Shown: positions 1-64,000 of the stretch, one piece after another
Numbering within the stretch: the first letter of the stretch is position 1
Layout of the letters: every line of letters begins with the position of its first letter
DNA from: Pseudomonadales bacterium
GTDB lineage: Bacteria; Patescibacteriota; Microgenomatia; UBA1400; PJMF01
Direction of reading: 5' to 3'
NCBI GenBank assembly: GCA_020632265.1
Contig: JACKFW010000001.1
Span: 663,272-727,271, forward strand
Length of the DNA: 64,000 nt
The notes under the pieces: model-generated
Told to the model about the DNA's origin: nothing
The model's database searches: none
The model's input: the letters and a program-made list of their open reading frames with translations, nothing else
Program-made: the position numbers and the translations under genes

Positions 1-754
1 ACCCAAAGGTACTAAAATTATGCTTCTTACTGACAGTGTCTTTCCAAAGAAGGAAGTCATTTGGTTTAAAAAAAGAAACATCATTATAAAAAAAGTGAAA
101 ATTAAGAAAAAAAGTGATTTATTTCCTAATATATATCAGTGTGTCTTCTATCTATTTTCTGACGAAGTAAAAAATAATTGGGATCAAGTTGTTTTTGTGG
201 AAGCTGATACATTGATAATTAAAGAAATAGGAAATTTATTTAAAGTTCAAAATTTTTCAGCTGTTCGTGATATTTTAACTCTTGAAAAGCAATTTTTGAG
301 TTTAGACGAAATAAAAAATAATAAACTGTCGGGTTCAACATTAAGGAAGAAAAAAGTAATTCCTAAAGATGCAGAGGAAAAAATTAAACGAATCAAAAAT
401 AATTATAATGTTTTTGCTCCCACTTTCAACGCTGGTATATTTGCCTTTTCTACTAAAATGATACCAGTGAAGTCAGATTTCAAATTATTTTTAATTCTAG
501 AAAAGTATTTTGAAGTTAGTCGTTATGGAATGCAAGGAATACTAAATCTTTATTTCTATCAAAAATGGCAAGAACTTCCCAGAAAGTATAACTCTTTAGT
601 AAATTTGAAAAAAATTTCATTTCCACTTTTTGAGTATCTATCTTCTTCAATTTTACATTTTGCAGGTTCTTTAGAGGAACAGAAGCCATGGGCTAATAAA
701 AATCATTCGTATTTTAAATTATGGAATAAATATGCTGAGCTTTCTAATAAATAA
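1..754 (+). CDS. GT8-like glycosyltransferase (LPS glycosyltransferase/glycogenin-like). Probably 5'-truncated by the window edge, because the frame is open back to nt 2.
   Basis: DxD-like VVFVEADTL, the FNAGIFAF motif (compare GT8 FNSGVML), the downstream QGILNLYFYQKWQELPRKYN block (compare GT8 DQDILN...LPxxYN), and no stop upstream in frame. Confidence 0.5.
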   Translation, partial: PKGTKIMLLTDSVFPKKEVIWFKKRNIIIKKVKIKKKSDLFPNIYQCVFYLFSDEVKNNWDQVVFVEADTLIIKEIGNLFKVQNFSAVRDILTLEKQFLSLDEIKNNKLSGSTLRKKKVIPKDAEEKIKRIKNNYNVFAPTFNAGIFAFSTKMIPVKSDFKLFLILEKYFEVSRYGMQGILNLYFYQKWQELPRKYNSLVNLKKISFPLFEYLSSSILHFAGSLEEQKPWANKNHSYFKLWNKYAELSNK

Positions 755-764
755 CAGCTTTAAT

Positions 765-1676
765 ATGAAACTAACATTAATTGTTCCAGCTAGCCGTAAA
801 ACAATAGAAGTATTTAGGAAAGATTTACCAAGTCAAATTGATAAAATAATAATTATTCACCCCGATTATCATGTTTTAATGAAAAATCGTTCTATTGTTT
901 CTATAAAAGGTAATTATTCAAGTAGTTCAGCTAGGAATATTGGTATTATCAAAAGTGATACTGATATTATTGCTTTCACTGATGATGATTGTGAACTGAA
1001 CATTGATTGGGCAAAAAATATTAAAAAAAGATTTGATGATAAAAAAATTATGATTGTTTTTGGACAAACTTTATCTTTTTCTTATAAAAATTCTACATTT
1101 TTCACTCCATGTACTTTTTCTAAAAGAAAGAGCGGTCCTATTACTAATAAAATTTCAAGGCATTGGTTAGAAGTTGGTTTTAGCAATAATATGGCTGTTA
1201 AAAAAGAGGTATTCGAGAAAATAGGCAATTTTAAATGGTGGCTTGGACCTGGTTCAATTGGTAGTAACGGAGAAGATGCGGAATTTATTATAAGAGCTAC
1301 AATCGCTGGTTTTAAAAAATATTATTCTCATGACTCTATTGTGATTCACAAAAAAATAATTAAAAAAAATAGTCATCAGGAAAGAATGGGATCATTATCT
1401 TATTTATGTGGTGGTTTAGCAGCTTATGGATTTTATGCTTTTCAAGGCGTTAGTGAATGCAAAGTGATTTTTAATAATTTAGTTTATGATTTTTTTTCAA
1501 ATATAAAGAACAGCTATTTTAAAAAAATTATAAAGGGTGATTTTAAATTATTATATTATTTAGTATTAGAAGGAATTTACTTTTTAAGAGGGTTTTTAAT
1601 AGCATTTATTTTTGCAAAAATAGTTCCAATTCCAAAAAAAGAAAACGTTGTCAGATTATATTATTTTAGAAAATGA
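765..1676 (+). CDS. Glycosyltransferase family 2
   Basis: N-terminal LTLIVPASRK, ARNIGI and a DDD-containing block (AFTDDDCELNIDW) typical of the GT2 GT-A fold. Internal Met at 765 preferred over the ORF-track start at 732. Confidence 0.7.
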   Translation: MKLTLIVPASRKTIEVFRKDLPSQIDKIIIIHPDYHVLMKNRSIVSIKGNYSSSSARNIGIIKSDTDIIAFTDDDCELNIDWAKNIKKRFDDKKIMIVFGQTLSFSYKNSTFFTPCTFSKRKSGPITNKISRHWLEVGFSNNMAVKKEVFEKIGNFKWWLGPGSIGSNGEDAEFIIRATIAGFKKYYSHDSIVIHKKIIKKNSHQERMGSLSYLCGGLAAYGFYAFQGVSECKVIFNNLVYDFFSNIKNSYFKKIIKGDFKLLYYLVLEGIYFLRGFLIAFIFAKIVPIPKKENVVRLYYFRK

Positions 1677-1772
1677 TAATCAACAAAATCCTATGTTCAA
1701 TACTTCAACAAATTTGCAATGATATGTTTATCTACTTTTTTTGGAGTTTTAGAATTATACTGAGGACTTGAG

Positions 1773-2534
1773 TTAGGGATGATTAAAATATTGTTGATAT
1801 TTTTTCAACACTTTTATATTTCCCTTACTAACAACTCTTCCGCTTCTTAACCACATAAAATGATCACAACTCCTCTCTAACTCCCACAACCAGTGACTTA
1901 CCATCACTATTGTTATTCCTTGTTTCTTAAACCCCACAAGTTTATTATGAGCCTTCTCCCTAAAATTCTCGTCTCCAACTGCAAAACCTTCATCAATTAA
2001 CAATATTTCTGGATCTGAATGAACTGCAATAGAAAATCCCAACCTTAACTTCATCCCACTAGAATATGTATATAAAGGAGCATCTATAAATTTTCCTATA
2101 TCTGCAAATTCAATAATAGCTTGTTTTTTTTCTGAAATTTCACGCTTCGTCATTCCAATAACCAAACCATTCAAAAAAATATTTTCTTCGCCCGTCAGAT
2201 CGGGATGAAAACCGGCGGAAAGATCAATTAAGGATACTACTCTCCCATTTACTTTTATACTTCCTTTTTGCTGCTTCGTGATCCCAGCAATTAATTTTAG
2301 CAATGTGGTTTTTCCAGATCCATTGCTACCGACAATTCCTAACCTATCACCCTCATGAACATTAAATGTTATATTATTCAAAGCTGTATGAATTTCTTTT
2401 TTTGGTCTGTACAAAATATTTTCAATTAGTGTGGGTTTTTGATGACGTAAAACATATGTTTTTGTTACGTTCTTTACTTCAATTGCCAAAGGATTGTTAA
2501 ATTTTCTCGTTACTTTCTTTATATTTTTATTCAT
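1773..2534 (-). CDS. ABC transporter ATP-binding protein, polysaccharide/teichoic-acid exporter type (Wzt/TagH/KpsT-like)
   Basis: Walker A GIVGSNGSGKTTLLKLIAG, signature LSGGMKLRLGFSIA, Walker B ILLIDEGFAVGD. The internal Met (MNKNIKK) gives a 4-nt gap to the upstream permease. Confidence 0.85.
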   Translation of the reverse strand: MNKNIKKVTRKFNNPLAIEVKNVTKTYVLRHQKPTLIENILYRPKKEIHTALNNITFNVHEGDRLGIVGSNGSGKTTLLKLIAGITKQQKGSIKVNGRVVSLIDLSAGFHPDLTGEENIFLNGLVIGMTKREISEKKQAIIEFADIGKFIDAPLYTYSSGMKLRLGFSIAVHSDPEILLIDEGFAVGDENFREKAHNKLVGFKKQGITIVMVSHWLWELERSCDHFMWLRSGRVVSKGNIKVLKKYQQYFNHP

Positions 2535-2538
2535 AATC

Positions 2539-3333
2539 TTACAACCAATCATCAAAATATTCATTATCTCTTTTAAATAAATGAATTCCAACAATAGTAA
2601 TAATAAATGAAATTAAAATTCCCGGAATAATTGCATCTAAACTAAAAATTAAATTATTACTCACAAAGATAAATTGAAATAACTCTACAATACCAGTCAT
2701 AGGATTAAACCTCAAAGCTGAAGCAATCGAAGCTGGTAAAAGTGATCTAGTATATATAATGGGAGTAGCATAAAACCACAAAGGAACCACTGCTTGAACA
2801 ATAAACTTTATATCCCTATATCTAACATAAAGAGTTGACAAGAGTAGAGAAATTCCAATAGTAAAGAAAACCAACCAAGAAATAGTCAAAAACAAAATAA
2901 TTATTTTATAAATTGATAGATAGCCCACAAATATAACTAAGATTACAAATAATAATAATGATATTATTAAATGAAATAAATTTGAAAAAACAATTGAAAG
3001 AACTAAAGCCTCTCTGGGAAATTTTGCTTTTTGAATAAGTGCTCTTTCATTTAACATAAGAGGGGTACATTTTGAAAATGTGTATGAAAAAAAATTCCAT
3101 GGAAGCAAACCAGCAAACAAAAAATAAAAGTAATTATCAATCTCCATGGGAATAAAAAATTGAAATAGAAATCCAATCACTATCATCTGTAGAATCGGAT
3201 TCAAAATTGCCCACAAAAAACCTAAAAAAACTCTTTTATATCTAGCTTTTATTTCTTTTAAGGTCATTACCCAAACAAAATCAAACCAATATTTTGAAAA
3301 GTATTCAAACATAAGCCAAATTGTATCATGCAA
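2539..3333 (-). CDS. ABC-2 type transporter permease (Wzm/TagG-like)
   Basis: Polytopic hydrophobic 264-aa protein immediately upstream of, and co-oriented with, the Wzt-like ATPase. The N-terminus resembles ABC-2 permeases (LKEIKARYKRVFLGFLWAILNP). Confidence 0.75.
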   Translation of the reverse strand: MHDTIWLMFEYFSKYWFDFVWVMTLKEIKARYKRVFLGFLWAILNPILQMIVIGFLFQFFIPMEIDNYFYFLFAGLLPWNFFSYTFSKCTPLMLNERALIQKAKFPREALVLSIVFSNLFHLIISLLLFVILVIFVGYLSIYKIIILFLTISWLVFFTIGISLLLSTLYVRYRDIKFIVQAVVPLWFYATPIIYTRSLLPASIASALRFNPMTGIVELFQFIFVSNNLIFSLDAIIPGILISFIITIVGIHLFKRDNEYFDDWL

Positions 3334-3485
3334 GGTTAATGATAGACTAAGTATTTTTGCAAATCATTGTCGTAATTAAGCTAAAGATTTATAGTTAAGA
3401 TTTAGATTTTATTTTTAACCTTATAAAAACAATTGAAAATACTTATAGTAACAATTTATTTAATTGCCACAAAAAAGCGCTTAAT

Positions 3486-3601
3486 TCTGGCCTCGACCTA
3501 TCTTCACACACAGTTGCCCGTGCACTATTGTCAGCGCTGAGGCGTTTCAAGACTCTGTTCGGGAAGGGAAGAGTTGGTTCCACCTCGCTCTAGAGACCAG
3601 A
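3486..3601 (-). rRNA. rrf: 5S ribosomal RNA
   Basis: The reverse complement reads TCTGGTCTCTAGAGCGAGGTGGAACCAACTCTTCCCTTCCCGAACAGAGTCTTGAAACGCCTCAGCGCTGACAATAGTGCACGGG...GTGTGAAGATAGGTCGAGGCCAGA. It carries the conserved CCGAAC, loop E and helix I (9-bp terminal pairing TCTGGTCTC/GAGGCCAGA). Confidence 0.85.
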
Positions 3602-4206
3602 ATTAAACGCTCTTAAACGCGCTTTAAGCTCCTCACACATTCATTAAGGTTTTATATTATGCCTCTCAAAATGCTTAATTAGTTTAAAGCAATTTTCATT
3701 TTTCATATTTTATAGAAGCTAATGCCCTATTTTACTATGAAAAATACTTATTAAATTGTTAATCGGACTCGCGCACAATAGTATTGTGCACATAAATCTA
3801 TTTTAGAGTTGTAGTTCGATTTAAATCGAACTACAAGTATCTTTGAAACTTGCCGGCCCAAAAGGCTGGAGCTTCATAATAGACTTGGACTCTAACAAGT
3901 GAAGAAAATCTGCCATGTGTCAAAACAATATAGTAAAATTCCAATAAATTAAAACCTTAGTTGATATAAACACAGCAACCATGCTTTTGAAGTTTGAAAA
4001 TTAGCTTATTAGGTCGTATAAATTTGTATTGGTAAACCAATGTAAATTTCACAACTTGTAAACATTTTATCAACCAACAAAATATGAAAATTATGTTCGA
4101 TCAACACTTAGTATAGTTAGGCTTAGCCTGTCACCAGGCTTACACCGACTACCTATCAACGTGGTGTTCTCCCACGGGTCTAATGGAGATAGTTAATCTT
4201 GAGATT

Positions 4207-4239
<33 letters not shown>

Positions 4240-4367
4240 ACAAGGAATGTAGCTACCCTGCAGTGCGCTTGACAGCGACAACAGGAACACTAGGGATTCC
4301 CTCACTCCGGTCCTCTCGTACTAGGAGCAAATTCTCTCAACTATCTAACGCTGACAGCGGATAGAGG

Positions 4368-4407
<40 letters not shown>

Positions 4408-4428
4408 GCTTTAATAGGCGAACAGACT

Positions 4429-4479
<51 letters not shown>

Positions 4480-5052
4480 AGCAAACCGCGCCGACGCTAG
4501 GGACGCTTAGGCGCGATGACTCTGTTATCCCCGAGGTAACTTTTATCCGATAAGCCCGGTGTCTTCCACAAAACACACGAGGATCACTATAACCTGCTTT
4601 CGCAACTGCTCGGCTTGTATGCCTCACAGTAAAGCATTCTTATGCTATTGCACGTCCAGCCTGATTTCTATCCAGGCTAAGAATACCATTGCGCGCTTGC
4701 GTTACTCTTTAGCAAGCAACCTCCCCAGTTAAACTACCCACCAGACAGTGTTCTTTCACACGTTTGCAGTGTGATTAAGTTAGATGATAAATACAAAACG
4801 GGCGGTATTTCACTGGTCGAAACCGTCATAAATGAAGGTTTCTCCCGCCTATTCTAAACAATTGCATATTCACCGTCAGTGCCAAGTTGTAGTAAAGCTC
4901 TACGGGGTCTTTTTGTCCTGCTGTCAGTAGGCCGCATCTTCACAGCCATTTCAATTTCGCCGAGTAATAGTTCAAGACAGTATGAGGCTTGTTAAACCTT
5001 TCGTGCGGGTCGCCAATTAAGCGACAAGGAACTTCGCTACCATAGAACAGTT

Positions 5053-5800
5053 CATTATTGTTACTCCATTAAGCTTAACGTTCAATTAAACTTAAATTAT
5101 GGGGGGGTGTGGTTATTTCTACCACACTCCTTATGTCTCCATAAGGATCGGACTATATCATCTCAAACCTAAGTTTGAGGTTAGCGTATAGTCTCTGAGG
5201 ATTCTGACAAAATGTCTTTTTTAGTGTACTTTCTGGTGCGACCAGCTCCTACATTGATTTTTTCTCTTAGATCCACCAATTCTTTTAAACCAGCTTCAGT
5301 TAAATGTTCTTTTGCAAACATTAAATTTACAGCTTTCTTAAAAATTGCGAAGTTTTTCTTTTTTATCTGAGATAAAAATTTGTATTTAGTGAAAAAGGGT
5401 AAAATAAACTCTTTTAGCACTTTTGGATTGGTCACATCATAAGAGTGTAAACCATCATTTCTTACTTTAATAATGCCACACTTAAAGTGTTGCTTCATTA
5501 AAGCCAAAATGGTTCTTTCTCTTTGAGAAACATTAAAACTTAGTACTGGCTGCCAGCCAGTTTTATAATCATCTTTCTTTCGAAAAGAAATATTAAAACT
5601 TCCTTCTCCATCTACAAAGCCTGATATATACCAAGCAATATTGGTGGGAATTTGATTATAATTTATCATTTTGTTAGTCTTTCCTGCTGATTGTCTCTAT
5701 TCAATCGATTGTTACTACTGATTCATATTTTATCAGCAGTACGATTGACCTGTCAAGATTTTCCAGCATATAGCTAACTTTTTTAACTACAATTGTACTC
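5053..5800 (-). mobile_element. Group I intron in 23S rRNA domain IV, inserted at the GTAACTAT^AACNG site (near E. coli position 1923-1931, the I-CeuI-type site). It carries a homing-endonuclease ORF.
   Basis: Exon continuity is broken. The upstream exon ends ...CCCCGGTGAACGGCAGCAGTAACTAT and the downstream exon resumes AACTGTTCTATGGTAGCGAAGTTCC. The intron shows S-element-like GATATAGTCCGATCC and R-like GAAAGACTAAC, and ends in G before the 3' exon. Confidence 0.75.
5181..5669 (-). CDS. LAGLIDADG homing endonuclease (single-motif, I-CreI-like size, 162 aa) encoded within the 23S group I intron
   Basis: The motif YISGFVDGEGSFNISF is a canonical LAGLIDADG/dodecapeptide. The ORF lies entirely inside the 23S interruption and is preceded by AAAATG. 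Confidence 0.85.
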   Translation of the reverse strand: MINYNQIPTNIAWYISGFVDGEGSFNISFRKKDDYKTGWQPVLSFNVSQRERTILALMKQHFKCGIIKVRNDGLHSYDVTNPKVLKEFILPFFTKYKFLSQIKKKNFAIFKKAVNLMFAKEHLTEAGLKELVDLREKINVGAGRTRKYTKKDILSESSETIR

Positions 5801-6552
5801 ATAGTTACTGCTGCCGTTCACCGGGGCTTCGATCAGAGGCCTTATCTAATAAATTAGATAAAACCCCCTCAATTAACCTTCCGGCACTGGGCAGGCTTCA
5901 GCCCGTATACTTCCTCTTACGAGTTTGCACAGACCTGTGTTTTTGGTAAACAGTCAACCTCATGACATTCACTGCGCCTCTTCAATCCGAAGATTAAAGA
6001 GGAGGGCATCTCTCGAAATTACGCCCAGCTGTTTTGCCGAGTTCCTTAAACTATTTTCTCTCGCTCTCCTTGGTCTACTCGACCTGACTACCTGTGTCGG
6101 TTATCGGTACGATTTGATTAGAATCTCCTTGCGAAGCTTTTCCAGGATAATGAAATCACACATAACTCTTCTTCCCGAAGGAATTGGAGCCCTATAACAC
6201 CTCAGATAAACGCCTGAACGGATTTGCCTATTCAGACTGCTTTAGTGCTTCGAAGCAACATTCACCGCTGCTCATATGATATCCATCACCGTCCCTCCCC
6301 AAGTCAAATGATCCTAACCAAGGACTGGAATATTAGCCAGTAATCCATCGGCTACCCCTCATTAACGAGGGCTCACCTTAGGGTCGCCTAACCCGCACAC
6401 GACGAACGTGGGTGCGGAAACCTTGGTCATTCGGAGTCGGGGATTCTCACCCCAATTTCGCTACTCATGCCGGCATTCTCACTTCTGATCGCTCCACCAA
6501 CTCCTCACGGGTTGGCTTCAAAGCACACAGAACGCTCCCTTACCGCTCCACT

Positions 6553-6760
6553 GCAGAACAAAATTAGCTATAATAATTAATTCGAATTTCTTAAATCCGA
6601 ACAATTAATTTAAGCTGAATTCTAAAAGAATTCAGACTAAATATTCTCGCGCTATATCGTGATTTGAAACTCTTCACGCTTCATCACAATTCTCGCGCTA
6701 TATCGTGATTTGCAAAAATCCCAATGTTGCGATTATTTAACTCTCTTTGTTCTGCAGCAG
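6553..6760 (-). repeat. AT-rich expansion insertion inside 23S rRNA (helix 45 region, domain II). It is closed by an inverted repeat and contains two copies of a 24-nt direct repeat.
   Basis: The flanks CTGCAGAACAAAG ... CTTTGTTCTGCAG form a long stem. ATTCTCGCGCTATATCGTGATTTG occurs at 6644-6667 and again at 6690-6713. The conserved 23S sequence GGAGCGTTCTGT resumes immediately outside. Confidence 0.6.
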
Positions 6761-8476
6761 AACCCTAAGCTTCGGTTACATATTTGAGCCTCGTTGGATT
6801 TTCAGCGCATTATTCCTCGGCTAGTGAGCTGTTACGCTTTCTTTAAAGGATGGCTGCTTCTGAGCCGACCTCCTAGGTGTGTTAGGAATAACACTTCTTT
6901 TGCCACTAAATATGTAATTTGAGACCTTAGCTGTAGGTCTGGTTTGTTTTCCTTTTGCTCCTGGAACTTAGCTCCCAGGTGCTGAGTGCTACGAAACATT
7001 ACGGGGTATTCGGAGTTTAACTAAGCGCTTAAGCTTTCGCTCAAGACACCAGATCAGTGCTCTACCCCCCCGCAACTTCACGTAACCCTATACCTAAATA
7101 TATTTCAGGGAGAACCAGCTATCTCCGGGTTCGATTGGCATATTACCTCTTACCACAACTCATCCGAGCATCTTGCAGCATACACCGGTGCGGACCTCCA
7201 CCTCGATATTATCAAGGCTTCATCCTGGTCATGGTAAGCTCACCCGGTTTCGGGTCATTCAACAACTACTAGTTCGCGCTATTCACGCTCGCTTTCACTA
7301 CGGCTTCGACACGGAATGTCTTAACCTAAACGCAATTGTCAAATACTCGCCGGCTCATTCTTCAATAGGCACGACATTACAGTATAAATACTGCTTTGTC
7401 TGATTATTAGCAGATGGTTTCAGGTTCTATTTCACGGGGTCTTCAACCCTTCTTTTCACCTTTCCCTCACGGTACTCGTTCACTATCGGTCTTATCTGGT
7501 ATTTAGTCTTGGAGTGTGGTCACCCCAGCTTCAGAAGGGAGTTTGCCGTCTCCCAACCTACTCAGGAACACTCTATCGCTTTATTAGATTTCGCTTACGG
7601 GATTATCACCCTCTTTGATCACCTATTCCAAAGTGTTCTTCTATCTTCTAAAGACGAATGTTGAGGTCCTACAACCCCAGAATAAATTCTGGTTTGGACT
7701 GATCCCTTTTCGCTCGTCGCTTACTCAGGGAATCTCTTACGATTTATTTTCCTCCGCCTACTTAGATATTTCAGTTCGGCGGGTTACCCACCTAAATATT
7801 AAATTTAGGGCCATCATGATCTCTCATGATGTGATTTCTCAATTCGGACACGGTCGGATCATAACTTTTTCCCAGTTACCCGACCACTTTCGCGGGGTTA
7901 GCGTCCTTCCTCGGCCAGATAAGCCTAGGCATCCACTATCTGCATTAATTCACATAAATTTCATTTATATTTGATAAGCTTGCTATAAACACGAGCTTGC
8001 GCTGTGTCATAGACTTTAGCATGTGAAACTATATTATATAGTTTCGATTTGTAGCATATATATTTTTTATTTTTTTTGTAATTTCAAGACGAAAAATTTG
8101 TACAAAGTACAAATTAAGTTGAAATTTTTAAAAAGATGCATGGCCACTGATGATTAAATCATCATTTTGACCTATACATGACAGTTTTCTTCACTTGTTA
8201 AAGATCAAATCTATTTTTGAAAACGAGTTTAAGTTACCTCAAACATTTATGCTTTCTAATTTGATTTCAAGGATTTAGGTTTATACAGCATTTTAACTTT
8301 GAGAGTCCAACTGTATCGTAACCACCTTATTTTTTAGCAATAATTAGTTGCTAAATGTTAGTTCTCAGTAAAACCTGGTGAGGTAAAACCAAAGAACTAA
8401 TATTTAATCACCAATCTTGCTTAAATCTGCCTAAAACTAATTAATCTTGCCAAACAGCAACCAAACCTTAAGAATG

Positions 8477-8550
8477 TGGACCCTAAGGGAGTCGAACCCT
8501 TTACCTCTTCATTGCAAATGAAGCGCTCTAGCCAGGTGAGCTAAGGGCCC
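8477..8550 (-). tRNA. tRNA-Ala (anticodon UGC), immediately upstream of the 23S gene
   Basis: The reverse complement GGGCCCTTAGCTCACCTGGCTAGAGCGCTTCATTTGCAATGAAGAGGTAAAGGGTTCGACTCCCTTAGGGTCCA folds as a cloverleaf with a G3:U70 pair, anticodon loop TTTGCAA and a TTCGACT T-loop. CCA is not encoded. Confidence 0.9.
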
Positions 8551-8854
8551 AAATCTTAATAAATTGATAGCGATAGTTTAATCACGCTATTAAGATATTA
8601 GTTAATATTTAGTTGTTAAACTTTGCTTAGGTAAGTTTTTCGTAACTGAACATTTTTCGATTTGAAAAATATTAGTTCGATACTTGAGGGATTCTATCAT
8701 TATTTTTGATAATAAATAGAATGTCTAATTGAATGCTTCCCGAACAATCAGAATGATATTCTACAATAGGCTTTTAGATAATGCAACAACAAACATTTCA
8801 AAACAAATCAACCTTCAGTCAATTAGGCTTAAATTGGTTGGAATTATTGAATAG

Positions 8855-9133
8855 TTATTCAGTTACTCCTACATTAAAATCTTTTTCAAGCTCAGCGATA
8901 TCTTCTTCATCAACAATGGTGGCATCAATCTCGGCCTCAATTACCTCCATAGAGTCATCTTCAGAAAGAGTTGTATAAGATTCATCTTCGACAGTTACAG
9001 GATCTCCTGGCTCTAAAACACTTGCATTATTGTCATTATTTGGTAAAAGCGAGCACCCTGAAATAAAAATCGAAAACAATAAAATAAAACTAAAACTTAC
9101 AAAAAATTTTATTGAACCATTAATTACTTGCAT
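8855..9133 (-). CDS. Small acidic lipoprotein (hypothetical)
   Basis: Hydrophobic N-terminus ending in the lipobox FISGC, then a D/E-rich mature part. Confidence 0.4.
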   Translation of the reverse strand: MQVINGSIKFFVSFSFILLFSIFISGCSLLPNNDNNASVLEPGDPVTVEDESYTTLSEDDSMEVIEAEIDATIVDEEDIAELEKDFNVGVTE

Positions 9134-9137
9134 ATAA

Positions 9138-9848
9138 TTATTCCTCGTTTAGTTTGCTATTATTTACAGCTTCTCTAATCTCCTGAACAACCTCCTTATA
9201 TAATTGTAAAACCTCTCTAAATGGATTTTTCATTTCCTTAACCATGGAAATAACTTTGCCAAAACCTTCTTGAGTAGAGACGTCTGAAGATCTAACTGTA
9301 TCAACTAAAGCCATCGCATTTGAATAAGCTTCTTCAAGCAACAAATCTGCATCAGTCAATTTTACTTTTGCCAACTCTAGATTAATATCATCTTCTTCAT
9401 AACCAACTATCTTAACATGTAGTTTTTCAGATATTTGATTAAGTCTTTCATAATATCTAAGTACCTTTTCTTCCAATTTATTAGTAAACTCTACTAATTT
9501 TTCAGCTCTGTTTTCTGTAATTTGAGCAATTCTTTCCTCACGACTTTCTTCAGCCTGCGTCTTTACTGTTTCACGATTTCGCTCTCTTTCTTTTTTTTGC
9601 TCTTGCAACATCAGTTCATATTGATATCTCTCGGCCTCTCTTTCTTCAAGTTGCTTAACTTTTTGCTCTCTCAATTGTGCTTTGTAAGCCTCAATTTCTG
9701 AAGCTTTTTGTTCTCTCAATTCCATTTGATTCATCTGCTCATTTTCATTTTCTTGACCTTGAGAAGAGTCGTTAGCTCCAATTATTGGTGGTGTTAACAA
9801 CAAAAAACCTGCAAAGACAATGATTAAAAACAACTTTTTGTTTTTCAT
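9138..9848 (-). CDS. Secreted coiled-coil protein (hypothetical)
   Basis: Signal peptide MKNKKLFLIIVFAGFLLLTPPIIGA followed by an E/K/R/Q-rich heptad-like sequence. Confidence 0.5.
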   Translation of the reverse strand: MKNKKLFLIIVFAGFLLLTPPIIGANDSSQGQENENEQMNQMELREQKASEIEAYKAQLREQKVKQLEEREAERYQYELMLQEQKKERERNRETVKTQAEESREERIAQITENRAEKLVEFTNKLEEKVLRYYERLNQISEKLHVKIVGYEEDDINLELAKVKLTDADLLLEEAYSNAMALVDTVRSSDVSTQEGFGKVISMVKEMKNPFREVLQLYKEVVQEIREAVNNSKLNEE

Positions 9849-10017
9849 ATTAACTCCTTCTTAAATAATACAAAGCAACTCTTACGTATTTTTCGTATTA
9901 AATTTGTATTAAATATGTGTAATATGCTATTAATATAATATAAATATCTCTAAATATCAATATTTAATAGTCAATCTACCAGAGTAGGTGGCAATGATAA
10001 AAAACAATTATAAGAAA

Positions 10018-10932
10018 TTATTGCTCTTCAATTATTGGGGCATTCCCAGAAGATTTAATCGTTAATTTACCATTTTCAACAGAAATAGTATATATAGGCT
10101 TGCCTTTACTAGAACCAAGAAGTCCTAAGGTTGCTTGGGTATGATCCTCAACAATTTGCTTAAATTGTTCATAAGTAATCAAATTATCTGTTTGAACAAG
10201 ATTTATATATTCAACAATATTTGCTAGTAATTGTTGATCTCGTTTGGAATCATACACAAAAAATTGAACACCTTTTTCTTTATCCCATGGGTAAACAGTC
10301 ACCTCATCACTATCAATAACCAAAATTCCTTTTTCATTATGATCTCTATCCAAATTAACAAATCTCATGTTTTCAGGATGTGAAGCTTGATATTGTTTAA
10401 CAATATTTAACAACTCAAGCACTTGATTAGGATCAAGTTCATATTCGGATGAACTGTTATTAGCGGCATTGCAATGACCACAACCACAAATTGCATCAGA
10501 GTGAGAAGCAACCTCATGGTGATCATTATGAACTTTTTGAACTTCATGATCTAAATTATCTTCAAGATCTCCATCACTCTGTCCATATTTTGGATCAACA
10601 TGCTTATCGCTATGCCAACCATATTTTTGGCCTTCCATAACCCGATAATTGTAAACTGTAAGAAAAGCCTGTTCAGGTGTAAAATTCATTTTGAGCAGTG
10701 CTATTGAAATTCCCAAATCGGCACCAGGCCTCGCTAACTCTCCTTGAGCTTCTTCCTTAGAATAACCTCCATCAACACAAATAGATGATTCACTGGTAGG
10801 AATTGCTAAGTTTTCTTTTACATGAGCAATGACATCTACGGGAACATCCGCCCCTGCTTCAATGTTTCGAGCAAGTTTTATTAAAAATAACTCTTGATTT
10901 GCTGCTAACTTTATAGCCTCTCTTTCATGCAT
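10018..10932 (-). CDS. Hypothetical protein with a His-rich segment and a CGCGHC cysteine cluster (possible metal/Fe-S site)
   Basis: Contains HNDHHEVASHSDAICGCGHCNAA. No family recognised by eye. Confidence 0.45.
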   Translation of the reverse strand: MHEREAIKLAANQELFLIKLARNIEAGADVPVDVIAHVKENLAIPTSESSICVDGGYSKEEAQGELARPGADLGISIALLKMNFTPEQAFLTVYNYRVMEGQKYGWHSDKHVDPKYGQSDGDLEDNLDHEVQKVHNDHHEVASHSDAICGCGHCNAANNSSSEYELDPNQVLELLNIVKQYQASHPENMRFVNLDRDHNEKGILVIDSDEVTVYPWDKEKGVQFFVYDSKRDQQLLANIVEYINLVQTDNLITYEQFKQIVEDHTQATLGLLGSSKGKPIYTISVENGKLTIKSSGNAPIIEEQ

Positions 10933-11136
10933 AAAAAATTTTTTTCTATAAATAAAATTACAAATAAACTCTATTATTTAAACATTTTTATAACTGACCA
11001 AAGTCGGATTCTAAATCATCAATGAAAAAATATAAATATTCAAAAACCACTCACTAAAAACATCAGTAAATTTATGACGCTAATCAAACAGGCTAAAGAC
11101 CACAATATTCTCAAGTGAAATATAAAAATTGGAAAA

Positions 11137-11748
11137 TTATTTTGTCTCTTTTACCCCAATTTTGTTTAAAACCTTAGCATTTTTTTCAGCGATTTTTTCA
11201 CCAAGCTCACCAGCTTTTTCGAATACGAAAGTAAGATCTTTATTCTTTGAAATTTTCTTATAAAACTCAATTTGAGTATTAATAATTTTTTCAGCAACTT
11301 TTTTGGGTACTTTATACAACCACTCGGCGCTAATCAAATAACAACCTAAATTATATGTTTGTTCACCGCCGGCAAGCGTAAAACAAATTTTATTTGCAAC
11401 ATGAATATCATGAGGTCTAACCATATGACCTTTTATTTCATGCTTCAATTTTTTTGGATCCGAAAAAGGCAGAAAGCCTGAATATAGCAAACCTTCTTTA
11501 TCTGCAAGAGATTCAATGTGTTGTTGGGCACTTGCCGTAGTTTGCTCCCAATTGGATAATTCCAGTTTTTCTTTAATCCAGTCGCATTCTTCTGAAGACA
11601 CAATTCTTACATCCTCACCTAGAATAGATTTCAAAGCCTTTACTGCTTGACTAAAATATTCTAATTTTAGACCAGAACCAACAAAACCCAAGCGAATTCC
11701 TTCGTTTATTTGAACACCTTCATCTCCGCAAGTTATAACGTATGCCAT
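11137..11748 (-). CDS. Hypothetical protein
   Basis: Clean 203-aa ORF with coding-like composition. No recognised motif. Confidence 0.45.
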   Translation of the reverse strand: MAYVITCGDEGVQINEGIRLGFVGSGLKLEYFSQAVKALKSILGEDVRIVSSEECDWIKEKLELSNWEQTTASAQQHIESLADKEGLLYSGFLPFSDPKKLKHEIKGHMVRPHDIHVANKICFTLAGGEQTYNLGCYLISAEWLYKVPKKVAEKIINTQIEFYKKISKNKDLTFVFEKAGELGEKIAEKNAKVLNKIGVKETK

Positions 11749-11855
11749 ATCAATATCCTCACTTTTTATTGAACTTATCTGTTTTTATATTCGGTAAATC
11801 TAAGGGTATTATACCACAAAAAGGATAAATTAAGCTCGTGTAGACGGAAAAACTA

Positions 11856-12021
11856 ACTATTCTTTATCAATATCAACCATCGATTGAATTGCAGATAAAT
11901 AGTTGTTCATATCTTGTTCAACTTTTTCCCAATCACCTTCCGCATCTCTAATTGCATTAAATAATAAATCCATATCAATTAGTAGTTGATCATCGGTAAC
12001 AATCATTCTTTGTTTTGCCAT
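11856..12021 (-). CDS. Small acidic protein of about 55 aa (MAKQRMIVTDDQLLIDMDLLFNAIRDAEGDWEKVEQDMNNYLSAIQSMVDIDKE), below the ORF-track size cut-off. Coordinates are approximate.
   Basis: Good RBS AAAGGAAATATG. It is co-oriented with, and upstream of, the 203-aa ORF. Confidence 0.3.
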
Positions 12022-12151
12022 ATTTCCTTTAAATTTAATGTTAAGTTAAACTATTTTTTAACTATTTTTTAACTATTATAGTGTAGCATCTATACTTTTT
12101 ATAATGTCCTCAAAACAATAAATCATTTTAAGGACATTACGTAGTATAGTA

Positions 12152-13270
12152 TTATTTATAACCAACAGGAACTTCTGTTAAGACCAAACTCAAACTCATT
12201 CTTCGATGATCGGGATCTACGCTCTCAACATTAACGGTTATTTTGTCACCTTTTTTAAGAGTATTTTGTGAATCAAGCTTACTTGAATGGATCAAACCAT
12301 CTATTCCTGGTTCAACATTAATAAATGCTCCAAAAGCCTCAATTCTTGAGACAGTACCCTCAACTGTGGTGCCAACTTGGTATTTATCAGCAATAGTCTG
12401 CCAAGGATCACTCGATAACTGTTTAATTGATAAGTTAAGTTTGCCAGTTTTATCATCAATTCCTAAAACTCTAACTTTTATTCTATCTCCAACCGCATTG
12501 AATTCTTTTGGATGAGTAACTTTTTCCCAAGAAATTTCGGAAATATGGACTAAACCTTCAACATGACCCACATTTTTTGATCCTTCGACAGGAATTTCAA
12601 CTGTAATAAATAAACCGAAATGCATTACTCCAGAAACCACACCTTCATATATTTTTCCTACTTCAACAGCTTCCAATGCTTGACTTTTCTGAGCAATTTC
12701 TCTAGCTTCTGAAACATGTCTTTCGGAAAAAATTAGTCTATTTTTTTCACGATCTACTTCGATTACTTTGACCTTAATTGTTTCACCTTTTAATTGTAAA
12801 AAATTACCAACAAGATCTTTTCCGAATTGACTTGAAGGGACAAAACCTCTTGTTCCATTAACCAAGACAATTAAACCACCTTTGTTTACTTCTAAACCTT
12901 TTGCATCTAAAACCTCTTCTTTTTCAAATGCATCAATAAAATAATCCCATTTAGAATCGTTCGCAGCTTTCTTTAAAGACAATAATACTTGTCCTCTGTC
13001 GTTTTCTACAGAAAATACAGTAGCTTCTAAATTCTGGCCAACTTTCAGTTCGGAAACATATTCTTTGGCATTTTCAAATTCCTTGTCCGACACAACTCCT
13101 TCGGTCTTAGCTCCAATATCCAAAATTAATGACTTTTTGCCAATAGAGGTAATTACACCTGTAACAACAGCTCCTTTCTTTGGAATAACCATTTTGTGAT
13201 CAGCGTTAGCCAACAACTCAGCCATGGTTTTTGGCTTCTTATTAGTTTTATCATTCTTATCAGACGACAT
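12152..13270 (-). CDS. rpsA: 30S ribosomal protein S1
   Basis: Four S1-domain repeats (e.g. GAVVTGVITSIGKKSLILDIG, GKIYEGVVSGVMHFGLFITV, GTTVEGTVSRIEAFGAFINV). Start set at MSSDKND rather than the long upstream extension. Confidence 0.85.
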   Translation of the reverse strand: MSSDKNDKTNKKPKTMAELLANADHKMVIPKKGAVVTGVITSIGKKSLILDIGAKTEGVVSDKEFENAKEYVSELKVGQNLEATVFSVENDRGQVLLSLKKAANDSKWDYFIDAFEKEEVLDAKGLEVNKGGLIVLVNGTRGFVPSSQFGKDLVGNFLQLKGETIKVKVIEVDREKNRLIFSERHVSEAREIAQKSQALEAVEVGKIYEGVVSGVMHFGLFITVEIPVEGSKNVGHVEGLVHISEISWEKVTHPKEFNAVGDRIKVRVLGIDDKTGKLNLSIKQLSSDPWQTIADKYQVGTTVEGTVSRIEAFGAFINVEPGIDGLIHSSKLDSQNTLKKGDKITVNVESVDPDHRRMSLSLVLTEVPVGYK

Positions 13271-13374
13271 AAAAAATAAATTCCCCTTTCTTAAAGTGTT
13301 GAGAAGTATACCACACTTGACTAAAATTTTGTTAGCATGTTTATTTTGCAATTTGTAAGTAACTATTTAATTGT

Positions 13375-14736
13375 ATGAATAAGTATGATAATTTGGAAAA
13401 TATGAAGTTAAAATTACCAAAAATTTCAGACATCGCCAACAAGGTTGTTTTTGTAAGAGTCGACTACAATGTGCCATTAAAAAAGGTCGGAAATAAAATA
13501 GTAGTTGTTGATGATGAAAGAATTAAAGCCTCTCTAGAGACAATTAGTTTTCTCCTAGAAAATAATGCGACCGTTGTTTTGGCCTCACACCTAGGAAGAC
13601 CGAAATCAAGTCATGATATGCATTTTAGCCTTCAACCGATTGCAGACTATATGAATGGATCACTTAATATTCCTATCAAATTTGTCAAAACATGTATTGG
13701 AAAGGAAGTAGAAGAAGCTATAATTCAAGCTAAAAACAAGATTACAACAAGTAATGAGACCACTGTCAATAAAGCTCATAATGACAACTCTATTCAACCA
13801 AGCATTTTCCTTTTAGAAAATTTACGATTTCATAAAGAAGAAGAAGAAAATGACCTAGAATTTTCCAAAAAATTAGCATCTCACATGGACGTCTATATTA
13901 ATGAAGCATTTTCAACCACCCATAGAGCCCATGCCTCGATTGTTGGAATCACAAAGTTTTTACCTGCTTTCGCAGGTTTTGCACTTGAAAAAGAAGTAAA
14001 CACTTTTGCAAAAATGATGAGCAACCCAAAAAGACCACTTATTATTGTTCTTGGCGGAGCTAAAATTTCTGATAAAGTAGGGGCAATTGAACATCTGGCC
14101 AATATTGCAGATATCGTATTAGTTGGAGGAGCTGTAGCCAATAGTTTTCTTAAAGCTGATGGTCACGAAACATTTAAATCATATATAGAAGATGTTCCTG
14201 CTGATTTAAAAAAGAAAAATATTGATTATGTGGATGTTGCTTGTTCTCTAATTGAAGAACATAGAACCGAAAAAATGTTGATGAATGGATATATTCCAAT
14301 GCCAAAAATATTACATCCAATCGATGTAATAGCAGCTTATTCTCTAGAAGAAAAAGATCCCGAAAAAACTTTTATAATAGATTTGACAAAAGAAAGTGAT
14401 TTTAAGAAAAGTGAAAAATTATTTTATTTAGACATTGGACCTAAAACCATCAAGCTTTACCAAGAAATACTGGGTCATTCTAAAACAATATTTTGGAACG
14501 GACCTATGGGAGTTTGGGAAAATCCAATATTTTCTAGAGGTACCAAAAGAATTGCATCAACAATTGCAATGTCTGAAGCTGAAACAATTATTGGTGGTGG
14601 AGATACAATCGGAGCAATAAATCATTTTGGTTTGGAAAAACAATTTAATTACATTTCAGCTGCGGGAGGAGCAGCACTTGACCTTTTAAGTGGAAAAATG
14701 TTGCCAGGAATAAAACCAATTTTGGAAGAAAAATAA
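13375..14736 (+). CDS. pgk: Phosphoglycerate kinase (453 aa, with lineage-specific insertions)
   Basis: N-terminal VFVRVDYNVPL, and GGAKISDKVG, VLVGGAVANSFL, GPMGVWENP, IIGGGDT motifs. Confidence 0.9.
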   Translation: MNKYDNLENMKLKLPKISDIANKVVFVRVDYNVPLKKVGNKIVVVDDERIKASLETISFLLENNATVVLASHLGRPKSSHDMHFSLQPIADYMNGSLNIPIKFVKTCIGKEVEEAIIQAKNKITTSNETTVNKAHNDNSIQPSIFLLENLRFHKEEEENDLEFSKKLASHMDVYINEAFSTTHRAHASIVGITKFLPAFAGFALEKEVNTFAKMMSNPKRPLIIVLGGAKISDKVGAIEHLANIADIVLVGGAVANSFLKADGHETFKSYIEDVPADLKKKNIDYVDVACSLIEEHRTEKMLMNGYIPMPKILHPIDVIAAYSLEEKDPEKTFIIDLTKESDFKKSEKLFYLDIGPKTIKLYQEILGHSKTIFWNGPMGVWENPIFSRGTKRIASTIAMSEAETIIGGGDTIGAINHFGLEKQFNYISAAGGAALDLLSGKMLPGIKPILEEK

Positions 14737-14876
14737 ATTTACTCAAATTCCGTATTGACTTGATATAAGAATTATCTGTATTCTGTTAGTAGCAAGAGTA
14801 TTTTTTTGTAGTACTTTTGTTAAGATTTCTTTTGTAACCTGCAGTCAAAATTATAGAAAAGATTTATAAAATAAAA

Positions 14877-16433
14877 ATGATCAACGCAACATTAAATAAT
14901 TCAAGCGATCAAAACTCAATCAATACTCTTTCTCAAAACAAGCTAAGTAACGAGGACGCTTCTAATAATAGTAATAATAGCTCTGCACCAATGACTCAGT
15001 CTAAAGTTGATAATTCTGGTTCGCCATTTCTTTCGAACAGTTCTAAAACAAGCTCAATAAATTCTAATCCAAATTCAAATACATATAAATCTGATTCTAA
15101 CAACTCTGGCACAAGTTCTGACAATTCTAATCCAAGTTCTAATGGCCATAAATCAAAGAAAAGATTTGATATTAAAATGATTGCGGCCGCATTTGTATTG
15201 TTACTAATAGTCATCGGGTCGGGAGCTGGCTATTATCTTTCACAGAAAACCCAAGATCTTAGACAACAAGCATATACGGGCCAAACATGTACTTCTTCAA
15301 CTCAGTGTACAGGCTACCCAAATGAAGCTTGCGTTAATAATGTTTGTGTACCTTCGGCACCACCGGCCGGTGGCACATGTCCAAACCCACCACACCTACC
15401 AGCAATTTGGTGTGCAACCTTCGATTGTCCATACGGTGATACTACTGGTGATGGACAATGTAATTACGACGATACTGGCTCAAGTCACACTTACGGCAAC
15501 GGAACAAATTGTCCAAACCCACCTTCTGGTTGTGGTCAAGTAGACATTTATTCAGCACCTCCGGTTGGAGCTAATTGGCAGTCATTTTGTGGAGTTACAT
15601 TTCTAAATTTCGATGATTGTGACCAGGTTCCAACACCTACACCTACACCAACGCCAACACCTACACCTACACCAACGCCAACACCTACGCCAACACCTAC
15701 ACCAACACCTACACCAACCCCAACACCAACACCTACACCAACACCTACGCCAACACCTACGCCAACCCCAAGCGTACTGGCATGTAATTCAATCTGCATT
15801 GTCTCCTCTGGAATTGATCCTTGCACTCGAGTAAATCCATCTTGGTATTGTAGTTTCATAGAAGGAACAACAGAACGAAGATGTAGACTTAGAACAAATC
15901 CAACTTCAATTAATTGCAGTCCAACTATCACGCCACCACCTACCACACCACCACCGGGAGTTTTATCCTGTAACTCACCATGTAATGAGCCGTCAGGATC
16001 AGACGAAGATCGATGTACCCTCGCAAATCCGGCATGGTTCTGCTTCTTGCCTGGAGATGGATCTCAAGGAAGATGTAGATTAAAAACAAATCCTGGCTCC
16101 ACAAAATGTGAGCCAGCAGCAGAGCCAATGTGCAAAGACTTAGCAATTCTTGATAAAGATGGCAATGTCTTAAATCCTAACAGCACTACATTTAAAATTG
16201 GCATGATTCTTAAATTCAGGTGTGCAGCAGACGATCCAGCTAATCAAATTACTCGTTATGAATTCAAACTAACAGAGCCAGACGGAACTATTATTGAAGG
16301 ATCTAAAATCAATCCTGCTGGTTCATCAACAATCTCATTAGAATATCAAATTGATCAATATCTCAATTACCAAGTTCAATGCAGAGCCTGTATTGGATCA
16401 ATATGTCAACCATATAAATCAATAGTTAATTAG
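14877..16433 (+). CDS. Type II membrane-anchored Cys-rich surface protein. N-terminal S/N-rich tail, one TM, a (PT)n linker, then 2 copies of a Cys-module of about 45 aa. No LPXTG.
   Basis: [23 protein letters not shown]. Juxtamembrane [33 protein letters not shown] is shared with the 18753 gene. A run of (PT)n follows. Modules are [47 protein letters not shown] and [49 protein letters not shown]. Confidence 0.6.
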
Positions 16434-16451
16434 AAAAATACAAAAATAACA

Positions 16452-18503
16452 ATGGAAAATACCAACTCACAACCACAAGCTTTCTACACGAAAATGCCTA
16501 ATGTTGTAAATTCTATGCAAGACAGTGTTTTGCCATCCAATAATAATTCATCAAAAAATCCACCAAAAAAGGGACTAAAAAATGTAATGGCGGTAATTGG
16601 GTTACTAGTATTTGTTGTCATTGCGCTCACTGGCGTGTTTATCGCACAAAAACAAGTTTCCAAAATTGGTGAAGACACAAAACCTGTGTCTCCTACTGCT
16701 CCTGAATCCAAACCTCAAGCAGCAATTGACACTAATAATTATTGCTCTACTCAATTTTTTGTACCAAAAGGAAGTGCTGCTTGTGACACAAAAATTGCAT
16801 TAACCGATTTTACAAAAAAATCCGGCAAAGTTATTCCTGAACAAACAATCTTCAATGTTGGAGACACCTTTGTTTTCAAAATTACTGCATCGGCAACAGA
16901 CGACACTATTGGTGGAGTTAAAATTACCGATACATTGCCAACTTCATTAGAGTTCATTAACGATCCAAACAATACAGCTGGAATTATCAATGAAGGACAA
17001 ACTATAATTGCCAATCTTGTGGACATGAAAAAAGGAGATAAAAAAGAAATTGAATTTAAAGTCAAAGTTGTATCTGGAGTCGGAATCTCTACAAGTGATG
17101 GAACTCAAGTAAACCTAGCCACGGTTATAACCAATGAAGACAATAAAACCAAATCATCTTGTTCATATAAATTTAAAACAATTGAAGGAACTGCCGAATG
17201 TATATCTAAAGAAATGTTTGACGGTGACCCTGCAAACCGAAACTCAAAAATTGTACCTGAAGGAAGTGCTCTCGTTAGAGGCGAAGAATATGTGTACTAC
17301 ATTACAATTAATGCAAAAAATAAAACAAATGGTGAAGTCAAACTGCATGATGTTCTACCTTCAAATCTTGAATTTGTAAGGCCTTTGCCTGCCAGTGCTA
17401 AATTCATCTCAAATAAAGCTGGTGAAAATACAATATTCGTAAATTTTGGAACTCTGGAAAATGAAAAAGTAACTTTAGGATTTGTTGTTAAAGTTGTAGA
17501 CAATCCTACAATTGGTAAATTCAACAATTCAGCGCTAGTTTATATTTTCCCACCATTCTCAAGACAACCAGAACCACCTAAAGACGGTAGTTTCTGCAGT
17601 GTCTCGCACTCTATTATTCCAGTGGGCACAGCACAGTGTTTGGAAAAAGAAGCCTTCACAGATTTTTCCGGAAGTGAAATATTGGCAAATGATACCATCA
17701 AAGCTGGCCAAGAATTTGTCTATAAGGTTTCTATACAAGCAGAAAACGTCACTGATGGAGACGTTGTTATAGTAGACCAGTTATCTTCGAACCTAATATT
17801 CGTTGATGATCCAAAAAACACCGCAGGCATTAAATACGATTCAAATACTCGAAAAGTATCAATCAACTTCGGACCAATAGTCAATGATGAGGTTAGAACC
17901 ATTCAATTCAAAGTCCAAGTAATTGCCAATCCTTCAGGTGACATGATTACAAATATTGCAACTGTTACAACAAATAATCAATCGTCTCATACTTGTGAAT
18001 TGCCATTAAAACTATACGTTGATCAAACTTATGCTTGCAACGAAGAATGTCAAACCAATGAAAACTGCCAAACAGCTAACGATGATTATATTTGTTACAG
18101 TTCTTCAAACGGCAAAGTATGTAGATTGGATAGCAATCCTCTTGACACCGGCTGCAATCCTACCAACACACCTACACCAACACCTACACCAACACCTACA
18201 CCAACACCAACCACTTCTTCTGCACCTGAACCTGGATGTAATGATCTTTGCACCAGTAATGCAAGTTGTATTAATTCAAATCACGTTTGTCTCACTACTG
18301 CTGATGGATCAAATAGATGCAGATTGGAATCGAATCCTGATTCTATAACCTGTTCTAATCCTGTAGAATATGTTGCAAACGCACCAACTCAACCACAGCT
18401 ACCTACTGAATTACCACAAACTGGACCTGAAGATTGGCTAAATTGGTTCAAAGCTGGGTTAGTTACCTTAGGAGTCGCAACCGCCCTCTTCTTACTGCTC
18501 TAA
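16452..18503 (+). CDS. LPXTG-anchored surface protein with three DUF11 (conserved repeat domain) repeats, two Cys-modules and a (PT)n linker
   Basis: N-terminal TM/signal MAVIGLLVFVVIALTGVFIA. DUF11-like blocks ITDTLPTSLEFINDP, LHDVLPSNLEFVRP and IVDQLSSNLIFVDDP. Linker [18 protein letters not shown]-terminal LPQTGPEDWLNWFKAGLVTLGVATALFLLL. Confidence 0.65.
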   Translation: MENTNSQPQAFYTKMPNVVNSMQDSVLPSNNNSSKNPPKKGLKNVMAVIGLLVFVVIALTGVFIAQKQVSKIGEDTKPVSPTAPESKPQAAIDTNNYCSTQFFVPKGSAACDTKIALTDFTKKSGKVIPEQTIFNVGDTFVFKITASATDDTIGGVKITDTLPTSLEFINDPNNTAGIINEGQTIIANLVDMKKGDKKEIEFKVKVVSGVGISTSDGTQVNLATVITNEDNKTKSSCSYKFKTIEGTAECISKEMFDGDPANRNSKIVPEGSALVRGEEYVYYITINAKNKTNGEVKLHDVLPSNLEFVRPLPASAKFISNKAGENTIFVNFGTLENEKVTLGFVVKVVDNPTIGKFNNSALVYIFPPFSRQPEPPKDGSFCSVSHSIIPVGTAQCLEKEAFTDFSGSEILANDTIKAGQEFVYKVSIQAENVTDGDVVIVDQLSSNLIFVDDPKNTAGIKYDSNTRKVSINFGPIVNDEVRTIQFKVQVIANPSGDMITNIATVTTNNQSSHTCELPLKLYVDQTYACNEECQTNENCQTANDDYICYSSSNGKVCRLDSNPLDTGCNPTNTPTPTPTPTPTPTPTTSSAPEPGCNDLCTSNASCINSNHVCLTTADGSNRCRLESNPDSITCSNPVEYVANAPTQPQLPTELPQTGPEDWLNWFKAGLVTLGVATALFLLL

Positions 18504-18752
18504 TAATTTTCTAACAACTCTAATATCTGGCTTACTGGCTTACTGTTTTGCTATCTTATTCTATTAGTATTCTTACTACCTTGGTATTTTTAATTACTCT
18601 AATTAGCTTAAACGCGATTCCAGTATCATTAACTGACAAAATTCATTCGTTAAAAATTTTTAGAGTATTTTCTTATTGACTAAGGGGGTCAAATATATGT
18701 ATTCTATTAGTGAGCATATTTTTATGTTCCAATTATTCTCAATAAAAATTAT

Positions 18753-20483
18753 TTGAATGTTGAGAATATGGGTTTGTCATTCAAGGAAAATATTATGATT
18801 AATGTATCGATGGGAAATCCCTCACAAACTGTTTCTACCGGAACAAATCCATCTTTTCCTACCCATAATCCAGCATCTCAAAATTTATCACTAATGAATA
18901 ATGTTGTTGCTCAAGGAAATGTTAGTACTTCTCCAGCATCTACTAGTTTTCCAAATCAGAATACTAGTGCTCCAAGATCTACTCTTGATTCAGTTTCACC
19001 AAAATTTCCCGATCCAACTAACCCTCAAAATAAAAACAGTGGTTCTGCTCCAATTTCTGACAATTTTAAACCAAAAAATAAACTAAACCTCAAGATGGTT
19101 CTTGGAATAGTCGTATTATTATTAATTGTTTTAGGATCTGGATCTGGATTCTATCTGTCACAAAAAACTCAAGACCTTAGACAACAGGCATACAATGGAC
19201 AATCTTGTAGTACCTCAACTCAGTGTTCTGGATACCCAAACGAAACCTGTTTTGGCGGTGTGTGCGTGCCTTCGGCACCACCACCAGCTACGACACCACC
19301 ACCTCCAGCCACACCTCCTGGAAGCACACCACCACCAGCTACAACGCCACCTCCAACCATACCTCCTGGGGGCACACCACCACCTGCTACGACACCACCA
19401 CCTGCTACGACACCACCACCTGCTACGACACCACCACCCGCAATTTCGCCATCACCTCCAGTAATTACACCTCCTCCAACTACGCTTTCATGTAATTCAA
19501 TCTGTGTTGTTACATCTGGCGTTGATCCTTGCTATCAAGTTGATCCAAAACTATACTGTAGTTTTATTGAAGGTTCCACTGAGCGCAGATGTAGATTAAA
19601 AACAAATCCTACTTCAGTAACTTGTAGTCCTGCAACACCACCGCCAGCTACAACGCCACCTCCAACAACGCTTTCATGCAACTCAATTTGCACTCCATCA
19701 ACTGGTTCTGGAGAAGATCCTTGTACCCTAGTTAATAGAGCTTGGTCTTGTTACACACTCGTTGACCAAGATCAAAGTAGATGCAGATTAACAAGCAATC
19801 CAACTTCTATTTCCTGTAGTCCTTCAGTCACACCAACACCAACGCCATCATTTTCGCCTACACCAACCCCCACATCTAAAACTTCACCTACGCCAACACC
19901 AATTCCTCTAACTTGTAATGCAAGTTGTACGCCAGGATTAGGAAAAAGTGACCTTTGTACTGCAGCTAATAGTAATTGGTTCTGTGATCCGGCTACCAAC
20001 AAATGTAGATACGAAACAAATCCGTCTTCAACCACATGTGAAGCTCCAGTTGGATCAGTGGCATGCAATCAAACTTGCACTTCAGATCAACAGTGCTACA
20101 ACACTAATAAAAACTGGCTTTGTGACTCTTCAAGCAAAACTTGTAGGTTATCATCCAATATAAGCTCTATCACATGCCAACCGTTGCCTACGGCAACTCC
20201 TACTCCAACACCATACTCAGAAGTAGGATGTAATGACTCATGTTATACAAACTCAGATTGTTCAAATAGCAGTCACATCTGTGTTACAACCTCTGATGGA
20301 TCGAATCGATGTCGATTAGAATCATATACAGACTCAGTAACTTGTACTATTCCTGGAAGTTCAACCTCACAACCAACTCTCCCAACTTCCTTACCAGAAA
20401 CTGGACCTGAAGATTGGCTAAATTGGTTGAAAGCTGGATTAATAACGCTTGGAATTGGCACAGCTCTTTTCCTACTTCTTTAA
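18753..20483 (+). CDS. LPXTG-anchored Cys-rich surface protein. N-terminal low-complexity tail, one TM, PPATTPPP repeats, then 5 to 6 Cys-modules.
   Basis: [35 protein letters not shown]. Five to six modules ending ...RCRL(K/T)(T/S)NP(T/S)S(V/I)(T/S)C. C-terminal LPETGPEDWLNWLKAGLITLGIGTALFLLL. Confidence 0.6.
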   Translation: MNVENMGLSFKENIMINVSMGNPSQTVSTGTNPSFPTHNPASQNLSLMNNVVAQGNVSTSPASTSFPNQNTSAPRSTLDSVSPKFPDPTNPQNKNSGSAPISDNFKPKNKLNLKMVLGIVVLLLIVLGSGSGFYLSQKTQDLRQQAYNGQSCSTSTQCSGYPNETCFGGVCVPSAPPPATTPPPPATPPGSTPPPATTPPPTIPPGGTPPPATTPPPATTPPPATTPPPAISPSPPVITPPPTTLSCNSICVVTSGVDPCYQVDPKLYCSFIEGSTERRCRLKTNPTSVTCSPATPPPATTPPPTTLSCNSICTPSTGSGEDPCTLVNRAWSCYTLVDQDQSRCRLTSNPTSISCSPSVTPTPTPSFSPTPTPTSKTSPTPTPIPLTCNASCTPGLGKSDLCTAANSNWFCDPATNKCRYETNPSSTTCEAPVGSVACNQTCTSDQQCYNTNKNWLCDSSSKTCRLSSNISSITCQPLPTATPTPTPYSEVGCNDSCYTNSDCSNSSHICVTTSDGSNRCRLESYTDSVTCTIPGSSTSQPTLPTSLPETGPEDWLNWLKAGLITLGIGTALFLLL

Positions 20484-20518
20484 ATGATCGGTAAAATAAA
20501 TTTAGAAATATAAAATTA

Positions 20519-20546
20519 AAAAAACGCCACAAAAGGCGTTTTTTTA
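20519..20546. terminator. Bidirectional rho-independent terminator
   Basis: AACGCC-ACAAAA-GGCGTT hairpin flanked by A-run and T-run (aaaaacgccacaaaaggcgttttttt), lying between the convergent surface-protein gene and the tRNA. Confidence 0.7.
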
Positions 20547-20550
20547 AAAA

Positions 20551-20626
20551 TGGTGAGTCGAGAGGGACTCGAACCCCCGACCAGTAAGGTATAAGCTTAC
20601 CGCTCTACCAGCTGAGCTATCGACTC
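20551..20626 (-). tRNA. tRNA with anticodon UAU (tRNA-Ile reading AUA), CCA encoded
   Basis: The reverse complement GAGTCGATAGCTCAGCTGGTAGAGCGGTAAGCTTATACCTTACTGGTCGGGGGTTCGAGTCCCTCTCGACTCACCA folds as a cloverleaf with a 7-bp acceptor stem, anticodon stem GTAAG/CTTAC and loop CTTATAC. Confidence 0.8.
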
Positions 20627-20832
20627 ATTTTTCTGATTTTGAATCAAGTTCATTATATAACACAACTAGCCAACTTCAATCTCAAGGTGACAAGAATGTG
20701 TCTCAATTATACTATAAAAGATTCGACTCTTAATTATTTAAAAAAAGAATTATATAATTACCACTCAAATATCTATTACCATACATATATTTATTAAAAA
20801 TTAAGATGATACAATATATTCAAGAGGAAAAT

Positions 20833-21870
20833 ATGAAATACCCATCAAAAATACTAGATTTATTAAAACAAAAATGGAAGCTATTACTCGGTTTTTTAAT
20901 TTTAATTGGAATAGTATTCTTTTTTTTAATTAGATCAAAAGCTAGCAACCAAGAAATTTTAACATTTTCTAATCCAGTCATTAAATCAATTACAAAAACC
21001 TTAGAAATTTCTGGACACGTAGATGCAAAAGAAAAAGCTAGGCTAAGATTCATTGCTGGTGGAAAACTGGTTTATTTGGGCGCTAAAGAGGGTGATGTCG
21101 TCAAAAAATGGCAAACAATTGCGTCAATAGACCAAGCTACTTTAAATAAAGTGCTCCAAAAAGACTTAAATTTATACATGAAGGAAAGATGGGACTGGGA
21201 ACAAGGAATAGACGATAATAAAGATACATATATTGATCCTACTGAACAAAGAGTTATTGATAAAAATCAATGGGATCTTGATAATACTGTGATAGATGTT
21301 GAAATTCAAGATATCTCTATTAAAAATGCAAGTATTTACGCGCCATTTGCAGGCATATTAACCGTGGCTCCAACTGCTGTTACAGGTGTTCAACTTACTG
21401 GTTCAGATTATTTTGAAATTATTAATCCCGATTCATTAATTTTTAGAGCCGCAATTGATGAATCTGACATTAGTTTTATCAAATTAGCTCAAAATGCCGA
21501 ACTTACCCTAGACTCATTTCCAGACGAAATAATTAATACTCAAGTAACCTACATTTCATTTGTAAGTACTGAAACTAGTGGAGGAACTGCTTTTATTGTT
21601 GAATTTCCTTTAGCTAATGCCTCTAATTCAAATAATCTAAGAATCGGAATGAATGGTGATATTAAGATTCTGTTAGAAACAAAAGATGATGTATTAACAA
21701 TTCCCACAATTGCTCTAACTCAAAGAGATGATAAAGCTTATGTCAATGTCAAAATTGGAGAAAACAGTTCTGAAGAAAGAGAAGTTACTACAGGACTTGA
21801 AACTGATGAAGAAATTGAAATTATTGATGGGTTATCACAATCCGATCAAATTGTAATTCCAAAACAATAA
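20833..21870 (+). CDS. Efflux-pump periplasmic adaptor / HlyD-family membrane fusion protein (MacA-like)
   Basis: N-terminal TM, a coiled-coil middle and a C-terminal beta-barrel-like region. It precedes MacB-type ATPase and FtsX-permease genes. Start moved to MKYPSK. Confidence 0.65.
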   Translation: MKYPSKILDLLKQKWKLLLGFLILIGIVFFFLIRSKASNQEILTFSNPVIKSITKTLEISGHVDAKEKARLRFIAGGKLVYLGAKEGDVVKKWQTIASIDQATLNKVLQKDLNLYMKERWDWEQGIDDNKDTYIDPTEQRVIDKNQWDLDNTVIDVEIQDISIKNASIYAPFAGILTVAPTAVTGVQLTGSDYFEIINPDSLIFRAAIDESDISFIKLAQNAELTLDSFPDEIINTQVTYISFVSTETSGGTAFIVEFPLANASNSNNLRIGMNGDIKILLETKDDVLTIPTIALTQRDDKAYVNVKIGENSSEEREVTTGLETDEEIEIIDGLSQSDQIVIPKQ

Positions 21871-21871
21871 A

Positions 21872-22672
21872 ATGATTTTAAAATTAATAAATGTTTCCAA
21901 GCATTATCAGCTAGGAAATAACCTAATCAAAGCACTAAATAATACAAGCGTCGAAGTAAATGAGGGCGATTTTATTTCGATTATGGGTCCTTCAGGATCT
22001 GGAAAATCAACATTTTTACAGATTGCAAGTATTTTAGCCGAGCCTACTAGTGGTCAAATTTTTCTAAAAGATAAAGATGTAACCTCATATAATGAGGTTG
22101 AAAGAGCTAAAATCAGAAATCAAGAAATTGGTTTTATATTTCAACAATTTAATTTATTGGCAAGAACCTCTGCCATCGATAATGTTGCACTTCCCTTGGT
22201 ATACGCAGGAGTTAAAAATTCGCAACAAATTAAACGCGCCACTGAAATATTAACAAAAGTGGGTCTTGCTGAAAGATTATATAACACTCCAGCCCAACTC
22301 TCTGGTGGTCAGCAACAAAGAGTAGCAATCGCAAGAGCACTCATCAACAATCCTTCAATTATTTTTGCAGACGAACCAACTGGTAATTTAGATTCTAAAT
22401 CCGGCGATGAAATCATGAAAATTTTGCAAAATCTACACAAAGAAGGTAAAACAATAGTGATGGTAACTCATGAAGAAGACATTGCTCAATTGGCTGAAAG
22501 ACAAATTGTTTTTAAAGATGGTGAGATCGTATTCGATTCGGGATCAAAAAAGAGCCAAACTAAAAAAATCATCAAAACAAAAAATACAAAAATAATAAAT
22601 AAAAATACAAAAATAATAAATAAAAATACAAAAATAATAAATAAAAATACAAAAATAATAAAGAAAAAATAA
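21872..22672 (+). CDS. ABC transporter ATP-binding protein (MacB/LolD/FtsE-like) with a C-terminal (KNTKIIN)n tandem-repeat tail
   Basis: Walker A GPSGSGKSTFLQI, Q-loop, signature LSGGQQQRVAIARAL, Walker B IIFADEPTGNLD and H-loop VMVTHE. A 24-nt DNA repeat of 4 copies lies at 22575-22668. Confidence 0.85.
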   Translation: MILKLINVSKHYQLGNNLIKALNNTSVEVNEGDFISIMGPSGSGKSTFLQIASILAEPTSGQIFLKDKDVTSYNEVERAKIRNQEIGFIFQQFNLLARTSAIDNVALPLVYAGVKNSQQIKRATEILTKVGLAERLYNTPAQLSGGQQQRVAIARALINNPSIIFADEPTGNLDSKSGDEIMKILQNLHKEGKTIVMVTHEEDIAQLAERQIVFKDGEIVFDSGSKKSQTKKIIKTKNTKIINKNTKIINKNTKIINKNTKIIKKK

Positions 22673-23880
22673 TGTTCAACACATTTAAAATTGCTATAAA
22701 GGCAATACTGGTAAACAAATCAAGATCATTTTTAACAATGCTCGGGGTTATCATTGGTGTTGGATCGGTTGTCTTATTAACCGCAATTGGGACAGGACTG
22801 CAATCATACGTATCAGAACAATTTGATGAACTTGGAGCAAACACAGTGCTAGTATATCCAGGTGATCCATTCGGAGAAGGTGGTGGCTTTAGTCGTGAAA
22901 ATCAACTAAATGCACTTTCCAATAGCAAACTTGAAATGAAAGATGTCCAGGATATTTTAAAGATCAGAGAATTTGTAAGTGTCGCAGTCCCTTTTACAAC
23001 GCAAACTGACAACATTTCATATAGAGGCAATGATAAAGCTATAACGGTTATTGGTTCTACTGAAGATTATCAGATTGCTCAATCTACAACTAAGGTAGAA
23101 AAAGGCAGATTTTTCAATAAAACTGAGAACGATGCAAAAAAGAAAGTCGTCGTTATCGGATTTAAAGTTGCGGAAGAATTATTCGGTGAAATCGATCCAA
23201 TTGGCAAAAAAGTAAAGATTGGCAATCAAACATTCACTGTAATTGGAGTCCAAGAAGAAGCCGGTGGTTCTTTCGGAGGGCCGAGCTTTGATACTTACAT
23301 ATTTATTCCAATAGAAACCATGTTTAAACAATATGATTCAAAAAAGATTGTTGAAATTATTGTCAAAACAAAAAGCACTGATAATATACCTGAATCAATT
23401 GCAGCAATTGAAAAGCAATTACAAAAAAAATATGATGATGATGAATTTTCAGTCTTTGATCAGTCAGAAATTCTGAAAACTATCAATCAAATTCTAGGAG
23501 TTTTAACTATTGGCCTAGGAGGAATATCAAGCATTTCGTTGCTAGTAGGAGGAATTGGCATAATGAATATCATGTTGGTATCTGTAACAGAAAGAACACG
23601 AGAAATCGGACTTAGAAAAGCTCTGGGGGCAACTCCAAACACCATCCTGACTCAATTTTTAATAGAAGCAGCGGTATTATCAATATTAGGTGGGATAATT
23701 GGCTTATTAGTTGCCTATTTAGGTACTCTTGTAATTCAAATTTATTTTCCTGCAAAAATTACTATGCAAGCTGTCTTACTCGCATTTGGAGTATCTACAG
23801 CAGTAGGTTTAATATTTGGCGCTGCTCCAGCAAGAAGAGCATCTTTACTCTCTCCTATTGAAGCTCTTAGATACGAATAA
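22672..23880 (+). CDS. ABC transporter permease, FtsX/MacB family
   Basis: MacB_PCD-like periplasmic domain between TM1 and a C-terminal three-TM FtsX bundle (GGIGIMNIMLVSVTERTREIGLRKALGA). ATGA overlap with the upstream ATPase. Confidence 0.8.
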   Translation: MFNTFKIAIKAILVNKSRSFLTMLGVIIGVGSVVLLTAIGTGLQSYVSEQFDELGANTVLVYPGDPFGEGGGFSRENQLNALSNSKLEMKDVQDILKIREFVSVAVPFTTQTDNISYRGNDKAITVIGSTEDYQIAQSTTKVEKGRFFNKTENDAKKKVVVIGFKVAEELFGEIDPIGKKVKIGNQTFTVIGVQEEAGGSFGGPSFDTYIFIPIETMFKQYDSKKIVEIIVKTKSTDNIPESIAAIEKQLQKKYDDDEFSVFDQSEILKTINQILGVLTIGLGGISSISLLVGGIGIMNIMLVSVTERTREIGLRKALGATPNTILTQFLIEAAVLSILGGIIGLLVAYLGTLVIQIYFPAKITMQAVLLAFGVSTAVGLIFGAAPARRASLLSPIEALRYE

Positions 23881-23903
23881 AAAGTTGTATAATTATAAGT
23901 GTT

Positions 23904-24305
23904 ATGTTTTTTAAAACAAAAATATTTATAATTTTCGTGATGATTGCGGTAGGAATGACTTTTTATCATTTTGGGGACCCTACTAAATTACTCAACTCAA
24001 CCTTAGAAGTTATCAATAAAACACCGCTTAGAACATTGGTACAAAAATTTGACAATGTAAATCAGGATAATATAAATTTTAACCTTCAAGACTCAATTCA
24101 AAATGCCCAAACTGAAATTTCCTCACTTGCTAAACGCTCAAAAGAAGTTCAAAAACATACCTCAAACATCTTAGGATCATCAATAGAAGCCACCGACGAT
24201 GCTGTTCCAATTCATGAAAAAGCCCTTGAGTATGGAAAATACATTTACTGTAAAACAGTCGTAAATGACTATGAAACTCAACACAATCAAAGTGTTAATC
24301 CCTAA
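23904..24305 (+). CDS. Hypothetical membrane-anchored protein
   Basis: N-terminal TM IFIIFVMIAVGMTFY. No family recognised. Confidence 0.35.
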   Translation: MFFKTKIFIIFVMIAVGMTFYHFGDPTKLLNSTLEVINKTPLRTLVQKFDNVNQDNINFNLQDSIQNAQTEISSLAKRSKEVQKHTSNILGSSIEATDDAVPIHEKALEYGKYIYCKTVVNDYETQHNQSVNP

Positions 24306-24374
24306 GATTTGAACTCTTAAATCTAATAGTAAACGAATAAATTTTGTGAATTGCCAATAAAAAAATAAAAATCT

Positions 24375-26702
24375 TTAAAGATTACTTCTGCTTTGAATTT
24401 CAGACTCAACGATCTCAACTTCTTTACCATATTTCAATCTAGATAGCTCCTTGATCATCTCTGCCTGTTTAGGATTCATCCTAGCTTTAATATCATCCAT
24501 GTCTTTCTCTAAAGACATACTAAATGCAGGAACAGGTTCATTTTTTACAATCGTTTTGATATATACATGATACTTTTCTATATTTGTCAAATCACCTTCG
24601 TTAAAAGTTGGTGCAAACTCATGTTGCAAAAAGTTTGCATCTGGAACACCAACTCTAAATGAAACCATAGTACCAACGTTTCCAAAAACAGCATTCTTCA
24701 CATCCTCATCAATTTGACTAACAAACTGATTGGCAACAATTAAATTTAAGCGATACTTTCTAGCTTCTGAAAGAATAACTGCAAAATCTTCAGTTGCGTA
24801 ATTCTGAAACTCATCAACATATAAGAAAAAATCTTTTCTTTGATCCATTGCAACATCCTGACGACTCATCGCGGCAGTTAAAACTTTTGGTACAAGAATT
24901 AAACCTAAGAATTTTGCATCTTCTTCACCCAGAACTCCTTTTGAAAGATTGCATAGTATTACTTTCTGATCATCCATAGCCTGTCTAAAATTAAACGAAC
25001 TTTCAGGCTGACCGATAATATTACGCATTGTTTTGTTGGTCACAAACCTACCAAATTTAGAAACAATATAATCTAAAACCTCAGATTTGTGAAAATCCGA
25101 GGTTTGTGCAATTTGATCAGTCCAATATCGCCTTACCACTGGATCTTTAATTAATGGCATCATTTCATCAACATACTTACTGTCAGTTAAAATACGAACG
25201 AGTTCAATAAATGTACTACCTTTTTTATACATGATACTCAACATCGCATTTCTAATTGCATGTTCAAATCTTGGTCCAATAATTCCTGTTCGATGCGGAT
25301 CGTATAGTTTGTACATCAAACCAATGATTGAACCGACCACAAAATGTCTTTGTTCCTCTGAATCAGCTTCCATCATGTTTAAACCCATTGGTCTTGATAA
25401 ATCGGATGGGTTGAAATAAATAACATCATCTGCTCGTTCTGGAGGCATTAATTCTAAAATATCTTCAATGAATTCTCCATGAGGATCAATGGCACAAACT
25501 CCCTTACCTGCCTCAATATCTTGCAAAATCATTTCCTTAAGAAACTCAGATTTACCTGTACCAGTTTTTCCAATAATATACATATGTCTTCTTCTGTCAT
25601 CATCGCCAATAAAAACTTCTCTATCTTCACCTCTATAATTTGATTTACCCAAGCGCAAACCTGTTTTGGGAATATTATGTGGTGCCGGAGCATTTTTTGC
25701 ATTTAAATATCGAATATGATGAGTTTCAACTGTTTTATTTGGTAAATGAAAAATTGTTGCTAATTCTTCAGAATTTAAAATAAAGGTTCCTATGTTAAAA
25801 ATTGGCATATATCTATATATAAAATCAATCATAAATAGATGCTTTAGCCATATTCTAGCCTTCTTAAATGAGTTATATGCGGATGAATACTGAGCAAATG
25901 TACCAACTATGTTATTTAGATGAGATTCGGCCATATACTCATTTTGTGCAGAAACAACAATTCTAATAGAAACTTTAAATCCGGGCTTTTCTACCTTTTG
26001 ATTAATTAATTCCATTTCCTTAGGATCATTTGCATATGAAGCATTTTTTGGATCAGCCTCACGCTTTTTCTGGGCTGCAACGAAAGATCTTCCCTGTTTT
26101 TGCCATTTTCTGGATTCTGGTTGAAGGAGAATTTGAATAATCGCACCTTCGCCAGCACCCATCTTAGAAAGTGCCGAAGTTAATAAAGATAAACCATCAG
26201 TTGGTAAATCCTTAAACATTTTGAGTGGAATATATGTAGCTTTTTCTAATTTAAGAGAAGCAAAAGCAACTTTGCCCTTCTTGCTAAAGATATTCACTTC
26301 GTCAACTTCCTTGATATCAGCATTTGGATATGCTCCATGGATTTGCTTTTCCACCAAATCTCTAATCTTGCGAGGACAATTCATATAAAATGATATCTCT
26401 TCTTGAAGAGCCACTATCTCAAAAGAGAACAAGTTTTCAGCTTTTGCCCAAGCAAAAATACCAGATTTTTTAAGCGAGTAAAGAGATGCAAAAAGTTGCT
26501 CTGCGGCATCAATTTTAGTTTCATTATCTTTAGGAACTCTTATTAACAAAGAAACAAATTCAAGTGCAACTTTTTCCCTATTACGATGTTTAAACCACTG
26601 AAAAACCATGTAAATGAATACGATAAATATCGCCAAAAAAAGAATTGCAAAAATCAATAGCATTAAAAAAGATGCAATTCTGGCTGTAAAATCACCTTCC
26701 AT
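24375..26702 (-). CDS. Membrane-anchored FtsK/HerA-superfamily P-loop ATPase, type IV secretion VirB4/TraC-like. A VirD4/TraD-type coupling protein is not excluded.
   Basis: Two N-terminal TM helices. Walker A YIIGKTGTGKSEF is followed by GVCAIDPHGEF (DUF87/T4SS-DNA_transf pattern). Walker B/arginine region LYVDEFQNYATEDFAVILSEARKYRLNLIVANQ. An N-domain of about 380 aa precedes the ATPase. Confidence 0.6.
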   Translation of the reverse strand: MEGDFTARIASFLMLLIFAILFLAIFIVFIYMVFQWFKHRNREKVALEFVSLLIRVPKDNETKIDAAEQLFASLYSLKKSGIFAWAKAENLFSFEIVALQEEISFYMNCPRKIRDLVEKQIHGAYPNADIKEVDEVNIFSKKGKVAFASLKLEKATYIPLKMFKDLPTDGLSLLTSALSKMGAGEGAIIQILLQPESRKWQKQGRSFVAAQKKREADPKNASYANDPKEMELINQKVEKPGFKVSIRIVVSAQNEYMAESHLNNIVGTFAQYSSAYNSFKKARIWLKHLFMIDFIYRYMPIFNIGTFILNSEELATIFHLPNKTVETHHIRYLNAKNAPAPHNIPKTGLRLGKSNYRGEDREVFIGDDDRRRHMYIIGKTGTGKSEFLKEMILQDIEAGKGVCAIDPHGEFIEDILELMPPERADDVIYFNPSDLSRPMGLNMMEADSEEQRHFVVGSIIGLMYKLYDPHRTGIIGPRFEHAIRNAMLSIMYKKGSTFIELVRILTDSKYVDEMMPLIKDPVVRRYWTDQIAQTSDFHKSEVLDYIVSKFGRFVTNKTMRNIIGQPESSFNFRQAMDDQKVILCNLSKGVLGEEDAKFLGLILVPKVLTAAMSRQDVAMDQRKDFFLYVDEFQNYATEDFAVILSEARKYRLNLIVANQFVSQIDEDVKNAVFGNVGTMVSFRVGVPDANFLQHEFAPTFNEGDLTNIEKYHVYIKTIVKNEPVPAFSMSLEKDMDDIKARMNPKQAEMIKELSRLKYGKEVEIVESEIQSRSNL

Positions 26703-26704
26703 AT

Positions 26705-27352
26705 CTATTGCTCTTCCTTATAAATTACTTTACCCGCAAAAACTTTAATTATTTTATGACTCCACTCTACTAACCACCTTAAACTAAAAACCGGACTTTT
26801 CTTTTCGCCTTCTTTTTCCTCTTCATACGTAATAGGCAATACAACTACTGGAGTTGATGGATAATTTGCTTTTACTGTTTCTACTGTTCCATCAGCAATC
26901 ACAATTTCATGAGGTGCTTGATCTTGATGATCATCAACTCTTTGTAAAAAGCTCTCAACTTCTACTGGAATTTCTGGATTCTTTTCATGTTCTATTGTCT
27001 GCAATCCTCCTCCTAAATCGGTTGATGATTTATCTGGAACAGAACCTAATTCATTTTTTTCTTTCAAAGATCTTGAAGGGTAATCTGGATTAAGAGTATC
27101 AGTTGCTTGATCTATTACTGATCCAACAGCTTGAGGAGCTAGAGAACTAAGTTCCTCAAGGACTTCTTTAAGGGTATTTAAATTTGCATTAGTTTGATTT
27201 GTATTTGTTTGATTTACATCTGTCTGACTAGCGTCTGACTGACTGACAACGGTTGGACCAACGTTATTTTGACTTACATCTGTCTGACCTAAATTTTGAG
27301 GTCCAACATTGTTTGTTGACAAATTAGAATTATTTTGGGCAAGACTGGTCAT
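26705..27352 (-). CDS. Hypothetical protein with a Q/N/T-rich low-complexity N-terminus and an acidic C-terminus. It is translationally coupled to the downstream ATPase.
   Basis: MTSLAQNNSNLSTNNVGPQNLGQTDVSQNNVGP... The gene ends 3 nt before the ATPase start. Confidence 0.45.
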   Translation of the reverse strand: MTSLAQNNSNLSTNNVGPQNLGQTDVSQNNVGPTVVSQSDASQTDVNQTNTNQTNANLNTLKEVLEELSSLAPQAVGSVIDQATDTLNPDYPSRSLKEKNELGSVPDKSSTDLGGGLQTIEHEKNPEIPVEVESFLQRVDDHQDQAPHEIVIADGTVETVKANYPSTPVVVLPITYEEEKEGEKKSPVFSLRWLVEWSHKIIKVFAGKVIYKEEQ

Positions 27353-27377
27353 ATATTCCTATACTCAATAATATCAT

Positions 27378-27905
27378 TTATTTGAGGATAACCACATCAC
27401 TGACTTCTATCTTATACTTATCTATATCACCTGAATTTAGTTCTAAGACTTTATCAGAGAGAGCATTGACATAAATTAACTCGAGATCTTTAACATCCGT
27501 ATTTGGAGCAGGTTTTTTAACATTTTTAGTCAAACCAACCACTTTATTATTCCTTATCCAAACAAAATCAAGGTCAAACTTCATCTTAAACATCCAAAAA
27601 GTTCTCTGAGATTCATCTGGAAAAATAAATAACATTCCATCACTTCCAATTTGATCTCTGTCGCTTAATCCTTGACTAGTACTATCTCTCGTATTTACAA
27701 CTTCAACCTCAAGCTCTTGTCCATCGGGAGTTGTCTTTGAGTCGGGCTTTTTAATTAAGATTTTTACTTTCTCCATATCACTTACCTCACTAAATGTTTT
27801 TGTATTAGACCTTTCTGAATTCAAAAAAAACAGCATGCTAATTACAATGATAATCATTAATATTAAAAAACAAACTTTATAAAATGCGTTTGATTTAACT
27901 TTCAT
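27378..27905 (-). CDS. DUF192 domain protein, membrane-anchored
   Basis: DUF192 signature GMLFIFPDESQRTFWMFKMKFDLDFVW...YVNALSDKVLELNSGD. N-terminal TM. 11-nt overlap with lgt. Confidence 0.6.
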   Translation of the reverse strand: MKVKSNAFYKVCFLILMIIIVISMLFFLNSERSNTKTFSEVSDMEKVKILIKKPDSKTTPDGQELEVEVVNTRDSTSQGLSDRDQIGSDGMLFIFPDESQRTFWMFKMKFDLDFVWIRNNKVVGLTKNVKKPAPNTDVKDLELIYVNALSDKVLELNSGDIDKYKIEVSDVVILK

Positions 27906-28692
27906 TATTTTTAATTTTATTAAATAGATGTATTAATAAAATTGAACTTAACGCCAAAATTATAAAAATCTGATTAATACTAAACGAAGTATCTACAAAC
28001 ATTACTTTGTCTATTCTTATAAAATCAAGCAGAAATCTCAATATTAAATAGTAAGTCAGATATGTTAAAAACAACTTACCACTTCCAACTTGAAGTAATT
28101 TCGTTTTATTATCCAAATAATAAACTACAATAAAAAAGATTGCCAAAGGAATCATTTCATATAAGAATAAAGGATGGTAATAAGCAACATCTTTATAAAA
28201 AGGTAATCTGTTTTCAGGAGAAATATGAATTTTCAAAAAAGAGTTAGTTGGAAATCCGTATAATTCTTGATTTACATAATTTCCCAATCTTCCAATCAAT
28301 TGACCGACAGGTAAGCCAAAAACCATGATATCTAGAACTTTAATAAATGATATGTTGTTACATGGTTTAATCAATTTAATTCCAAGATAAATCCCAAAAA
28401 TAATTCCAATCAAGCCTCCAAATATACTTAAACCTCCATTCCAAACATAAAAAATTTGCTCAAAATTATTGGAGTATAAATAAAAATCAGTCATGACGTG
28501 CCATGCCCGAGCGCCCAAAATACCAAAAAATAAACTAAATATAACTATGGTCCAAAAACAATTTTTATCATAGTTATAAATTTTAAATTTTTTTTCAATC
28601 AAAGATATTGCGAAAACAATAGCTAAACCAAGAAGAAATCCATAGGTATGAAAAGTAAAACTTCCTAGTTGAAATATGGAAGGAATCATCAT
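27895..28692 (-). CDS. lgt: Prolipoprotein diacylglyceryl transferase
   Basis: Polytopic membrane protein with the Lgt signature GQLIGRLGNYVNQELYGFPT. Confidence 0.75.
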   Translation of the reverse strand: MMIPSIFQLGSFTFHTYGFLLGLAIVFAISLIEKKFKIYNYDKNCFWTIVIFSLFFGILGARAWHVMTDFYLYSNNFEQIFYVWNGGLSIFGGLIGIIFGIYLGIKLIKPCNNISFIKVLDIMVFGLPVGQLIGRLGNYVNQELYGFPTNSFLKIHISPENRLPFYKDVAYYHPLFLYEMIPLAIFFIVVYYLDNKTKLLQVGSGKLFLTYLTYYLILRFLLDFIRIDKVMFVDTSFSINQIFIILALSSILLIHLFNKIKNNES

Positions 28693-28699
28693 AGTTTGC

Positions 28700-29182
28700 T
28701 TACCTGCCTAAAAAGAATATCATCAACATAAAAATCAAGACCAAAAAAACATAACTTGAAACAAAATATTTAATCTCAGTAGAACTCAATTTTCTTTTCA
28801 ATTGAAACAAAAACCTTGCATGAAATCCATCTGAATCAGTTCTATATTGAATTAGTTCTAACAAAAGAACAGAAACTATTGATAAAAACAATCCAATTCC
28901 AATTTCACTTCCAGTAGAGGTTATTAAATAAACCCCCATCGGAAACAGAGAGATTATAAAAATTAAAGATCTAGTAATTAAATTTGGTTTTGTTTTTGGA
29001 TTTTCCAGATAATATTTATGCAAAATCTCTTCATCCAAATGCATCAAAATCACTCCTAAAAACAAACCTGCAGAAAAATAAAATAAATCTAAATAATTAA
29101 TTTCACCACTAAAATAACTAGTAAGAACAAATAATCCAGAAATAACAACTGGTATCATTAAATTTTGAATTTTAATCTTCAT
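28700..29182 (-). CDS. Hypothetical integral membrane protein (about 4 TM)
   Basis: Hydrophobic segments only. 11-nt overlap with the upstream gene. Confidence 0.4.
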   Translation of the reverse strand: MKIKIQNLMIPVVISGLFVLTSYFSGEINYLDLFYFSAGLFLGVILMHLDEEILHKYYLENPKTKPNLITRSLIFIISLFPMGVYLITSTGSEIGIGLFLSIVSVLLLELIQYRTDSDGFHARFLFQLKRKLSSTEIKYFVSSYVFLVLIFMLMIFFLGR

Positions 29183-30476
29183 ATTCGTTAACCTTATACT
29201 TATAGTCTATAATTTTTTCAACCGCTTTATCAACTAAATTTTTAAATTCTTGATTAGTATCATACTCTTTAGCAAGATTAAAGATAATCTCCTTCATATC
29301 GTAAGAATTCACTGATTGGCCATATATTAACACTTCATCTCCGGCAATGATTGCTTCTTTGGAAACTTGAATTAAACTTTTAGGTTCGCTAATATTTTCC
29401 ATATTAAAGCTTGCAGCTTTCATCTCAAGTGCGTCTGAAAAAACTAGCAAATTAGGATAAGCATTTTTTAACTCATTCACACAATCTTTACTCAAAGAAC
29501 ACGGAATTTGAGAATTTTGATTAACAATCCCAACATGAGAAACCATCACTGATACTCTATTTGGTTGTTCGATAATATATTTGTACAACTTCACATCATT
29601 CACAAGTACGTCGATAAAATCAAAATTATTGTGCAAATCCTTTTTAATAGTTCCAATTCCAGGGAAATGCTTAATAACAGGCAAAATTCCGTAAGAATCA
29701 AAAATTGATATGTAATTCATACTTCTGTCGGCAACTATGGCATAAGAATCAGAACATATTCTATCTTTTAAAATATTATTATTTCCAACATCTAAAACTG
29801 GAGCTAAAACAATATCAATTCCCGTATTTTTCAACTCACCAGCAGACCTTCTTAACAAATCATCTCTCTCAATCTCGTCAAGTTCGCACAAATCTTTCCA
29901 AGAAGGTAATTGCGTGTATCCCTCACCATTTAATCTTTGAACACTTCCCCCTTCATGATCAACCGCAAACCTAGGCGACAACAAATTGTTTTCATATAAA
30001 TTTTTAACTTCAATTATTTTCTGTTTTGCACTTTCAGATGCTATTTCACTTCCAAAAATAGTGATAAATCCCGGAGAAAGCTTGTCTAATCTTAAATTCT
30101 CTATTTCTGCAATTTCTAAGATTTTATTTTTAGCGGATTCTGATGACTCATTTTCTGGTGATGAGAGAAAAAATTCTCTAATAAATTCAATCCCTTTTGA
30201 TTCTTGCTCTTCATCTATTACTAGTGGGTAAGCAATCATCTGAGCAATTTTCTCTTGAGTGGATAACTTGTCTAAAATCTCATTTTTGGATAATGCCACT
30301 GGCTCTTTGAGAACCTCCGCGGTTTGAGGTGGGTTTTCTACGACATCAAAATACTTTTCAAATGGTCGTTTAAAATAATTAACTCCAGACATAAACAGTA
30401 AAATCAATAATAAACCAAAAAAAATGTATTGCCGAAATTTTAAATTATTTATTTGATTCATGAGTTTTTTTTTCAC
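29172..30476 (-). CDS. Glycoside hydrolase family 3 beta-N-acetylhexosaminidase-like protein (NagZ-like), membrane-anchored
   Basis: GH3 blocks FAVDHEGGSVQRL, DIVLAPVLDV and IKHFPGIGT. N-terminal TM. Confidence 0.7.
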   Translation of the reverse strand: MKKKLMNQINNLKFRQYIFFGLLLILLFMSGVNYFKRPFEKYFDVVENPPQTAEVLKEPVALSKNEILDKLSTQEKIAQMIAYPLVIDEEQESKGIEFIREFFLSSPENESSESAKNKILEIAEIENLRLDKLSPGFITIFGSEIASESAKQKIIEVKNLYENNLLSPRFAVDHEGGSVQRLNGEGYTQLPSWKDLCELDEIERDDLLRRSAGELKNTGIDIVLAPVLDVGNNNILKDRICSDSYAIVADRSMNYISIFDSYGILPVIKHFPGIGTIKKDLHNNFDFIDVLVNDVKLYKYIIEQPNRVSVMVSHVGIVNQNSQIPCSLSKDCVNELKNAYPNLLVFSDALEMKAASFNMENISEPKSLIQVSKEAIIAGDEVLIYGQSVNSYDMKEIIFNLAKEYDTNQEFKNLVDKAVEKIIDYKYKVNEYED

Positions 30477-30855
30477 CCCTCAATTGTTTCACTTTCCACA
30501 TAAATAGTCTTGCTTTACTTTTTGCAGAATTCGCATCTGCAACAAATGACAAAGCTCTTTCAAGAATTCCTCTATCAATGGTTTTAGCCATTTTAATATA
30601 CAAGCTTTTATGCCCTATATCATTTAATGTAATTGCTAATCTATATCCATAATCTTGAAATTCTTTAGTAATGTATCCACCTTTGTCTTCAAGCGAATAC
30701 TTATTCAACAAAGAATTTAAATCACTAAAACCCTTTTTTTTTCGAGTTTTTTTTGAAGATTCCAATTCTTCTCCAACTTTATCACCAAATAAAGTTAAGG
30801 GATCTGCAATTGACTTTTTTTGACTAAACATACCCAGTTTTTTTATCACTAACAA
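30445..30855 (-). CDS. Hypothetical basic protein
   Basis: ORF with short overlaps to its neighbours on both sides. No motif recognised. Confidence 0.3.
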   Translation of the reverse strand: MLVIKKLGMFSQKKSIADPLTLFGDKVGEELESSKKTRKKKGFSDLNSLLNKYSLEDKGGYITKEFQDYGYRLAITLNDIGHKSLYIKMAKTIDRGILERALSFVADANSAKSKARLFMWKVKQLRGEKKTHESNK

Positions 30856-32053
30856 GCAAGCTAACTAATACAGCAACACCTGCGAAAATAAATATTGAGT
30901 TCCAAGATGAAAAGAAAATAAAGAATAGCCCAAAACCAGACCAAAAAATCACTCTATTTATACTAAGAACCATCTCCAAATAAACAAAGTATTTGTCTGA
31001 AGAATGCCCTTTTCCTCTACCCAAAAAAATAGTGTCAAAAACCAGAGAATAAACATTGGTGGCCAATCTATCAAAAGTATCTACCAATGCAATATTCCAA
31101 ATACTGAAAACCTGAGTTCTTACAATCCATAACAAAGAAAGCAATCCACCCGAAAAATACAATGGCTTTTTATTACGATAGCGATCAATAAATTTTCCAA
31201 TAAAAAATGTCATGAACATTGCTAAAAATAAAGATAGTGTATATAGGTAGCCTACTCTGTCAACTGAACCCAATAGAAAAAAAACATATAAAGGCCACAA
31301 ATAAATTACCGTGTCATTAATATGCTTGCCAGAGTAAGCTATTGCTAATTGTAAAAAGCGTTTTTCCTTGATCCAAGATAAAAATTCATCAAAACTGATT
31401 GAGTTTTCATGCAATTCAACATCCATCATTAACGCAAGCACACTTGACAAAAGTGTCAAAATCATACCAATTAAAAATAAGTATTCTAGTCCAACAAAAT
31501 AAGCAATTGCTCCACTAATAGCAGGAGAAACAACCGCTACAATTTGTAATAAAAATTGTAATAAACCCAAGTCCTTACCAATATTTTTTTGGTTCGCAGT
31601 CTTACTTAAAATTGAAAAATAGCCTCCCCAGAACATAGTTGAATTTACAGCATCAATTGTCATTGCAAACCATAAATAGAATGGATTTTGTTTGGCAGCA
31701 AAAAGAAAAATAAACATCAGGGTTCGCAACATAAAGGAAATTACAAAACTTCTTTGATAACCTATTTTACCCAAGGCTTTTCCTGAAGGAACTCCAACTA
31801 GAAATCCAATCAAACCTACCACAACGTAATAAATGGCTATAGCTAGCATTCCCCTTTGAAAATCTGAATAGGGAAGATACTTGAGAAAATTTGTTTCGCT
31901 ACCAATTGAAAAAAGAAAAATGGGCAAAAATATCATTGCCATTTTATTAACTAAATCTCTCACAATTCTAATGGCATACAGCAACTTCATATTTTTGCTG
32001 TCATCAAAAGTGTAATTGGGTAAATGTAAATGATGAGATCTACTTCTAGGCAT
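30824..32053 (-). CDS. MFS-type transporter. The true start is probably an internal Met near 31990 (MKLLYAIRIV).
   Basis: Twelve hydrophobic segments, with D-R-x-G-R-like loop sequences (FIDRYRNKK). Confidence 0.6.
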   Translation of the reverse strand: MPRSRSHHLHLPNYTFDDSKNMKLLYAIRIVRDLVNKMAMIFLPIFLFSIGSETNFLKYLPYSDFQRGMLAIAIYYVVVGLIGFLVGVPSGKALGKIGYQRSFVISFMLRTLMFIFLFAAKQNPFYLWFAMTIDAVNSTMFWGGYFSILSKTANQKNIGKDLGLLQFLLQIVAVVSPAISGAIAYFVGLEYLFLIGMILTLLSSVLALMMDVELHENSISFDEFLSWIKEKRFLQLAIAYSGKHINDTVIYLWPLYVFFLLGSVDRVGYLYTLSLFLAMFMTFFIGKFIDRYRNKKPLYFSGGLLSLLWIVRTQVFSIWNIALVDTFDRLATNVYSLVFDTIFLGRGKGHSSDKYFVYLEMVLSINRVIFWSGFGLFFIFFSSWNSIFIFAGVAVLVSLLVSDKKTGYV

Positions 32054-32069
32054 GATTGTGGATATTCAA

Positions 32070-32654
32070 TTAATTTTTAATTATTGCGATTAATTTTCTA
32101 ACTATTTCAGGCTTAAGTGTATTTATCTTCTCAATTTCTAGAGGAGAAAACTTCTGCAAAACATAGGATTCAGCTGGAATTGATCTATCTCCACCTCTAT
32201 TATCAACTCCAACTCTCACATGCCAAAAATTTTTAGTTTTAAGATGTTGATATATTGAAAGCAGTCCATTATGAGCTGCTGGTCCTATGCCAAATTGAAT
32301 CTTATACTCACCCAAAACTATGTCTAGATCATCGTGAATAATATACAAATCTTGTAAGTTAGTGTCATTCTTATCCTCATGATAGTAATCGATAATTGAT
32401 TTTATCGCAAAACCAGAACCATTCATGAATGTTTGAGGCATTACAAAGATATTTTGATCAACTTTGCAAACCTCAGACTTCATCTTTTTTTTAAGAGAAA
32501 AATTTGGACATCTGAGTACTTCGCTTAGATTTTTAATAATAGCGAAACCAACGTTGTGTCTAGTATTTTCATAAACAACTCCCGGATTTCCTAAGCCAAC
32601 AACAATTTTCATATTATCTATTGTAACAGTCTCCCTGTTATAATTACACATCAT
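32070..32654 (-). CDS. pth: Peptidyl-tRNA hydrolase
   Basis: KIVVGLGNPGVVYENTRHNVGF and GIGPAAHNG (Pth signature 2). The start is probably MKIVVGLGNPG. Confidence 0.85.
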   Translation of the reverse strand: MMCNYNRETVTIDNMKIVVGLGNPGVVYENTRHNVGFAIIKNLSEVLRCPNFSLKKKMKSEVCKVDQNIFVMPQTFMNGSGFAIKSIIDYYHEDKNDTNLQDLYIIHDDLDIVLGEYKIQFGIGPAAHNGLLSIYQHLKTKNFWHVRVGVDNRGGDRSIPAESYVLQKFSPLEIEKINTLKPEIVRKLIAIIKN

Positions 32655-33512
32655 ATGAAAAAAAAATTATTCTTTTCAATTGTAATTCCAACTCTCAATG
32701 AAGAAAAGTTTTTGCCTGGAATACTAAGTGATTTAACTAAACAAACTAACACTGACTTTGAAGTGATCCATGTTGATGGGAATTCAGACGATAAATCTGT
32801 TGCTATCGCAACTGAATTTGCCAAAAAAATCAAAATTACTTCAAAAATTGTCAACGTTAGAAATGTAAGCTATCAAAGAAATGAGGGCATATCTCTGTCT
32901 AAAGGTAGATGGATTATATTTATGGATGCAGATAATCGAATTGATCCATCATTTTTAGATGGCATCAAATACAGATTGTCTCAAAATAAATCTACTGACT
33001 TATTCACAACCTGGATTTCAATCAATGAGAGCAAAACTATCAATAAACCAGTAGAAAGAACTATTAATTTAGGACTTGAACTCTTCAAGCTAATTGGCAA
33101 AGAATGGTCGCTTGGAGCATTAATTGGAGTTAAAACAAGCATTGCAAATAAACATAAGTTTGACGAAAAACAAAAAGTAGGAGAAGACGGACTTTTTGTC
33201 AAAGCACTAATTAATCAAGGCTACAATTTTAATATATTTAGAGATCCAAAATATCATTACTCGCTTAGAAGACTTGAAACAGAAGGAAGCATAAAATTTG
33301 CTAGAGCTGGAGCAAAAGTAGCCCTCAATTACTTACAAGGAAAGGACTTTTCAGAAGATGATTTTGGCTACAAAATGAATGGCGGAACTTACTATGATCA
33401 AAAAAATTACATAAGTATTTCAAAATTACCCGAATATATTAAGTCATTACCTAGAAAACAGTATATAAAAGCAAAAAAACTTTTCAAAACTCTTTCTGAT
33501 ATTGGACTTTAA
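32655..33512 (+). CDS. Glycosyltransferase family 2
   Basis: FSIVIPTLNEEKFLPGILSDL, VIHVDGNSDDKS, a DAD motif (FMDADNRIDPS). Confidence 0.7.
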   Translation: MKKKLFFSIVIPTLNEEKFLPGILSDLTKQTNTDFEVIHVDGNSDDKSVAIATEFAKKIKITSKIVNVRNVSYQRNEGISLSKGRWIIFMDADNRIDPSFLDGIKYRLSQNKSTDLFTTWISINESKTINKPVERTINLGLELFKLIGKEWSLGALIGVKTSIANKHKFDEKQKVGEDGLFVKALINQGYNFNIFRDPKYHYSLRRLETEGSIKFARAGAKVALNYLQGKDFSEDDFGYKMNGGTYYDQKNYISISKLPEYIKSLPRKQYIKAKKLFKTLSDIGL

Positions 33513-34354
33513 ATAAATTCGGCAATGTAGGTGACTATTTCATCATAATGATTAAAAATTATCATATGATCGGCTTCACCAACTTTGAGCAATTTGGAGT
33601 TTGGGATTAGTTTTGCGATTTCTTGAGACGATTTTATTGGGAAAATTTTATCTTTAGTACCAACTAAAATTAATACTTCTGGCTTAATTTTTTTTAATTC
33701 AGCTGAGATATCAAAAGTATTTATCTTGGTTAAAATTTGACCGTAACTATTGATTGACGTGTGCTTAATATCATTTAGCACTCTTAGTAAATTAAAATCA
33801 CCAGTTTTCATAAATTTTTGATGACTTATCCTTCCATTTTTATGTACCTGAGATAAGTAATTTTCAAAAAGCTTGGCTAGTTTCTCAAGAGTTGTGCTAA
33901 TTTTTAACTTCTTAAGTAATTTAACAGGATTGCAACTTGTTGCAATCAAAACAATTTTTGATATTTTAGGATCATTTTTAATTGCAATTTTCTGAGCAAC
34001 CATTCCTCCTAAACAATGCCCAATTAAAACAACATTGCTTAACTTTTCAAAATTAATTACCTTAAATACATCTTCTGCCAAATTATTTAGAGAATATGCT
34101 TCATTTTTTTTGGGCCTACTAGAAATTCCGTGACCTCTCAAATCTATGGCTAATGATAAATAACCTTTAGTTAAAAATTGAGTTCTAACTAAATTCCAAG
34201 CGTCTAAATCACCGCCAAGCCCATGCAGAAATACTAAAACCGGCTTGTTTTGCGTATTTTTATATAATTTGTCTTGAAAACCCAATAAATTATAGTGAAT
34301 TCTCACTCCTTCTTCGGTTTGAATGTTTTTCTCTTCGTAATTAATTTTGTTCAT
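33509..34354 (-). CDS. Alpha/beta-fold hydrolase
   Basis: VLVFLHGLGGDLDAWN (HGxGG oxyanion region), nucleophile elbow GHCLGG, and a C-terminal GEADHMII histidine. Confidence 0.7.
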   Translation of the reverse strand: MNKINYEEKNIQTEEGVRIHYNLLGFQDKLYKNTQNKPVLVFLHGLGGDLDAWNLVRTQFLTKGYLSLAIDLRGHGISSRPKKNEAYSLNNLAEDVFKVINFEKLSNVVLIGHCLGGMVAQKIAIKNDPKISKIVLIATSCNPVKLLKKLKISTTLEKLAKLFENYLSQVHKNGRISHQKFMKTGDFNLLRVLNDIKHTSINSYGQILTKINTFDISAELKKIKPEVLILVGTKDKIFPIKSSQEIAKLIPNSKLLKVGEADHMIIFNHYDEIVTYIAEFI

Positions 34355-34455
34355 TTATCTTTCCAGAATTTTTATTATAAAGCCATAAAATCATTATTTT
34401 GAGATCAAAAATCATTATTTTTTTTTACAAATAATAATTTTCTATATATTAGCAA

Positions 34456-35226
34456 ATGTTTATAGATTACACTATCTATATGAAACCATTTTTTACTGTC
34501 ATTTCTCCATCACTAAACGAAGAACATTATTTACCAATATTACTTGGTTGTTTAGCTAATCAAACTTTCAAAAACTTTGAGGTAATCCATGTTGACGGCA
34601 GTTCTGAAGACAAAACTGTCGAACGAGCCACAGCTTTTAAAGATAGGTTGGATATAAAATCGATCGTAGTCAAAAAAAGAAACGTTTGTTTTCAAAGAAA
34701 CACAGGAGCAAATGCTGCAAATGGAGAATGGCTAATGTTCATTGATTCAGACGACCAAATTGAAGCTGATTTTTTATTAAAGATCCATGACTATGTAACC
34801 ACACACCAGATTCATGTCCTTTCTACTTTTTATCAGCCTGATACAAATAAATTTACCCATCACTTTTTAGCATCAATTGTCAATTGGCTATCTTACTTTC
34901 TTCAATATTCACAGCTTCCATTTATTACCGAGTCTGTGTTTATCTTCAAAAGAGAAGAATTTCTCAAAGTCGGTGGTTTTGATGAATCTCTGAAAGCCTC
35001 CGAAGGCACTGATATCACTCAAAGAGCAAAAAAAGAGGGATTTGTATATAAAATGATTAGATCACCAAAATATTCCTTCTCAATGAGAAGAGTTGAGTCT
35101 CAAGGATTGCTTAAAGCTATAAAAAATAATGCAACAATTGGATTTAAAATGTTCTTAGGCAAAAAAATGACTAAGGATAATCTAAAAGACTTATACCCTA
35201 TGGAGGGTGGAGGTAAATACAAATAA
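34456..35226 (+). CDS. Glycosyltransferase family 2. The start is probably the internal Met at about 34480.
   Basis: FTVISPSLNEEHYLPILLGCL, VIHVDGSSEDKT, FIDSDDQI (DxD). Confidence 0.65.
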   Translation: MFIDYTIYMKPFFTVISPSLNEEHYLPILLGCLANQTFKNFEVIHVDGSSEDKTVERATAFKDRLDIKSIVVKKRNVCFQRNTGANAANGEWLMFIDSDDQIEADFLLKIHDYVTTHQIHVLSTFYQPDTNKFTHHFLASIVNWLSYFLQYSQLPFITESVFIFKREEFLKVGGFDESLKASEGTDITQRAKKEGFVYKMIRSPKYSFSMRRVESQGLLKAIKNNATIGFKMFLGKKMTKDNLKDLYPMEGGGKYK

Positions 35227-35383
35227 AACTTAAGGAGAATTACTAACTGGAAAATAAATTGCTTGGCTTGAGAAAAATCGCTGGGCTTGAGAAAAAAAAC
35301 CATGTTGAAGAAAATCGATGAATTTGAAACAAAACGCTACATTTGACACAAAACGCTACATTTGACACAAAAAGCAAAGTAGG

Positions 35384-37249
35384 TTAAAAATTTTCAAGTT
35401 CTTCAATTGTAGTTGCATCTATCCAGTTTTTATCATCTCTAAATCTGATTAATCTGGGAAATCTTAAAGCAACTCCCGCGGTATGACTTGGAGATTTGGT
35501 AATTTCATCAGCAGCAATTTCAACCACCAATTCGGGACTTACCCAAACATCAGGAAACAGTGATTTTTCAACTTCATAGTTTTCTGGTTTGTGGTCAGTC
35601 TCTAATAAATCAACTCGGTTTTTCAATTCAACAAACTGCTTGTCAGTTAATCCGGTTCCAATTTTTGCAATAGTTTTTAGTTCCTGCTTGTCATTCAAAA
35701 CACCCACTAAAAAAGCTCCTACTCCAAATTGAGATCGTTTTCCTTTGCCAGCGTAATAACCCATTACTACTAAATCTAATGTGTCTTTAAGCTTTCCCGA
35801 TGTTCCTTCTTCTTCCTTTATTTTCACCCACTGCCAACCTTTGCGACCACTTTTATAATGAGAATTGATTTGTTTCATTACAGCACCTTCGAGCCCACTC
35901 CCTAATTGTTTGCCATGAAAATCTCTCAACATCTTCGGGTCAGCGGTTTCTATTGACTTTGTATAACTAATAGTTTCATTATCAAGGAATATGCTTCTTA
36001 ATAGTTCTTTTCTATCATGCAACTTAACTTCAAGAAGAGACTTGTCATTCAAATAAAGACAATCAAAAACATAAAACCTTATGGGTACTTTTTTTGACTG
36101 CTCTGCCACAAGATGTTTTCTTTTTCTAGTTATAGTTTCTTGAAAAGGCAAGAGATTTCCTGATTCTTTTTGATAACCAATTGCTTCGGCATCCAAAATA
36201 CAGTTCTCACAATTAAGTGAAGTTGCAACAATCTTAAGCTCTGGAAACATATGAGTCACATCTTCCAAGCTTCTGGTAAATGCTTTAATATTATTAGCTG
36301 AATCAACGTTTTCCAATATTTTTAAACCATCTTTTGAATAATGAATTTGAATTCGTAGTCCATCATATTTTGGCTCAACAATTACCCGGCCCATTTTTTC
36401 AATTATTTCCTCTGATGAATTCAGTCTTTGACAAAGGGCTGGAATAACCGGTATTCCAACTTTTACAGAGTACTCGTCTTCAAATCTTTTTGCCAAAATC
36501 TTCAAGAAATTTGAGTCATTTTTGTCTAATTCTCTAGCAGTTTTAATATAAGATTTTGCCAATTCACCAACATCAGCTCTTTTCTGATAAGCATTTTCAA
36601 GTAAATTTCGATGAGCCTTACTTCCAACCACCGACCATGATAAAGCATCTAATATAGTCATAGCTGAAAAGCCTAGTCTTAGTTTGCCAATCACTATCCT
36701 TGACACAAATTTTGCAGATACTTCATCAAGATTCATTAATAATTTAGACAATTTCTCAACTTTTCTTTCTTGAGAACCATTGCCACTATCCAATGCAATG
36801 TCACTAAGTTCTTGATAAACTTCTTCGATAGAAAGGTTTTTAGTTAGCTTTACAACTTTAAAATATTCTGAAATAATTTCTTCGGTAATATTACCAATAT
36901 CACCATTTTTTTTATATCTTCTAGTAATTATTTTGATTTCTTCATCAAGATGCAAATCCTTATATTCAGGCTCTACTGTTTCAAATAGATTTGTTACAAC
37001 TACCTGAGCTTCAAGTTTTTTTGCTCCACTATTTACTCTAGCCAATGCTTTAATAACCATTTTCACTGATAATTGAAATTCTAATGAGAAATAAAGTGGC
37101 ACTAATGTTCCCTGCATTAAATAGCTTGCTTTGGCCATTTCTTTTTCATTCAGCGCACCAAACAAATCGGCAAGTTGATACATCATTTCTAGCCTAGAAG
37201 GAGTTCGTTCTAATTTCTCAAGACTCTGTGAAAATTCTCTAAATAACAT
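35384..37249 (-). CDS. lig: ATP-dependent DNA ligase (archaeal/eukaryotic-like Lig; adenylation, OB-fold and DNA-binding domains)
   Basis: Motif I EPKYDGLRIQIH (KxDGxR adenylation lysine). Downstream motifs EGAVMK and a WVKIKEE (motif VI-like) block. Confidence 0.85.
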   Translation of the reverse strand: MLFREFSQSLEKLERTPSRLEMMYQLADLFGALNEKEMAKASYLMQGTLVPLYFSLEFQLSVKMVIKALARVNSGAKKLEAQVVVTNLFETVEPEYKDLHLDEEIKIITRRYKKNGDIGNITEEIISEYFKVVKLTKNLSIEEVYQELSDIALDSGNGSQERKVEKLSKLLMNLDEVSAKFVSRIVIGKLRLGFSAMTILDALSWSVVGSKAHRNLLENAYQKRADVGELAKSYIKTARELDKNDSNFLKILAKRFEDEYSVKVGIPVIPALCQRLNSSEEIIEKMGRVIVEPKYDGLRIQIHYSKDGLKILENVDSANNIKAFTRSLEDVTHMFPELKIVATSLNCENCILDAEAIGYQKESGNLLPFQETITRKRKHLVAEQSKKVPIRFYVFDCLYLNDKSLLEVKLHDRKELLRSIFLDNETISYTKSIETADPKMLRDFHGKQLGSGLEGAVMKQINSHYKSGRKGWQWVKIKEEEGTSGKLKDTLDLVVMGYYAGKGKRSQFGVGAFLVGVLNDKQELKTIAKIGTGLTDKQFVELKNRVDLLETDHKPENYEVEKSLFPDVWVSPELVVEIAADEITKSPSHTAGVALRFPRLIRFRDDKNWIDATTIEELENF

Positions 37250-37266
37250 AATAAATAGTTTAACAC

Positions 37267-38358
37267 TTAATCAACTAAACTATAGCTGACGCCTTTGGTA
37301 ACTCCACGTTTTTCAATAACCTTTTTATCAATCAAATCTTTAACATCTCTTAGGATTGTGTCAACGGAAATATTGGGAAGCACAAGTTTCATATCTTCTG
37401 AAGTTACTTCGTCTTGATTTTGAAAAAGCTCAAGTAAGATAATCTGTCTTTCAGATAAAGCAACTTGTTTTCCCAATTGTTTTTTTAGCTTTAAATCTTT
37501 TGATAATCTCATTACTTGTTGGCGAACTTTATCAATTTCAATTGCTAATCCATAACAAAAATACTCCAGCCAATAACTCATATCTTTAGTTTTACTTTGT
37601 TGAACAGACAATAATGCTTGATAATATGCCTCAACATCGCTGTCAAAATATTGTTCAATCGAAAAAAACTTTTTAAAATCATATCCAAGAGAATATAAAA
37701 CCAGCGTTGCCATAGCTCTGGCTGTCCGACCATTTCCCTCAATAAATGGATGAATATAAACAAGTTGGTAATGAACAATAGCAGCTTTTAAAATTGGGTG
37801 AATATTCTGCGCTTCATCACTGTGAATCCAAATAAATAAATCATCAATTAAATAAGGAATTTCCATTGAAACCGGTGGTCTATAAACTACGCTAGAATTA
37901 GCTGCACTTTTGACGATAACTTGTTTATCTCGATAATTTCCAGAATAATTATCTTCAATTAGATTATTAATAGTAAGCTTATGAATAGTTTTTAAAGTAT
38001 CAACTGTAAAAAGTGTTTTTAAATTTCCGCTTCTTTGTTTATCAATCCAAGAAATTACATTGCGATAGTTTAGAACCTCTTGGATATCTCTGGCTCTTGC
38101 CAAAATACCAGTTTGTTTAGAAATTTCAGATGTATCAACAACATTATCAAGTCTAACAACTTGCTGAGCTTGTTCTTTGGTAAGATCATTTCCCTCAATC
38201 TTGGTTCCATAATGAACGGTTCTAGTGAAAGCTTCATCTCGAAATTTTGCTTCCCAAGCAGGTACTAAGGGTGCATGATCAATCAAGGCCTTTGCTGACT
38301 CAATTCTTGAGATATATGTGAGAAGATTGTTGGTAATTTTGAATTCAGGCTGATACAT
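37267..38358 (-). CDS. Fic family protein (adenylyltransferase-type) with a C-terminal winged-helix domain
   Basis: Canonical Fic motif HPFIEGNGRTARAMATL. N-terminal Fic_N-like helix GTKIEGNDLT. C-terminal ...SERQIILLELFQNQDEVTSEDM is an HTH-like region. Confidence 0.85.
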   Translation of the reverse strand: MYQPEFKITNNLLTYISRIESAKALIDHAPLVPAWEAKFRDEAFTRTVHYGTKIEGNDLTKEQAQQVVRLDNVVDTSEISKQTGILARARDIQEVLNYRNVISWIDKQRSGNLKTLFTVDTLKTIHKLTINNLIEDNYSGNYRDKQVIVKSAANSSVVYRPPVSMEIPYLIDDLFIWIHSDEAQNIHPILKAAIVHYQLVYIHPFIEGNGRTARAMATLVLYSLGYDFKKFFSIEQYFDSDVEAYYQALLSVQQSKTKDMSYWLEYFCYGLAIEIDKVRQQVMRLSKDLKLKKQLGKQVALSERQIILLELFQNQDEVTSEDMKLVLPNISVDTILRDVKDLIDKKVIEKRGVTKGVSYSLVD

Positions 38359-38406
38359 CTTAGCTTCAGAGTATAGCCTATTGTTGCAAATTTTGCAGTG
38401 ATAATT

Positions 38407-39258
38407 TTAATTAGTTTCAGCCCAAAAAACCCTTGGGATCATTTCAACAAGTTGAGAAGTATTAAAATATGGGCCCACGGTCTTATAAAGTTCATCCCCA
38501 GCTTTTTTATTTATATAGCTTCCAACAACTGCCGAAGTAATTGCATCATGATTGCAATACAAAGAAGCCACAAGCCCTGCCAACGAATCTCCGCTACCAC
38601 CTTTGGTCATGCCGGCATTACCACCGTCTATCTTGACAACTTCCTTTTTCAATTCAGCGGTGTCTTTAGTGATTATATTATTTTCAAAGTAAAAAACTTT
38701 ATCTACTTTGCCTTTTAATAAAATCGTTGACTGTAATTTATCTATATTTAGACTATTCTTTTTAAATGACTCCTTCAACTTAACCATTTCCCCAGTGTGT
38801 GGAGTAATAATATGATTAATTTTTAATAAGCTAGGGTCAATAACTTGAAGTGCACCGGCGTCAATCACCCATTTTTTTTGAGAATATTTACCAACTAAAT
38901 AATCAACAATTTTTTTTGTTTCTTCATCCCTCTTCATCCCTGGACCAATCAAAATACAATCTGCTTCGTTAATATAATCTTCAACGTCAGATCTTGGAAT
39001 AACGATACCATTCCAAAAATTTCCTTTTGCATCATTTATTAGCTGGTTGTTTTCAGGAACAGATGAATAAAATACCATATCAACAAATTTGGAGGCCACA
39101 TCCAAACTCCACTTACTAGCTGCATGAAAAAGCTCTGAACCACCTATTAATAACAGCTTTCCATTTTGACCTTTGTGAGAATCGCTTGATGGATGCTTAA
39201 TATTTTGTAAATATTTTTTAATCTCTTTGTTAATATACTTTTTAATTAATTTGCTCAT
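38407..39258 (-). CDS. nnrD: ADP-dependent NAD(P)H-hydrate dehydratase (YjeF C-terminal domain family)
   Basis: GKLLLIGGSELFHAASKWS, ILIGPGM, GNAGMTKGGSGDSLAGLVASL. Confidence 0.8.
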   Translation of the reverse strand: MSKLIKKYINKEIKKYLQNIKHPSSDSHKGQNGKLLLIGGSELFHAASKWSLDVASKFVDMVFYSSVPENNQLINDAKGNFWNGIVIPRSDVEDYINEADCILIGPGMKRDEETKKIVDYLVGKYSQKKWVIDAGALQVIDPSLLKINHIITPHTGEMVKLKESFKKNSLNIDKLQSTILLKGKVDKVFYFENNIITKDTAELKKEVVKIDGGNAGMTKGGSGDSLAGLVASLYCNHDAITSAVVGSYINKKAGDELYKTVGPYFNTSQLVEMIPRVFWAETN

Positions 39259-39342
39259 ATATTTTTATTTAATATATTTTTATTGTATATATTTTTATTC
39301 AAATATTTTTTGACAGTCTTTTAAAACAATCTAAAAAACTAA

Positions 39343-40521
39343 TTATACTCTAACAACAATGCTATCCTCACTATTTAATTGAATTTCACTAACAATTTTT
39401 TTATCGGTAGTGGTAACTATTGATTGATATTTTTTCAAAACACTTTGGGCAAGCAATTTGCTGTCACTATCCAATTCTGACAAAATATCATCCAAAAGTA
39501 ATAAGGTTTTTTTATTAGTTGCCTTTGCCAAGTATTCCAACTCACAAAATTTTAACCATAAAACCCCTAATCTTTGCTGACCTCTTGAGCCAAACAAATC
39601 TAATCTTAATTTTCTCGACACTTTGTCTTTTGCTGATTTTTCATTCAAATAAATAATGATGTCATCTTTATGTGGTCCAATTAAGGTATGTCCAGAAGCT
39701 ATTTCTCTATTAAGATATTGATCTAGTCTGCTTTCTGAAATAACTGAGGGGTCATACTCTATCTCAAAATCTACCGGGAAAACTACGCTTGAAAAATTGG
39801 CAATAAATTTCCTTCTAAACTCTTGCAATATTTCTCCATATCTTACTAAATTAATATTCCAATATTTAAGTGCAGTTCTGTTCTGCTCTCCTTCACGCAC
39901 CTGTAATAATAATTTATTGCGTCTTTTTAATGTCTGTTGATAATTTTTTATTGCAACTTCATAATCTGAATGAATCATCGATAAAGCTGTATCTAAAAAA
40001 TCTCTTCTTCTGGCTGGAGAACCCTCAATTAAACGCATATCTTCAGGACGAAAAACAACTGTATAAAACTTGCCAATTGCATCTTTTTTTCTTCTTTTAA
40101 CTCCGTTAACCGAAAAAAGCCTGTGTTGAGTGCGCTTGCCGTTGACCTCGCCACGGGTTAATATCACTTCAATTTCATCAGTTTCTTCAAAGTTGTTTTG
40201 ATCATTCAAAGATTCTTGGATTTCTGCTTCCCCTGATTCTTCAGAAACATTCAAGTATTCAAAGTCAACATTGATATGATTGTCTGTTGCTTCATATTTT
40301 ATTATTCCCTTAATTCTTGCTAAATCTGCATCAAAATTTATCATTTCTTCAATTCTTGAAGCCCTAAAACTATTTCCAGTTGAAAGCAATGATATTGCTT
40401 CGATAATACTGGTTTTTCCTGCAGCATTATCACCAACAATAATCGTAGTTTTATTAGAAAATTTCAGATGAAAACTGTTATGAGATCTAATATTTTGGAG
40501 AACCAAACCTGTAATAACCAT
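39343..40521 (-). CDS. recF: DNA replication and repair protein RecF
   Basis: N-terminus MVITGLVLQNIRSHNSF...TIIVGDNAAGKTSIIEAI (Walker A). C-terminal signature/Walker B LLLLDDILSELD. Confidence 0.85.
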   Translation of the reverse strand: MVITGLVLQNIRSHNSFHLKFSNKTTIIVGDNAAGKTSIIEAISLLSTGNSFRASRIEEMINFDADLARIKGIIKYEATDNHINVDFEYLNVSEESGEAEIQESLNDQNNFEETDEIEVILTRGEVNGKRTQHRLFSVNGVKRRKKDAIGKFYTVVFRPEDMRLIEGSPARRRDFLDTALSMIHSDYEVAIKNYQQTLKRRNKLLLQVREGEQNRTALKYWNINLVRYGEILQEFRRKFIANFSSVVFPVDFEIEYDPSVISESRLDQYLNREIASGHTLIGPHKDDIIIYLNEKSAKDKVSRKLRLDLFGSRGQQRLGVLWLKFCELEYLAKATNKKTLLLLDDILSELDSDSKLLAQSVLKKYQSIVTTTDKKIVSEIQLNSEDSIVVRV

Positions 40522-40721
40522 AGTTAAAGTAAGTATACTATGATAAATAATTTTTTGGTTATTAAGCCTAAGTTCTATTGTCCATAAGGAAAATCTTTTT
40601 TCTCGTTAGCAAACAATTTTTAATATTCCATCCAAATCTTGCAGTAATCATTTCTTTAAGTCCTATAGTTATGATATAATGACATTTTGCTACATAGCTA
40701 TTACATATTTTTATAAATAAC

Positions 40722-43700
40722 ATGATAGAGATATTAAGAAAGTCATTAAATAGAATTACCAGAAACGATCACACCATCGATTCTGACTTACTGCATGCAA
40801 CGGCAGACTCTGTGCTAGTCAAAGAGGGACATTCCGCGATAGCTCATGAAGTTGCTGATGATTTACCAGCTCTTCGCTTTCTATATAGAGTATTAATGGT
40901 CGCTTCAGAACTTGCAACGCTAAACATGACTTATTCTATGCTTAATGGAAATAGTGAAACGTTATTCATTTCAGCCATCATATACGCAATTACACGAGCC
41001 ACCGGCATTCACTACTCTAATGTGTCTCAAGAAAAAGTTTCCGAAGTACTAGAACTCGTAGTAGATGCTCTCGATGAACACCCTATCAAATCAGATTCCG
41101 ACCAACCAGCTAATCGAGAATTTAGAATTCCTTTTGATCAACTTGCTGCCATTGCTAATAATGAACGCTTCAGTCATCTAAATCCTTGGGAACAATTATT
41201 TTGGCTGGCACTTCAATTTGCAACCATCAGCTCCCAATCACCAGAGATAATTCCAGTTGCTTTAGCCGCCTGGACACTATGCTCAATAGATTTATTTTTT
41301 AGCGGTAAAGCCTACAAATGGGCACATAACAATGTCGTACATTATAGAAGTATTGCAAAAGATAGACTAAGTCGATTCAGCCATCTCACACCAAAAGAAG
41401 ATGCAAAAAAGAAACAACTTTCAGGAAGAAGAAATGCCACTGTTGATTTAATTAATTTAACTTCATATGGGCTTCCATTTTTGTTTCTAGCCTTATCGGC
41501 GATAGAGCAAGTCGGCAATGTTGTCGCCGGCGCAGCAATAATTGGATCCAAAATGTTAGGTTCTCTGTCAAGTGCGGTAAACACCAAAGAAAACCGAATC
41601 AATGGTCAAAATGCAAGCACAACTCTTGGTAAAATAAATGAAAAAGTGAAAAATGGTGGCAGAATTTTTGTTGCCACAGAAGGAGAACAACAATTCAGAA
41701 GAAATCGTGATAATCAAGAACAAAATCTAGTGCAGAAACCTGAATTAAATTTGAATACCAAATTACTAGTAGAGAAACTAGATGTAATTGCTCCTAATGG
41801 TCAAAAATTATTTGTTCTCGATGGCAGAATAGAATTAACTTGCGAAGGTAAAGGACTACTAACACTCATTTCGGGTTCAAGTGGATCAGGGAAAACCACC
41901 TTGCTTGCGGCACTAACAGAAACATCTTCTGCGTGTCAATGCGGGAGAATACAACTCGAATTAACTGAAGACAAGACTAAAATTCGACTCATAGATTTAC
42001 CAGTTGAACAATTAAAAAAAATATTTGTTTTTTGCGATGGAAGACTTCCCAATCAATCCTTAATAGATTCATTAGTATCTCCAGATAAACGTGAATTTGA
42101 TAATTTATCAGAAGCAGAAAAAGAGCAGGTAGCACGTTTTTCGTGGAGAGAACTAAAGCAATTTGCTGCTACAAATGTGAATATAAATGCAATAGTTGAA
42201 AATATACGCCATCAAGCAACAGAAATTATGGAAGAGTCACGCTTATTTTCAAACAATGAAATCCCGGGTTTATTAGATGCAAATAATTTATCTGATGCTT
42301 CTTCGGGACAAAAACGCAGGCTAGCGCTTCTTCTAGCGAGCAGAGAGGCACAAGCAAATCAAGGTGTTTTATTTATTGATGAACCACTAGCAAAACTAGA
42401 CAATGAAACTGCGCAAAGCAATACCCGTCTCGTAATTAATTTTATTAAAAGATTATTAAAAATGGGCATTCCAGTCATCATGACTGATAATTCTGCTCCA
42501 GAACTAATAATGAGAAGTTTTATCGAATATCTGGCAACTCAAATTAAATTAAAAGATAATTTCGCCACTATATTAACTTATCCTTCAGTTGTTGCGGGAT
42601 TAAAGAAACATTCTACAACAGGAAAAGATACCGAAATCAAAGCGAAATATTTAATTGGTACAAAAGTAAGAGATCAAGAAGACGATCTTTTAAAACATAT
42701 CAATGGACCATATCGTCAGGAGTTAATGCACACCCCTCCTGATTATCAAATGAAAATAATCAGGGAGGCTATGGATAAAAATGAAGAATGCAGAGTTGTA
42801 CTCGGAAAATGTTCAAGCTTATGGAATTCTTTAGAAAATTCACAAACAGAACTCACCCAAGAAGAAAATGATACTTACTTAAGTATTTTAGCAATTTATA
42901 GACATTTAGCAGCGTCAATATGTGTCGATTTAATAGATATGATGCAATCTGATTCATCAGATAATAATTATAAATTACCACAAGACTATCAAGTTTTTCT
43001 TAGTCATTTAGACAAACTTAAAACCAACTTATTATCTCTCACTGAATTTTTATTAGCAAGCACAGTAAACTTGGATTCGCAAGAATACCTATTGTTTCCC
43101 TATCAAACTACTCAAAGTTTAATCTTAGAAATGCTCAATAAATTAATAGCAACGATAAATAATGATGATGCAGGGACAAGAAATATTCTAATACCAACTA
43201 GTTGGAGGAGCGAAGAAAATTGTTTGAACACCGTATTACAAGAAATAACGCGCGCTAAGCTTGAGGCGCTCTCAAGCTACAAAAAGGTTAGAGAACACTT
43301 TTCGACTGGTATTAATATGGGCTTTAATCGTATAAATGATAGGAATAAACATAATGCAACCAATCCTCTCGATCCACACGGATTTATGGCATACCATAAA
43401 TTAGATAGATCGAAAAGAAGTTACTTGCCAAAAATTACTGATGTATTGGCCAAAAAATCTCATGATCAACTAAGACTCCTTCATCCACATTCACCAACCT
43501 TAAGAGTATTAACTTTACTTCATATTGAACAGAGCTTACTTGGTCCAAATCATTCCCTAAGAAATCCTTTACTGAGCCAATTCAATGCAGTAGGATACTA
43601 CGAAGCCACAAAAGGTATAAATTATCGTGATTATGCTCCAGAACTAACTAAAGCTCAAACCATTTTTCTACCTACGCCTTATTTAGAATATCCCAAAGGA

Positions 43701-44414
43701 TTAGTAATAGACATATCCAAACTCATAAGAGATTTAAATATGAATCTTGTAGAAATCACTCTAAGAGATACTCCTGATTCAGACAGCAATCCAATCACAA
43801 TATTGCACCAAGCAAAGCATGACTTGATAAATTATAGTAATAATGTAAATAATGTTATTTTACTTAATATATTAAATATCGGTCCAATATCAACTCAAGA
43901 AGTAGAAGAATTTCTTAGAGAACGTTGTAAAATTGCTGAAGGAAAAACAATTATAGTATTAATGCTTGAACATTCAGATGTATATCATAGGACACCTATA
44001 AACACTGTGGTAATTTCTCCTGGACTCGATCCTTGGGAAGGCCAAAAAAGAGCAAATCCCACTACTGAACAAATTGTATACCAGCCCGATATATTACACA
44101 CACTTTATCCAGGATTTATAGATTTTGATTACAAAAAATTATTAAGCATATGTCGATATGTTGATGAGGGACCATGGATCGATGATACTTACCTTTGGGA
44201 TCCAGAATACCAAAGAATGATTGCTCAATGGAAAAAAAGTAGGGAAAAAATAGTTCAAGACGACCCAATTAGTATGACACAGATTGACTCTTTTTCTTCT
44301 TTCGGCATCCCATTTAAAACGTGGATTTGTTATCTCCTACACAAAAAATCTCCCCAAAGGTTTAGATTTACTATAGATGAAGAATTAGAACCTTTACTTC
44401 ATCGCGATGATTAA
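40722..44414 (+). CDS. 1230-aa orphan protein with a central ABC/SMC-type ATPase head. Large N-terminal and C-terminal regions are unassigned.
   Basis: Walker A LTLISGSSGSGKTTLLAALTE (around 41860-41920), degenerate signature SSGQKRRLALLLAS and Walker B/D-loop VLFIDEPLAKLD (around 42300-42390). No TM segments and no coiled-coil arms are evident. Confidence 0.55.
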   Translation: MIEILRKSLNRITRNDHTIDSDLLHATADSVLVKEGHSAIAHEVADDLPALRFLYRVLMVASELATLNMTYSMLNGNSETLFISAIIYAITRATGIHYSNVSQEKVSEVLELVVDALDEHPIKSDSDQPANREFRIPFDQLAAIANNERFSHLNPWEQLFWLALQFATISSQSPEIIPVALAAWTLCSIDLFFSGKAYKWAHNNVVHYRSIAKDRLSRFSHLTPKEDAKKKQLSGRRNATVDLINLTSYGLPFLFLALSAIEQVGNVVAGAAIIGSKMLGSLSSAVNTKENRINGQNASTTLGKINEKVKNGGRIFVATEGEQQFRRNRDNQEQNLVQKPELNLNTKLLVEKLDVIAPNGQKLFVLDGRIELTCEGKGLLTLISGSSGSGKTTLLAALTETSSACQCGRIQLELTEDKTKIRLIDLPVEQLKKIFVFCDGRLPNQSLIDSLVSPDKREFDNLSEAEKEQVARFSWRELKQFAATNVNINAIVENIRHQATEIMEESRLFSNNEIPGLLDANNLSDASSGQKRRLALLLASREAQANQGVLFIDEPLAKLDNETAQSNTRLVINFIKRLLKMGIPVIMTDNSAPELIMRSFIEYLATQIKLKDNFATILTYPSVVAGLKKHSTTGKDTEIKAKYLIGTKVRDQEDDLLKHINGPYRQELMHTPPDYQMKIIREAMDKNEECRVVLGKCSSLWNSLENSQTELTQEENDTYLSILAIYRHLAASICVDLIDMMQSDSSDNNYKLPQDYQVFLSHLDKLKTNLLSLTEFLLASTVNLDSQEYLLFPYQTTQSLILEMLNKLIATINNDDAGTRNILIPTSWRSEENCLNTVLQEITRAKLEALSSYKKVREHFSTGINMGFNRINDRNKHNATNPLDPHGFMAYHKLDRSKRSYLPKITDVLAKKSHDQLRLLHPHSPTLRVLTLLHIEQSLLGPNHSLRNPLLSQFNAVGYYEATKGINYRDYAPELTKAQTIFLPTPYLEYPKGLVIDISKLIRDLNMNLVEITLRDTPDSDSNPITILHQAKHDLINYSNNVNNVILLNILNIGPISTQEVEEFLRERCKIAEGKTIIVLMLEHSDVYHRTPINTVVISPGLDPWEGQKRANPTTEQIVYQPDILHTLYPGFIDFDYKKLLSICRYVDEGPWIDDTYLWDPEYQRMIAQWKKSREKIVQDDPISMTQIDSFSSFGIPFKTWICYLLHKKSPQRFRFTIDEELEPLLHRDD

Positions 44415-44490
44415 TCTAAAAAAAACAATCGATATCACGGCTCATTAAAGTAACAATTAATTCCAAAAAGTAACAATTAATTCCAAATTT

Positions 44491-46245
44491 TTATTTTTTT
44501 TCAATATTAAAGAAAGCATTATTACAACCACTCCCAGACCATTGTGGAATTCTCATGTTTCCAGGTGCGCGCAAATTGAATGCTTTACAAAACTCATCAC
44601 CGCTCATACTCACTCCACTAATATTTACCAAAGAAGTATTGCCATTTCCTTGTGAAACTGAAACATTATTTGCTGAAGAAAGTCCACCATATTTTGTAGC
44701 AACATCTTTCAGTTCACTAAGACTATATGGATTACCACCCCAACATTCTGTAGTCACTGGACTAATTCTCTCAGTTTCTCCACCAGAACCATTTTTTAAA
44801 ACAAGGTGAGCATTAACAATGTCAGCCATTTCTTCAGGATTTAACCAAGGATTTGACCGCCCACAGGTCGATCCATTACTACTATATCCAGCACGCCACC
44901 AGGCCTTGTAAAGCCAAGGTGAGCCTCCAATTTTTTCAAATGATTTATCAATAAAATTACTGCCACCAGATCCATCGGTTGTATCCCATCCAGAAGAAGT
45001 TGTCCATCCTCCATGGGTTGAAGCATAAAATGTCGTGACATCTTCCAAAACTTGACCCTTTGTCTGATCCACTGCTTCCTTCCAAGCTTGTGGGACATTT
45101 TCAGATTTTGATTTGTTAAATACCTGACATGCTTCTGTAATACAAATTTCATTGCCATCTTTTTTATAACGCAAAGCAAAAGTTCTTGCGGCAACTGCTT
45201 GAGCTTTAAGAGCTTCCTTGTGCCAACTCGATGGCATTTCGGCAATTCCATATAAATAAGTTGTTTCAAAATCAATACTTCCCTGACCAGCAACTCGAAT
45301 TGTTCCTGAGGTTTCAGACTCTTTATTAACTGGCTCTTTACCATAATAAAATTTTAAAATCTCAACAAAACTTTTTCCAGATTCAGCTCTCCCTCTTGCG
45401 CCATATTGACTCATACCTTTTCGATGACTGTAAGCTCCAAATGAAAAAATTGCAAAACTTCCCGAGGGAGCTTGCTCCCTAAACCCTTTTATAGATGCCA
45501 AATAATCATCGGCTAATTCACTATCTCCAATTGACGCTGTAAAACTTCCGCTTCTTGCATTAATAATTTCTTGTTGTCTAGTAGACAATTCAGCAATTTT
45601 TCCCCCCAACTCTTTCTGATAATCTTTAGCTTTGTCAATTTCTATTTTAAAAAATGTTGCTTGTTCGTCTAATTGCTTTTCTAAAGATGCTAATGTAATT
45701 TGATCAGTTTCAAGCTTTTTTTTGTCTGCTTGAAGCTCTCGAATATCTTCGCCTATTGCTTTAATAAATTGATTATCTTGATTTTTTATTGAATCTCTAT
45801 ATGCCAAATCCTTTGTTAGATCGGAAGCATTTTCACTTGCTAAGATAGTTGTAATTGGTGAGTATGTTCTAATTCTTTTGTATTGTTGGGCAATTCTTTT
45901 GGAAAAAATTTGATATTGAAAGGCTAAATCAATTTCGCGATCCTTAATCTCACCAGCAAGTTTTTCTGCTGCGGTACGTGCTACCCAAATTGAATATCTA
46001 GCATTACTAATACGTTTTTCTAATGACCCAACTTCTTGTTCAAGCGGTTTGGTAGCGTCCTCTGATAGTTTTTTAAGATGTTCAAGTTCGTCAATTTGAC
46101 TTTGTAAATCATCAACTTCATCAGCGTAAACTTGAGATAAAATCAATTCTCTAATCTCATGTCTAAAAAAATCAAATCTTGTAAAAGATATACCAAAAAA
46201 AAATAATGCTAAAACCATTTTCAAAATTGTTTCATTTTTAGTCAT
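44491..46245 (-). CDS. SpoIID/LytB-domain protein with an N-terminal TM and a coiled-coil region (cell-wall remodelling)
   Basis: SpoIID signature AYSHRKGMSQYGARGRAESGKSFVEILKFYYG. N-terminal TM, then a long heptad-like segment as in M23/LytM-family coiled-coil N-termini. Confidence 0.65.
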   Translation of the reverse strand: MTKNETILKMVLALFFFGISFTRFDFFRHEIRELILSQVYADEVDDLQSQIDELEHLKKLSEDATKPLEQEVGSLEKRISNARYSIWVARTAAEKLAGEIKDREIDLAFQYQIFSKRIAQQYKRIRTYSPITTILASENASDLTKDLAYRDSIKNQDNQFIKAIGEDIRELQADKKKLETDQITLASLEKQLDEQATFFKIEIDKAKDYQKELGGKIAELSTRQQEIINARSGSFTASIGDSELADDYLASIKGFREQAPSGSFAIFSFGAYSHRKGMSQYGARGRAESGKSFVEILKFYYGKEPVNKESETSGTIRVAGQGSIDFETTYLYGIAEMPSSWHKEALKAQAVAARTFALRYKKDGNEICITEACQVFNKSKSENVPQAWKEAVDQTKGQVLEDVTTFYASTHGGWTTSSGWDTTDGSGGSNFIDKSFEKIGGSPWLYKAWWRAGYSSNGSTCGRSNPWLNPEEMADIVNAHLVLKNGSGGETERISPVTTECWGGNPYSLSELKDVATKYGGLSSANNVSVSQGNGNTSLVNISGVSMSGDEFCKAFNLRAPGNMRIPQWSGSGCNNAFFNIEKK

Positions 46246-46405
46246 AAAGTTTATAGATCTTAGTTTATAGATCTTATTGTAACTAAAATAGTATACTATT
46301 TACCAGGACTAAAGAAATGTATATCTAGCCATATTGTCATACCTAAAGTACAATTAAATTAGTTTTTGTGATTTAAATGTAAAACTATAATACTTACAAA
46401 CATTT

Positions 46406-47638
46406 ATGGTGAAAAAACTTTTCTTATCTTTGTTAATTTTTATTTCGATCTTTTTTGCAACTCAAACAAAGGTTTTAGCTGCTGATTGTACTGGAGTTCT
46501 CGAAGGAGTTGGAGTTACTCTCGAAGAATATCAACCTGGAATGACGCATGATATTAAAATTGATCTCTCGAGTTATGATCAAGATGAAGAATATTATATA
46601 AAAGTTAAGAATTTTCAAGCAACTTTTGATGATGAATGTCAAACAGACACATTCCCGTTAAATCAAGGTAGTCAAACTGGAAGTAATAGCTCGTGTAGAT
46701 GGTATCTTAGTGGATCAGTCCTGACTTTAACCCTTACTGGCAAAGAACCTCTTTCACCTGCTCCAAGTGGTACTCAAAATGATGTTCATGTAGTAAATTT
46801 GTATAGAAGAGAGCCGTTGAGCAATTTAGTTTGTAGAATTGGAGAATACTATACTCCGCAAGTCAATCTTGGGGGTAATTGTAGCTGGCAAATTTGGCAA
46901 GGGTCAGCTCCTAATAATGCCTGTTATTATCCCGGATGTTTAGAAATAAATAAATCAACAACAATTAAAGTGATGGGCCTAGAAATGAACGGTCAGCCTT
47001 ATAACGAGGAAGTTCAATTTGAAATCTACAAAACCAGTGGTTTTATCATGGATCAAAATGCACAAGCAACAGGTGGTGAAGCACAAACAGCTTTCACGCC
47101 TACTTCAAATTCAAAACATACCATATCAATACAAATACCTAGAATTGGTAGAAATTATACTTGGCCTGATTGTATAATATCCTTTACTCCACAAGAAAAC
47201 TGTGGTGCGGATCAGTGCAATTCAGAAGAAACAACTGTCGGAGGCGGACCAAGAAGTGTTGGAGCAGATGTTTTCTCGCTTTGCGATCAAATTCCAGAAG
47301 CAAATTCCGAATTAAGAGAAAAATGCATAGAATGTGCAGGTGGTGAAGGTGGACTTGCAGGAATTTGGACAGCCATTGGCTGTATTAAAAGAGATCCTCA
47401 AGCAATAGTTGAAAAATTCATCAAATTAGGGCTGGGCATGGGTGGAGGCGTAGCACTGCTTTCATTTCTTGCTGCAGGATTTATATATAGCACTTCTCAA
47501 GGAAGTCCAGAAAAAGTTAAAAGTGCTAAAGAAATGATGACTGCATCCATCGTTGGAATCTTATTCGTCATATTTTCAGTAACATTGTTACAATTTATTG
47601 GTTGGTCAATATTTAAAATTCCTGGATTTGGAGGATAA
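46406..47638 (+). CDS. Secreted Cys-rich ectodomain protein fused to a C-terminal VirB2/TrbC-like pilin module (two hydrophobic helices with a basic loop)
   Basis: Signal peptide MVKKLFLSLLIFISIFFATQTKVLA. The C-terminus LSFLAAGFIYSTSQGSPEKVKSAKEMMTASIVGILFVIFSVTLLQF matches the module of the 59.0-62.9 kb array. Confidence 0.55.
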   Translation: MVKKLFLSLLIFISIFFATQTKVLAADCTGVLEGVGVTLEEYQPGMTHDIKIDLSSYDQDEEYYIKVKNFQATFDDECQTDTFPLNQGSQTGSNSSCRWYLSGSVLTLTLTGKEPLSPAPSGTQNDVHVVNLYRREPLSNLVCRIGEYYTPQVNLGGNCSWQIWQGSAPNNACYYPGCLEINKSTTIKVMGLEMNGQPYNEEVQFEIYKTSGFIMDQNAQATGGEAQTAFTPTSNSKHTISIQIPRIGRNYTWPDCIISFTPQENCGADQCNSEETTVGGGPRSVGADVFSLCDQIPEANSELREKCIECAGGEGGLAGIWTAIGCIKRDPQAIVEKFIKLGLGMGGGVALLSFLAAGFIYSTSQGSPEKVKSAKEMMTASIVGILFVIFSVTLLQFIGWSIFKIPGFGG

Positions 47639-47643
47639 ATCTG

Positions 47644-48381
47644 ATGAAATTAATCATAAAAAAATCCCTATTATTAATTATTGCAACTTATTTTTATTTG
47701 GGATTAATCCCAAATGATGTTAATGCTGTAGTAACCATACCATCTTCGTGTACAGGTTTTTGTATGGTTGAAAACCAACTTTGCCCTAGCGGAAGTATTA
47801 ATCCAGATCCATCATGTCAATCTGGAATAAATCCAATTTATAATGGCAATGCATGTTGTGTAGACTCTCCACCATTAAATCTAGATTGTGGCGCCTCTTA
47901 TGACCCATCACAAACCTTAGGTTGTAATTGTGATAGTGGAGTAAATGGTTTTATATATAACGGCCAAGATAGATTATGTTGCGGATGGGTCTTAGAGAAT
48001 AATGGATCAAGCGTTTGTTCATATAGTCCAGACCCTGAAGAAATTGGTCCACCAATTACAATCACTGATGGCCTTAGTTCTGCAACATTTAATGCGCTGA
48101 ATCCATTAAAAATTACCAATTCTCCTGTTGCAGACCAACTATCTTCTCCCGGAGGAATTGTTTCAAGATTATTAAGTTTTCTTTTTCCCTTGGCAGGCTT
48201 ATTATTATTTTTGTTAATTACTTGGGGGGGGTTTGAAATCCTTCTAGGATCTGCAAATCAAAAAGGTATGGAAGCTGGAAAAAATAGAATCACGGCAGCT
48301 CTTGCTGGATTCTTTTTACTATTTGCGTCATATTGGCTCGCTCAAATTGTTGAAGTAACATTTGGAGTTACCATTCTTTAA
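47644..48381 (+). CDS. Secreted Cys-rich protein fused to a C-terminal VirB2/TrbC-like pilin module
   Basis: Signal peptide. C-terminus AGLLLFLLITWGGFEILLGSANQKGMEAGKNRITAALAGFFLLFASYWLAQ. 5-nt gap to the preceding paralog. Confidence 0.55.
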   Translation: MKLIIKKSLLLIIATYFYLGLIPNDVNAVVTIPSSCTGFCMVENQLCPSGSINPDPSCQSGINPIYNGNACCVDSPPLNLDCGASYDPSQTLGCNCDSGVNGFIYNGQDRLCCGWVLENNGSSVCSYSPDPEEIGPPITITDGLSSATFNALNPLKITNSPVADQLSSPGGIVSRLLSFLFPLAGLLLFLLITWGGFEILLGSANQKGMEAGKNRITAALAGFFLLFASYWLAQIVEVTFGVTIL

Positions 48382-48433
48382 GAAAATACCTCTTAGAATA
48401 ATTATTCTTATATCGCAATGACAAACTAGATGA

Positions 48434-49144
48434 TTAGCTACCAAATCTTCTATTTCTTTTGTAAAATTCTAATAATATTTCATCCATTTTTTCTGGAGTA
48501 AAATCTGGATAATTGAATTTTGGAAAAATTATTTCAGAATATTCTTGTTGCCAAGACATAAATCCCGACAACCTTGTATTATCTTTGCCTGTCCTAACGA
48601 TTAAATCTGGATCTGGCATATAGCTAGTATCTAGATTATCCGAAATCATTTTTTCATCAATTTCTTCTGGTTTTATTTCTCCAGAAGACACTTTTAAAGC
48701 AATTTTTTGCATTGTTCTTTTTAACTCATCTCGTCCACCATAGTTCATTGCCAAAGTTACGGTAATTTTTTTGTTATTTTTAGTTTTTTCTTGACCATCC
48801 CTAATTCTTTTTTGAATATCCTTCTCAAATCCTTCAATATCGCCAATCATTTTTACTCTAACTCCTTTTAAATCCCAACCCTCAATTCTTTCATCAAATA
48901 TTTTTCGAAATAAATTCATTAAAAAATCTACTTCAACTCTATCGCGCTTCCAATTTTCCGTGCTAAATACCCAGAAAGTTAAATATTGTATTCCAAGCTT
49001 AATGCCATGATCAATTAAATTTTCAAAAACATCGTTAACAGCTTTTTCATGACCCATAAAGACTTTTAAACCTCTTTCTCTTGCCCACGATCTATTGCCA
49101 TCGCAAATAATTGCCATGTGTTTTGGTAGTAAATTATTATTCAT
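48434..49144 (-). CDS. uppS: Undecaprenyl diphosphate synthase (cis-prenyltransferase)
   Basis: HMAIICDGNRSWA, FSTENWKR and RTGKDNTRLSGFMSWQ match the UPPS family blocks. Confidence 0.9.
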   Translation of the reverse strand: MNNNLLPKHMAIICDGNRSWARERGLKVFMGHEKAVNDVFENLIDHGIKLGIQYLTFWVFSTENWKRDRVEVDFLMNLFRKIFDERIEGWDLKGVRVKMIGDIEGFEKDIQKRIRDGQEKTKNNKKITVTLAMNYGGRDELKRTMQKIALKVSSGEIKPEEIDEKMISDNLDTSYMPDPDLIVRTGKDNTRLSGFMSWQQEYSEIIFPKFNYPDFTPEKMDEILLEFYKRNRRFGS

Positions 49145-49211
49145 CTTATTATCCTTATTTAGTCATTCTCATTATATTATAATATTTCATTAGTCCATCT
49201 CTACAAATTTT

Positions 49212-49760
49212 TTATTTCAACTGTTTAATCTGTTCAGCATAAACTTCATCCCAACATTCATCTAAAATTTTAATGTGTTTCAAATTTACTAAGCCATCAT
49301 TTTTAATAAATTCCTTTAATTCAGCTTGAGAGAAAAACTTCGTCTCTGATACTTCGGTTGATTCAAAATTAATTACTTCATCATCATAAATTCCTAGATA
49401 GTAGTACATAAAATGCGTTTCCCAAACATATTTTTGCAATTTTTTGTTTATAAAAATTAAGCTAGTATCAAAGCCCAATTCTTCTTCCAACTCTCTGTGA
49501 GCAGTTTCCAACAAATCATCTCCTTTAAGAACATGTCCTGCTGTTAATGACCACATATTTGGATTAACTGTCTTATATTTACTTCTTTTTTGTAAAAGAA
49601 TTTTATTATTTTTATCAATAATAATCACTGAAATTTCTCTGTGTATTAAATTAGGACTTGAGTTTGCTTTCTTTCTAACTACTTCACCAATAATTTCATC
49701 GTTTTCATCAACTAGGTCAAGGATTTCTTCTGGTTTATTGGCTAATTGAGAATTATTCAT
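49212..49760 (-). CDS. Nudix hydrolase
   Basis: Nudix box GHVLKGDDLLETAHRELEEELG. Lacks the IDI-1 Cys/Glu active-site blocks. Confidence 0.7.
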   Translation of the reverse strand: MNNSQLANKPEEILDLVDENDEIIGEVVRKKANSSPNLIHREISVIIIDKNNKILLQKRSKYKTVNPNMWSLTAGHVLKGDDLLETAHRELEEELGFDTSLIFINKKLQKYVWETHFMYYYLGIYDDEVINFESTEVSETKFFSQAELKEFIKNDGLVNLKHIKILDECWDEVYAEQIKQLK

Positions 49761-49818
49761 AAAATTTAGAGAGTGGCTAAACTGTTTAAACTAACTGATA
49801 GGATTCGTGTTTCAGTGA

Positions 49819-50835
49819 TTAAAATAAATGGTCCTTTAAAAATTGTGGTTTTCCTCCAACTTTTGCAGTCAAAATATTTTGTACTAAACTCAATTTTTTC
49901 AACCGCTCTCTAACAATCTTTTCATGTTTAGGTAAAGTTAAAACATGAACATTAAAACCTGTATTTATAGTAAAGTAACACTCAATTCCTTGAGCTCTCA
50001 TATTTTGAACTTCTAAAATCACCTGCACAGTTCCTGGATACCAAAGAACTAGGGGTGGTCTGCTCGTAAGCAATATTGAATGAAATTCTAAACACTCTGC
50101 TTCGACTAACAATCCTAGAGAGGTAAAATCTTTTTCTTTAATGAATTTTTTTGTATCTTTAATTTTTTGCTTAATATTATCTTGTCGTGCTTGAAAAAAG
50201 ATCCCTGAAGCTGCTGACTCATGTCCTTTGGTAGAGGAAATTTTTTTGATACCTGAATCTACAACTGCTACCACATCTACAATATCCCAATGTTCCTTTT
50301 CAAAAATTGTCCTTGAATATGAAGTTTCTGAGGTATTTCCATCAAGCCACTCAACAAATCCACCGACCGCACACCTGCATGCAGTACCTGAAGCTTGTCT
50401 GCTTAAAATACTTAGTTGTTTTTCATTTAATTCCAAACCTATTGCTTTTACTGCTGCAAAAGTTAATGCTGCCATTCCCGAACCAGAACTCGAAAGACCA
50501 GTTCCTCTTGGAAAAGAATTAATTGAAACGACTTTGGCATAGTAATCCGAACCAGGTAAATTTGCTGTTTTTGCAAGGTCACGAATACGATTTAAATGTT
50601 TTGCAACTCTTCTAGCCTCTCTTGAATCATCAGCAATGACTTTGCCACTAATCATAAATTCATCTTTTGAATAATCGCCGGAAAATTTAACCGTTGTTGT
50701 CGTGTCTAACCCATCGAGCTTAATCGAGATACTTCCGTTTTCAGGTAATCTTAAAATTTTGTCTTTTTTGCCCCAATACTTAACTAAAGCAATGTCACTC
50801 GAGGCCTTAACAGTTGCTTTTTTTTCTTCTAACAT
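49819..50835 (-). CDS. mvaD: Diphosphomevalonate decarboxylase
   Basis: IALVKYWGKKDKILRLPENGSISIKL, GHMP motif-2-like GTGLSSSGSGMAAL and ATP-binding region. Confidence 0.85.
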   Translation of the reverse strand: MLEEKKATVKASSDIALVKYWGKKDKILRLPENGSISIKLDGLDTTTTVKFSGDYSKDEFMISGKVIADDSREARRVAKHLNRIRDLAKTANLPGSDYYAKVVSINSFPRGTGLSSSGSGMAALTFAAVKAIGLELNEKQLSILSRQASGTACRCAVGGFVEWLDGNTSETSYSRTIFEKEHWDIVDVVAVVDSGIKKISSTKGHESAASGIFFQARQDNIKQKIKDTKKFIKEKDFTSLGLLVEAECLEFHSILLTSRPPLVLWYPGTVQVILEVQNMRAQGIECYFTINTGFNVHVLTLPKHEKIVRERLKKLSLVQNILTAKVGGKPQFLKDHLF

Positions 50836-50931
50836 ATTATTCCGTTCTTATTTATAACTTTTAGAATTTGTTTTAATAATCAATTAATACTATTTTTGTC
50901 AATTTTAATTGGAGAGTTTTCAAATTTAAAA

Positions 50932-51921
50932 CTATTTTTTCTCCAATCTAACACCTGGAGCATTCAAATTAACTTTAATTATCTTTCCACCAACATTTTT
51001 CATAGCTTTTTCAACTTTTTGACGATTTTTTTCATTAACAATTGTCAAGACACAATCACCACCTGCTGCACCAGAAGCCGTTGATCCATATGCTCCCGCA
51101 TTGTTAGCTGCGACAATTAATTCTTCAATTTTATTATTACTAACTTTCAAGTTTCTTATATACTCTTGAGATTGATTAAATATTTTTCCAACTTTTTTCC
51201 AATCAAATTTTTCCGCAGATTCTACAAAATCATCAGCTAACTTGCCAATTCCATCAAAAACTTTATTTATATATTCCGAATCTTCTTCCAACATATTATT
51301 AACAATTCTAATTAAGGTTGGAGTGTCTGCTTTAGCGCCTGAATAAGCAATTACTATTGGAAGTTGCTCGGCCTTAATTTTTTTAACAATTCTTGCTGGA
51401 GATACAAAATAAAGAGTTCCACCCCAAATTGCCGCAGCCAAATCAAAACCAGAACCTACTCCTTGAACATCTAAAACAGCTTTATAACAAAGTTCAAAGA
51501 GCTCTTTGTTTGACAACTTAACTTTGTAAAGAGTAGTTAGTGCTTTTGCAAAAGCAACCGTGACCGCACTACTAGAACCGAAACCATAAGAACTTGAGAA
51601 ATCGCTACTTGTAGTAACAATAATTCCTTCCTTTTGCGGATGTTTTTCTAAAAAGTTTTTATACAGAATTTCAATAAAACGTACGGCTTTTGGCAAATCT
51701 TTTGTTCCAAGCTCAGAAATAGTTTTTGTATATGCACTCAAACCCAGATCTGGTGCGTCTAAGTGGAATACGTCAATGCCGTTTTTCATTACTGTGGCAT
51801 AAAGTCGTTGATCAACAGCAGTCACAATAGTTGGTCTACCATGCACCACTGCATAGCCCACGGATAACATAAGTTTTCCTGGAGCAGATGCTGTGATTTG
51901 TTGAATTTTATTTTTTGTCAT
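50932..51921 (-). CDS. GHMP kinase, phosphomevalonate kinase-like
   Basis: SAPGKLMLSVGYAVVHG (Pmk-like GYxVL variant) and GFGSSSAVTVAFAKAL (GHMP motif 2). It sits between mvk and mvaD. Confidence 0.65.
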   Translation of the reverse strand: MTKNKIQQITASAPGKLMLSVGYAVVHGRPTIVTAVDQRLYATVMKNGIDVFHLDAPDLGLSAYTKTISELGTKDLPKAVRFIEILYKNFLEKHPQKEGIIVTTSSDFSSSYGFGSSSAVTVAFAKALTTLYKVKLSNKELFELCYKAVLDVQGVGSGFDLAAAIWGGTLYFVSPARIVKKIKAEQLPIVIAYSGAKADTPTLIRIVNNMLEEDSEYINKVFDGIGKLADDFVESAEKFDWKKVGKIFNQSQEYIRNLKVSNNKIEELIVAANNAGAYGSTASGAAGGDCVLTIVNEKNRQKVEKAMKNVGGKIIKVNLNAPGVRLEKK

Positions 51922-51941
51922 ACCAAAAGAGCTATTTTACC

Positions 51942-52856
51942 TTAATTTACTTGAATTTTGTAGTTTCTAGCTGGATTTCTGGCTAAATAAGAATCAAGAA
52001 TACTGTCGTCTAGATGGTAAACTAGCAACAAACCAGAACCATTTTCAATTCCACCCGCACCTGTAATCTTAGCAAATCCTCCTATTGATTCAATTTCCTT
52101 GACCATTTTCTTGGCTTTTTTTCCAACCACGCCCAACTTTTCTAACAACCTTTGATTGATTGAAAGTAAACTTGGATCAAATTTTTGATCAACAATGCTC
52201 GTTATCAAATTATTGGTGACCATTCCAATTTTATTTATTATTTCTTTTTTTTGAGAACTTTTTTCAATATTATTTTTTACTAAATTAACCATTTCTCCCG
52301 TACTTTCAATCGATCTACCAGAGTTTATTAATCTAAAACTCAGAATGGAAGAATTTTCTATTTTTTCTCTTTCAAAATTTTTGTTTATTTTTTTAAATAC
52401 CTGAGTACCTGAAAATACTACCGCAGACGCATCAACCCCACTTGGATTGTTGTGTACAAATTTTTCAGCTTCATATACTAAATCAAAAATTTCTTCTTTT
52501 GATAAATTTAAATTTAAATAATCAATTAATGCCAAAATTATTGCGTGAGCATAGGCTGAAGATGAACCAAGTCCAGATTTTGACGGCAAGTTGGAAGTAA
52601 CTAGAAAGTTTAAATTATCAAGTTCGTTGTCAATTTTTTTCAAGTTTTGGGGATACAAATTTCGATTAATAAGATAATTTTGAAAAACTGAAAGAATATG
52701 ATTCAAATAATTATTTTTTGAAATATTCAAATGATTAATTACCTCTGCTTTTACACCCAAATCAATCGAGGAAACCAATGCTGGTTGACCATAAACAACA
52801 CTATGTTCCCCGCTTAAAATAACTTTCCCTGGTGAGAAAAAAATTTTTTGTTTCAT
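51942..52856 (-). CDS. mvk: Mevalonate kinase
   Basis: SPGKVILSGEHSVVYGQPALVSSI and SKSGLGSSSAYAHAIILAL. Start placed at MKQKIFF; the ORF-track extension to 52961 is probably not translated. Confidence 0.75.
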   Translation of the reverse strand: MKQKIFFSPGKVILSGEHSVVYGQPALVSSIDLGVKAEVINHLNISKNNYLNHILSVFQNYLINRNLYPQNLKKIDNELDNLNFLVTSNLPSKSGLGSSSAYAHAIILALIDYLNLNLSKEEIFDLVYEAEKFVHNNPSGVDASAVVFSGTQVFKKINKNFEREKIENSSILSFRLINSGRSIESTGEMVNLVKNNIEKSSQKKEIINKIGMVTNNLITSIVDQKFDPSLLSINQRLLEKLGVVGKKAKKMVKEIESIGGFAKITGAGGIENGSGLLLVYHLDDSILDSYLARNPARNYKIQVN

Positions 52857-52953
52857 AACACTTATTTGATTTGATTTAAAATCATTTATTTGTCTTGATA
52901 GCAAACTATCAGACATATTGTTAGTCGGAAGAATCACCAAAAACCACGCAAAT

Positions 52954-53250
52954 TTAATCAATTTTTACTAACTTAATGCCGTAATTAATTAATGAAGCTC
53001 TGTCATTTTCCGCAGTTTTTCTTAAAACAAATTCGACTTTATCACCCTTTTTAAGATCTGCTCCTTTTTCACTCATAAATTCATATCTTTCTGAATCCAT
53101 TTCAACAATGGCAAAACAATAAGGAAGGTATTCTTGAAGCTCGGGAGATGTAACTTCAATCTTAGTAACAAACACAATTTTCCCAGTTTTTCCTACAAAG
53201 TTATTCCAATTTTTATTTTGACGCCAATAATCTGCAGGATTAAATTGCAT
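52954..53250 (-). CDS. DUF35 OB-fold protein (thiolase/HMG-CoA synthase scaffold subunit)
   Basis: 98-aa protein with OB-fold-like GKTGKIVFVTKIEV...FAIVEMDSERYEFMSEKGADLKKGDKVEF. Position between thiolase/HMGCS and the kinases. Confidence 0.65.
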   Translation of the reverse strand: MQFNPADYWRQNKNWNNFVGKTGKIVFVTKIEVTSPELQEYLPYCFAIVEMDSERYEFMSEKGADLKKGDKVEFVLRKTAENDRASLINYGIKLVKID

Positions 53251-53261
53251 ATTACTTCTCC

Positions 53262-54626
53262 TTACTTCTCCAAAATATGAACTACTACGGTCGCTCCACT
53301 TCCGCCAACATTATGAGCCAAGGCATATTGAAATTTTTGCTTTCTCAACCCCAACTTAGATTCTGATATCGATCCCGAAGGTGGTTTGAATCCTATTTTG
53401 TCCTGATTTTCGAGGAATTCTGCTAAATAAGCTACCTGTTTTACTCCGGTAGCACCTACGGGATGACCGCATGCTTTTAATCCACCAGAAGGATTAATAA
53501 TAATTTCACCACCAAATGTCGTTTTTCCATCTAAGGTTGCTTTACCACCAGTACCCGGTTTAAAAAAACCCAAATCTTCAATTGCTAAAATCTCCGCAAT
53601 GGTAAAACAATCATGAACTTCAGCAACTTTAACATCATTATGAGTGATTCCCGCATGTGCAAATGCTTCTTTAGCCGCTTTTTTTGTTGCAAGCAAACTC
53701 GTTAAACTTTGTCTATTCGCCAAACTCAAAGAATCTTGCGCGTGACCAAATCCAATGATTTTGGGTTTATTTTCATAGCTAATGATTTTATTTTTTCGCC
53801 TACTTTTACTTATATCTTTTTTATTCAAATTTAAAAGATTGCCAACTTCCTTTGTACTTAAAATTACCGCACTTGCCCCATCTGAAACTGGAGAACAATC
53901 TAAAAGTCTGAGCGGATCCGCCACCATTGAGCTTTTACTTACCTGCTCAGAAGTAAATATTTTCCTAAAATGTGCCTTTGGATTATTGATAGCATGTCGA
54001 TGATTTTTAACTGAAACAGCCGACAGTTGTTCTCTCGTTGTACCATATTTATGCATATGCGCTTTGGCTAACAATGCATAAAGTGCTGGGAAAGTACTTC
54101 CATATTCAAAATCATAGTCTGATGCACTAGAAAGTACTTTAGTTGCTTCATTAGAGTTTAGATCAGTCATTTTCTCTACTCCCAATACCAAAACTGTTTT
54201 GTATCTCCCAGAATTTAGAGCATTTTGCGCGGTTATCAATGCCAACGAGCCAGATGCGCAAGCACCTTCCACCCTAATGGCTGGAGGATAATGATTAAAA
54301 ATCTGACTAACCATCGCATTTAAGTGCAACTGATTATTAAAAAGCCCTGAGGCCATATTTGCAATAAAAACTGCTTCAATTTCTTCTGGATCAAAGTCGT
54401 GATTTTTGGAAACACTCTTGATTACCCCGTTAACAGCTTCGTTAATCAAAACTGCGAGCGATTTATCCCACAACTCTCCAAACTGATCTGAAATATAAGT
54501 TCCAACAATCCTAATTTGTTTTTGTGAATTTCTATTAATTTTTTTTGAACTAAAATCTAGCGTTTTGTTATCAATAATATGCGTTTTGTTATCAATAATA
54601 TGCGTTTTGTTCATATGTTTCATCAA
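53262..54626 (-). CDS. Thiolase-like acetyl-CoA acetyltransferase (archaeal/SCP-x type) with a repeat-containing N-terminal extension
   Basis: IRIVGTYISDQFGEL and catalytic VEGACASGSLAL. C-terminal HNVGGSGATVVVHIL. N-terminus NKTHIIDNKTHIIDNKT comes from a 22-nt DNA repeat. Confidence 0.8.
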   Translation of the reverse strand: MMKHMNKTHIIDNKTHIIDNKTLDFSSKKINRNSQKQIRIVGTYISDQFGELWDKSLAVLINEAVNGVIKSVSKNHDFDPEEIEAVFIANMASGLFNNQLHLNAMVSQIFNHYPPAIRVEGACASGSLALITAQNALNSGRYKTVLVLGVEKMTDLNSNEATKVLSSASDYDFEYGSTFPALYALLAKAHMHKYGTTREQLSAVSVKNHRHAINNPKAHFRKIFTSEQVSKSSMVADPLRLLDCSPVSDGASAVILSTKEVGNLLNLNKKDISKSRRKNKIISYENKPKIIGFGHAQDSLSLANRQSLTSLLATKKAAKEAFAHAGITHNDVKVAEVHDCFTIAEILAIEDLGFFKPGTGGKATLDGKTTFGGEIIINPSGGLKACGHPVGATGVKQVAYLAEFLENQDKIGFKPPSGSISESKLGLRKQKFQYALAHNVGGSGATVVVHILEK

Positions 54627-54718
54627 TAATTGCTGTTAAATATTTTTAACGATTTTAAATATTTTTTTAGCGATTTTAAATATTTTTAACGATTTTATTA
54701 ATTATCAACCTAGATTAT

Positions 54719-55798
54719 TTAATGACTAAATTTTGTATTTTTAACATAAGTATGATAATCAATTTCTTTAAGATCATTAATTTGGTCCTTTAAAAATCTA
54801 TTCCAACCTTTTCTTCTTTTTTCAAGCAAACTTGTCGTCTTAAAAACAAAAGCGTCGCTGCCTGATCCTGAACCATAAGAAACCATTAAAATAATTTGAT
54901 TCTTTTTTGCAACATCGAGCACTGCGCTCAAAGCCATTAAACTAGCCGCCGCATAGGTATTGCCAATTTTTCTAACTACTAAACTTGTCTCAAGTTGTTG
55001 CGAAGTAAAACCAAGACTTTTGGCAATAATTTTTGGGAATTTTTCATTTGGAGTGTGAAAAATGCAGTAATCAAAATCTTTTGGTTTCATTTTTAAATCT
55101 TTCATTATTTTTTTTGCAGCCGTTGAAACATGATAAAAGTAACCAGGTTCACCACTAAATCTACCAGCGTGTTCAGGATGCTGCATTAATGGTCTTCGCC
55201 AAAAATCTGGAGTGTCGGTAGCAATTGAAGTTGTGCCCAATAATTCCACTAAAATATTTTCTCTACCAACCAAAAATGCAACTGAGCCTGCTCCTGCCGT
55301 ATACTCTAAAACATCACCCTGTTTTGATTGAGCGCTGTCAGTTCCAATAGCCAATCCCAAATTTACCATCTTCGATCTAACATAAGAAAAACAGATTTGT
55401 AATGCCTGAGTTCCAGCCTTACAAGCAAATTGTAGGTCAGCCAACGCCAAATTATCTGTTAATCCTAGCGCTTGTTTCACTATTGTTCCAGTTGGTTTAA
55501 CTGCATATGGATGGCTTTCACTTCCAATAAATAAACAACCAATATTTTGTTTAGTATTTTCTTGATTTTTTATGTCTGTTGCAGATCTATGCAACGACTG
55601 AAGTGCGGACTTAATAGACATTGTGGTTGTATCTTCATCAGCAGAGGGAACAGTTTTTTGAGAAACACCAAGAGAACGATAGATATTTGCACCAATCTTT
55701 CCTTGTGCTTCTTCAATACTTTTTCCAGAAACAAAATTCGAAGGAATATATAAACCGTACGAAATAATTCCTACCGATGTTAAAGTTTCACTGTCCAT
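54719..55798 (-). CDS. Hydroxymethylglutaryl-CoA synthase (archaeal-type)
   Basis: VGIISYGLYIP, catalytic Cys region GCLFIGSESHPYAVKP, C-terminal ILMVSYGSGSGSDAF. Confidence 0.8.
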   Translation of the reverse strand: MDSETLTSVGIISYGLYIPSNFVSGKSIEEAQGKIGANIYRSLGVSQKTVPSADEDTTTMSIKSALQSLHRSATDIKNQENTKQNIGCLFIGSESHPYAVKPTGTIVKQALGLTDNLALADLQFACKAGTQALQICFSYVRSKMVNLGLAIGTDSAQSKQGDVLEYTAGAGSVAFLVGRENILVELLGTTSIATDTPDFWRRPLMQHPEHAGRFSGEPGYFYHVSTAAKKIMKDLKMKPKDFDYCIFHTPNEKFPKIIAKSLGFTSQQLETSLVVRKIGNTYAAASLMALSAVLDVAKKNQIILMVSYGSGSGSDAFVFKTTSLLEKRRKGWNRFLKDQINDLKEIDYHTYVKNTKFSH

Positions 55799-55837
55799 AT
55801 TTGTTATCAACTAACTCTTATTTATCAAACAATAAGT

Positions 55838-57100
55838 TTATCTAGCTAATTTTTGATGAGCATCTGCCAACGACTGGTTTGTTAGAGCACATAGTCCAGA
55901 TATTTCACCAGCAAATGCGGCTACTCCAGCAGCAAGAGCAAGGGTCATCGAATTATCATTGGATTTTTTAAAATTTGCTGAAGGCATAATCAAGGCTCTG
56001 GCCTGACTTTGCTTCGGAAACCAAGTTCCACCGCCCACACTACCCACGCTTACTGATGGCAGCGTTAGCGCAACATACAACCCATCACCTTGTTTTTCAA
56101 AAGTAACTGATGCTTCACTGCCACCAACAGCATGGGCTGGATCTTGTCCTGTTGCTATGTAAAATGCAGCAAGTGCATTAGCAACATGCATATTTTGTGC
56201 CATTGAACCCGCAACATTACTGCCTACTAAATTTTTAGCTACATGAGTCTTAAGCAAATCTTTAACATTAACATCAAATACTTTAGTTAAAATTTCTTTT
56301 GAAAGGAAAGCTTCTAACTCAATATTAAAACCTCTACCAAAAATTCTGTTGACAATTGAATCCTTTTTATCAGTACAAACATTACCTGAAATTGAAAGCA
56401 ATTTAACATCTGGATGATCGTTTTTAATCATATTCCAAGTATGTTTTAAAGCGATTGTAACCATATTCATGCCCATTGCTTCATCAGTATCAAAACTAAA
56501 CCTTAAATAAACCAACCTTCCTCGCAGGAATGAATGATAAGACAAAAATTTAAGATGAGAACTAGTGCTCTCGCAGTAATCAACTAGCTTGTGTCGATTC
56601 TTTTTCACCCAATCTAAAAACCTATATGCATCGATTGTACTCAAACACTCAAAAACCAAAGACCTGGTTGAGCCAATTTTCTTAACAATCACAGAAAGAC
56701 TTTTTGACAAGTTTAGAGCCTTACATCCACGATTAATTGATGCAATTAACGCAGCCTCTGTTGTTGCCAAAGGAATAAATATATTGTCGCTATAAGGCTT
56801 GCTTTTATCTTCAAACGACACTACTCCGGAATTCCTATCAGACAACTCTTTTTTGATCACATGTTTTACAAAATTTTCAACCCTAACTGGGCCTACCAGC
56901 CCTACTGGAATTTCAACACTACCAATCATGTTTTCACAATTTTTGCTCCCAGCTCTTTGTACTGGAAAATTGATATCAAATAAATTTTTGAATTTTGATG
57001 GATCTTTGTTTACAGATTTTATGAATTTTTGACGAACCTGAACTTTTTTGGTTTCCGAAAATTTTTCATCTCTGATATAAAAACTGAAATTATTGGACAC
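55838..57100 (-). CDS. hmgA: HMG-CoA reductase, class I
   Basis: ENMIGSVEIPVGLVGPVRV and DAMGMNMV, with GTVGGGT-like VGSVGGGT. Confidence 0.85.
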   Translation of the reverse strand: MSNNFSFYIRDEKFSETKKVQVRQKFIKSVNKDPSKFKNLFDINFPVQRAGSKNCENMIGSVEIPVGLVGPVRVENFVKHVIKKELSDRNSGVVSFEDKSKPYSDNIFIPLATTEAALIASINRGCKALNLSKSLSVIVKKIGSTRSLVFECLSTIDAYRFLDWVKKNRHKLVDYCESTSSHLKFLSYHSFLRGRLVYLRFSFDTDEAMGMNMVTIALKHTWNMIKNDHPDVKLLSISGNVCTDKKDSIVNRIFGRGFNIELEAFLSKEILTKVFDVNVKDLLKTHVAKNLVGSNVAGSMAQNMHVANALAAFYIATGQDPAHAVGGSEASVTFEKQGDGLYVALTLPSVSVGSVGGGTWFPKQSQARALIMPSANFKKSNDNSMTLALAAGVAAFAGEISGLCALTNQSLADAHQKLAR

Positions 57101-57256
57101 AAACAGTTAGTCGTAAAAAATAGTGAAAAACATTCTATGCAGTAATCAACAAATTCTAAATACAACTAAATATTAAACAAAATATTAAAAAAGATATTAT
57201 ATAAAATATTAGATAATATATTTTAATAAATGATATCTAAAATAAAAAAATTAGAA

Positions 57257-57892
57257 CTAAACTAAGTCCTTAAGTGCCGAAATCAACCTTCGATCTCTAA
57301 GCATCATGCAAGACCAAGGAGCAAGAAGTTTTTTCTGATCATTAATTTTAATCTGACACGGTGCAGTTCTGTCTTTGAGTTGATCAAAACTCATCACTAA
57401 AGTTTGCTCTGGAGAAGGAATTGAAGTATTAATATTAATTTGAGCTACTAACTCATCAAGATCGACCCAATCTATCTCACTCACTTCGCTAGCATTTGGT
57501 ATTACTTTTCCTTCATATCTACTTACAAATACCTCATCAAATTCAAATTCTCCATATTTATCATTGCAATATGCTTTATATATAAACTTATAAACTGGAA
57601 TGAGATCCAAATTTTCAATATTTATCTCATCTTTTAATCTTCTCTTTGCACAATTTAAATAAATCTCATCTGGCCTAACATTGCCACAAATTGCATTCGC
57701 CCACCATGAAGCGCCTACAATTTTTTCTAAACTTCTTTTTTGTAACAAAATTTTGCCTTGTTTATTTATTAACCATACTGATACGGCCTGATGAAGTTTT
57801 GCTGGATGTTCATGAGCCTTAAACTTGTCCATCTTTCCAACGTACTTGTCATCGAAATCAACAACTATTACTTTATCTTTGTCATCAATCAT
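57257..57892 (-). CDS. idi: Isopentenyl-diphosphate delta-isomerase, type 1
   Basis: LHQAVSVWLINKQGKILLQKRSLEKIVGASWWANAICGNVRPDE aligns with E. coli Idi [44 protein letters not shown]. C-terminal EFEFDEVFV...EIDWVDLDEL aligns too. Confidence 0.8.
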   Translation of the reverse strand: MIDDKDKVIVVDFDDKYVGKMDKFKAHEHPAKLHQAVSVWLINKQGKILLQKRSLEKIVGASWWANAICGNVRPDEIYLNCAKRRLKDEINIENLDLIPVYKFIYKAYCNDKYGEFEFDEVFVSRYEGKVIPNASEVSEIDWVDLDELVAQININTSIPSPEQTLVMSFDQLKDRTAPCQIKINDQKKLLAPWSCMMLRDRRLISALKDLV

Positions 57893-58233
57893 AATTTTTT
57901 CCTAAAAACTAAGTGAAATCTTATTAATAAGTAGAATAAGAGTATTTGCCAATAAATACAATAAAAAGTTATTACGTTTGAAAGAAAAAACAGAACATTA
58001 CAATCAAAATATCGGATATTTGAGCAACTGATAAACAATCCCAAAATTGGAATAATTAAAATTTTCCACAGCATTGTAACGAACATTAAAATTATACTCG
58101 GCAACAACGACATCCAAACAAAAATCTTTTCTTTAACTAAGGATTGCATCGTTTGATAAGGATGTAATATCAATCCAACAGATATTTGACCTAGTGAATA
58201 TGTGGCGGACAATACAACTTTTCTTTTTTTCAA
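57889..58233 (-). CDS. Small integral membrane protein (3 TM), TTG start. It lies downstream of the ECF sigma factor.
   Basis: TTG preceded by GAGGAATAAAA. Hydrophobic segments. 4-nt overlap with idi. Confidence 0.4.
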   Translation of the reverse strand: MKKRKVVLSATYSLGQISVGLILHPYQTMQSLVKEKIFVWMSLLPSIILMFVTMLWKILIIPILGLFISCSNIRYFDCNVLFFLSNVITFYCIYWQILLFYLLIRFHLVFRKKL

Positions 58234-58454
58234 TTTTATTCCTCAACCACAAGCCCTTAATTAAAAGAGTTCAAAAAATATTGTGGTAATAATTGCTAAA
58301 ATTAACAATGTTTGCCATGAATAAATTCCAACAAAAGATGTTAAGCCATCAAAAAATATCGGAAATATTCTCATTTCATTTAGTTTTTTCTGAGTCAACG
58401 CTTCGTTTTGGAGTTTTGATAAAAAATCATTTTTCATGTTTATTATTTGAGCAA

Positions 58455-59003
58455 TTATTGTTCCTCAAAAACCCGAGATATCGCCCATAATGCCTTGAAC
58501 TCTTTTCGTGCCCTAAAAAGATCTGACTCCACAGCCTTGATACTTTTTCCAAGTTCTGTGGCAATTGCTGCAACTTTTTTATTATCAATATATTTAAGCA
58601 TCAAAATTTCTTGATATTGATTTCTCATTCTCTTCAAAACTTTGGTAACTTTTTCCGAAACCTCAGTCGAATCATCAACATCATCAATCATCAACAAATC
58701 AAAAAGATGAGTAGTTTTTAATGCTTTTTTAGCATATTTTTTACGAAAATAATCGGCAATTTCGTGCCGAGCAATTGAATTCATCCAAGTCCATATACTT
58801 GAATTCCCCCTAAAAAGCGGTAAATGTTTTAAACAATTCAAAAAAGTTTGTTGGACTATTTCCTCTGCATCCTGAGGGTTAGACACTTTTTGAACTACCA
58901 GCGCAAACATTCGATTGTGATAATTATTAAACCATTGGGTCACTGCTCTTGGGTTACCAATTTTTAATTTGGCTAAAAGTTTCATGTCTTTCTCATTTTT
59001 CAT
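58455..59003 (-). CDS. RNA polymerase sigma factor, ECF (sigma-70 group 4) family
   Basis: Region 2 FALVVQKVSNPQDAEEIVQQTFLNCLKHL...WMNSIARHEIADYFR. Region 4 HTH QEILMLKYIDNKKVAAIATELGKSIKAVESDLFRARKEFK. Confidence 0.75.
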   Translation of the reverse strand: MKNEKDMKLLAKLKIGNPRAVTQWFNNYHNRMFALVVQKVSNPQDAEEIVQQTFLNCLKHLPLFRGNSSIWTWMNSIARHEIADYFRKKYAKKALKTTHLFDLLMIDDVDDSTEVSEKVTKVLKRMRNQYQEILMLKYIDNKKVAAIATELGKSIKAVESDLFRARKEFKALWAISRVFEEQ

Positions 59004-59049
59004 CTTCTATTTCCCTATCTAGCTGGCATACTATATAATATCATTACAT

Positions 59050-59427
59050 ATGTCATTTAAGTTTGTTTCAACAGTTTTTGCTCAAGGAAGTCCGTGTGGT
59101 GCTGGACAAGGAGGTTCAATCAATTTGGGCGATTGTCTAAAACTTTCTGACAGCACAACTGTCAGTTCTGTATACAATAATCCCGCATTTTTAGTCAATT
59201 TAGCCGTCAGAAATATATTTGTTCTAGCTGGGGTAGTACTTTTCTTAATGTTTTTTCTTGCTGGATATAAATTCATTACTAAGGGAAAAGATGGCATTGA
59301 AGATGCAAAAAGAATAGTGACAATGTCGATGTTAGGTTTTTCAATAATGTTTGCTGCTTTTTGGATTGTACAATTAGTTTCCCTATTAACTGGCGTAGTT
59401 ATCCCTGGTATAACCATAGGTAGTTAA
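59050..59427 (+). CDS. VirB2/TrbC-like pilin-family small membrane protein, paralog 1 of 8
   Basis: C-terminal module VLAGVVLFLMFFLAGYKFITKGKDGIEDAKRIVTMSMLGFSIMFAAFWIV (helix, basic loop, helix). Confidence 0.55.
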   Translation: MSFKFVSTVFAQGSPCGAGQGGSINLGDCLKLSDSTTVSSVYNNPAFLVNLAVRNIFVLAGVVLFLMFFLAGYKFITKGKDGIEDAKRIVTMSMLGFSIMFAAFWIVQLVSLLTGVVIPGITIGS

Positions 59428-59429
59428 AT

Positions 59430-59855
59430 ATGAAAATACTAAAATCACTATTCTTAACTCTTATCTCATTTTTTACTATCAAGCCAGTGTTTGCTCAAGA
59501 ATTTGATCAATTTGTTGGCAGAGTTGATACCCCAAAGGGAGTGGCTTTGTACAATATTGAAGCAGGCAGTGAAAATATTGCCATTCTTTTATTTTTTTCA
59601 AAATTTATTATGTTTATTACCATGCTCGCTAGTCTTTGGGTAGTAATTAATGTATTAATGGCAGCAATTAGCTATTTAACTGGGGGTGGAAAACCAGACA
59701 ATCATCAAAAAGTTAAAGATAAACTAACAATGAGCGTCTTGGGTTTAATAATTATTGTAAGTTCTTACACAGTTGCGGGATTAATTGGATTAATTTTCTT
59801 TGGAGATGCAACTTATATTATCAATCCAACCATCGCTCCAATTACCGGAGCCTAA
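59430..59855 (+). CDS. VirB2/TrbC-like pilin-family protein, paralog 2
   Basis: Signal peptide ...KPVFA|QE. Module MAAISYLTGGGKPDNHQKVKDKLTMSVLGLIIIVSSYTVAG. Confidence 0.55.
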   Translation: MKILKSLFLTLISFFTIKPVFAQEFDQFVGRVDTPKGVALYNIEAGSENIAILLFFSKFIMFITMLASLWVVINVLMAAISYLTGGGKPDNHQKVKDKLTMSVLGLIIIVSSYTVAGLIGLIFFGDATYIINPTIAPITGA

Positions 59856-59857
59856 TT

Positions 59858-60406
59858 ATGTTATCAAAAATTGTAAAATATTATCTCTCAATTCTGCTTA
59901 TAATATTTTTTTCTTTGAATTTTTTTTATAAACCTCAAGTTGTTTCTGCACAAGCGACATGTAGTTACGTTGGTCAATGCGTGAACAATAAAAAATGTGT
60001 CTGTATTGCTAACTGCAACTCTGTTGTAAATCGCGAACTTGGTCCAGGATCTCAAGATTGTGGTTCAGCGATTATCGGTGGAGTTGAACCACCCGTGGCG
60101 GTTCAAAACATTAATTCGGCATCAGGAGGTGAAATTGGATTGATTTTTTTTCTTTCAAGAATGATTAGATTTGGAACAATTGTCGCAGGAATTTTTGTGA
60201 TTTGGAACTTCGTAGCTGCAGGATTCACATATATTTCAAGCGCAGGAAATGCTGATGCACACGTTAAAGTCCGTGATAAAATCACCTGGAGTGTAATTGG
60301 GATACTAGTAATCGTATCTGCATACACAATCGCTGGAATCATTGGCCTTGTTTATTTCAAAGATCCAACATTCATACTTAATCCTCAAATTGAAGGAGCT
60401 ATTTAG
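59858..60406 (+). CDS. VirB2/TrbC-like pilin-family protein, paralog 3 (Cys-containing mature N-terminal region)
   Basis: Signal peptide ...VVSA|QA. Module AAGFTYISSAGNADAHVKVRDKITWSVIGILVIVSAYTIAG. Confidence 0.55.
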   Translation: MLSKIVKYYLSILLIIFFSLNFFYKPQVVSAQATCSYVGQCVNNKKCVCIANCNSVVNRELGPGSQDCGSAIIGGVEPPVAVQNINSASGGEIGLIFFLSRMIRFGTIVAGIFVIWNFVAAGFTYISSAGNADAHVKVRDKITWSVIGILVIVSAYTIAGIIGLVYFKDPTFILNPQIEGAI

Positions 60407-60431
60407 TATATAATAATTTAAGAAAACAATT

Positions 60432-60812
60432 ATGCTAACAATTTTTGCAACATTAATCGCTCAATTTGGAAATGGAATTCAACCTCCTTCAGAAGCTTAT
60501 AGTGTCGACGGAGATACTCAGGCAGGTGTATTAGCTAATTTTGATTTACTTCTCTCGAATGTTTTAGGTCTTTTTACAATTTTTGGAGGAATTTTCTTTG
60601 TAATATATTTCTTAATAGCTTCGGTTCAATGGATTACATCCGGTGGTGATTCTGGAAAACTCACAGAAGCCCGAAATAAAATGATTCAAGGAGTATTGGG
60701 GTTAGTAATTCTAGTTGCTTCTTATGGCATAATTGGATTAGTTGGCACAATTGTGGGCATTGATATAATTAATCCAGTAGCACAGCTTGAAAAAATCATA
60801 CCTGGAAATTAA
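60432..60812 (+). CDS. VirB2/TrbC-like pilin-family protein, paralog 4
   Basis: Module IASVQWITSGGDSGKLTEARNKMIQGVLGLVILVASYGIIG. Confidence 0.55.
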   Translation: MLTIFATLIAQFGNGIQPPSEAYSVDGDTQAGVLANFDLLLSNVLGLFTIFGGIFFVIYFLIASVQWITSGGDSGKLTEARNKMIQGVLGLVILVASYGIIGLVGTIVGIDIINPVAQLEKIIPGN

Positions 60813-60817
60813 ATTTT

Positions 60818-61243
60818 ATGAAAAAAATCATTACCAAGCTTTCAGCAATGGCATTAATTGTTAGATTATCTTTGGGTTTATTTGTTTTTAAGGTATTAGC
60901 GTTTACTAATCCAGTTATTGGCGAAAGCTTAGGAGGTAATGCCGAGGAAGCAGCAGATGGAACGACCTTCGTTAATTACTTTGTTACAGTTTGGAACGCA
61001 TTCATTGTAATCGGAGCAATTTTAGTCTTGATTTATTTCCTATGGGGAGCCATTCAATGGATTTCTGCAGGAGGAGATAAATCCAAAATCGAAACAGCTA
61101 GAAACAGGATTACTCATTCAATCTTGGGATTAATTATTCTCGTTAGTTCGTTTGTGATTATAGGATTTATCAGCAGTCTTTTATTTGGTGATGAATTTTC
61201 TATCCTCAACTTACAATTTGTTGCTCCAGGAGAAGCACCATAA
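60818..61243 (+). CDS. VirB2/TrbC-like pilin-family protein, paralog 5
   Basis: Module WGAIQWISAGGDKSKIETARNRITHSILGLIILVSSFVIIG. Confidence 0.55.
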   Translation: MKKIITKLSAMALIVRLSLGLFVFKVLAFTNPVIGESLGGNAEEAADGTTFVNYFVTVWNAFIVIGAILVLIYFLWGAIQWISAGGDKSKIETARNRITHSILGLIILVSSFVIIGFISSLLFGDEFSILNLQFVAPGEAP

Positions 61244-61713
61244 TGAAAACAAAAAATAAATCAATATATAAAAAATTAAACATCAGCGTTTTTTTTGTTT
61301 TCTTTTTCATTTTTGCAACGTTTAACACTGTGTTATTGCCTAATAATTTTATTAAAACTATTTTTATGCCTCACATTGTACAAGCAGTTGAATTAAATAT
61401 TGGTGATGCGGCAAAAAGCGCAGCAGTGCCAGGAACTGCAGATTATGATTCAGCTGATCCAGAAGGCAGTTTTGGGATACTTGTGGGCAAAGCACTCAAT
61501 ATTGCAATTGTAATAGGCGCAATTTTAGTTTTTGGCTATCTCATTTGGGGTGGAGTCGAATGGATTACTTCAGGTGGTGACAAAGGAAAAATCGAAAACG
61601 CTAGAAATAGAATTACTCAATCAATTATTGGATTACTCATATTGGCTTCAGTTGTAGCTTTATTTGTTTTTGTTCAATCTTTCTTGGGATTAGAAGTACT
61701 AACCTTCAATTAA
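61243..61713 (+). CDS. VirB2/TrbC-like pilin-family protein, paralog 6
   Basis: Module WGGVEWITSGGDKGKIENARNRITQSIIGLLILASVVALF. The start overlaps the previous stop (ATGA). Confidence 0.55.
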   Translation: MKTKNKSIYKKLNISVFFVFFFIFATFNTVLLPNNFIKTIFMPHIVQAVELNIGDAAKSAAVPGTADYDSADPEGSFGILVGKALNIAIVIGAILVFGYLIWGGVEWITSGGDKGKIENARNRITQSIIGLLILASVVALFVFVQSFLGLEVLTFN

Positions 61714-61994
61714 ATTTAATATGTTATTAGTATATTAAATTACGCAAAATTGAAAAATTTATACAATTAGATAATTGTTAATTAATCATTTTATTTGTTC
61801 ATTATATTTTCGCCTTACACACTTAATTCCTGATAATAAACATTTTATCAAATATGCTTTTTTATAAACAAATGACCTTAAATATATAAATAATAATCAA
61901 AAAAAAATTTACCTTGACTATTTATTTTAAAAACAGGTATAATTAGCTATTAAGTATTCAGTTTAAACTGATAATTAAAGTATATAAGGAGTTT

Positions 61995-62366
61995 ATGAAA
62001 AAAAGTCTTAAAAGCTTAGCAGTGGCCTCAAGCGCTTTAGTTGCAACCGCAACCACAGCTTTTGCTGCAACAACACCAGTGGAACCAGGAGATGTTTTCT
62101 TCACCGATATTGGTCAATTAATTAATAAAGCACTAAACTTCGTAATGGTTCTTGGCGCACTTTTGGTCTTCGGTTACCTAATTTGGGGTGGAGTCGAATG
62201 GATTACTTCAGGTGGTGACAAAGGAAAAACTGAATCAGCACGTAATAAAATTACTGCTGCAGTCGTAGGACTTATCGTCCTTGCTGCATCATGGGCAATC
62301 TTAATGTTGCTACTCGGTTTCTTGGGAACTGATCTTAATTCACTCTTTACTGAAGCAGGAATCTAA
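61995..62366 (+). CDS. VirB2/TrbC-like pilin-family protein, paralog 7. Candidate major subunit: monocistronic, with a strong RBS and its own terminator.
   Basis: RBS TAAGGAGTTTATG. Signal peptide ...TTAFA|AT. Module WGGVEWITSGGDKGKTESARNKITAAVVGLIVLAASWAIL. A 280-nt AT-rich upstream region, then a GC-rich terminator. Confidence 0.6.
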   Translation: MKKSLKSLAVASSALVATATTAFAATTPVEPGDVFFTDIGQLINKALNFVMVLGALLVFGYLIWGGVEWITSGGDKGKTESARNKITAAVVGLIVLAASWAILMLLLGFLGTDLNSLFTEAGI

Positions 62367-62390
62367 GCTTCTTTTTCATTTGAATTTAAA

Positions 62391-62420
62391 CCCCCTCACT
62401 AAGAGGGGGTTTTTGGTTTT
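62391..62420 (+). terminator. Rho-independent terminator
   Basis: CCCCCTC-actaa-GAGGGGG followed by TTTTTGGTTTT. Confidence 0.8.
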
Positions 62421-62449
62421 AATAAATACCTGATATAATTAAGCTATTC

Positions 62450-62884
62450 ATGAAATCAAAACAACAAAAAAATCCAAAATTCTTTAACAAGACTCAAAAA
62501 CTATTATTTATAGTCGTTGCTTCCCTATATTCATCTTCATCTGCTTTTGCTCAAACAGCTTCATGGTCTGGAGTTTGTGTAGCTGGAGCAGATAACGATG
62601 TCGCAACTATTCAAGGTCTCGAGTGTTTAATTGCAAATATTTTTACCGTGATTATCTCTTTAATAGGTCTGGCCGCATTTGTAATGTTCATCATTGGATC
62701 TATACAATGGTTAATCTCCGGAGGAAACAGTGCCGATGGTACAAAAAAAGCCAAAGATACATTAACATACGCGGTTATCGGCATTGTTATAGCACTTAGT
62801 GCATTTATTGTTCTCAATTTAATCACAGGATTTACTGGAGTTGAGAATATTAGAGAATTTGTAATCCCAACTTCAGACTCCTAA
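62450..62884 (+). CDS. VirB2/TrbC-like pilin-family protein, paralog 8
   Basis: Signal peptide ...SSSAFA|QT. Module IGSIQWLISGGNSADGTKKAKDTLTYAVIGIVIALSAFIVL. Confidence 0.5.
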   Translation: MKSKQQKNPKFFNKTQKLLFIVVASLYSSSSAFAQTASWSGVCVAGADNDVATIQGLECLIANIFTVIISLIGLAAFVMFIIGSIQWLISGGNSADGTKKAKDTLTYAVIGIVIALSAFIVLNLITGFTGVENIREFVIPTSDS

Positions 62885-62906
62885 ACATTTAAGGTATAAT
62901 TTCGAT

Positions 62907-64000
62907 GTGTATAAAAAGTATTTAACTTCTATTTTTTTTGCGATTTTTTGTTTAGCTTTTCTTGTCAAGCCGAATAATGTGATTGCCTCAGAATTAATTG
63001 GAACACATCTTGGTGAAGGTGATGTTGGAACACAAATTAATATTATTAACAACATTTTGGTTCCAAATGGCCTTGAACCTGGTAGCCCTGTAACAGTAAT
63101 GGTTGGAATCAACATGCTCCAGCCAAGCCAATTTGGAACGGTCCAAAGTTTGGCCAATGCTGTCAAAAACGCTGGATATTTTCCAATTGTCAGAATTAAC
63201 GACGTCTGTAATCCCGTAGACGCTGGCAGTGGAATTACTCCAACTTCAGCAGTTGAGGCTGCTAAAACCGCGTTTGGTGAAAACGCAATAATTGTCTGGG
63301 GCAATGAAGTTAACAACAAAGTACGTGAGTGTAGTAATTGGGACAAATACGCGGTTGACTTCATATCAATTATGAATATTCCCAACGTTTCCCCCGCAGC
63401 GCTTGATTTTTATAATAGTGACTATCCAGCAAACGATTTTATAAATTTCTTAGCTGATAATCATGGGTTAGATGGGTTTAAAATATATAATTCCCATCCT
63501 ATTTACGCTGCCAATGCCTATGGTTGTGTAGGCTCGTCTTTAGAAAGTTGCGATCCGACAACAACAGATACTCATTACAGAGGATTTGAGAGCTTGCCTG
63601 GAACAATATATTTAACCGAATTTTCACTTTCTCCAGGAGGAAGTCCTGCTCCAGACCAAAATTTAGAAAATGTACGCATATTTATTGAACAAAAAGGAAG
63701 AGAAGCATCTCCGCCAGCAGTCAAAATTACGCCTCTTGTCAGAAATATTTGTAATAACGAGGGTGAATGGCTCTTATACGTTAACGGTCGATTTTTTACT
63801 ACTTCAGGAACTCAAGTGAACGAAGACGAGTGTGAAGGCGCTGAAGGATCGAGTGAATTTGATTTAAGCAAATATCCAAACTACGACATTGATAACGAAT
63901 TATTTTTTATTACTCCAATCAGAAGTGTGATCAAAAACAACATTCCCGACAGAACAGTTGAGAATCTTAGAAAAGAACTTGTGGATCAGGGATATGAAGC
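62907..64000 (+). CDS. Secreted hypothetical protein, GTG start, 3'-partial (open to the window end). Possibly a glycoside-hydrolase-like fold.
   Basis: Frame 62907 is open for more than 360 codons. N-terminal signal peptide (V/M)YKKYLTSIFFAIFCLAFLVKPNNVIA. RBS AAGG 13 nt upstream. An IIVWGNEVNN block resembles a GH catalytic-acid region (weak). Confidence 0.4.
   Translation, partial: MYKKYLTSIFFAIFCLAFLVKPNNVIASELIGTHLGEGDVGTQINIINNILVPNGLEPGSPVTVMVGINMLQPSQFGTVQSLANAVKNAGYFPIVRINDVCNPVDAGSGITPTSAVEAAKTAFGENAIIVWGNEVNNKVRECSNWDKYAVDFISIMNIPNVSPAALDFYNSDYPANDFINFLADNHGLDGFKIYNSHPIYAANAYGCVGSSLESCDPTTTDTHYRGFESLPGTIYLTEFSLSPGGSPAPDQNLENVRIFIEQKGREASPPAVKITPLVRNICNNEGEWLLYVNGRFFTTSGTQVNEDECEGAEGSSEFDLSKYPNYDIDNELFFITPIRSVIKNNIPDRTVENLRKELVDQGYE

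Follow-up and report, generated by a model that had tools for sequence, protein, structure and literature searches.

Group I introns at position 1917 of the 23S rRNA gene (L1917) were described in Synechococcus sp. C9 (743 nt, encoding 181 aa) and in Thermotoga subterranea (774 nt, 168 aa), and both of these introns carry a LAGLIDADG ORF in P6 and have no P2 (Haugen et al. 2007, PMC1995217). In CPR bacteria, insertions are present in 82% of 23S genes, and position 1917 (site class 23IS6) is a frequent insertion site at which LAGLIDADG_1 proteins predominate, the proteins being mostly single-domain (Tsurumaki et al. 2024, PMC11270868). The same study reported that I-ShaI, a CPR enzyme assigned to the neighbouring site class 23IS7, cuts its own insertion site and dimerises, and it stated from earlier work that CPR rRNA inserts are removed from transcripts (PMC11270868). 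In the window (i.e., the whole stretch of 64,000 nt analysed here), we identified an insert that very probably belongs to the known L1917 family of mobile group I introns, located in the helix 69 loop of the only 23S gene of its genome (Table 1).

The insert resembles the Synechococcus C9 and T. subterranea introns in several respects: it occupies the same site, has a near-equal length, a complex P5 region and no P2, and carries a single-motif LAGLIDADG ORF that extends from P6 into the ribozyme core. Unlike both of them, it encodes a shorter protein (162 aa) and resides in a CPR bacterium; moreover, the ORF of Synechococcus C9 stops in P9, whereas that of the window stops in P3'. This comparison was made by the published description and by way of an intron from a Thermotogota MAG (L003, 774 nt), which aligns with the window intron across the core. 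Likewise, the window protein shares with the CPR 23IS6 proteins and I-ShaI a CPR host, membership of the LAGLIDADG_1 family and a single domain. The site class of the window intron is 23IS6, whereas I-ShaI is assigned to 23IS7, and the window protein is known here from sequence. As for the CPR 23S inserts of that study (PMC11270868), a relaxed cmscan E-value is needed to detect the group I-like flanks of the ORF.

Table 1 Window coordinates of the 23S rRNA gene, its neighbours and the parts of the insert, with the basis or role of each
Feature	Coordinates	Strand	Detail
23S rRNA gene	4087..7959	minus	3873 nt; Rfam LSU_rRNA_bacteria 2240 bits, model positions 1-2925
tRNA gene (neighbour of 23S)	8477..8550		Rfam
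5S gene (neighbour of 23S)	3485..3601		Rfam
Predicted group I intron	5800..5053	minus	748 nt, between E. coli U1917 and A1918 (L1917, helix 69 loop)
P1 exon strand UAACUAU	5801..5807	minus	last 7 nt of 5' exon; U1917 (5801) is the predicted splice-site U
P1 intron strand, internal guide GUAGUUA	5784..5790	minus	pairs with UAACUAU
P10 guide GUACAAUU	5791..5798	minus	pairs with 3' exon AACUGUUC at 6/8 positions
P3 5' strand GUUAGC	5773..5778	minus	5/6 P3 pairs change on both sides
P4-P5-P5a-P5b domain	5685..5768	minus	all four helices in minimum-energy fold of the stretch alone
P4	5768-5763 with 5690-5685	minus	covaries
P5	5758-5755 with 5697-5694	minus	covaries
P5a	5748-5742 with 5707-5701	minus	minimum-energy fold only
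P5b	5741-5733 with 5721-5713	minus	minimum-energy fold only
P6 5' strand CUAACAAAAUG	5667..5677	minus	holds AUG of the ORF; pairs with CAUUUUGUCAG
162-aa single-motif LAGLIDADG ORF	5181..5669	minus	lies in P6 loop, extends via P6', J6/7 and P7 into P3'
LAGLIDADG motif ISGFVDGEGSF, residues 15-25	5595..5627	minus	
E22	5606..5604	minus	predicted metal-binding catalytic residue
P6 3' strand CAUUUUGUCAG	5204..5214	minus	pairs with CUAACAAAAUG
P7 5' strand GACUAUA (R element)	5187..5193	minus	pairs with UAUAGUC; codes part of ESSETIR
P3 3' strand GCUAAC	5180..5185	minus	contains ORF stop UAA (5183..5181)
P8 hairpin CUCAAAC-UUAG-GUUUGAG	5162..5179	minus	4/4 outer pairs covary
Core element GATATAGTCCG	5159..5149	minus	
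P7 3' strand UAUAGUC (S element)	5151..5157	minus	within GATATAGTCCG
P9 hairpin CCUUAUG-GAGA-CAUAAGG	5129..5146	minus	100% of cells paired; 6/7 pairs change on both sides
P9a	5127-5121 with 5113-5107	minus	minimum-energy fold only
P9.2-like hairpin	5095..5069	minus	minimum-energy fold
Terminal G (omega-G)	5053	minus	16/16 extracted L1917 introns end in G

A search of the whole assembly returned a single LSU_rRNA_bacteria match, namely the 23S gene of the window. Its measured length agrees with the initial annotation, which had put the gene at about 3.86 kb and had described a 748-nt interruption with exon breaks at 5800/5801 and at 5052; the interruption and its breaks were both confirmed by alignment to rrlH and by a 29-mer found in relatives. 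More specifically, a global MAFFT alignment against rrlH of E. coli MG1655 (locus L001) revealed one 748-nt insertion directly 3' of E. coli U1917, which fixes the insertion coordinate at U1917/A1918. Conserved sequence of the 5' exon (...GCAGCAGTAACTAT) continues up to 5801, and that of the 3' exon begins at 5052 (AACTGTTCTATGGTAGCG; longer read, AACTGTTCTATGGTAGCGAAG). Deleting 5800..5053 gives the 29-mer GCAGTAACTATAACTGTTCTATGGTAGCG, with a predicted ligated exon junction of GUAACUAU joined to AACUGUUC. Four genomes of the same order (G148, G245, G367, and G393) have uninterrupted 23S genes that match this 29-mer at 0 mismatches; in the other two same-family genomes, the match has 1 mismatch. 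The predicted ligated sequence was present in 55 of the 150 other genomes of the same class, a tally that takes in one unpublished genome (G451) on which no claim rests. Among the nearest relatives searched, the insert was found neither in the same-family genomes nor in the four of five other same-order genomes in which the site is uninterrupted. Because the flanking bases differ, no alternative cut restores the conserved exon, and the intron boundaries are unambiguous. Thus, the insert is a discrete element with ends fixed to the base.

The initial annotation had assigned the insertion to domain IV and to an I-CeuI-type site. Domain IV of a CPR-type 23S gene was borne out, but the I-CeuI-type site was rejected, since I-CeuI targets LSU site 1923 (PMC3315327) and the insert lies at 1917/1918 in the rrlH alignment. 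This difference of six nucleotides is of consequence, given that the classification of rRNA introns and their endonucleases is based on the insertion site.

Other inserts were also observed in the same gene. A second one, of ~200 nt, lies at helix 45 (window 6552..6767, after E. coli 1159-1178) and has the form of an IVS-like long stem. It constitutes most of the excess length of the 23S gene besides the 748-nt intron, to which short inserts of 29 nt (7647..7675) and 9 nt (5848..5856) add.

When an 861-nt stretch was searched with the Rfam group I model (Intron_gpI, RF00028), a match covering the R and S elements, P8 and P9 was obtained at 33.7 bits (E 1e-6), versus a gathering threshold of 50 bits; in the whole-genome search, Intron_gpI gave no match at E ≤ 1. 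Both the 489-nt ORF carried by the P6 loop and the absence of P2 break up the model. The structure was recovered by comparative analysis. Homologs of the homing endonuclease numbered >1200 at E ≤ 1e-10, with matches in 86 of the 401 genomes of the phylum searched, and the flanks of 32 loci were mapped to E. coli 23S to assign their insertion sites. We found 14 further L1917 introns with an endonuclease gene or gene remnant, plus one that is ORF-less; each of these has a 5' exon terminating in ...AU and G as the last nucleotide of the intron. Covariation was scored on 15 L1917 introns with a hand-drawn structure of P1 and P3-P9, P7 crossing P3. Standard pairs occupied 97.1% of 680 cells in the core structure, and 25 of 46 pairs changed on both sides (in 104 cells). 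None of 500 shuffled controls reached any of the covariation measures, and when pairing partners were slid by 1-3 columns, pairing was 27-45% and 3-10 pairs had double changes.

The U.G pair at the splice site was present in all 14 aligned rows with letters at that pair, and all but one of the 16 L1917 introns examined carry the guide GUAGUU. The P10 guide tracks the 3' exon across relatives, in which GGACCGUU accompanies AACGGUCC and GGACGGUU accompanies AAUCGUCC. P1 is joined directly to P3 via AAAAAA, leaving no P2. In P6, all five base pairs closest to its closing end covary; P7 has 97% of its cells paired and a double-sided change at one pair. A minimum-energy fold, computed with the interior of the ORF replaced by a tetraloop, contained P4, P5, P5a, P5b and P6-P9 together with two further 3' hairpins. 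Relatives have hairpins at places equivalent to 5069..5127; the alignment is out of register at P5a, P5b and P9a, so these helices are based on the minimum-energy folds. Judged by its U.G pair, its terminal G and the covarying P1 and P3-P9, the insert is a group I intron. The initial annotation had proposed such an intron with a LAGLIDADG endonuclease, had pointed to an S-element-like GATATAGTCCG, which is indeed present, and had named an Rfam Intron_gpI search as the check and the failure to recover a group I structure as grounds for giving the proposal up. That search stayed below threshold, but the comparative analysis did recover the structure, and the proposal is upheld on both of its parts.

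The 162-aa ORF with the motif GFVDGEGSF was found as the initial annotation had described it, at 5669..5181, and its translation matched Pfam LAGLIDADG_1 (PF00961) in one stretch at 68.8 bits (cut-off 23.1, E 8.5e-19). Residues D20, G21, E22 and G23 were invariant among 32 homologs, and the C-terminal peptide ESSETIR was almost invariant among them, because it is encoded by the ribozyme core (J6/7, P7, and P3'). An AlphaFold model built from the 32-sequence alignment (pLDDT 89, pTM 0.83) predicted an alpha-beta-beta-alpha-beta-beta-alpha core (H9-22, E23-31, E39-49, H53-62, E66-69, E75-79, and H82-95), with residues 157-162 predicted to be disordered (pLDDT <50). The best sequence matches in the PDB were the two-domain enzymes I-SmaMI, I-OnuI and I-LtrI (E 1.7e-41), both halves of which match the query, followed by I-TnaI (5gkk; 9e-17), I-Vdi141I (7e-14), I-MsoI (4.6e-11) and an I-CreI derivative (8.6e-8). 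Foldseek searches with the predicted model returned I-SmaMI, I-LtrI, I-TnaI, I-Vdi141I and I-CeuI at a probability of 1.00, and I-CreI was absent among the matches listed. On its sequence and predicted fold, the protein is a single-motif LAGLIDADG homing endonuclease. The initial annotation had called it I-CreI-like, which holds for the single-motif architecture; I-CreI-like kinship was rejected, as the matches to the I-CreI derivative and I-MsoI are far behind that to I-SmaMI, and the protein is closer to I-OnuI/I-SmaMI.

The two groups of characterised enzymes resemble the window protein in different ways. I-OnuI, I-SmaMI and I-LtrI, from fungal mitochondrial introns, share ~40% identity with it over residues 12-143 and are also its best matches in fold (rmsd 1.2-1.6 A). 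They are single-chain pseudo-dimers of ~300 aa that recognise asymmetric targets in protein genes; unlike them, the window protein has one 162-aa domain and must self-pair. In contrast, I-TnaI (Thermotoga neapolitana 23S, L1931), I-Vdi141I (archaeal rRNA) and I-CeuI (chloroplast LSU, 1923) are homodimeric; they are, like the window protein, single-domain enzymes encoded by rRNA introns close to helix 69 (TM 0.72-0.81), but they share only 26-31% identity with it and differ in their sites (1931, archaeal, and 1923, respectively). From its single domain and by analogy with I-ShaI, the window protein is presumably homodimeric. The intron-less site, GCAGTAACTATAACTGTTCTATGG, is its candidate target. 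Two-fold symmetry in this target extends to 6 of 11 arm positions about nucleotide 1915 and is odd-centred; these six positions lend weak support to a homodimer that recognises the stem of helix 69 as a palindrome, and we did not rely on this reading. Given such weak symmetry, homodimeric recognition would have to be asymmetric. As for expression of the ORF, a spacing of 12 nt separates a Shine-Dalgarno-like AGGA from the AUG, which itself lies within P6; with this spacing and placement, efficient translation is not assured.

Whole-genome searches revealed one LAGLIDADG gene and one 23S gene in this genome. In a tree of 34 endonucleases from the mapped loci, the enzymes cluster by rRNA site. 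The window enzyme belongs to a clade of 16 (support 100/98), which comprises all 14 L1917 enzymes of the tree, one enzyme from L1911 and one from L1931. The sister clade contains the site-1951 enzymes as one group (98/94), the site-2604 enzymes as another (95/79), a separate group with all but one of the five site-1931 enzymes (98/95; the exception is that nested in the L1917 clade), and the single site-1923 enzyme (L015). The enzyme of the Thermotogota MAG (L003) is nested among CPR enzymes (94/88). This nesting, together with the sporadic distribution of the family, points to ongoing transfer, and the patchy occurrence among relatives, with a 90%-identical endonuclease in a Pacebacteria genome, fits a mobile element with continuing horizontal spread.

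We propose the following course of events; its steps of splicing, homodimeric cleavage and repair copying are inferred from what is established for group I introns and LAGLIDADG proteins in general. The intron would be transcribed within the tRNA-Ala-23S-5S unit and would then fold. Free guanosine would attack after U1917, the terminal G would enter the P7 pocket, and ligation of the exons would restore an intact helix 69. The ORF would be translated from the precursor or from the excised intron, and a homodimer of its product would cut intron-less 23S genes around the helix-69 loop, whereupon repair would copy the intron in (homing). The protein may also aid RNA folding as a maturase.

That last role could instead be the main one, such that the ORF product now serves mainly as a maturase for its own intron and is no longer an active endonuclease. 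Compared with a 90%-identical homolog from Pacebacteria (locus L002), dN/dS was 0.09 at a dS of 0.61, indicating that the ORF is maintained by selection, and this strong purifying selection acts in a genome without an intron-less target. In addition, the protein of the Thermotoga neapolitana 23S intron has maturase-like activity (PMC3984707), and I-TnaI is among the best structural matches of the window protein. We nevertheless consider a protein that has lost its nuclease function unlikely, because the D/E-G-E-G residues of the catalytic motif do not vary within the family, because the distribution described above speaks for ongoing transfer, and because I-ShaI, from a CPR bacterium, has nuclease activity (PMC11270868); moreover, maturase and endonuclease activities are not mutually exclusive. 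A mobile intron with an active endonuclease remains the preferred reading.

Splicing itself could also have been lost, in which case the group I-derived insert would either be retained as an expansion of helix 69 or be excised without ligation, leaving a fragmented 23S rRNA. Helix 69 forms an inter-subunit bridge, which a retained insert would disrupt, and with only one 23S copy in the genome a working ribosome requires removal of the insert. The core helices, the U.G pair, the terminal G and P10 are furthermore all intact and covarying, and CPR rRNA inserts are stated to be removed from transcripts (PMC11270868). A precedent for retention is provided by the Simkania 23S group I intron at L1931, which its describers called 'unspliced' in a title that appears in the reference list of PMC11270868, and the IVS-like long stem at helix 45 of the same gene makes processing by rRNA cleavage plausible. 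On balance, we regard loss of splicing as highly improbable and favour a spliced L1917 intron. Finally, the version of the initial annotation, namely an intron at an I-CeuI-type site with an I-CreI-like enzyme, has next to no likelihood: the I-CeuI site is only 6 nt downstream, I-CeuI matches the predicted structure (TM 0.78, 26% identity) and the single motif is as in I-CreI, but insertion after U1917 and not at 1923 refutes it for the site, the one sampled site-1923 enzyme lies outside the L1917 clade, and the I-CreI derivatives match at E 8.6e-8 versus 1.7e-41 for I-SmaMI.

Two relatives, L014 and L006, bear on the history of the preferred L1917 intron. L014 has an intron after U1911 that encodes a member of the clade of the window enzyme; there, the usual P1 guide GUAGUU acts as the P10 guide. 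L006 encodes another member of this clade in an L1931 intron, beside an L1917 intron that lacks an ORF and has A, not G, as its last nucleotide; the L1931 intron was compared with the L1917-type ribozyme, and the cores of the two intron families are too alike to tell apart. Because of these two relatives, with evidence that lies in them and not in the window itself, we tentatively raise the possibility that the window intron belongs to a lineage of endonuclease and ribozyme with no single fixed site, able to move among neighbouring helix-69 positions. The routes may have been sliding of the guide sequence or swaps of endonuclease genes between sister introns.

This type of intron has already been described at exactly L1917; it is real but ordinary, and nothing known changes. 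For the organism, the intron adds 748 nt to its only 23S gene, within a universally conserved stretch. The Rfam group I model at its default thresholds leaves it undetected, so pipelines for annotation, mapping of reads to 23S genes and primers spanning helix 69 will mis-handle the lineage unless the L1917 site is inspected directly. The locus also provides another clean case in which the C-terminus and stop codon of a gene are encoded by the catalytic core of a ribozyme. If an endonuclease and ribozyme lineage that moves between neighbouring helix-69 positions were true and recurrent, CPR 23S genes would constitute a natural series for target change in homing elements.

The 3' end of the endonuclease gene coincides with the ribozyme core, such that J6/7, P7 and P3' of the ribozyme encode the C-terminal residues ESSETIR and the stop codon. 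We found that this heptapeptide is almost unchanged among homologs sharing 60-90% identity (alignment A2), and that disorder is predicted over its final six positions. The source of this conservation is the RNA and not the protein.

Coordinates of features in the window and of related intron loci.
Feature	Sequence	Positions	Strand
tRNA-23S-5S unit	window	3485-8550	
Second 23S insert (~200 nt), after E. coli positions 1159-1178 (helix 45 region)	window	6552-6767	minus
ESSETIR codons and stop codon	window	5181-5204	minus
Closest relative, Candidatus Pacebacteria CG_4_10_14_3_um_filter_34_15	L002	1374-2850	
774-nt L1917 intron, Thermotogota MAG JPMR_metabat.52	L003	1352-2125	
Intron after U1911	L014 (G026:C8)	1320-2040	
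Tandem introns	L006 (G272:C8)	1-1018	reverse
Decayed L1917 intron	L033 (G341:C1)		
Decayed L1917 intron	L022 (G125:C13)		

The rRNA unit of the window runs in the order tRNA-23S-5S, and no 16S gene was found beside it in the 14 kb scanned. A second insert in the 23S gene, in the helix 45 region, contains no ORF and folds (-78.4 kcal/mol, z -7.1) as a long stem with a closing helix of ~19 bp; it looks like a classical intervening sequence site processed by RNase III.

The closest relative, at locus L002, has a 743-nt L1917 intron whose encoded endonuclease is 90% identical to that of the window. Another intron of L002 lies at L1931 and contains a further LAGLIDADG gene, which is more distant. 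The 23S gene of the window has no L1931 intron.

At L014, we observed an endonuclease of the L1917 clade residing in an intron inserted after U1911 rather than U1917. More specifically, exon GGCGGU pairs with GCCGCC to form P1 (including a U.G pair), and GUAGUU, which normally serves the family as P1 guide, is here paired with AACUAU of the 3' exon to form P10. Relative to the L1917 introns, the same guide region is used in a register shifted by 6 nt.

Two introns lie in tandem at L006, namely an ORF-less L1917 intron, which ends in A rather than G, and an 806-nt L1931 intron, separated by a 14-nt exon (1918-1931). The endonuclease of this L1931 intron is sister to an L1917 enzyme (100/97) and not to the usual L1931 clade; since the cores of L1917 and L1931 introns are too similar, movement of the ORF is indistinguishable here from movement of the whole intron.

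Outside CPR, an L1917 intron was present at the Thermotogota locus L003, and its length equals that of the published Thermotoga subterranea intron. In the tree, its endonuclease is nested among CPR enzymes, a placement of the protein sequence that suggests transfer across phyla.

We also identified two decayed versions of the L1917 intron, one of 502 nt in which the endonuclease is reduced to a 109-aa remnant (L033), and one of 323 nt that is ORF-less (L022). Both forms are consistent with the cycle of gain, decay and loss of homing endonuclease genes.

Follow-up and report, generated by a model that had tools for sequence, protein, structure and literature searches.

What kind of surface structure is encoded by three adjacent, cysteine-rich, repetitive genes, and how are their products held on the cell? 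The genes are same-strand ORFs (+) in the window, the 64 kb stretch of DNA analysed here, which comes from an uncultured, ultra-small bacterium of the Patescibacteria (CPR). The initial annotation had described three tandem genes for paralogous surface proteins; an ORF check confirms the genes on the plus strand, and the reading of their products as mosaic paralogous surface proteins is supported. The features of the locus are as follows.

14755..14784, +, promoter-like element before g1, TTGACT-N18-TATTCT, a consensus match only
14877..16433, +, g1, 518 aa: MINA start, Ser/Asn-rich cytoplasmic tail, signal-anchor and Cys-rich domains, then a (PT)24 linker leading to modules 1 and 2 and the Ig/FN3-like tip
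15174..15275, +, g1 basic cluster, TM helix and conserved juxtamembrane motif
15288-15347, +, g1 4-Cys juxtamembrane mini-motif C-x5-C-x7-C-x4-C (block 15288..15626)
15354-15626, +, g1 8-Cys 'CATFDC...CGQVDIY' domain, conserved in relatives
15627..15776, +, g1 (PT)24 linker, an imperfect 6/12/48-bp repeat
15783-15917 and 15969-16109, +, g1 modules 1 and 2 (block 15783..16109)
16131..16430, +, g1 C-terminal 5-Cys beta-sandwich tip, Ig/FN3-like by AF2 and Foldseek
16452..18503, +, g2, 683 aa: TM behind a short N-terminal tail, then the motif 'PTAPESKPQAA', three DUF11/CLIPPER domains split by C-x12/13-C segments, two modules and LPQTG cassette
16785-17159, 17202-17594 and 17640-17993, +, three DUF11/CLIPPER CnaA-like domains of g2 (PF01345)
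18036-18155 and 18237-18353, +, g2 modules 1 and 2 (block 18036..18353)
18156-18236, +, g2 (PT)n linker between modules 1 and 2
18390..18503, +, predicted C-terminal sorting cassette of g2, QPQLPTELPQTGPEDWLNWFKAGLVTLGVATALFLLL, with stop codon
18676..18705, +, promoter-like element before g3, paralogous to that of g1, TTGACT-N18-TATTCT, a consensus match only
18795..20483, +, g3, 562 aa counted from the revised start: begins with MINV; FPTHNPA and PKFPDPT in the cytoplasmic tail; then a signal-anchor (QDLRQQA), the 4-Cys motif, a PPATTPPP linker, modules 1-5 and the LPETG cassette
19266..19484, +, g3 Pro-rich linker; within it, 19374-19438 is a perfect repeat (18 bp x 3.6)
19491-19625, 19677-19817 and 19914-20039, +, g3 modules 1-3 (block 19491..20345)
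20064-20177 and 20229-20345, +, g3 modules 4 and 5
20370..20483, +, predicted C-terminal sorting cassette of g3, QPTLPTSLPETGPEDWLNWLKAGLITLGIGTALFLLL, with stop codon

The true start of g3 is most likely the ATG at 18795 (MINV...) and not the TTG at 18753, because orthologues begin with MINA and AAGGAAA is found 8 nt upstream. The upstream regions of g1 and g3 have a block in common, TATTGACT...TGTATTCTrTTAGT. Orthologues of g1 occupy the same position in related loci L002-L035, and Logan contig L001 holds an identical copy of g2.

The six-Cys module and its companion domains

Nine copies of the module align in the window proteins, with six Cys, one Asn and one Arg invariant. They lie at residues 303-347 and 365-411 of g1, 529-568 and 596-634 of g2, and 247-291, 309-355, 388-429, 438-475 and 493-531 of g3 (numbered from nt 18753). 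Each protein had been credited with two to six copies; the copies are real, and since the counts are 2, 2 and 5 the range is 2-5 instead.

A profile search against 1.84 billion proteins identifies the module family in 444 cluster representatives at E <= 1e-3. Conservation was counted in 468 copies taken from 155 of these representatives. All six Cys are 100% conserved, Arg directly follows C5 in 99% of copies, and the spacing is C-x3-C-x5-C-x(5-9)-C-x(4-10)-C-x10-C. The pattern is far above chance, because all 468 copies keep the six Cys together with the fixed C1-x3-C2 and C5-x10-C6 gaps. The C4-C5 hairpin loop accommodates 4-10 residues, and in two relatives (P0002, P0003) carries an insert of ~190 residues. 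The module adjoins the C-terminal anchor, be this the LPxTG cassette or, in P0120 and P0130, a TM segment of classical type with a KRKK stop-transfer. This position and the tolerant loop favour a role of the module as stalk or scaffold.

In Pfam-A and NCBIfam the module of the window proteins has no matching model; it is a new, previously uncatalogued domain family. The initial view that it belongs to no recognised family stands in this respect, and has to be qualified by a faint likeness to the PF02977 knottin, at an hhalign probability of 76%. This likeness is specific: over its first four Cys the module appears to resemble the potato carboxypeptidase-inhibitor (PCI) knottin, while control domains reach hhalign probabilities of 0.2% (EGF), 3.4% (LDLa) and 0.9% (EETI-II). 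With these values of 0.2-3.4% and zero Pfam matches, identity as an EGF-like domain, one of the alternatives first named for the module, is rejected, as are LDL-receptor class A and squash-type knottin identities. A Pfam scan of g1, g2 and g3 returns no PF02977 match even at E <= 1; an orthologue, P0033, scores above the gathering score (34.7 vs 25) as the sum of four partial matches to profile positions 2-24. PCI ranks first in a PDB profile search with the module, at a sub-significant E of 0.38.

AlphaFold (AF2) gives module 4 of g3 a confident mini-fold, pLDDT 93.8, made of a helix and a beta-hairpin. The top Foldseek matches of the module model are all knottins, including PCI-derived CKP peptides, with TM scores of 0.49-0.54; individually these matches are sub-significant (E >= 1.9). 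The module is probably cystine-knot-like, with C1-C4, C2-C5 and C3-C6 pairing assumed by analogy with the PCI knottin.

The DNA encoding the linkers had been described as perfect tandem repeats. This is correct for 18168-18208 in the g2 linker (12 bp x 3.4) and for 19374-19438 in g3. The g1 (PT)24 tract, with mixed synonymous codons and repeat matches of 79-89%, and the remainder are imperfect, and linker repeat DNA is mostly of this kind. Slippage of the repeats, as first proposed, may alter linker length. Between species the linkers differ in length (17-44 aa); in the sole other sample of the same population the linker repeats are identical.

The 4-Cys juxtamembrane mini-motif of g1 is likewise borne by g3. 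The 8-Cys domain of g1 is kept in P0001, P0003, L009 and L012 (E 1e-35 to 1e-40), and in Pfam draws a weak EB-module match alone (E 0.0098). The g1 tip domain, with 17 homologues aligned, is modelled by AF2 at pLDDT 81.7 and finds FN3/Ig domains as its best Foldseek matches (E 0.03, TM 0.54). In g2 the three DUF11 repeats of the initial annotation are borne out: PF01345 matches in three stretches with 73.2 bits against a gathering score of 24.6 (E 2.7e-20), and TIGR04226, which models the isopeptide-forming fimbrial domain, gives 38.6 (cut-off 30). All three repeats show, by sequence alone, the pattern K...D(T/V/Q)L(P/S)...N-x-A-x-V, a candidate Lys-Asp-Asn isopeptide triad with K in DTK/ISK/LEK, D in ITDTLP/LHDVLP/IVDQLS and N in VNLATV/NNSALV/TNIATV. 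No PDB sequence match was found for these domains. The CLIPPER domain has been described, and is a known stalk unit of fibrillar adhesins (bioRxiv 10.1101/2025.04.25.650565). None of g1-g3 showed a binding domain whose specificity is known. The suggestion of S-layer-like proteins has no support, with neither SLH nor any other S-layer family matched at E <= 1 in Pfam or NCBIfam.

Anchoring signals at the two ends

The N-terminal 'MINA…TM…QDLRQQA' signal-anchor is a lineage-specific element that differs from a canonical cleavable signal peptide. Its QD[LIV]RQQA motif occurs in 54 ORFs from 38 related loci, the low-complexity stretch ahead of the TM segment reaches about 130 aa, and orthologues retain the motifs MINA, FPTHNPA and PKFPDPT of the cytoplasmic part. 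The near-identical anchor and juxtamembrane segment first noted for g1 and g3 is identical at 47 of 66 positions. If the N-terminal element is uncleaved, both ends of g2 and g3 would be fixed, an unusual arrangement for adhesins.

At the other end, the g1 protein sequence has no C-terminal anchor. The cassettes of g2 and g3 share 77% DNA identity over 114 nt. LPQTG (g2) or LPETG (g3) is located 30 residues before the C-terminus, followed by PEDWLNW(F/L)K and a hydrophobic segment of 16 residues, AGLVTLGVATALFLLL and AGLITLGIGTALFLLL respectively. The cassette consensus, QPxLPxxLPxTGPxDWxNWLKAGLxTLGxGAxLLLLL, is lineage-specific, and across the family LPx[TSA]G hardly varies. A basic stop-transfer cluster helps define sortase signals. 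Just as the initial annotation had it, the g2 and g3 ends lack an Arg/Lys cluster; both tails close on ...ALFLLL, and their final 6 residues include neither Lys nor Arg. The basic tail is missing in about 110 cassette proteins, with three exceptions (P0029, P0046, P0147). Model TIGR01167 (LPXTG anchor) scores g2 at 12.0 bits, under its cut-off of 15.9 (E 0.27), and does not report g3. The cassette is present also on module-free proteins, as expected if it is a sorting tag.

Pfam scans find no sortase gene in the 64 kb window, and none is found nearby in 49 of the 50 related loci. The remaining locus, L032, encodes a sortase (PF04203, E 2e-19) 1 kb downstream of a g3-like gene; this enzyme reaches no class-specific NCBIfam cut-off. 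A sortase-dependent pilus operon is rejected, a class C sortase gene being absent from the cluster, the window and the same 49 loci. Nearly all Microgenomates have a sortase, and CPR are enriched in MdbA-like oxidoreductase and VKOR (PMC6744442). Because of that near-ubiquity and the L032 sortase beside a g3-like gene, sortase cell-wall anchoring of g2 and g3 is plausible.

We favour, at somewhat better than even confidence, a lineage-specific, syntenic Microgenomates-type envelope locus for three mosaic paralogous fibre proteins, all N-anchored, with g2 and g3 joined to the wall by sortase. Each protein would enter the membrane by its N-terminal signal-anchor and keep its N-terminus in the cytoplasm; the conserved form of this element in g1 and g3 is 'MINA - low-complexity tail - Lys cluster - TM - YLSQxxQDLRQQA'. 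The part outside would form a string of disulfide-locked six-Cys beads separated by Pro/Thr-rich spacers, giving a protease-resistant, semi-rigid stalk, always beside the C-terminal anchor. To this g2 adds its three CLIPPER/DUF11 CnaA-like isopeptide-type domains; g1 finishes in its Ig/FN3-like tip and would be retained by the N-terminal anchor only. A housekeeping sortase would most likely cut the LPxTG-type cassette of g2 and g3 after Thr and link the protein to peptidoglycan. So arranged, the proteins may be exposed on the surface as fibrils and may adhere to hosts or surfaces. Because the signals for anchoring to membrane and cell wall are lineage-specific, we treat g1-g3 as candidate attachment or envelope fibres, not as a new kind of system.

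Gene neighbourhood and alternative readings

About 30 Patescibacteria genomes (Pacebacteria/Woesebacteria) keep the genes in one order: rpsA, pgk, surface-protein genes, HlyD/MacB-type transporter. The neighbours that bear on alternative readings are these.

20806-21870, +, HlyD/MacA-like adaptor, conserved neighbour (block 20806..23880)
21872-22672, +, MacB-type ATPase, conserved neighbour
22672-23880, +, MacB/FtsX permease, conserved neighbour
24375-26702, minus strand, VirD4/TraD-like coupling ATPase, also in >20 related loci
46406-48381, T4SS-pilin-like proteins

One alternative, which we regard as unlikely, is that the cassette is not a sortase substrate at all, and serves as a permanent C-terminal membrane anchor or as a tag for another lineage-specific sorting route. 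LolCDE extracts lipoproteins, and by analogy the neighbouring MacB-type ABC transporter and HlyD-like adaptor might extract the tail or hand it over. Cassette conservation that runs far beyond LPxTG would fit such a route, as would the general lack of a basic tail, the sub-threshold TIGR01167 score and the window without sortase. In 34 of the 50 related loci, moreover, the HlyD-MacB trio is found downstream of the surface-protein genes; these loci include distant ones (L037-L051) that have lost the modules and the pgk/rpsA linkage. Against this stand the near-invariant LPx[TS]G core, the sortase adjoining the g3-like gene of L032, and the three exceptional proteins, module proteins themselves, whose tails are canonical and basic-ended. 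Between g3 and the HlyD gene of the window lie a tRNA-Ile on the minus strand and a terminator-like hairpin. Elsewhere this gap reaches 3-8 kb and holds unrelated genes, so the surface genes and HlyD-MacB are not one operon. Other cassette genes of the same genomes lie away from MacB (L041, L043, L047, L052), and the adjacency may reflect inherited gene order, because the unrelated rpsA and pgk are equally syntenic.

More doubtful is a purely structural role, in which the proteins are membrane-to-wall tethers or spacers rather than adhesins, and the cytoplasmic tail couples the envelope to a cytoplasmic partner. g3, with its N-terminus in the membrane and its C-terminus on the wall, would then consist of anchors, linkers and beads only, and it does lack a head domain. 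A Lys cluster before the N-terminal TM segment, from which N-in topology is predicted, the near-invariant QDLRQQA after it, and the cytoplasmic motifs kept in orthologues are consistent with such tethers, as is a fixed chromosomal position amid housekeeping genes in about 30 genomes. However, g3 orthologues bear extra domains, such as a propeller-like insert and other Cys-rich domains, and domain content and linker length change fast between species, as is more usual for interaction proteins than for core structural parts.

We think it very improbable that g1-g3 are adhesins of a patescibacterial monoderm-type type IV secretion or conjugation-like apparatus, by analogy with the LPXTG proteins PrgB/PrgC and TraO. 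The VirD4/TraD-like ATPase found downstream here and in related loci, together with the T4SS-pilin-like proteins, would suit such adhesins; a survey of CPR T4SS met no PrgB-type adhesins, but placed most CPR VirD4-like genes away from virB4 (bioRxiv 10.1101/2025.01.22.634366). VirB4, VirB6 and VirB1 genes were not seen around the locus, the ATPase lies past the MacB operon on the other strand, and Pfam and NCBIfam scans of g1-g3 found no sequence similarity to PrgB/PrgC.

It is scarcely credible that the modules are working metallocarboxypeptidase inhibitors like potato PCI, shown on the cell surface: the faint but specific PF02977/PCI similarity behind the idea is limited to C1-C4, the C4-C5 and C5-C6 spacings are unlike those of PCI, PF02977 is unmatched in the window proteins, and the free C-terminal tail through which PCI inhibits is replaced by CRLxxNPxSxxC and a linker.

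Comparison with known systems

The knottins of the potato/tomato metallocarboxypeptidase inhibitors (PF02977; PDB 4CPA chain I, 1H20) match the module in size (~40 aa) and in having six Cys, and share its N-terminal half, 'P-x-C-N-x-P-C-x-T-x-D-D-C-x(3-8)-W-x-C'. The first three gaps of the module (x3, x5, x5-9) are compatible with the PCI spacing C-x3-C-x5-C-x5-C-x2-C-x6-C, whereas C4-C5 is x(4-10) and C5-C6 is x10 in the module against x2 and x6 in PCI. The CRLxxNPxSxxC stretch is specific to the module, which lacks the free inhibitory C-terminal tail and is tandemly repeated within large bacterial surface proteins.

Conserved extreme N-terminal elements also mark the surface proteins of single lineages in YSIRK-G/S, KxYKxGKxW and ESPR (autotransporters). 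These offer an analogy only; they have no sequence relation to the MINA element, which is much longer, some 100-130 aa of low complexity preceding its TM segment. Myxococcus TraA is similar in design, judging by its published description and general knowledge, in that a lineage-specific C-terminal sorting tag (MYXO-CTERM) follows tandem Cys-rich repeats that act as the stalk for a variable head (PMC3325183). Its repeat family is unrelated (TIGR02232-type), its sorting tag is different, its host is diderm, and no similarity in sequence was detected.

The Gram-positive sortase-anchored fibrillar adhesins and pilins, LPXTG proteins with CnaA/CnaB/CLIPPER stalk domains (RrgB-type), share with this locus an N-terminal export signal, repeated stalk domains with covalent cross-links (predicted here), Pro/Thr-rich segments to span the wall and a hydrophobic C-terminus after an LPxTG motif, and g2 scores above the PF01345 and TIGR04226 cut-offs. 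In contrast to those fibres, the stalk here consists mainly of ~40-aa six-Cys disulfide beads and not of Ig-like domains; the tail lacks a basic cluster, has an extra GPEDWxNWLKAGL and falls below TIGR01167; the N-terminus is a long conserved signal-anchor, whose TM segment follows as many as about 130 aa; an adjacent sortase gene is absent; and the host is a CPR bacterium. We read the three proteins, with their new domain family, as a new variation on the sortase-type fibrillar surface protein.

Three candidate surface-protein genes and their domains

Three same-strand reading frames had been claimed at 14877-20483 by the initial annotation and were found exactly there. They are listed with the paralogous blocks that precede two of them.

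14877-16433, plus strand: g1, ORF of 518 aa
16452-18503, plus strand: g2, ORF of 683 aa
From TTG 18753 in the ORF listing, plus strand: g3, ORF of 576 aa
14737-14890 (g1) and 18640-18808 (g3): paralogous upstream blocks, with TATTGACT-N18-TGTATTCT-rTTAGT common to both

The start of g3 was placed at an in-frame ATG at 18795 (MINVS...), because all g3 orthologs start with MINA... and the sequence AAGGAAA lies 8 nt upstream of this codon. The promoter-like block precedes both g1 and g3, which indicates that the duplication producing these paralogs took in promoter and leader. The start of g2 lies 18 nt past g1; g1 and g2 likely form one transcription unit, and g3 another. A single operon running from g1 through g3 to the downstream MacB genes is ruled out by an intervening minus-strand tRNA and by the separate promoter-like elements. 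Recent gene conversion among the paralogs was rejected, as their DNA identity is only 70-78%.

In the product of g1, a juxtamembrane motif with 4 Cys is followed by a domain with 8 Cys, then by the (PT)24 linker, two copies of a six-Cys module, and a C-terminal 5-Cys domain. The 8-Cys domain, which has no family assignment, is common to the related proteins P0001 and P0003 and the related loci L009 and L012. The 5-Cys domain was modelled as a beta-sandwich (pLDDT 81.7), with generic structural matches to FN3/Ig folds. The DUF11 repeats attributed to g2 number three (E 2.7e-20), and g2 also scores above the cut-off of TIGR04226, the isopeptide-forming fimbrial domain. [quoted passage not shown] By sequence inspection only, the pattern K / D-x-L-P / N-x-A-x-V occurs at the expected places in all three g2 repeats. 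A search of g2 against PDB sequences returned nothing at E <= 0.01.

Linkers had been described as (PT)n or PPATTPPP tracts encoded by perfect DNA repeats; the protein-level description stands, while the DNA proved to be only partly perfect repeat. In g2-like proteins the linker spans 17-44 aa and varies among orthologs. Only this genome has the (PT)24 tract in its g1 gene, and a Logan contig (L001), the only other sampling of this population, is 100% identical.

The six-cysteine module

Nine copies of the module were identified by regular expression and alignment. Two each lie in g1 and g2, the other five in g3, and all nine share six Cys, one Asn and one Arg. A profile of 56 sequences, comprising these copies and the orthologs found with g3, was searched exhaustively against 1.84 billion cluster representatives. 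It matched 444 proteins at E <= 1e-3, of which 141 reached E <= 1e-10 and 33 reached E <= 1e-30, placing the module in at least 444 clusters at 50% identity. The 155 proteins examined contributed 468 full-length copies, in which conservation is 100% for the six Cys (C1 to C6) and 99% for the Arg following C5. The Cys are spaced as C-x3-C-x5-C-x(5-9)-C-x(4-10)-C-x10-C, with consensus CNxxCxTNxxC...NxxYxC...CRLxxNPxSxxC. This conservation and spacing show the module to be real, well beyond chance.

The module in g1-g3 had no match in Pfam-A or NCBIfam, even at E <= 1, and a search of the literature on sortase, LPXTG and Cys-rich proteins in CPR, Pacebacteria and Woesebacteria found no paper on the family, which is thus uncatalogued. 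A word-index homology search with the nine-module alignment also returned no matches, module sequences being too short to share common words.

AlphaFold2, run on residues 436-477 of g3 with the module alignment, predicted a short helix (residues 10-16) followed by a beta-hairpin (20-22, 28-31). The predicted fold is confident (mean pLDDT 93.8). Foldseek against PDB gave nothing below E 1.9; its top hits were all cystine-knot mini-proteins, including "CKP" peptides derived from the potato carboxypeptidase inhibitor (PCI) knottin, at TM 0.49-0.54. When the profile was compared with PDB sequences, the potato metallocarboxypeptidase inhibitor ranked first (E 0.38), the string aligned to it being CNKPCKTHDDCS---GAWFC. 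In hhalign, PCI reached 76% probability over C1-C4, against 0.9% for the squash knottin EETI-II, 0.2% for EGF and 3.4% for LDLa; identity as any of these three was accordingly rejected. One g2 ortholog, P0033, exceeds the gathering score of the PCI family PF02977 (34.7 vs 25) through four half-domain matches summed. These comparisons agree with each other, although none is significant singly. The modelled fold is probably knottin-like, and the resemblance of the module's N-terminal half to the PCI knottin probably reflects either distant kinship or convergence.

The C4-C5 hairpin loop is normally 4-10 residues long. In two g3 orthologs, an insert of about 190 residues interrupts one module between C4 and C5, and this marks the loop as an insertion-tolerant display site:

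P0002, residues 322-567: split module with its insert
P0003, residues 230-476: split module with its insert

Both inserts are repeat-rich, carrying 4-5 repeats of the form W..W.D.TG....G.G.I..F....N......QY.VRGG.LW.R, and look beta-propeller-like.

Putative anchoring elements and the search for a sortase

The N-terminal regions of g1 and g3 share one order: MIN(A/V), a low-complexity tail of about 100 aa, a Lys cluster, a TM helix with GSGxG, and a conserved juxtamembrane motif. By the positive-inside rule, an N-in signal-anchor is predicted. The anchor and juxtamembrane segment was reported as nearly identical in the two proteins, and 47 of its 66 positions are the same. The motif QD[LIV]RQQA occurs in 54 ORFs at 38 related loci, and MINA, MINV, MVNA or MIKA opens roughly half of the proteins examined; as a sequence element, this N-terminus is widespread in the lineage. 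FPTHNPA and PKFPDPT are conserved in the tails of g3 orthologs. In g2-type proteins the TM is followed at once, ahead of the first Cys, by a second conserved motif next to the membrane, PTAP(E/V)S(E/K)P(Q/K/R)A(A/V), which may serve for processing separately from QDLRQQA:

16452-16750: g2 N-terminus with the second juxtamembrane motif, found also in P0011, P0016 and P0029

At their C-termini, g2 and g3 carry the cassette QPxLPxxLPxTG-PEDWLNW(F/L)K-AGLxTLGxxTALFLLL, which is conserved in most family members and falls below the cut-off of TIGR01167. Of about 110 proteins, only 3 depart from the claim that these LPXTG-like ends lack a basic cluster. The cassette is also found on proteins without any module, and so acts like a sorting tag in its own right. 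Among 82 cassette-bearing relatives the recognizable passenger domains are DUF11 (26), bMG10 (14) and DUF7927 (8), all of them Ig-like stalk types.

In every case the module directly precedes the C-terminal anchor. A second architecture (P0120, P0130) keeps this arrangement, its anchor being a classical TM that carries a KRKK stop-transfer and continues into a cytoplasmic tail; the shared position supports a membrane- or wall-proximal stalk role. Some 20 further representatives, among them P0110, P0121, P0127 and P0128, have this second architecture, with 3-4 shorter modules. It begins with an N-terminal TM, accompanied in some cases by QQDIRQQA, and continues with a domain of LRR or other type, the modules, the TM with KRKK, and a cytoplasmic tail ending in the conserved SSMxDRLKxKGIxPP.

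A search for sortase genes had been proposed. None was found within the 64 kb window by a TLxTC-type regular expression, by phmmer with S. aureus SrtA, by phmmer and tblastn with the sortase of one related genome, L032, or by Pfam scans of about 45 window ORFs. In L032 itself, a genuine sortase (PF04203, E 2e-19) is encoded 1 kb downstream of a g3-like gene; it reaches no class-specific NCBIfam cut-off. The candidate cassette peptide for a sortase of this type is QPTLPTSLPETGPEDW. With a CxxC regular expression, no convincing candidate for a thioredoxin-like oxidoreductase turned up in the window. Méheust et al. 2019 (PMC6744442) report that sortase is near-ubiquitous in Microgenomates and that CPR genomes are enriched in an MdbA-like thiol-disulfide oxidoreductase, with VKOR the third most frequent neighbor of its gene. 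In light of that study it is plausible that this lineage anchors proteins by sortase and folds exported Cys-rich proteins oxidatively.

Chromosomal setting and readings of the locus

The window is low in GC (about 32%) and includes the following features:

3485-3601: 5S rRNA
4087-7959, minus strand: 23S rRNA gene, 3873 nt vs a 2925-nt model
5181-5669, minus strand: LAGLIDADG homing endonuclease ORF (PF00961, E 8.5e-19) in a 23S insertion of about 950 nt
8476-8550: tRNA-Ala(TGC)
20516-20547: strong terminator-like hairpin between g3 and the HlyD-like gene
20551-20626, minus strand: tRNA-Ile(TAT), AUA decoder, between g3 and the HlyD-like gene
24375-26702, minus strand: VirD4/TraD-like coupling ATPase
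35384-37249, minus strand: ATP-dependent DNA ligase, three domains
37267-38358, minus strand: Fic/DOC-family protein adjoining the ligase
46406-47638, plus strand: protein with T4SS-pilin-like C-terminus (PF18895), 14 Cys
47644-48381, plus strand: protein with T4SS-pilin-like C-terminus (PF18895), 29.5 bits vs 26.6 cut-off
48434-49144: undecaprenyl-diphosphate synthase
49819-57100, minus strand: mevalonate-pathway cluster (diphosphomevalonate decarboxylase, thiolase, HMG-CoA reductase)

A 23S gene interrupted by a LAGLIDADG endonuclease is a hallmark of the Candidate Phyla Radiation/Patescibacteria. No 16S rRNA gene adjoins the 23S in the window. When cassette patterns were run over the species representatives of GTDB, 50 loci were recovered, and those informatively titled are Patescibacteria (Pacebacteria, Woesebacteria, "Patescibacteria group"). 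Loci titled Pseudomonadales, Limisphaerales or Methylococcaceae keep Patescibacteria-type synteny; these titles are evidently wrong, and the named taxa were rejected as true hosts. Off-title MAG records include L006-L027 and others, L023, L024 and L032, one being named HK-STAS-PATE-16. In about 30 loci the gene order is rpsA (opposite strand), pgk, a g1-like gene, a gene with DUF11, modules and cassette, an optional g3-like gene, an HlyD-like adaptor, MacB ATPase, MacB permease, a VirD4-like ATPase farther downstream (opposite strand) and lgt.

The best-supported reading, which we consider fairly probable, is that g1-g3 encode fibrillar surface proteins of the sortase type, in a variant specific to this lineage. 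The stalk would consist of disulfide-knotted beads and Pro/Thr spacers, with CLIPPER and Ig-like domains adding length and possibly binding; g1 would be held by its N-terminal anchor, and g2 and g3 would carry a modified LPXTG tag. By analogy, and from the lifestyle of the group, we infer adhesion to a host cell or surface. The S-layer-like identity first suggested was abandoned, as no SLH domain was found in g1-g3 with Pfam or NCBIfam.

Alternatively, the fate of the cassette might not be sortase-based and might be tied to the MacB/HlyD neighbors. Of the 50 loci, 34 have the HlyD/MacB trio after the surface genes, among them distant loci without pgk, rpsA or modules. The tRNA-Ile and hairpin after g3, the unrelated genes in the gaps before the transporter genes at other loci, and the location of other cassette genes of the same genomes away from MacB make the transporter a conserved context, not a demonstrated component, and we regard this alternative as unlikely. 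A structural role as membrane-wall tether, which the head-less and doubly anchored g3 suggests, appears distinctly doubtful. We give a similarly small chance to the most far-reaching proposal, in which the signal-anchor MINA…TM…QDLRQQA, the basic-tail-less cassette QPxLPxxLPxTGPEDWxNWLKAGL… and tandem knottin-like beads would form an unrecognized Microgenomates sorting and envelope architecture. A dedicated sortase clade or MacB/HlyD would handle the fibers, fixed at both ends or passed from membrane to wall, as the long-sought attachment fibers of these ultra-small episymbionts; the module would be the first tandem bacterial cystine-knot stalk domain, sharing ancestry with or convergent on the plant carboxypeptidase-inhibitor knottin. 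The pilin-like pair and the VirD4/TraD-like ATPase may be parts of a patescibacterial monoderm-type T4SS; that g1-g3 are adhesins associated with it is very improbable. That the modules are true carboxypeptidase inhibitors can hardly be credited.

Patescibacteria/CPR are a large, mostly uncultured part of bacterial diversity, thought to live attached to other cells. To our knowledge, their attachment and envelope proteins are almost unknown, type IV pili aside. The locus offers a conserved, chromosomally fixed candidate surface-fiber gene set in the Pacebacteria/Woesebacteria group, and its two lineage-specific anchoring signals would improve surface-proteome prediction in these genomes. The module, compact, confidently foldable and uncatalogued in Pfam/NCBIfam, could be added to domain databases. 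The many predicted disulfide-locked beads fit the reported CPR enrichment of MdbA-like oxidoreductase and VKOR, which suggests that oxidative folding matters at the CPR surface. The faint plant-knottin link bears on how cystine-knot mini-proteins evolved and on a possible engineering scaffold; the C4-C5 loop accommodates inserts of up to about 190 residues.

Surface fibers with covalently stabilized repeats and a C-terminal sorting tag are already known. New here are the six-Cys module as a family, its likely knottin nature and its tandem use in bacteria, together with the two lineage-specific anchor elements and the conserved chromosomal locus. On present evidence the locus is not a new principle; it is a useful and moderately surprising addition to CPR cell biology and domain cataloguing.

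Follow-up and report, generated by a model that had tools for sequence, protein, structure and literature searches.

To our knowledge, the CPR/Patescibacteria combine tiny genomes with few recognised defence systems. Soluble ABC-type ATPases serve as conflict sensors or scaffolds in AriA, PtuA and ABC-3C, which have a partner effector gene and an SMC/RecF-like head with a coiled-coil insert. Septu PtuA pairs with the HNH nuclease PtuB, and ABC-3C consists of three genes, namely an ABC ATPase with a coiled-coil insert, a middle component and an effector. MADS is a multi-gene methylation-associated system, and OLD proteins are about 550-600 aa long. In Avs/STAND-type proteins an N-terminal module is followed by a central NTPase that oligomerises and by a large C-terminal region, which is mostly helical and evolves fast. 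Full catalytic competence of an ABC domain needs the Q-loop Gln and the H-loop His, the former also coupling the nucleotide-binding domain (NBD) to the transmembrane domain (TMD). [quoted passage not shown] PARIS requires a TOPRIM partner, AriB (PMC11464382).

The gene described here (the target) lies in a window of 64,000 nucleotides, the whole stretch of DNA that was analysed. The host bacterium is Woesebacteria-like (CPR/Patescibacteria), streamlined, with a genome of ~1 Mb and 33% G+C, and the label 'Pseudomonadales' of its MAG is wrong. The target and its immediate surroundings are as follows.

40722..44414, + strand: target gene, complete ORF of 1230 aa plus stop
39343..40521, - strand: recF (TIGR00611, 235.7 bits), left edge of a variable slot
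40522..40721: divergent intergenic region of 200 bp, from recF start to target start
44447..44486: perfect tandem repeat, 2 x 20 nt (AAAGTAACAATTAATTCCAA), in the spacer between the stops of the target and the SpoIID-like gene
44491..46245, - strand: SpoIID/LytB-domain gene, right edge of the variable slot

The NCBI record of the protein (MCB9813442.1) is labelled 'ATP-binding cassette domain-containing protein'. The frame is uninterrupted from ATG to stop, and since an estimated ~7% of random codons would be stops at ~33% G+C, 1230 open codons are not there by chance. Codon periodicity is pronounced (GC1 0.46 > GC2 0.35 > GC3 0.24). The entire gene recurs at 100% nucleotide identity in the Logan assembly of SRR12358676 (L009) and is covered, again at 100% nucleotide identity, by two contigs of SRR28385529 (L007 and L012), which rules out an assembly chimera. 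The target is thus a genuine gene, intact across independent runs, and the ORF given in a preliminary description of this DNA is confirmed. Its GC3 is typical for the window (z = 0.4) and its synonymous codon choice slightly atypical (z = -1.8). Composition is fully ameliorated, so that either the acquisition was not recent or a native gene was lost elsewhere. The 200-bp intergenic region holds no Shine-Dalgarno motif, a motif present in only 9 of the 43 genes of the window, and the spacer between the target stop and that of the SpoIID-like gene measures 76 bp.

Comparison with relatives places the gene as cargo in a variable slot. Three relatives (L002, L003 and L004) share the conserved order UppS-pilin-pilin-SpoIID-RecF-NnrD-Fic-ligase, with the SpoIID-like gene immediately before recF, and all three lack the target despite 10-16 syntenic flanking genes. 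That the target is a housekeeping factor kept in fixed synteny, the outcome against which the preliminary description had set its own reading, is thereby rejected. In L002 the SpoIID-recF junction contains no gene; in L003 it is occupied by a CopG-antitoxin-like gene paired with a RelE-like one, and in L004 by an AstE/M14-like gene. All cargo of the slot lies on the opposite strand. Within the 3.97-kb insertion there is no second ORF of at least 90 aa and hence no partner gene for the target. That a toxin-antitoxin-like pair occupies the slot in one relative weakly supports a conflict or accessory role; the M14-like cargo of L004, and the restriction of the pair to a single relative, speak against such a flavour. 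As previously described, the target is divergent from recF (across the 200-bp gap) and near Fic, 2.4 kb away. The functional cue once read from Fic, ligase and RecF was however a false one, since these genes are kept in relatives without the target and represent core synteny that is uninformative on its function; within the block, no protein is better conserved than Fic (86-88% identity to L002 and L003).

When 1.84 billion representatives were searched exhaustively with HMMER, one relative of the target emerged, P0002, a protein of 986 aa encoded on a 51-kb CPR-like contig (Logan SRR33230362, locus L001, 10001-12961). The two align at 24% identity over 580 aa, covering the N-terminal domain (N-domain) and the NBD (pairwise E 2e-24), and P0002 scores 43.8 bits against ABC_tran. 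Both have the same N-domain plus NBD architecture, whereas the 340-aa C-terminus of P0002 is unrelated to the 620 aa of the target. The genomic contexts also differ: the P0002 contig has 47% G+C and the gene is placed after GT4-WecG-orf88, where a comEA-comEC-GT4-WecG run ends, with housekeeping genes around it and no recognisable island, which counts against a conflict-type reading. Judged by sequence similarity, the target is accordingly a near-orphan with one distant homologue, and its earlier designation as an orphan holds with that exception.

The central part of the protein is an ABC domain with the following elements.

41763..42551, + strand: ABC nucleotide-binding domain, residues ~348-610, transporter class by profile and alignment
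41874..41897, + strand: Walker A GSSGSGKT, residues 385-392
42297..42314, + strand: ABC signature ASSGQK, residues 526-531, one Gly-to-Ser change relative to canonical LSGGQ
42366..42401, + strand: Walker B (VLFID553-E554) and D-loop (PLAKL559-D560), residues 549-560
42489..42491, + strand: H-loop position, Asn590, where P0002 and the two ordinary NBDs of the window have His

All motifs quoted in the preliminary description were recovered, and Pfam ABC_tran (PF00005) matches residues 377-556 with a score of 34.3 bits, the cut-off being 25 bits. Motif states were read from a MAFFT alignment of four sequences (the target, P0002 and the two ordinary NBDs of the window). Of the catalytic Glu and His on which the earlier reading had been made to depend, Glu554 is kept and the H-loop His is replaced, a loss that P0002 does not share. 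At the Q-loop the four-sequence alignment places D449/S450 (register +/-1) and no Gln, and P0002 likewise has Asp in this region. Walker A and signature are 134 aa apart in the target and 135 aa in P0002, compared to 97 and 81 aa in the two ordinary NBDs; the helical subdomain holds a family-specific insertion of ~40-50 aa.

Profile and alignment assign this domain to the transporter class and not to the SMC/RecN class. Its strongest matches are transporter NBDs, plus UvrA, and many solved NBDs match at 23-37 bits, while SMC_N reaches 14.6 bits against a 40-bit cut-off. The split head of SMC/RecN type proposed earlier was therefore abandoned, and with it a Rad50- or RecF-type head: the 134-aa spacing reflects the insertion without coiled-coil arms, and the accompanying observation that long coiled coils are absent is borne out. 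A soluble protein of ABC-F/UvrA type with two tandem NBDs was likewise rejected, as the target has one Walker A and one NBD; self-BLAST found no internal repeat. Matches to nSTAND were limited to the P-loop (E > 0.01). Like the NBDs of ABC transporters (MJ0796/LolD-type, CydC/CydD, PhnL), that of the target is contiguous over ~230-260 aa and has Walker A, signature, Walker B-Glu and D-loop. Unlike them, it is accompanied by no recognisable TMD, either in the same protein or close by, lacks the Q-loop Gln, has Asn in place of the H-loop His, carries the extra residues in the helical subdomain and is joined to ~970 residues of other type. These ~970 residues have no match in Pfam, NCBIfam, PADLOC, PHROGs or PDB sequences, in agreement with the about 1000 unassigned residues first reported.

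The preliminary description had pointed to the anti-phage families OLD/Gabija (GajA), PARIS (AriA), Septu (PtuA) and ABC-3C. PADLOC models do match the target (mad8 at 38 bits and 2.9e-10, over the NBD only; mad3 at 5e-10; AbiLi at 1e-4; two AriA models at 17.4 and 15.3 bits, 8e-4), and it shares with class 1 OLD proteins (P2 Old, TsOLD) the single ABC-ATPase gene outside a defence island (PMC10568477) and a small helical insertion in the ATPase, where OLD proteins have their dimerisation insert. Acidic residues following strands in its C-terminal alpha/beta segment also count in favour of this reading. However, the neighbouring housekeeping RecF scores above the target on the same library (mad3 4e-24, AriA 1e-11, PtuA 1e-10, GajA 1e-9), which shows that these models cross-hit generic ABC/SMC heads and that such matches are not diagnostic. 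The GajA, OLD and PtuA models in PADLOC gave no match to the target at E <= 0.1, in contrast to RecF, which matches GajA and PtuA at 1e-9 to 1e-10. Nuclease signatures, which the preliminary description had thought worth seeking in the C-terminal part, were not found: Toprim gave no Pfam profile or PDB sequence match, HNH no pattern and other nucleases no profile or PDB sequence match.

The families could accordingly be set aside one at a time. For OLD and GajA, the NBD of the target is central and transporter-class, Toprim was not detected and neither model matched. For PARIS, AriA scores are weak and there is no adjacent AriB TOPRIM gene, the partner that this system needs (PMC11464382). Septu lacks support from a PtuA match, a partner ORF or an HNH pattern; ABC-3C is discordant with a gene that stands alone between the conserved SpoIID-like gene and recF and has no coiled-coil-sized insert; and the surroundings of the target contain neither a methylase nor any other MADS gene to go with the generic mad8 and mad3 matches. 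The partner gene and coiled-coil head of AriA, PtuA and ABC-3C are both missing. Membership of a named anti-phage family is thus largely refuted and, in our judgement, highly improbable. A resemblance to the Avs/STAND-type single-polypeptide sensors is one of analogy only, in that the layout is tripartite; the NTPase of the target is ABC, not STAND, and no known effector or sensor repeat was recognised.

The region preceding the NBD raises the question of membrane association.

40854..41726, + strand: N-domain, residues ~45-335, predicted all-helical in a low-confidence model, common only to P0002
41187..41303, + strand: candidate membrane hairpin, residues 156-194, uncharged helix-Pro-helix with 0 K/R
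41304..41444, + strand: strongly basic loop, residues 195-241, 12 K/R versus 3 D/E
41445..41576, + strand: candidate membrane hairpin, residues 242-285, a second, nearly uncharged stretch

No Pfam, NCBIfam, PADLOC, PHROGs or PDB sequence matched the N-domain, and both AlphaFold models were unusable (pLDDT 38.6 and 34.8), their longest helix being 46 aa at this low confidence. Membrane and soluble proteins from the same window served to calibrate hydropathy. Residues 156-194 form the best-conserved stretch of the N-domain and contain its most hydrophobic 19-mer (176-194, KD 1.81, Hessa sum 4.0), followed by segment 243-261 (KD 1.68, Hessa sum 3.0). The hydrophobicity of the latter is conserved in the aligned P0002 segment 253-271 (KD 1.87), while most other P0002 segments aligned to target helices are less hydrophobic. 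Both target segments lie near the weakest true TM segments and above every soluble control, the true TM helices of this genome mostly having KD >= 2 and Hessa sum <= 2. The earlier statement that TM domains are absent is therefore roughly right, but overlooks the borderline-hydrophobic helices within the uncharged stretches 156-194 and 242-285. Alternatively, the N-domain may fold as a bundle of helices that stays soluble.

These data also bear on whether the target is a degenerate exporter-type ABC half-transporter with a long cytoplasmic C-terminal extension, exporting or flipping a possibly envelope-related substrate. The domain order resembles TMD-NBD, with ~350 residues before the NBD; weak NCBIfam and PDB alignments to CydC, CydD, PrtD and ABCD4 span residues 306-427, the pre-NBD linker and NBD start; and six weakly hydrophobic helices can be arranged in three pairs (48-96, 156-194 and 242-285). 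In addition, P0002 follows genes for GT4 and WecG/TagA glycosyltransferases, and uppS lies within ~4 kb of both the target and P0002. Yet no more than two segments are as hydrophobic as even the weakest true TM helices, ABC_membrane does not match at any threshold, hhalign against the MsbA TMD (sequence entered by hand) gives a probability of 0.15%, the TMD-coupling Q-loop Gln is missing in the target and in P0002, and close relatives with the same envelope genes do without the target. We regard a half-transporter as unlikely.

The remainder of the protein is as follows.

42552..44411, + strand: C-terminal region, residues 611-1230, modelled at low confidence as mostly helical up to ~975
43698..44021, + strand: alternating strand/helix segment, residues ~993-1100, a lead only

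No relatives of this region were found in any database searched, and P0002 does not share it either. Within the alternating segment acidic residues follow strands (D997, E1011, E1083), and D1134/D1136 lie further on.

A large, lineage-specific and fast-evolving protein with a variable C-terminus could also be an effector secreted or surface-delivered by an episymbiotic CPR cell onto its host, maybe via a nearby type IV-like apparatus, of which candidate parts are encoded in the window.

46406-48381: two T4SS_pilin-like genes, 2 kb from the target
24375-26702: VirD4/TrwB-like ATPase

No signal peptide was found in the target, however; the pilin genes are core synteny in relatives without it, and we know of no ABC NBD among effector modules. 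An effector role is rather improbable. The same low probability is given to decay, by which the target would be a functionless ORFan, left over from an ABC protein that once functioned and now drifting. In its favour are the H-loop His missing from the target but kept in P0002, the loss of the Q-loop Gln, absence from close relatives, a non-conserved C-terminus and the slightly atypical synonymous codon choice. On the other hand, a frame of 3.7 kb is still open at 33% G+C in a streamlined organism, codon-position periodicity is normal, Walker A, Walker B-Glu, D-loop and signature are all retained, and the sequence is identical in independent samples.

We tentatively propose, as a reading that is possible rather than probable, that the target is a membrane-associated, ATP-gated dimerising switch encoded by a solitary, lineage-specific accessory or conflict gene. 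The proposal builds on what was observed directly: how the protein is laid out, which motifs it has kept or lost, how nearly it is an orphan, the position of its gene as an insertion in conserved gene order and the varying content of the slot among relatives. The two uncharged helix-turn-helix stretches of ~40 residues, separated by the basic loop of net charge +9, form the conserved core of the N-domain, and as hairpins they may hold the protein at the cytoplasmic face of the membrane. With Walker A, Walker B-Glu, D-loop and a near-canonical signature intact, the NBD would be expected to bind ATP and to homodimerise head-to-tail. Since neither family member has the Q-loop Gln and the target, unlike P0002, also lacks the H-loop His, hydrolysis is expected to be slow, suggestive of a nucleotide-gated dimerisation switch and not of a transport motor. 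Residues 611-1230, helical and then alpha/beta, may be a fast-evolving output or recognition module, which fits a C-terminus not common even to P0002. The role would most likely be of accessory or conflict type (defence, or interaction with a host or competitor) and not housekeeping.

One may speculate further that the target and P0002 represent a very rare single-gene CPR conflict module located in a SpoIID-recF hotspot, in which a transporter-derived ABC domain acts as ATP-gated oligomerisation switch, flanked by a membrane-hairpin effector on its N-terminal side and a hypervariable sensor or enzyme on its C-terminal side; this extended version is unlikely. In such a module the ABC domain would take the role that STAND or SMC-like ATPases have in other systems.

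If the accessory or conflict reading is wrong, the target is one more lineage-specific CPR ORFan. If it is true, the target would be a first hint of how CPR immunity or host-interaction proteins are built from a transporter-type ABC domain, and the SpoIID-recF junction would be a hotspot worth mining in Woesebacteria.

The target, a 1230-aa ABC-ATPase-type protein, is a near-orphan of three parts with a largely intact, non-canonical transporter-class nucleotide-binding domain (NBD, residues ~348-610), encoded by a solitary gene in a variable slot of a CPR chromosome. Its reading frame is uninterrupted, and at ~33% G+C, where by our own estimate ~7% of random codons are stops, 1230 open codons are beyond chance. 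Codon-position G+C is normal in periodicity (GC1 0.46, GC2 0.35, GC3 0.24), GC3 is typical when compared to the other 42 ORFs of the window (z = 0.4) and synonymous codon choice is mildly atypical (z = -1.8); no foreign composition was seen. The exact protein sequences of the neighbours were used as look-ups to recover the same DNA from other sequencing runs in Logan. One contig (L009, SRR12358676) carries the entire gene at 100% identity, two contigs of SRR28385529 (L007 and L012) jointly span it at 100% identity with a mutual overlap of exactly 30 nt (41400-41429), and a further 100% identical contig (L008, SRR28385527) stops 35 nt into it. Since identical DNA was recovered from other runs, the gene is real and no assembly artefact, and the large ORF with ABC motifs of the preliminary description is confirmed as open and coding-like. 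That this frame is a decaying ORFan is improbable. Large lineage-specific proteins are abundant in CPR genomes. The split between L007 and L012, and the end of L008 at the target, could reflect low coverage or a within-population variant. The former break lies in the region coding for the N-domain (residues ~45-335). Presence/absence within the species was considered and rejected: L008 first resembled a SpoIID gene abutting recF, but it runs colinear with the window and stops inside the target. No target-free strain of the same species was found among the recovered runs.

The genomic setting was analyzed by locating 18 proteins of the window in loci retrieved from related genomes (L002, L003 and L004). 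All three share the order GHMP-MVD-NUDIX-UppS-pilin2-pilin1-SpoIID-RecF-NnrD-Fic-ligase-GT2-Pth-MFS, in which SpoIID is directly followed by recF, and none holds a counterpart of the target. The target and its slot are as follows:

Window, 40722-44414, forward strand: target ORF, 1230 codons (NCBI MCB9813442.1, on a 1.08-Mb contig)
Window, 40522-44490 (3969 bp): SpoIID/recF slot, target alone, on the opposite strand
L002, 1594-1674: SpoIID/recF slot, empty, ~80 bp
L003, 8244-8981 (738 bp): SpoIID/recF slot, two small opposite-strand ORFs
L004, 9224-10000 (777 bp): SpoIID/recF slot, an opposite-strand 220-aa AstE/M14-like ORF
Window, 37267-38358, reverse strand: Fic gene (PADLOC SoFic, 2e-46)
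Window, 44447-44486: 20-nt unit repeated perfectly in tandem (AAAGTAACAATTAATTCCAA x2), in the spacer between the target and the SpoIID-like gene

Of the two ORFs in L003, one is CopG-antitoxin-like (E 7e-5) and the other weakly DUF4258/RelE-like. Wherever the slot is filled (window, L003 and L004), its cargo is encoded on the other strand from SpoIID and recF. Because the order is kept while the slot contents differ and the target is absent, Fic, ligase and RecF belong to the core synteny and the target is cargo at a chromosomal position whose content varies. The neighbourhood of Fic, ligase and RecF, earlier taken as a cue to defence, is therefore misleading, as it is conserved in L002-L004 without the target. 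Within the syntenic block no protein is better conserved than Fic (86-88% identity to L002 and L003 versus 62-76% for its neighbours). Its gene is invariably found between those for NnrD and the ATP-dependent DNA ligase, and behaves like a core gene of the lineage and not like toxin or defence cargo. Neither a partner ORF in the 3969-bp slot nor marks of a mobile element at the target junction (flanking direct repeats, att-like sites, integrase or tRNA) were found. The target and the SpoIID-like gene converge, and the 76 bp that separate their stops contain the AAAGTAACAATTAATTCCAA duplication, which could be an insertion footprint, or a substitute for a terminator or operator.

The assignment to CPR bacteria follows from several observations. 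With RecF as anchor, GTDB genomes led to Candidatus Woesebacteria and Patescibacteria MAGs with 58-69% identical RecF, and a synteny of 10-16 genes points the same way. The source MAG is entered at NCBI as 'Pseudomonadales bacterium', and two related GTDB records (L004 and L005) are likewise labelled 'uncultured Pseudomonadales', a name that is apparently wrong for them as for the source MAG. In its genes, too, the window is consistent with a CPR bacterium: a four-domain ribosomal protein S1, an ATP-dependent ligase, the mevalonate pathway, T4SS_pilin-type genes, a VirD4-like ATPase and a 23S rRNA gene with a LAGLIDADG ORF are present, and ~32% G+C and the ~1-Mb contig are counted among the CPR-like traits. 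The features concerned, and others of the window, are:

4087-7959, reverse strand: 23S rRNA gene, 3873 nt (the Rfam model has 2925 nt)
5181-5669, reverse strand: LAGLIDADG homing-endonuclease ORF inside the 23S gene (Pfam, 8.5e-19)
24375-26702, reverse strand: VirD4/TrwB-like ATPase with one very hydrophobic N-terminal helix
46406-47638 and 47644-48381, forward strand: adjacent T4SS_pilin-like genes, each with N- and C-terminal hydrophobic segments
14877-16433 and 18753-20483, forward strand: ORFs of 518 and 576 aa with no Pfam match

The 23S gene is flanked by 5S (3485-3601) and a tRNA (8477-8550), no group I intron model matched its region at E <= 0.01, and the 64-kb window holds no 16S rRNA gene. 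The pilin pair is syntenic in L003 and L004. The 518- and 576-aa ORFs have unusually high second-position G+C (0.56-0.62), flank a DUF11-repeat protein (16452-18503) and are probably low-complexity surface proteins. A Shine-Dalgarno-like motif lies within 20 nt upstream of the start in 9 of the 43 window ORFs, and TATAAT-like boxes closely precede several starts; many mRNAs may thus be leaderless or Shine-Dalgarno-independent.

Relatives of the target are exceedingly few. When 5.8 billion clusters were searched by word index with the full protein, the target alone was returned. Exhaustive phmmer over 1.84 billion representatives, with the N- and C-terminal regions fused into one query to keep ABC-domain matches from crowding out the rest, yielded one other protein (E 1e-7), the 986-aa P0002, itself a singleton in the word-index search. 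By BLASTP, residues 77-624 of the target align with 92-648 of P0002 (24% identity, E 2e-24), and the C-termini are unrelated. No further members were found in GTDB genomes, viral contigs, JGI metagenome contigs or by an N-domain profile search, and the window holds no paralogue. The two proteins are a two-member family in which a known ATPase module is set in an undescribed architecture. The contig of P0002 (L001; 51 kb, 47% G+C) is CPR-like, and P0002 is the last gene of a cluster on one strand (7426-12961, forward), preceded there by comEA-comEC-MBL-GT4-WecG/TagA and an 88-aa ORF with one hydrophobic stretch. It is surrounded by tRNA synthetase genes, with NUDIX and uppS ~4 kb off. The uppS gene is at that distance from the target also, which may be coincidence or a faint link to envelope-glycopolymer genes.

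The sole Pfam match of the target is ABC_tran (residues 377-556, 34.3 bits, cut-off 25). Alignment with P0002 and the MacB-type (21872-22672) and ABC-2-type (1773-2594) NBDs of the window bore out the previously noted motifs, placing Walker A at G385-T392, the signature at A526-S-S-G-Q530, Walker B at V549-D553 followed by the catalytic Glu554, and the D-loop at L559-D560. The Q-loop position lacks Gln; D449, an Asp that both family members share, is found there or one residue earlier, and the H-loop has Asn590 where P0002 has His. With the profile match and four of six motifs, the target is a member of the ABC superfamily and would work like an ABC NBD. The distance from Walker A to the signature is 134 aa, and 135 aa in P0002, as against 97 and 81 aa for the window's two ordinary NBDs; the extra ~40-50 residues in the helical subdomain are a family-specific insertion and not coiled-coil arms. 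The best NCBIfam and PDB matches (the transporter NBDs CydD/CydC, ModC, PhnL, MJ0796 and PDR, and UvrA) all score 23-37 bits, with no special affinity to any. The head is thus one contiguous NBD of the transporter class. The split head of SMC/RecN proposed earlier is not upheld: SMC_N reaches 14.6 bits where 40 are required, and the target lacks the arms of SMC, RecN and Rad50.

Membership of a known ABC defence family, a reading that the preliminary description raised, is very hard to credit, as the resemblances fail on testing. OLD/Gabija proteins combine an N-terminal ATPase with a C-terminal Toprim (PMC10568477), but the target has neither Toprim nor a GajA match. PARIS requires the TOPRIM partner AriB (PMC11464382), which is absent, as are the partner genes of Septu and ABC-3C. 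In contrast to ABC-F and UvrA the target has a single NBD, and the match to MADS is generic only. The PADLOC matches must be regarded as non-diagnostic, since RecF, the housekeeping protein encoded alongside (TIGR00611, 235.7 bits), far outscores the target on the same models.

Outside the NBD, the flanks (residues 1-347 and 611-1230) are unassigned as claimed, with no match in Pfam (including six sub-segments at E <= 10), NCBIfam, PADLOC or PHROGs, nor in PDB by single-sequence or profile search. The domain hunt by sub-segments, PHROGs and PDB gave noise only (TFIIB repeat 16, STI1 DP 18 and phrog_8190 15 bits), and the target has no internal repeats. A search for nuclease signatures had been proposed for the C-terminal region (611-1230), where profile and PDB searches were blank. 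The regex scan of the target found no HExxH, GxSxG, PLD, HNH, CxxC, GIY-YIG, Sir2, Fic or nucleotidyltransferase pattern. As candidates only, it returned a PD..DxK-like string starting at 1122, DxD at 1019 and 1134, and seven Rx4-6H matches where a rough composition estimate expects ~4. That the protein is an effector directed at a host is improbable. AlphaFold2 gave a pLDDT of 38.6 for residues 1-640 with a two-row alignment (above 58 only at ~440-590) and 34.8 for 601-1230 alone, and both models are unusable beyond rough secondary structure, which would be all-helical in the N-domain, mostly helical at 611-975 and alternating strand/helix at ~993-1100.

Hydropathy was calibrated on proteins of the same window by Kyte-Doolittle (KD) and Hessa-scale sums. 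In the MFS, Lgt, ABC-2 and FtsX permeases, most genuine TM helices reach a KD of at least 2.0 with a Hessa sum of 2 or less, and soluble controls stay at or below KD 1.63, with sums >= 6. Two target segments, 176-194 (KD 1.81, Hessa 4.0) and 243-261 (KD 1.68, Hessa 3.0), fall in between. They lie in near-uncharged stretches of ~40 residues, 156-194 (no K/R) and 242-285 (one K/R), and the loop between has 12 K/R and 3 D/E. Residues 156-194 are the part of the N-domain best conserved in P0002, in which the second hydrophobic segment is also kept (253-271, KD 1.87, aligned with 243-261). This pattern fits one or two membrane hairpins in the N-domain that would leave both basic loop and NBD in the cytoplasm. 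A six-helix exporter TMD was rejected, there being no ABC_membrane match and the calibrated hydropathy speaking against six TM helices; hhalign against the MsbA TMD gave a probability of 0.15%. Type IV exporters have a TMD and none is detectable here, and a degenerate half-transporter is an unlikely account of the protein.

Tentatively, the target may be read as a membrane-held, ATP-switch protein with a C-terminal output module and an accessory or conflict role. The N-domain would hold it at the inner face of the membrane, while the NBD would bind ATP and make the usual head-to-tail dimer. Since the Q-loop Gln and the H-loop His are missing, hydrolysis may be slow, and the NBD would therefore behave as a switch. 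The unique C-terminal region would serve as output or recognition module. The probability left over from these readings falls to something else, and an accessory or conflict-type role stays the most plausible because the target occupies a variable slot. No surprising mechanism is so far forced by the target, and a good structure of the two flanking regions could change that.
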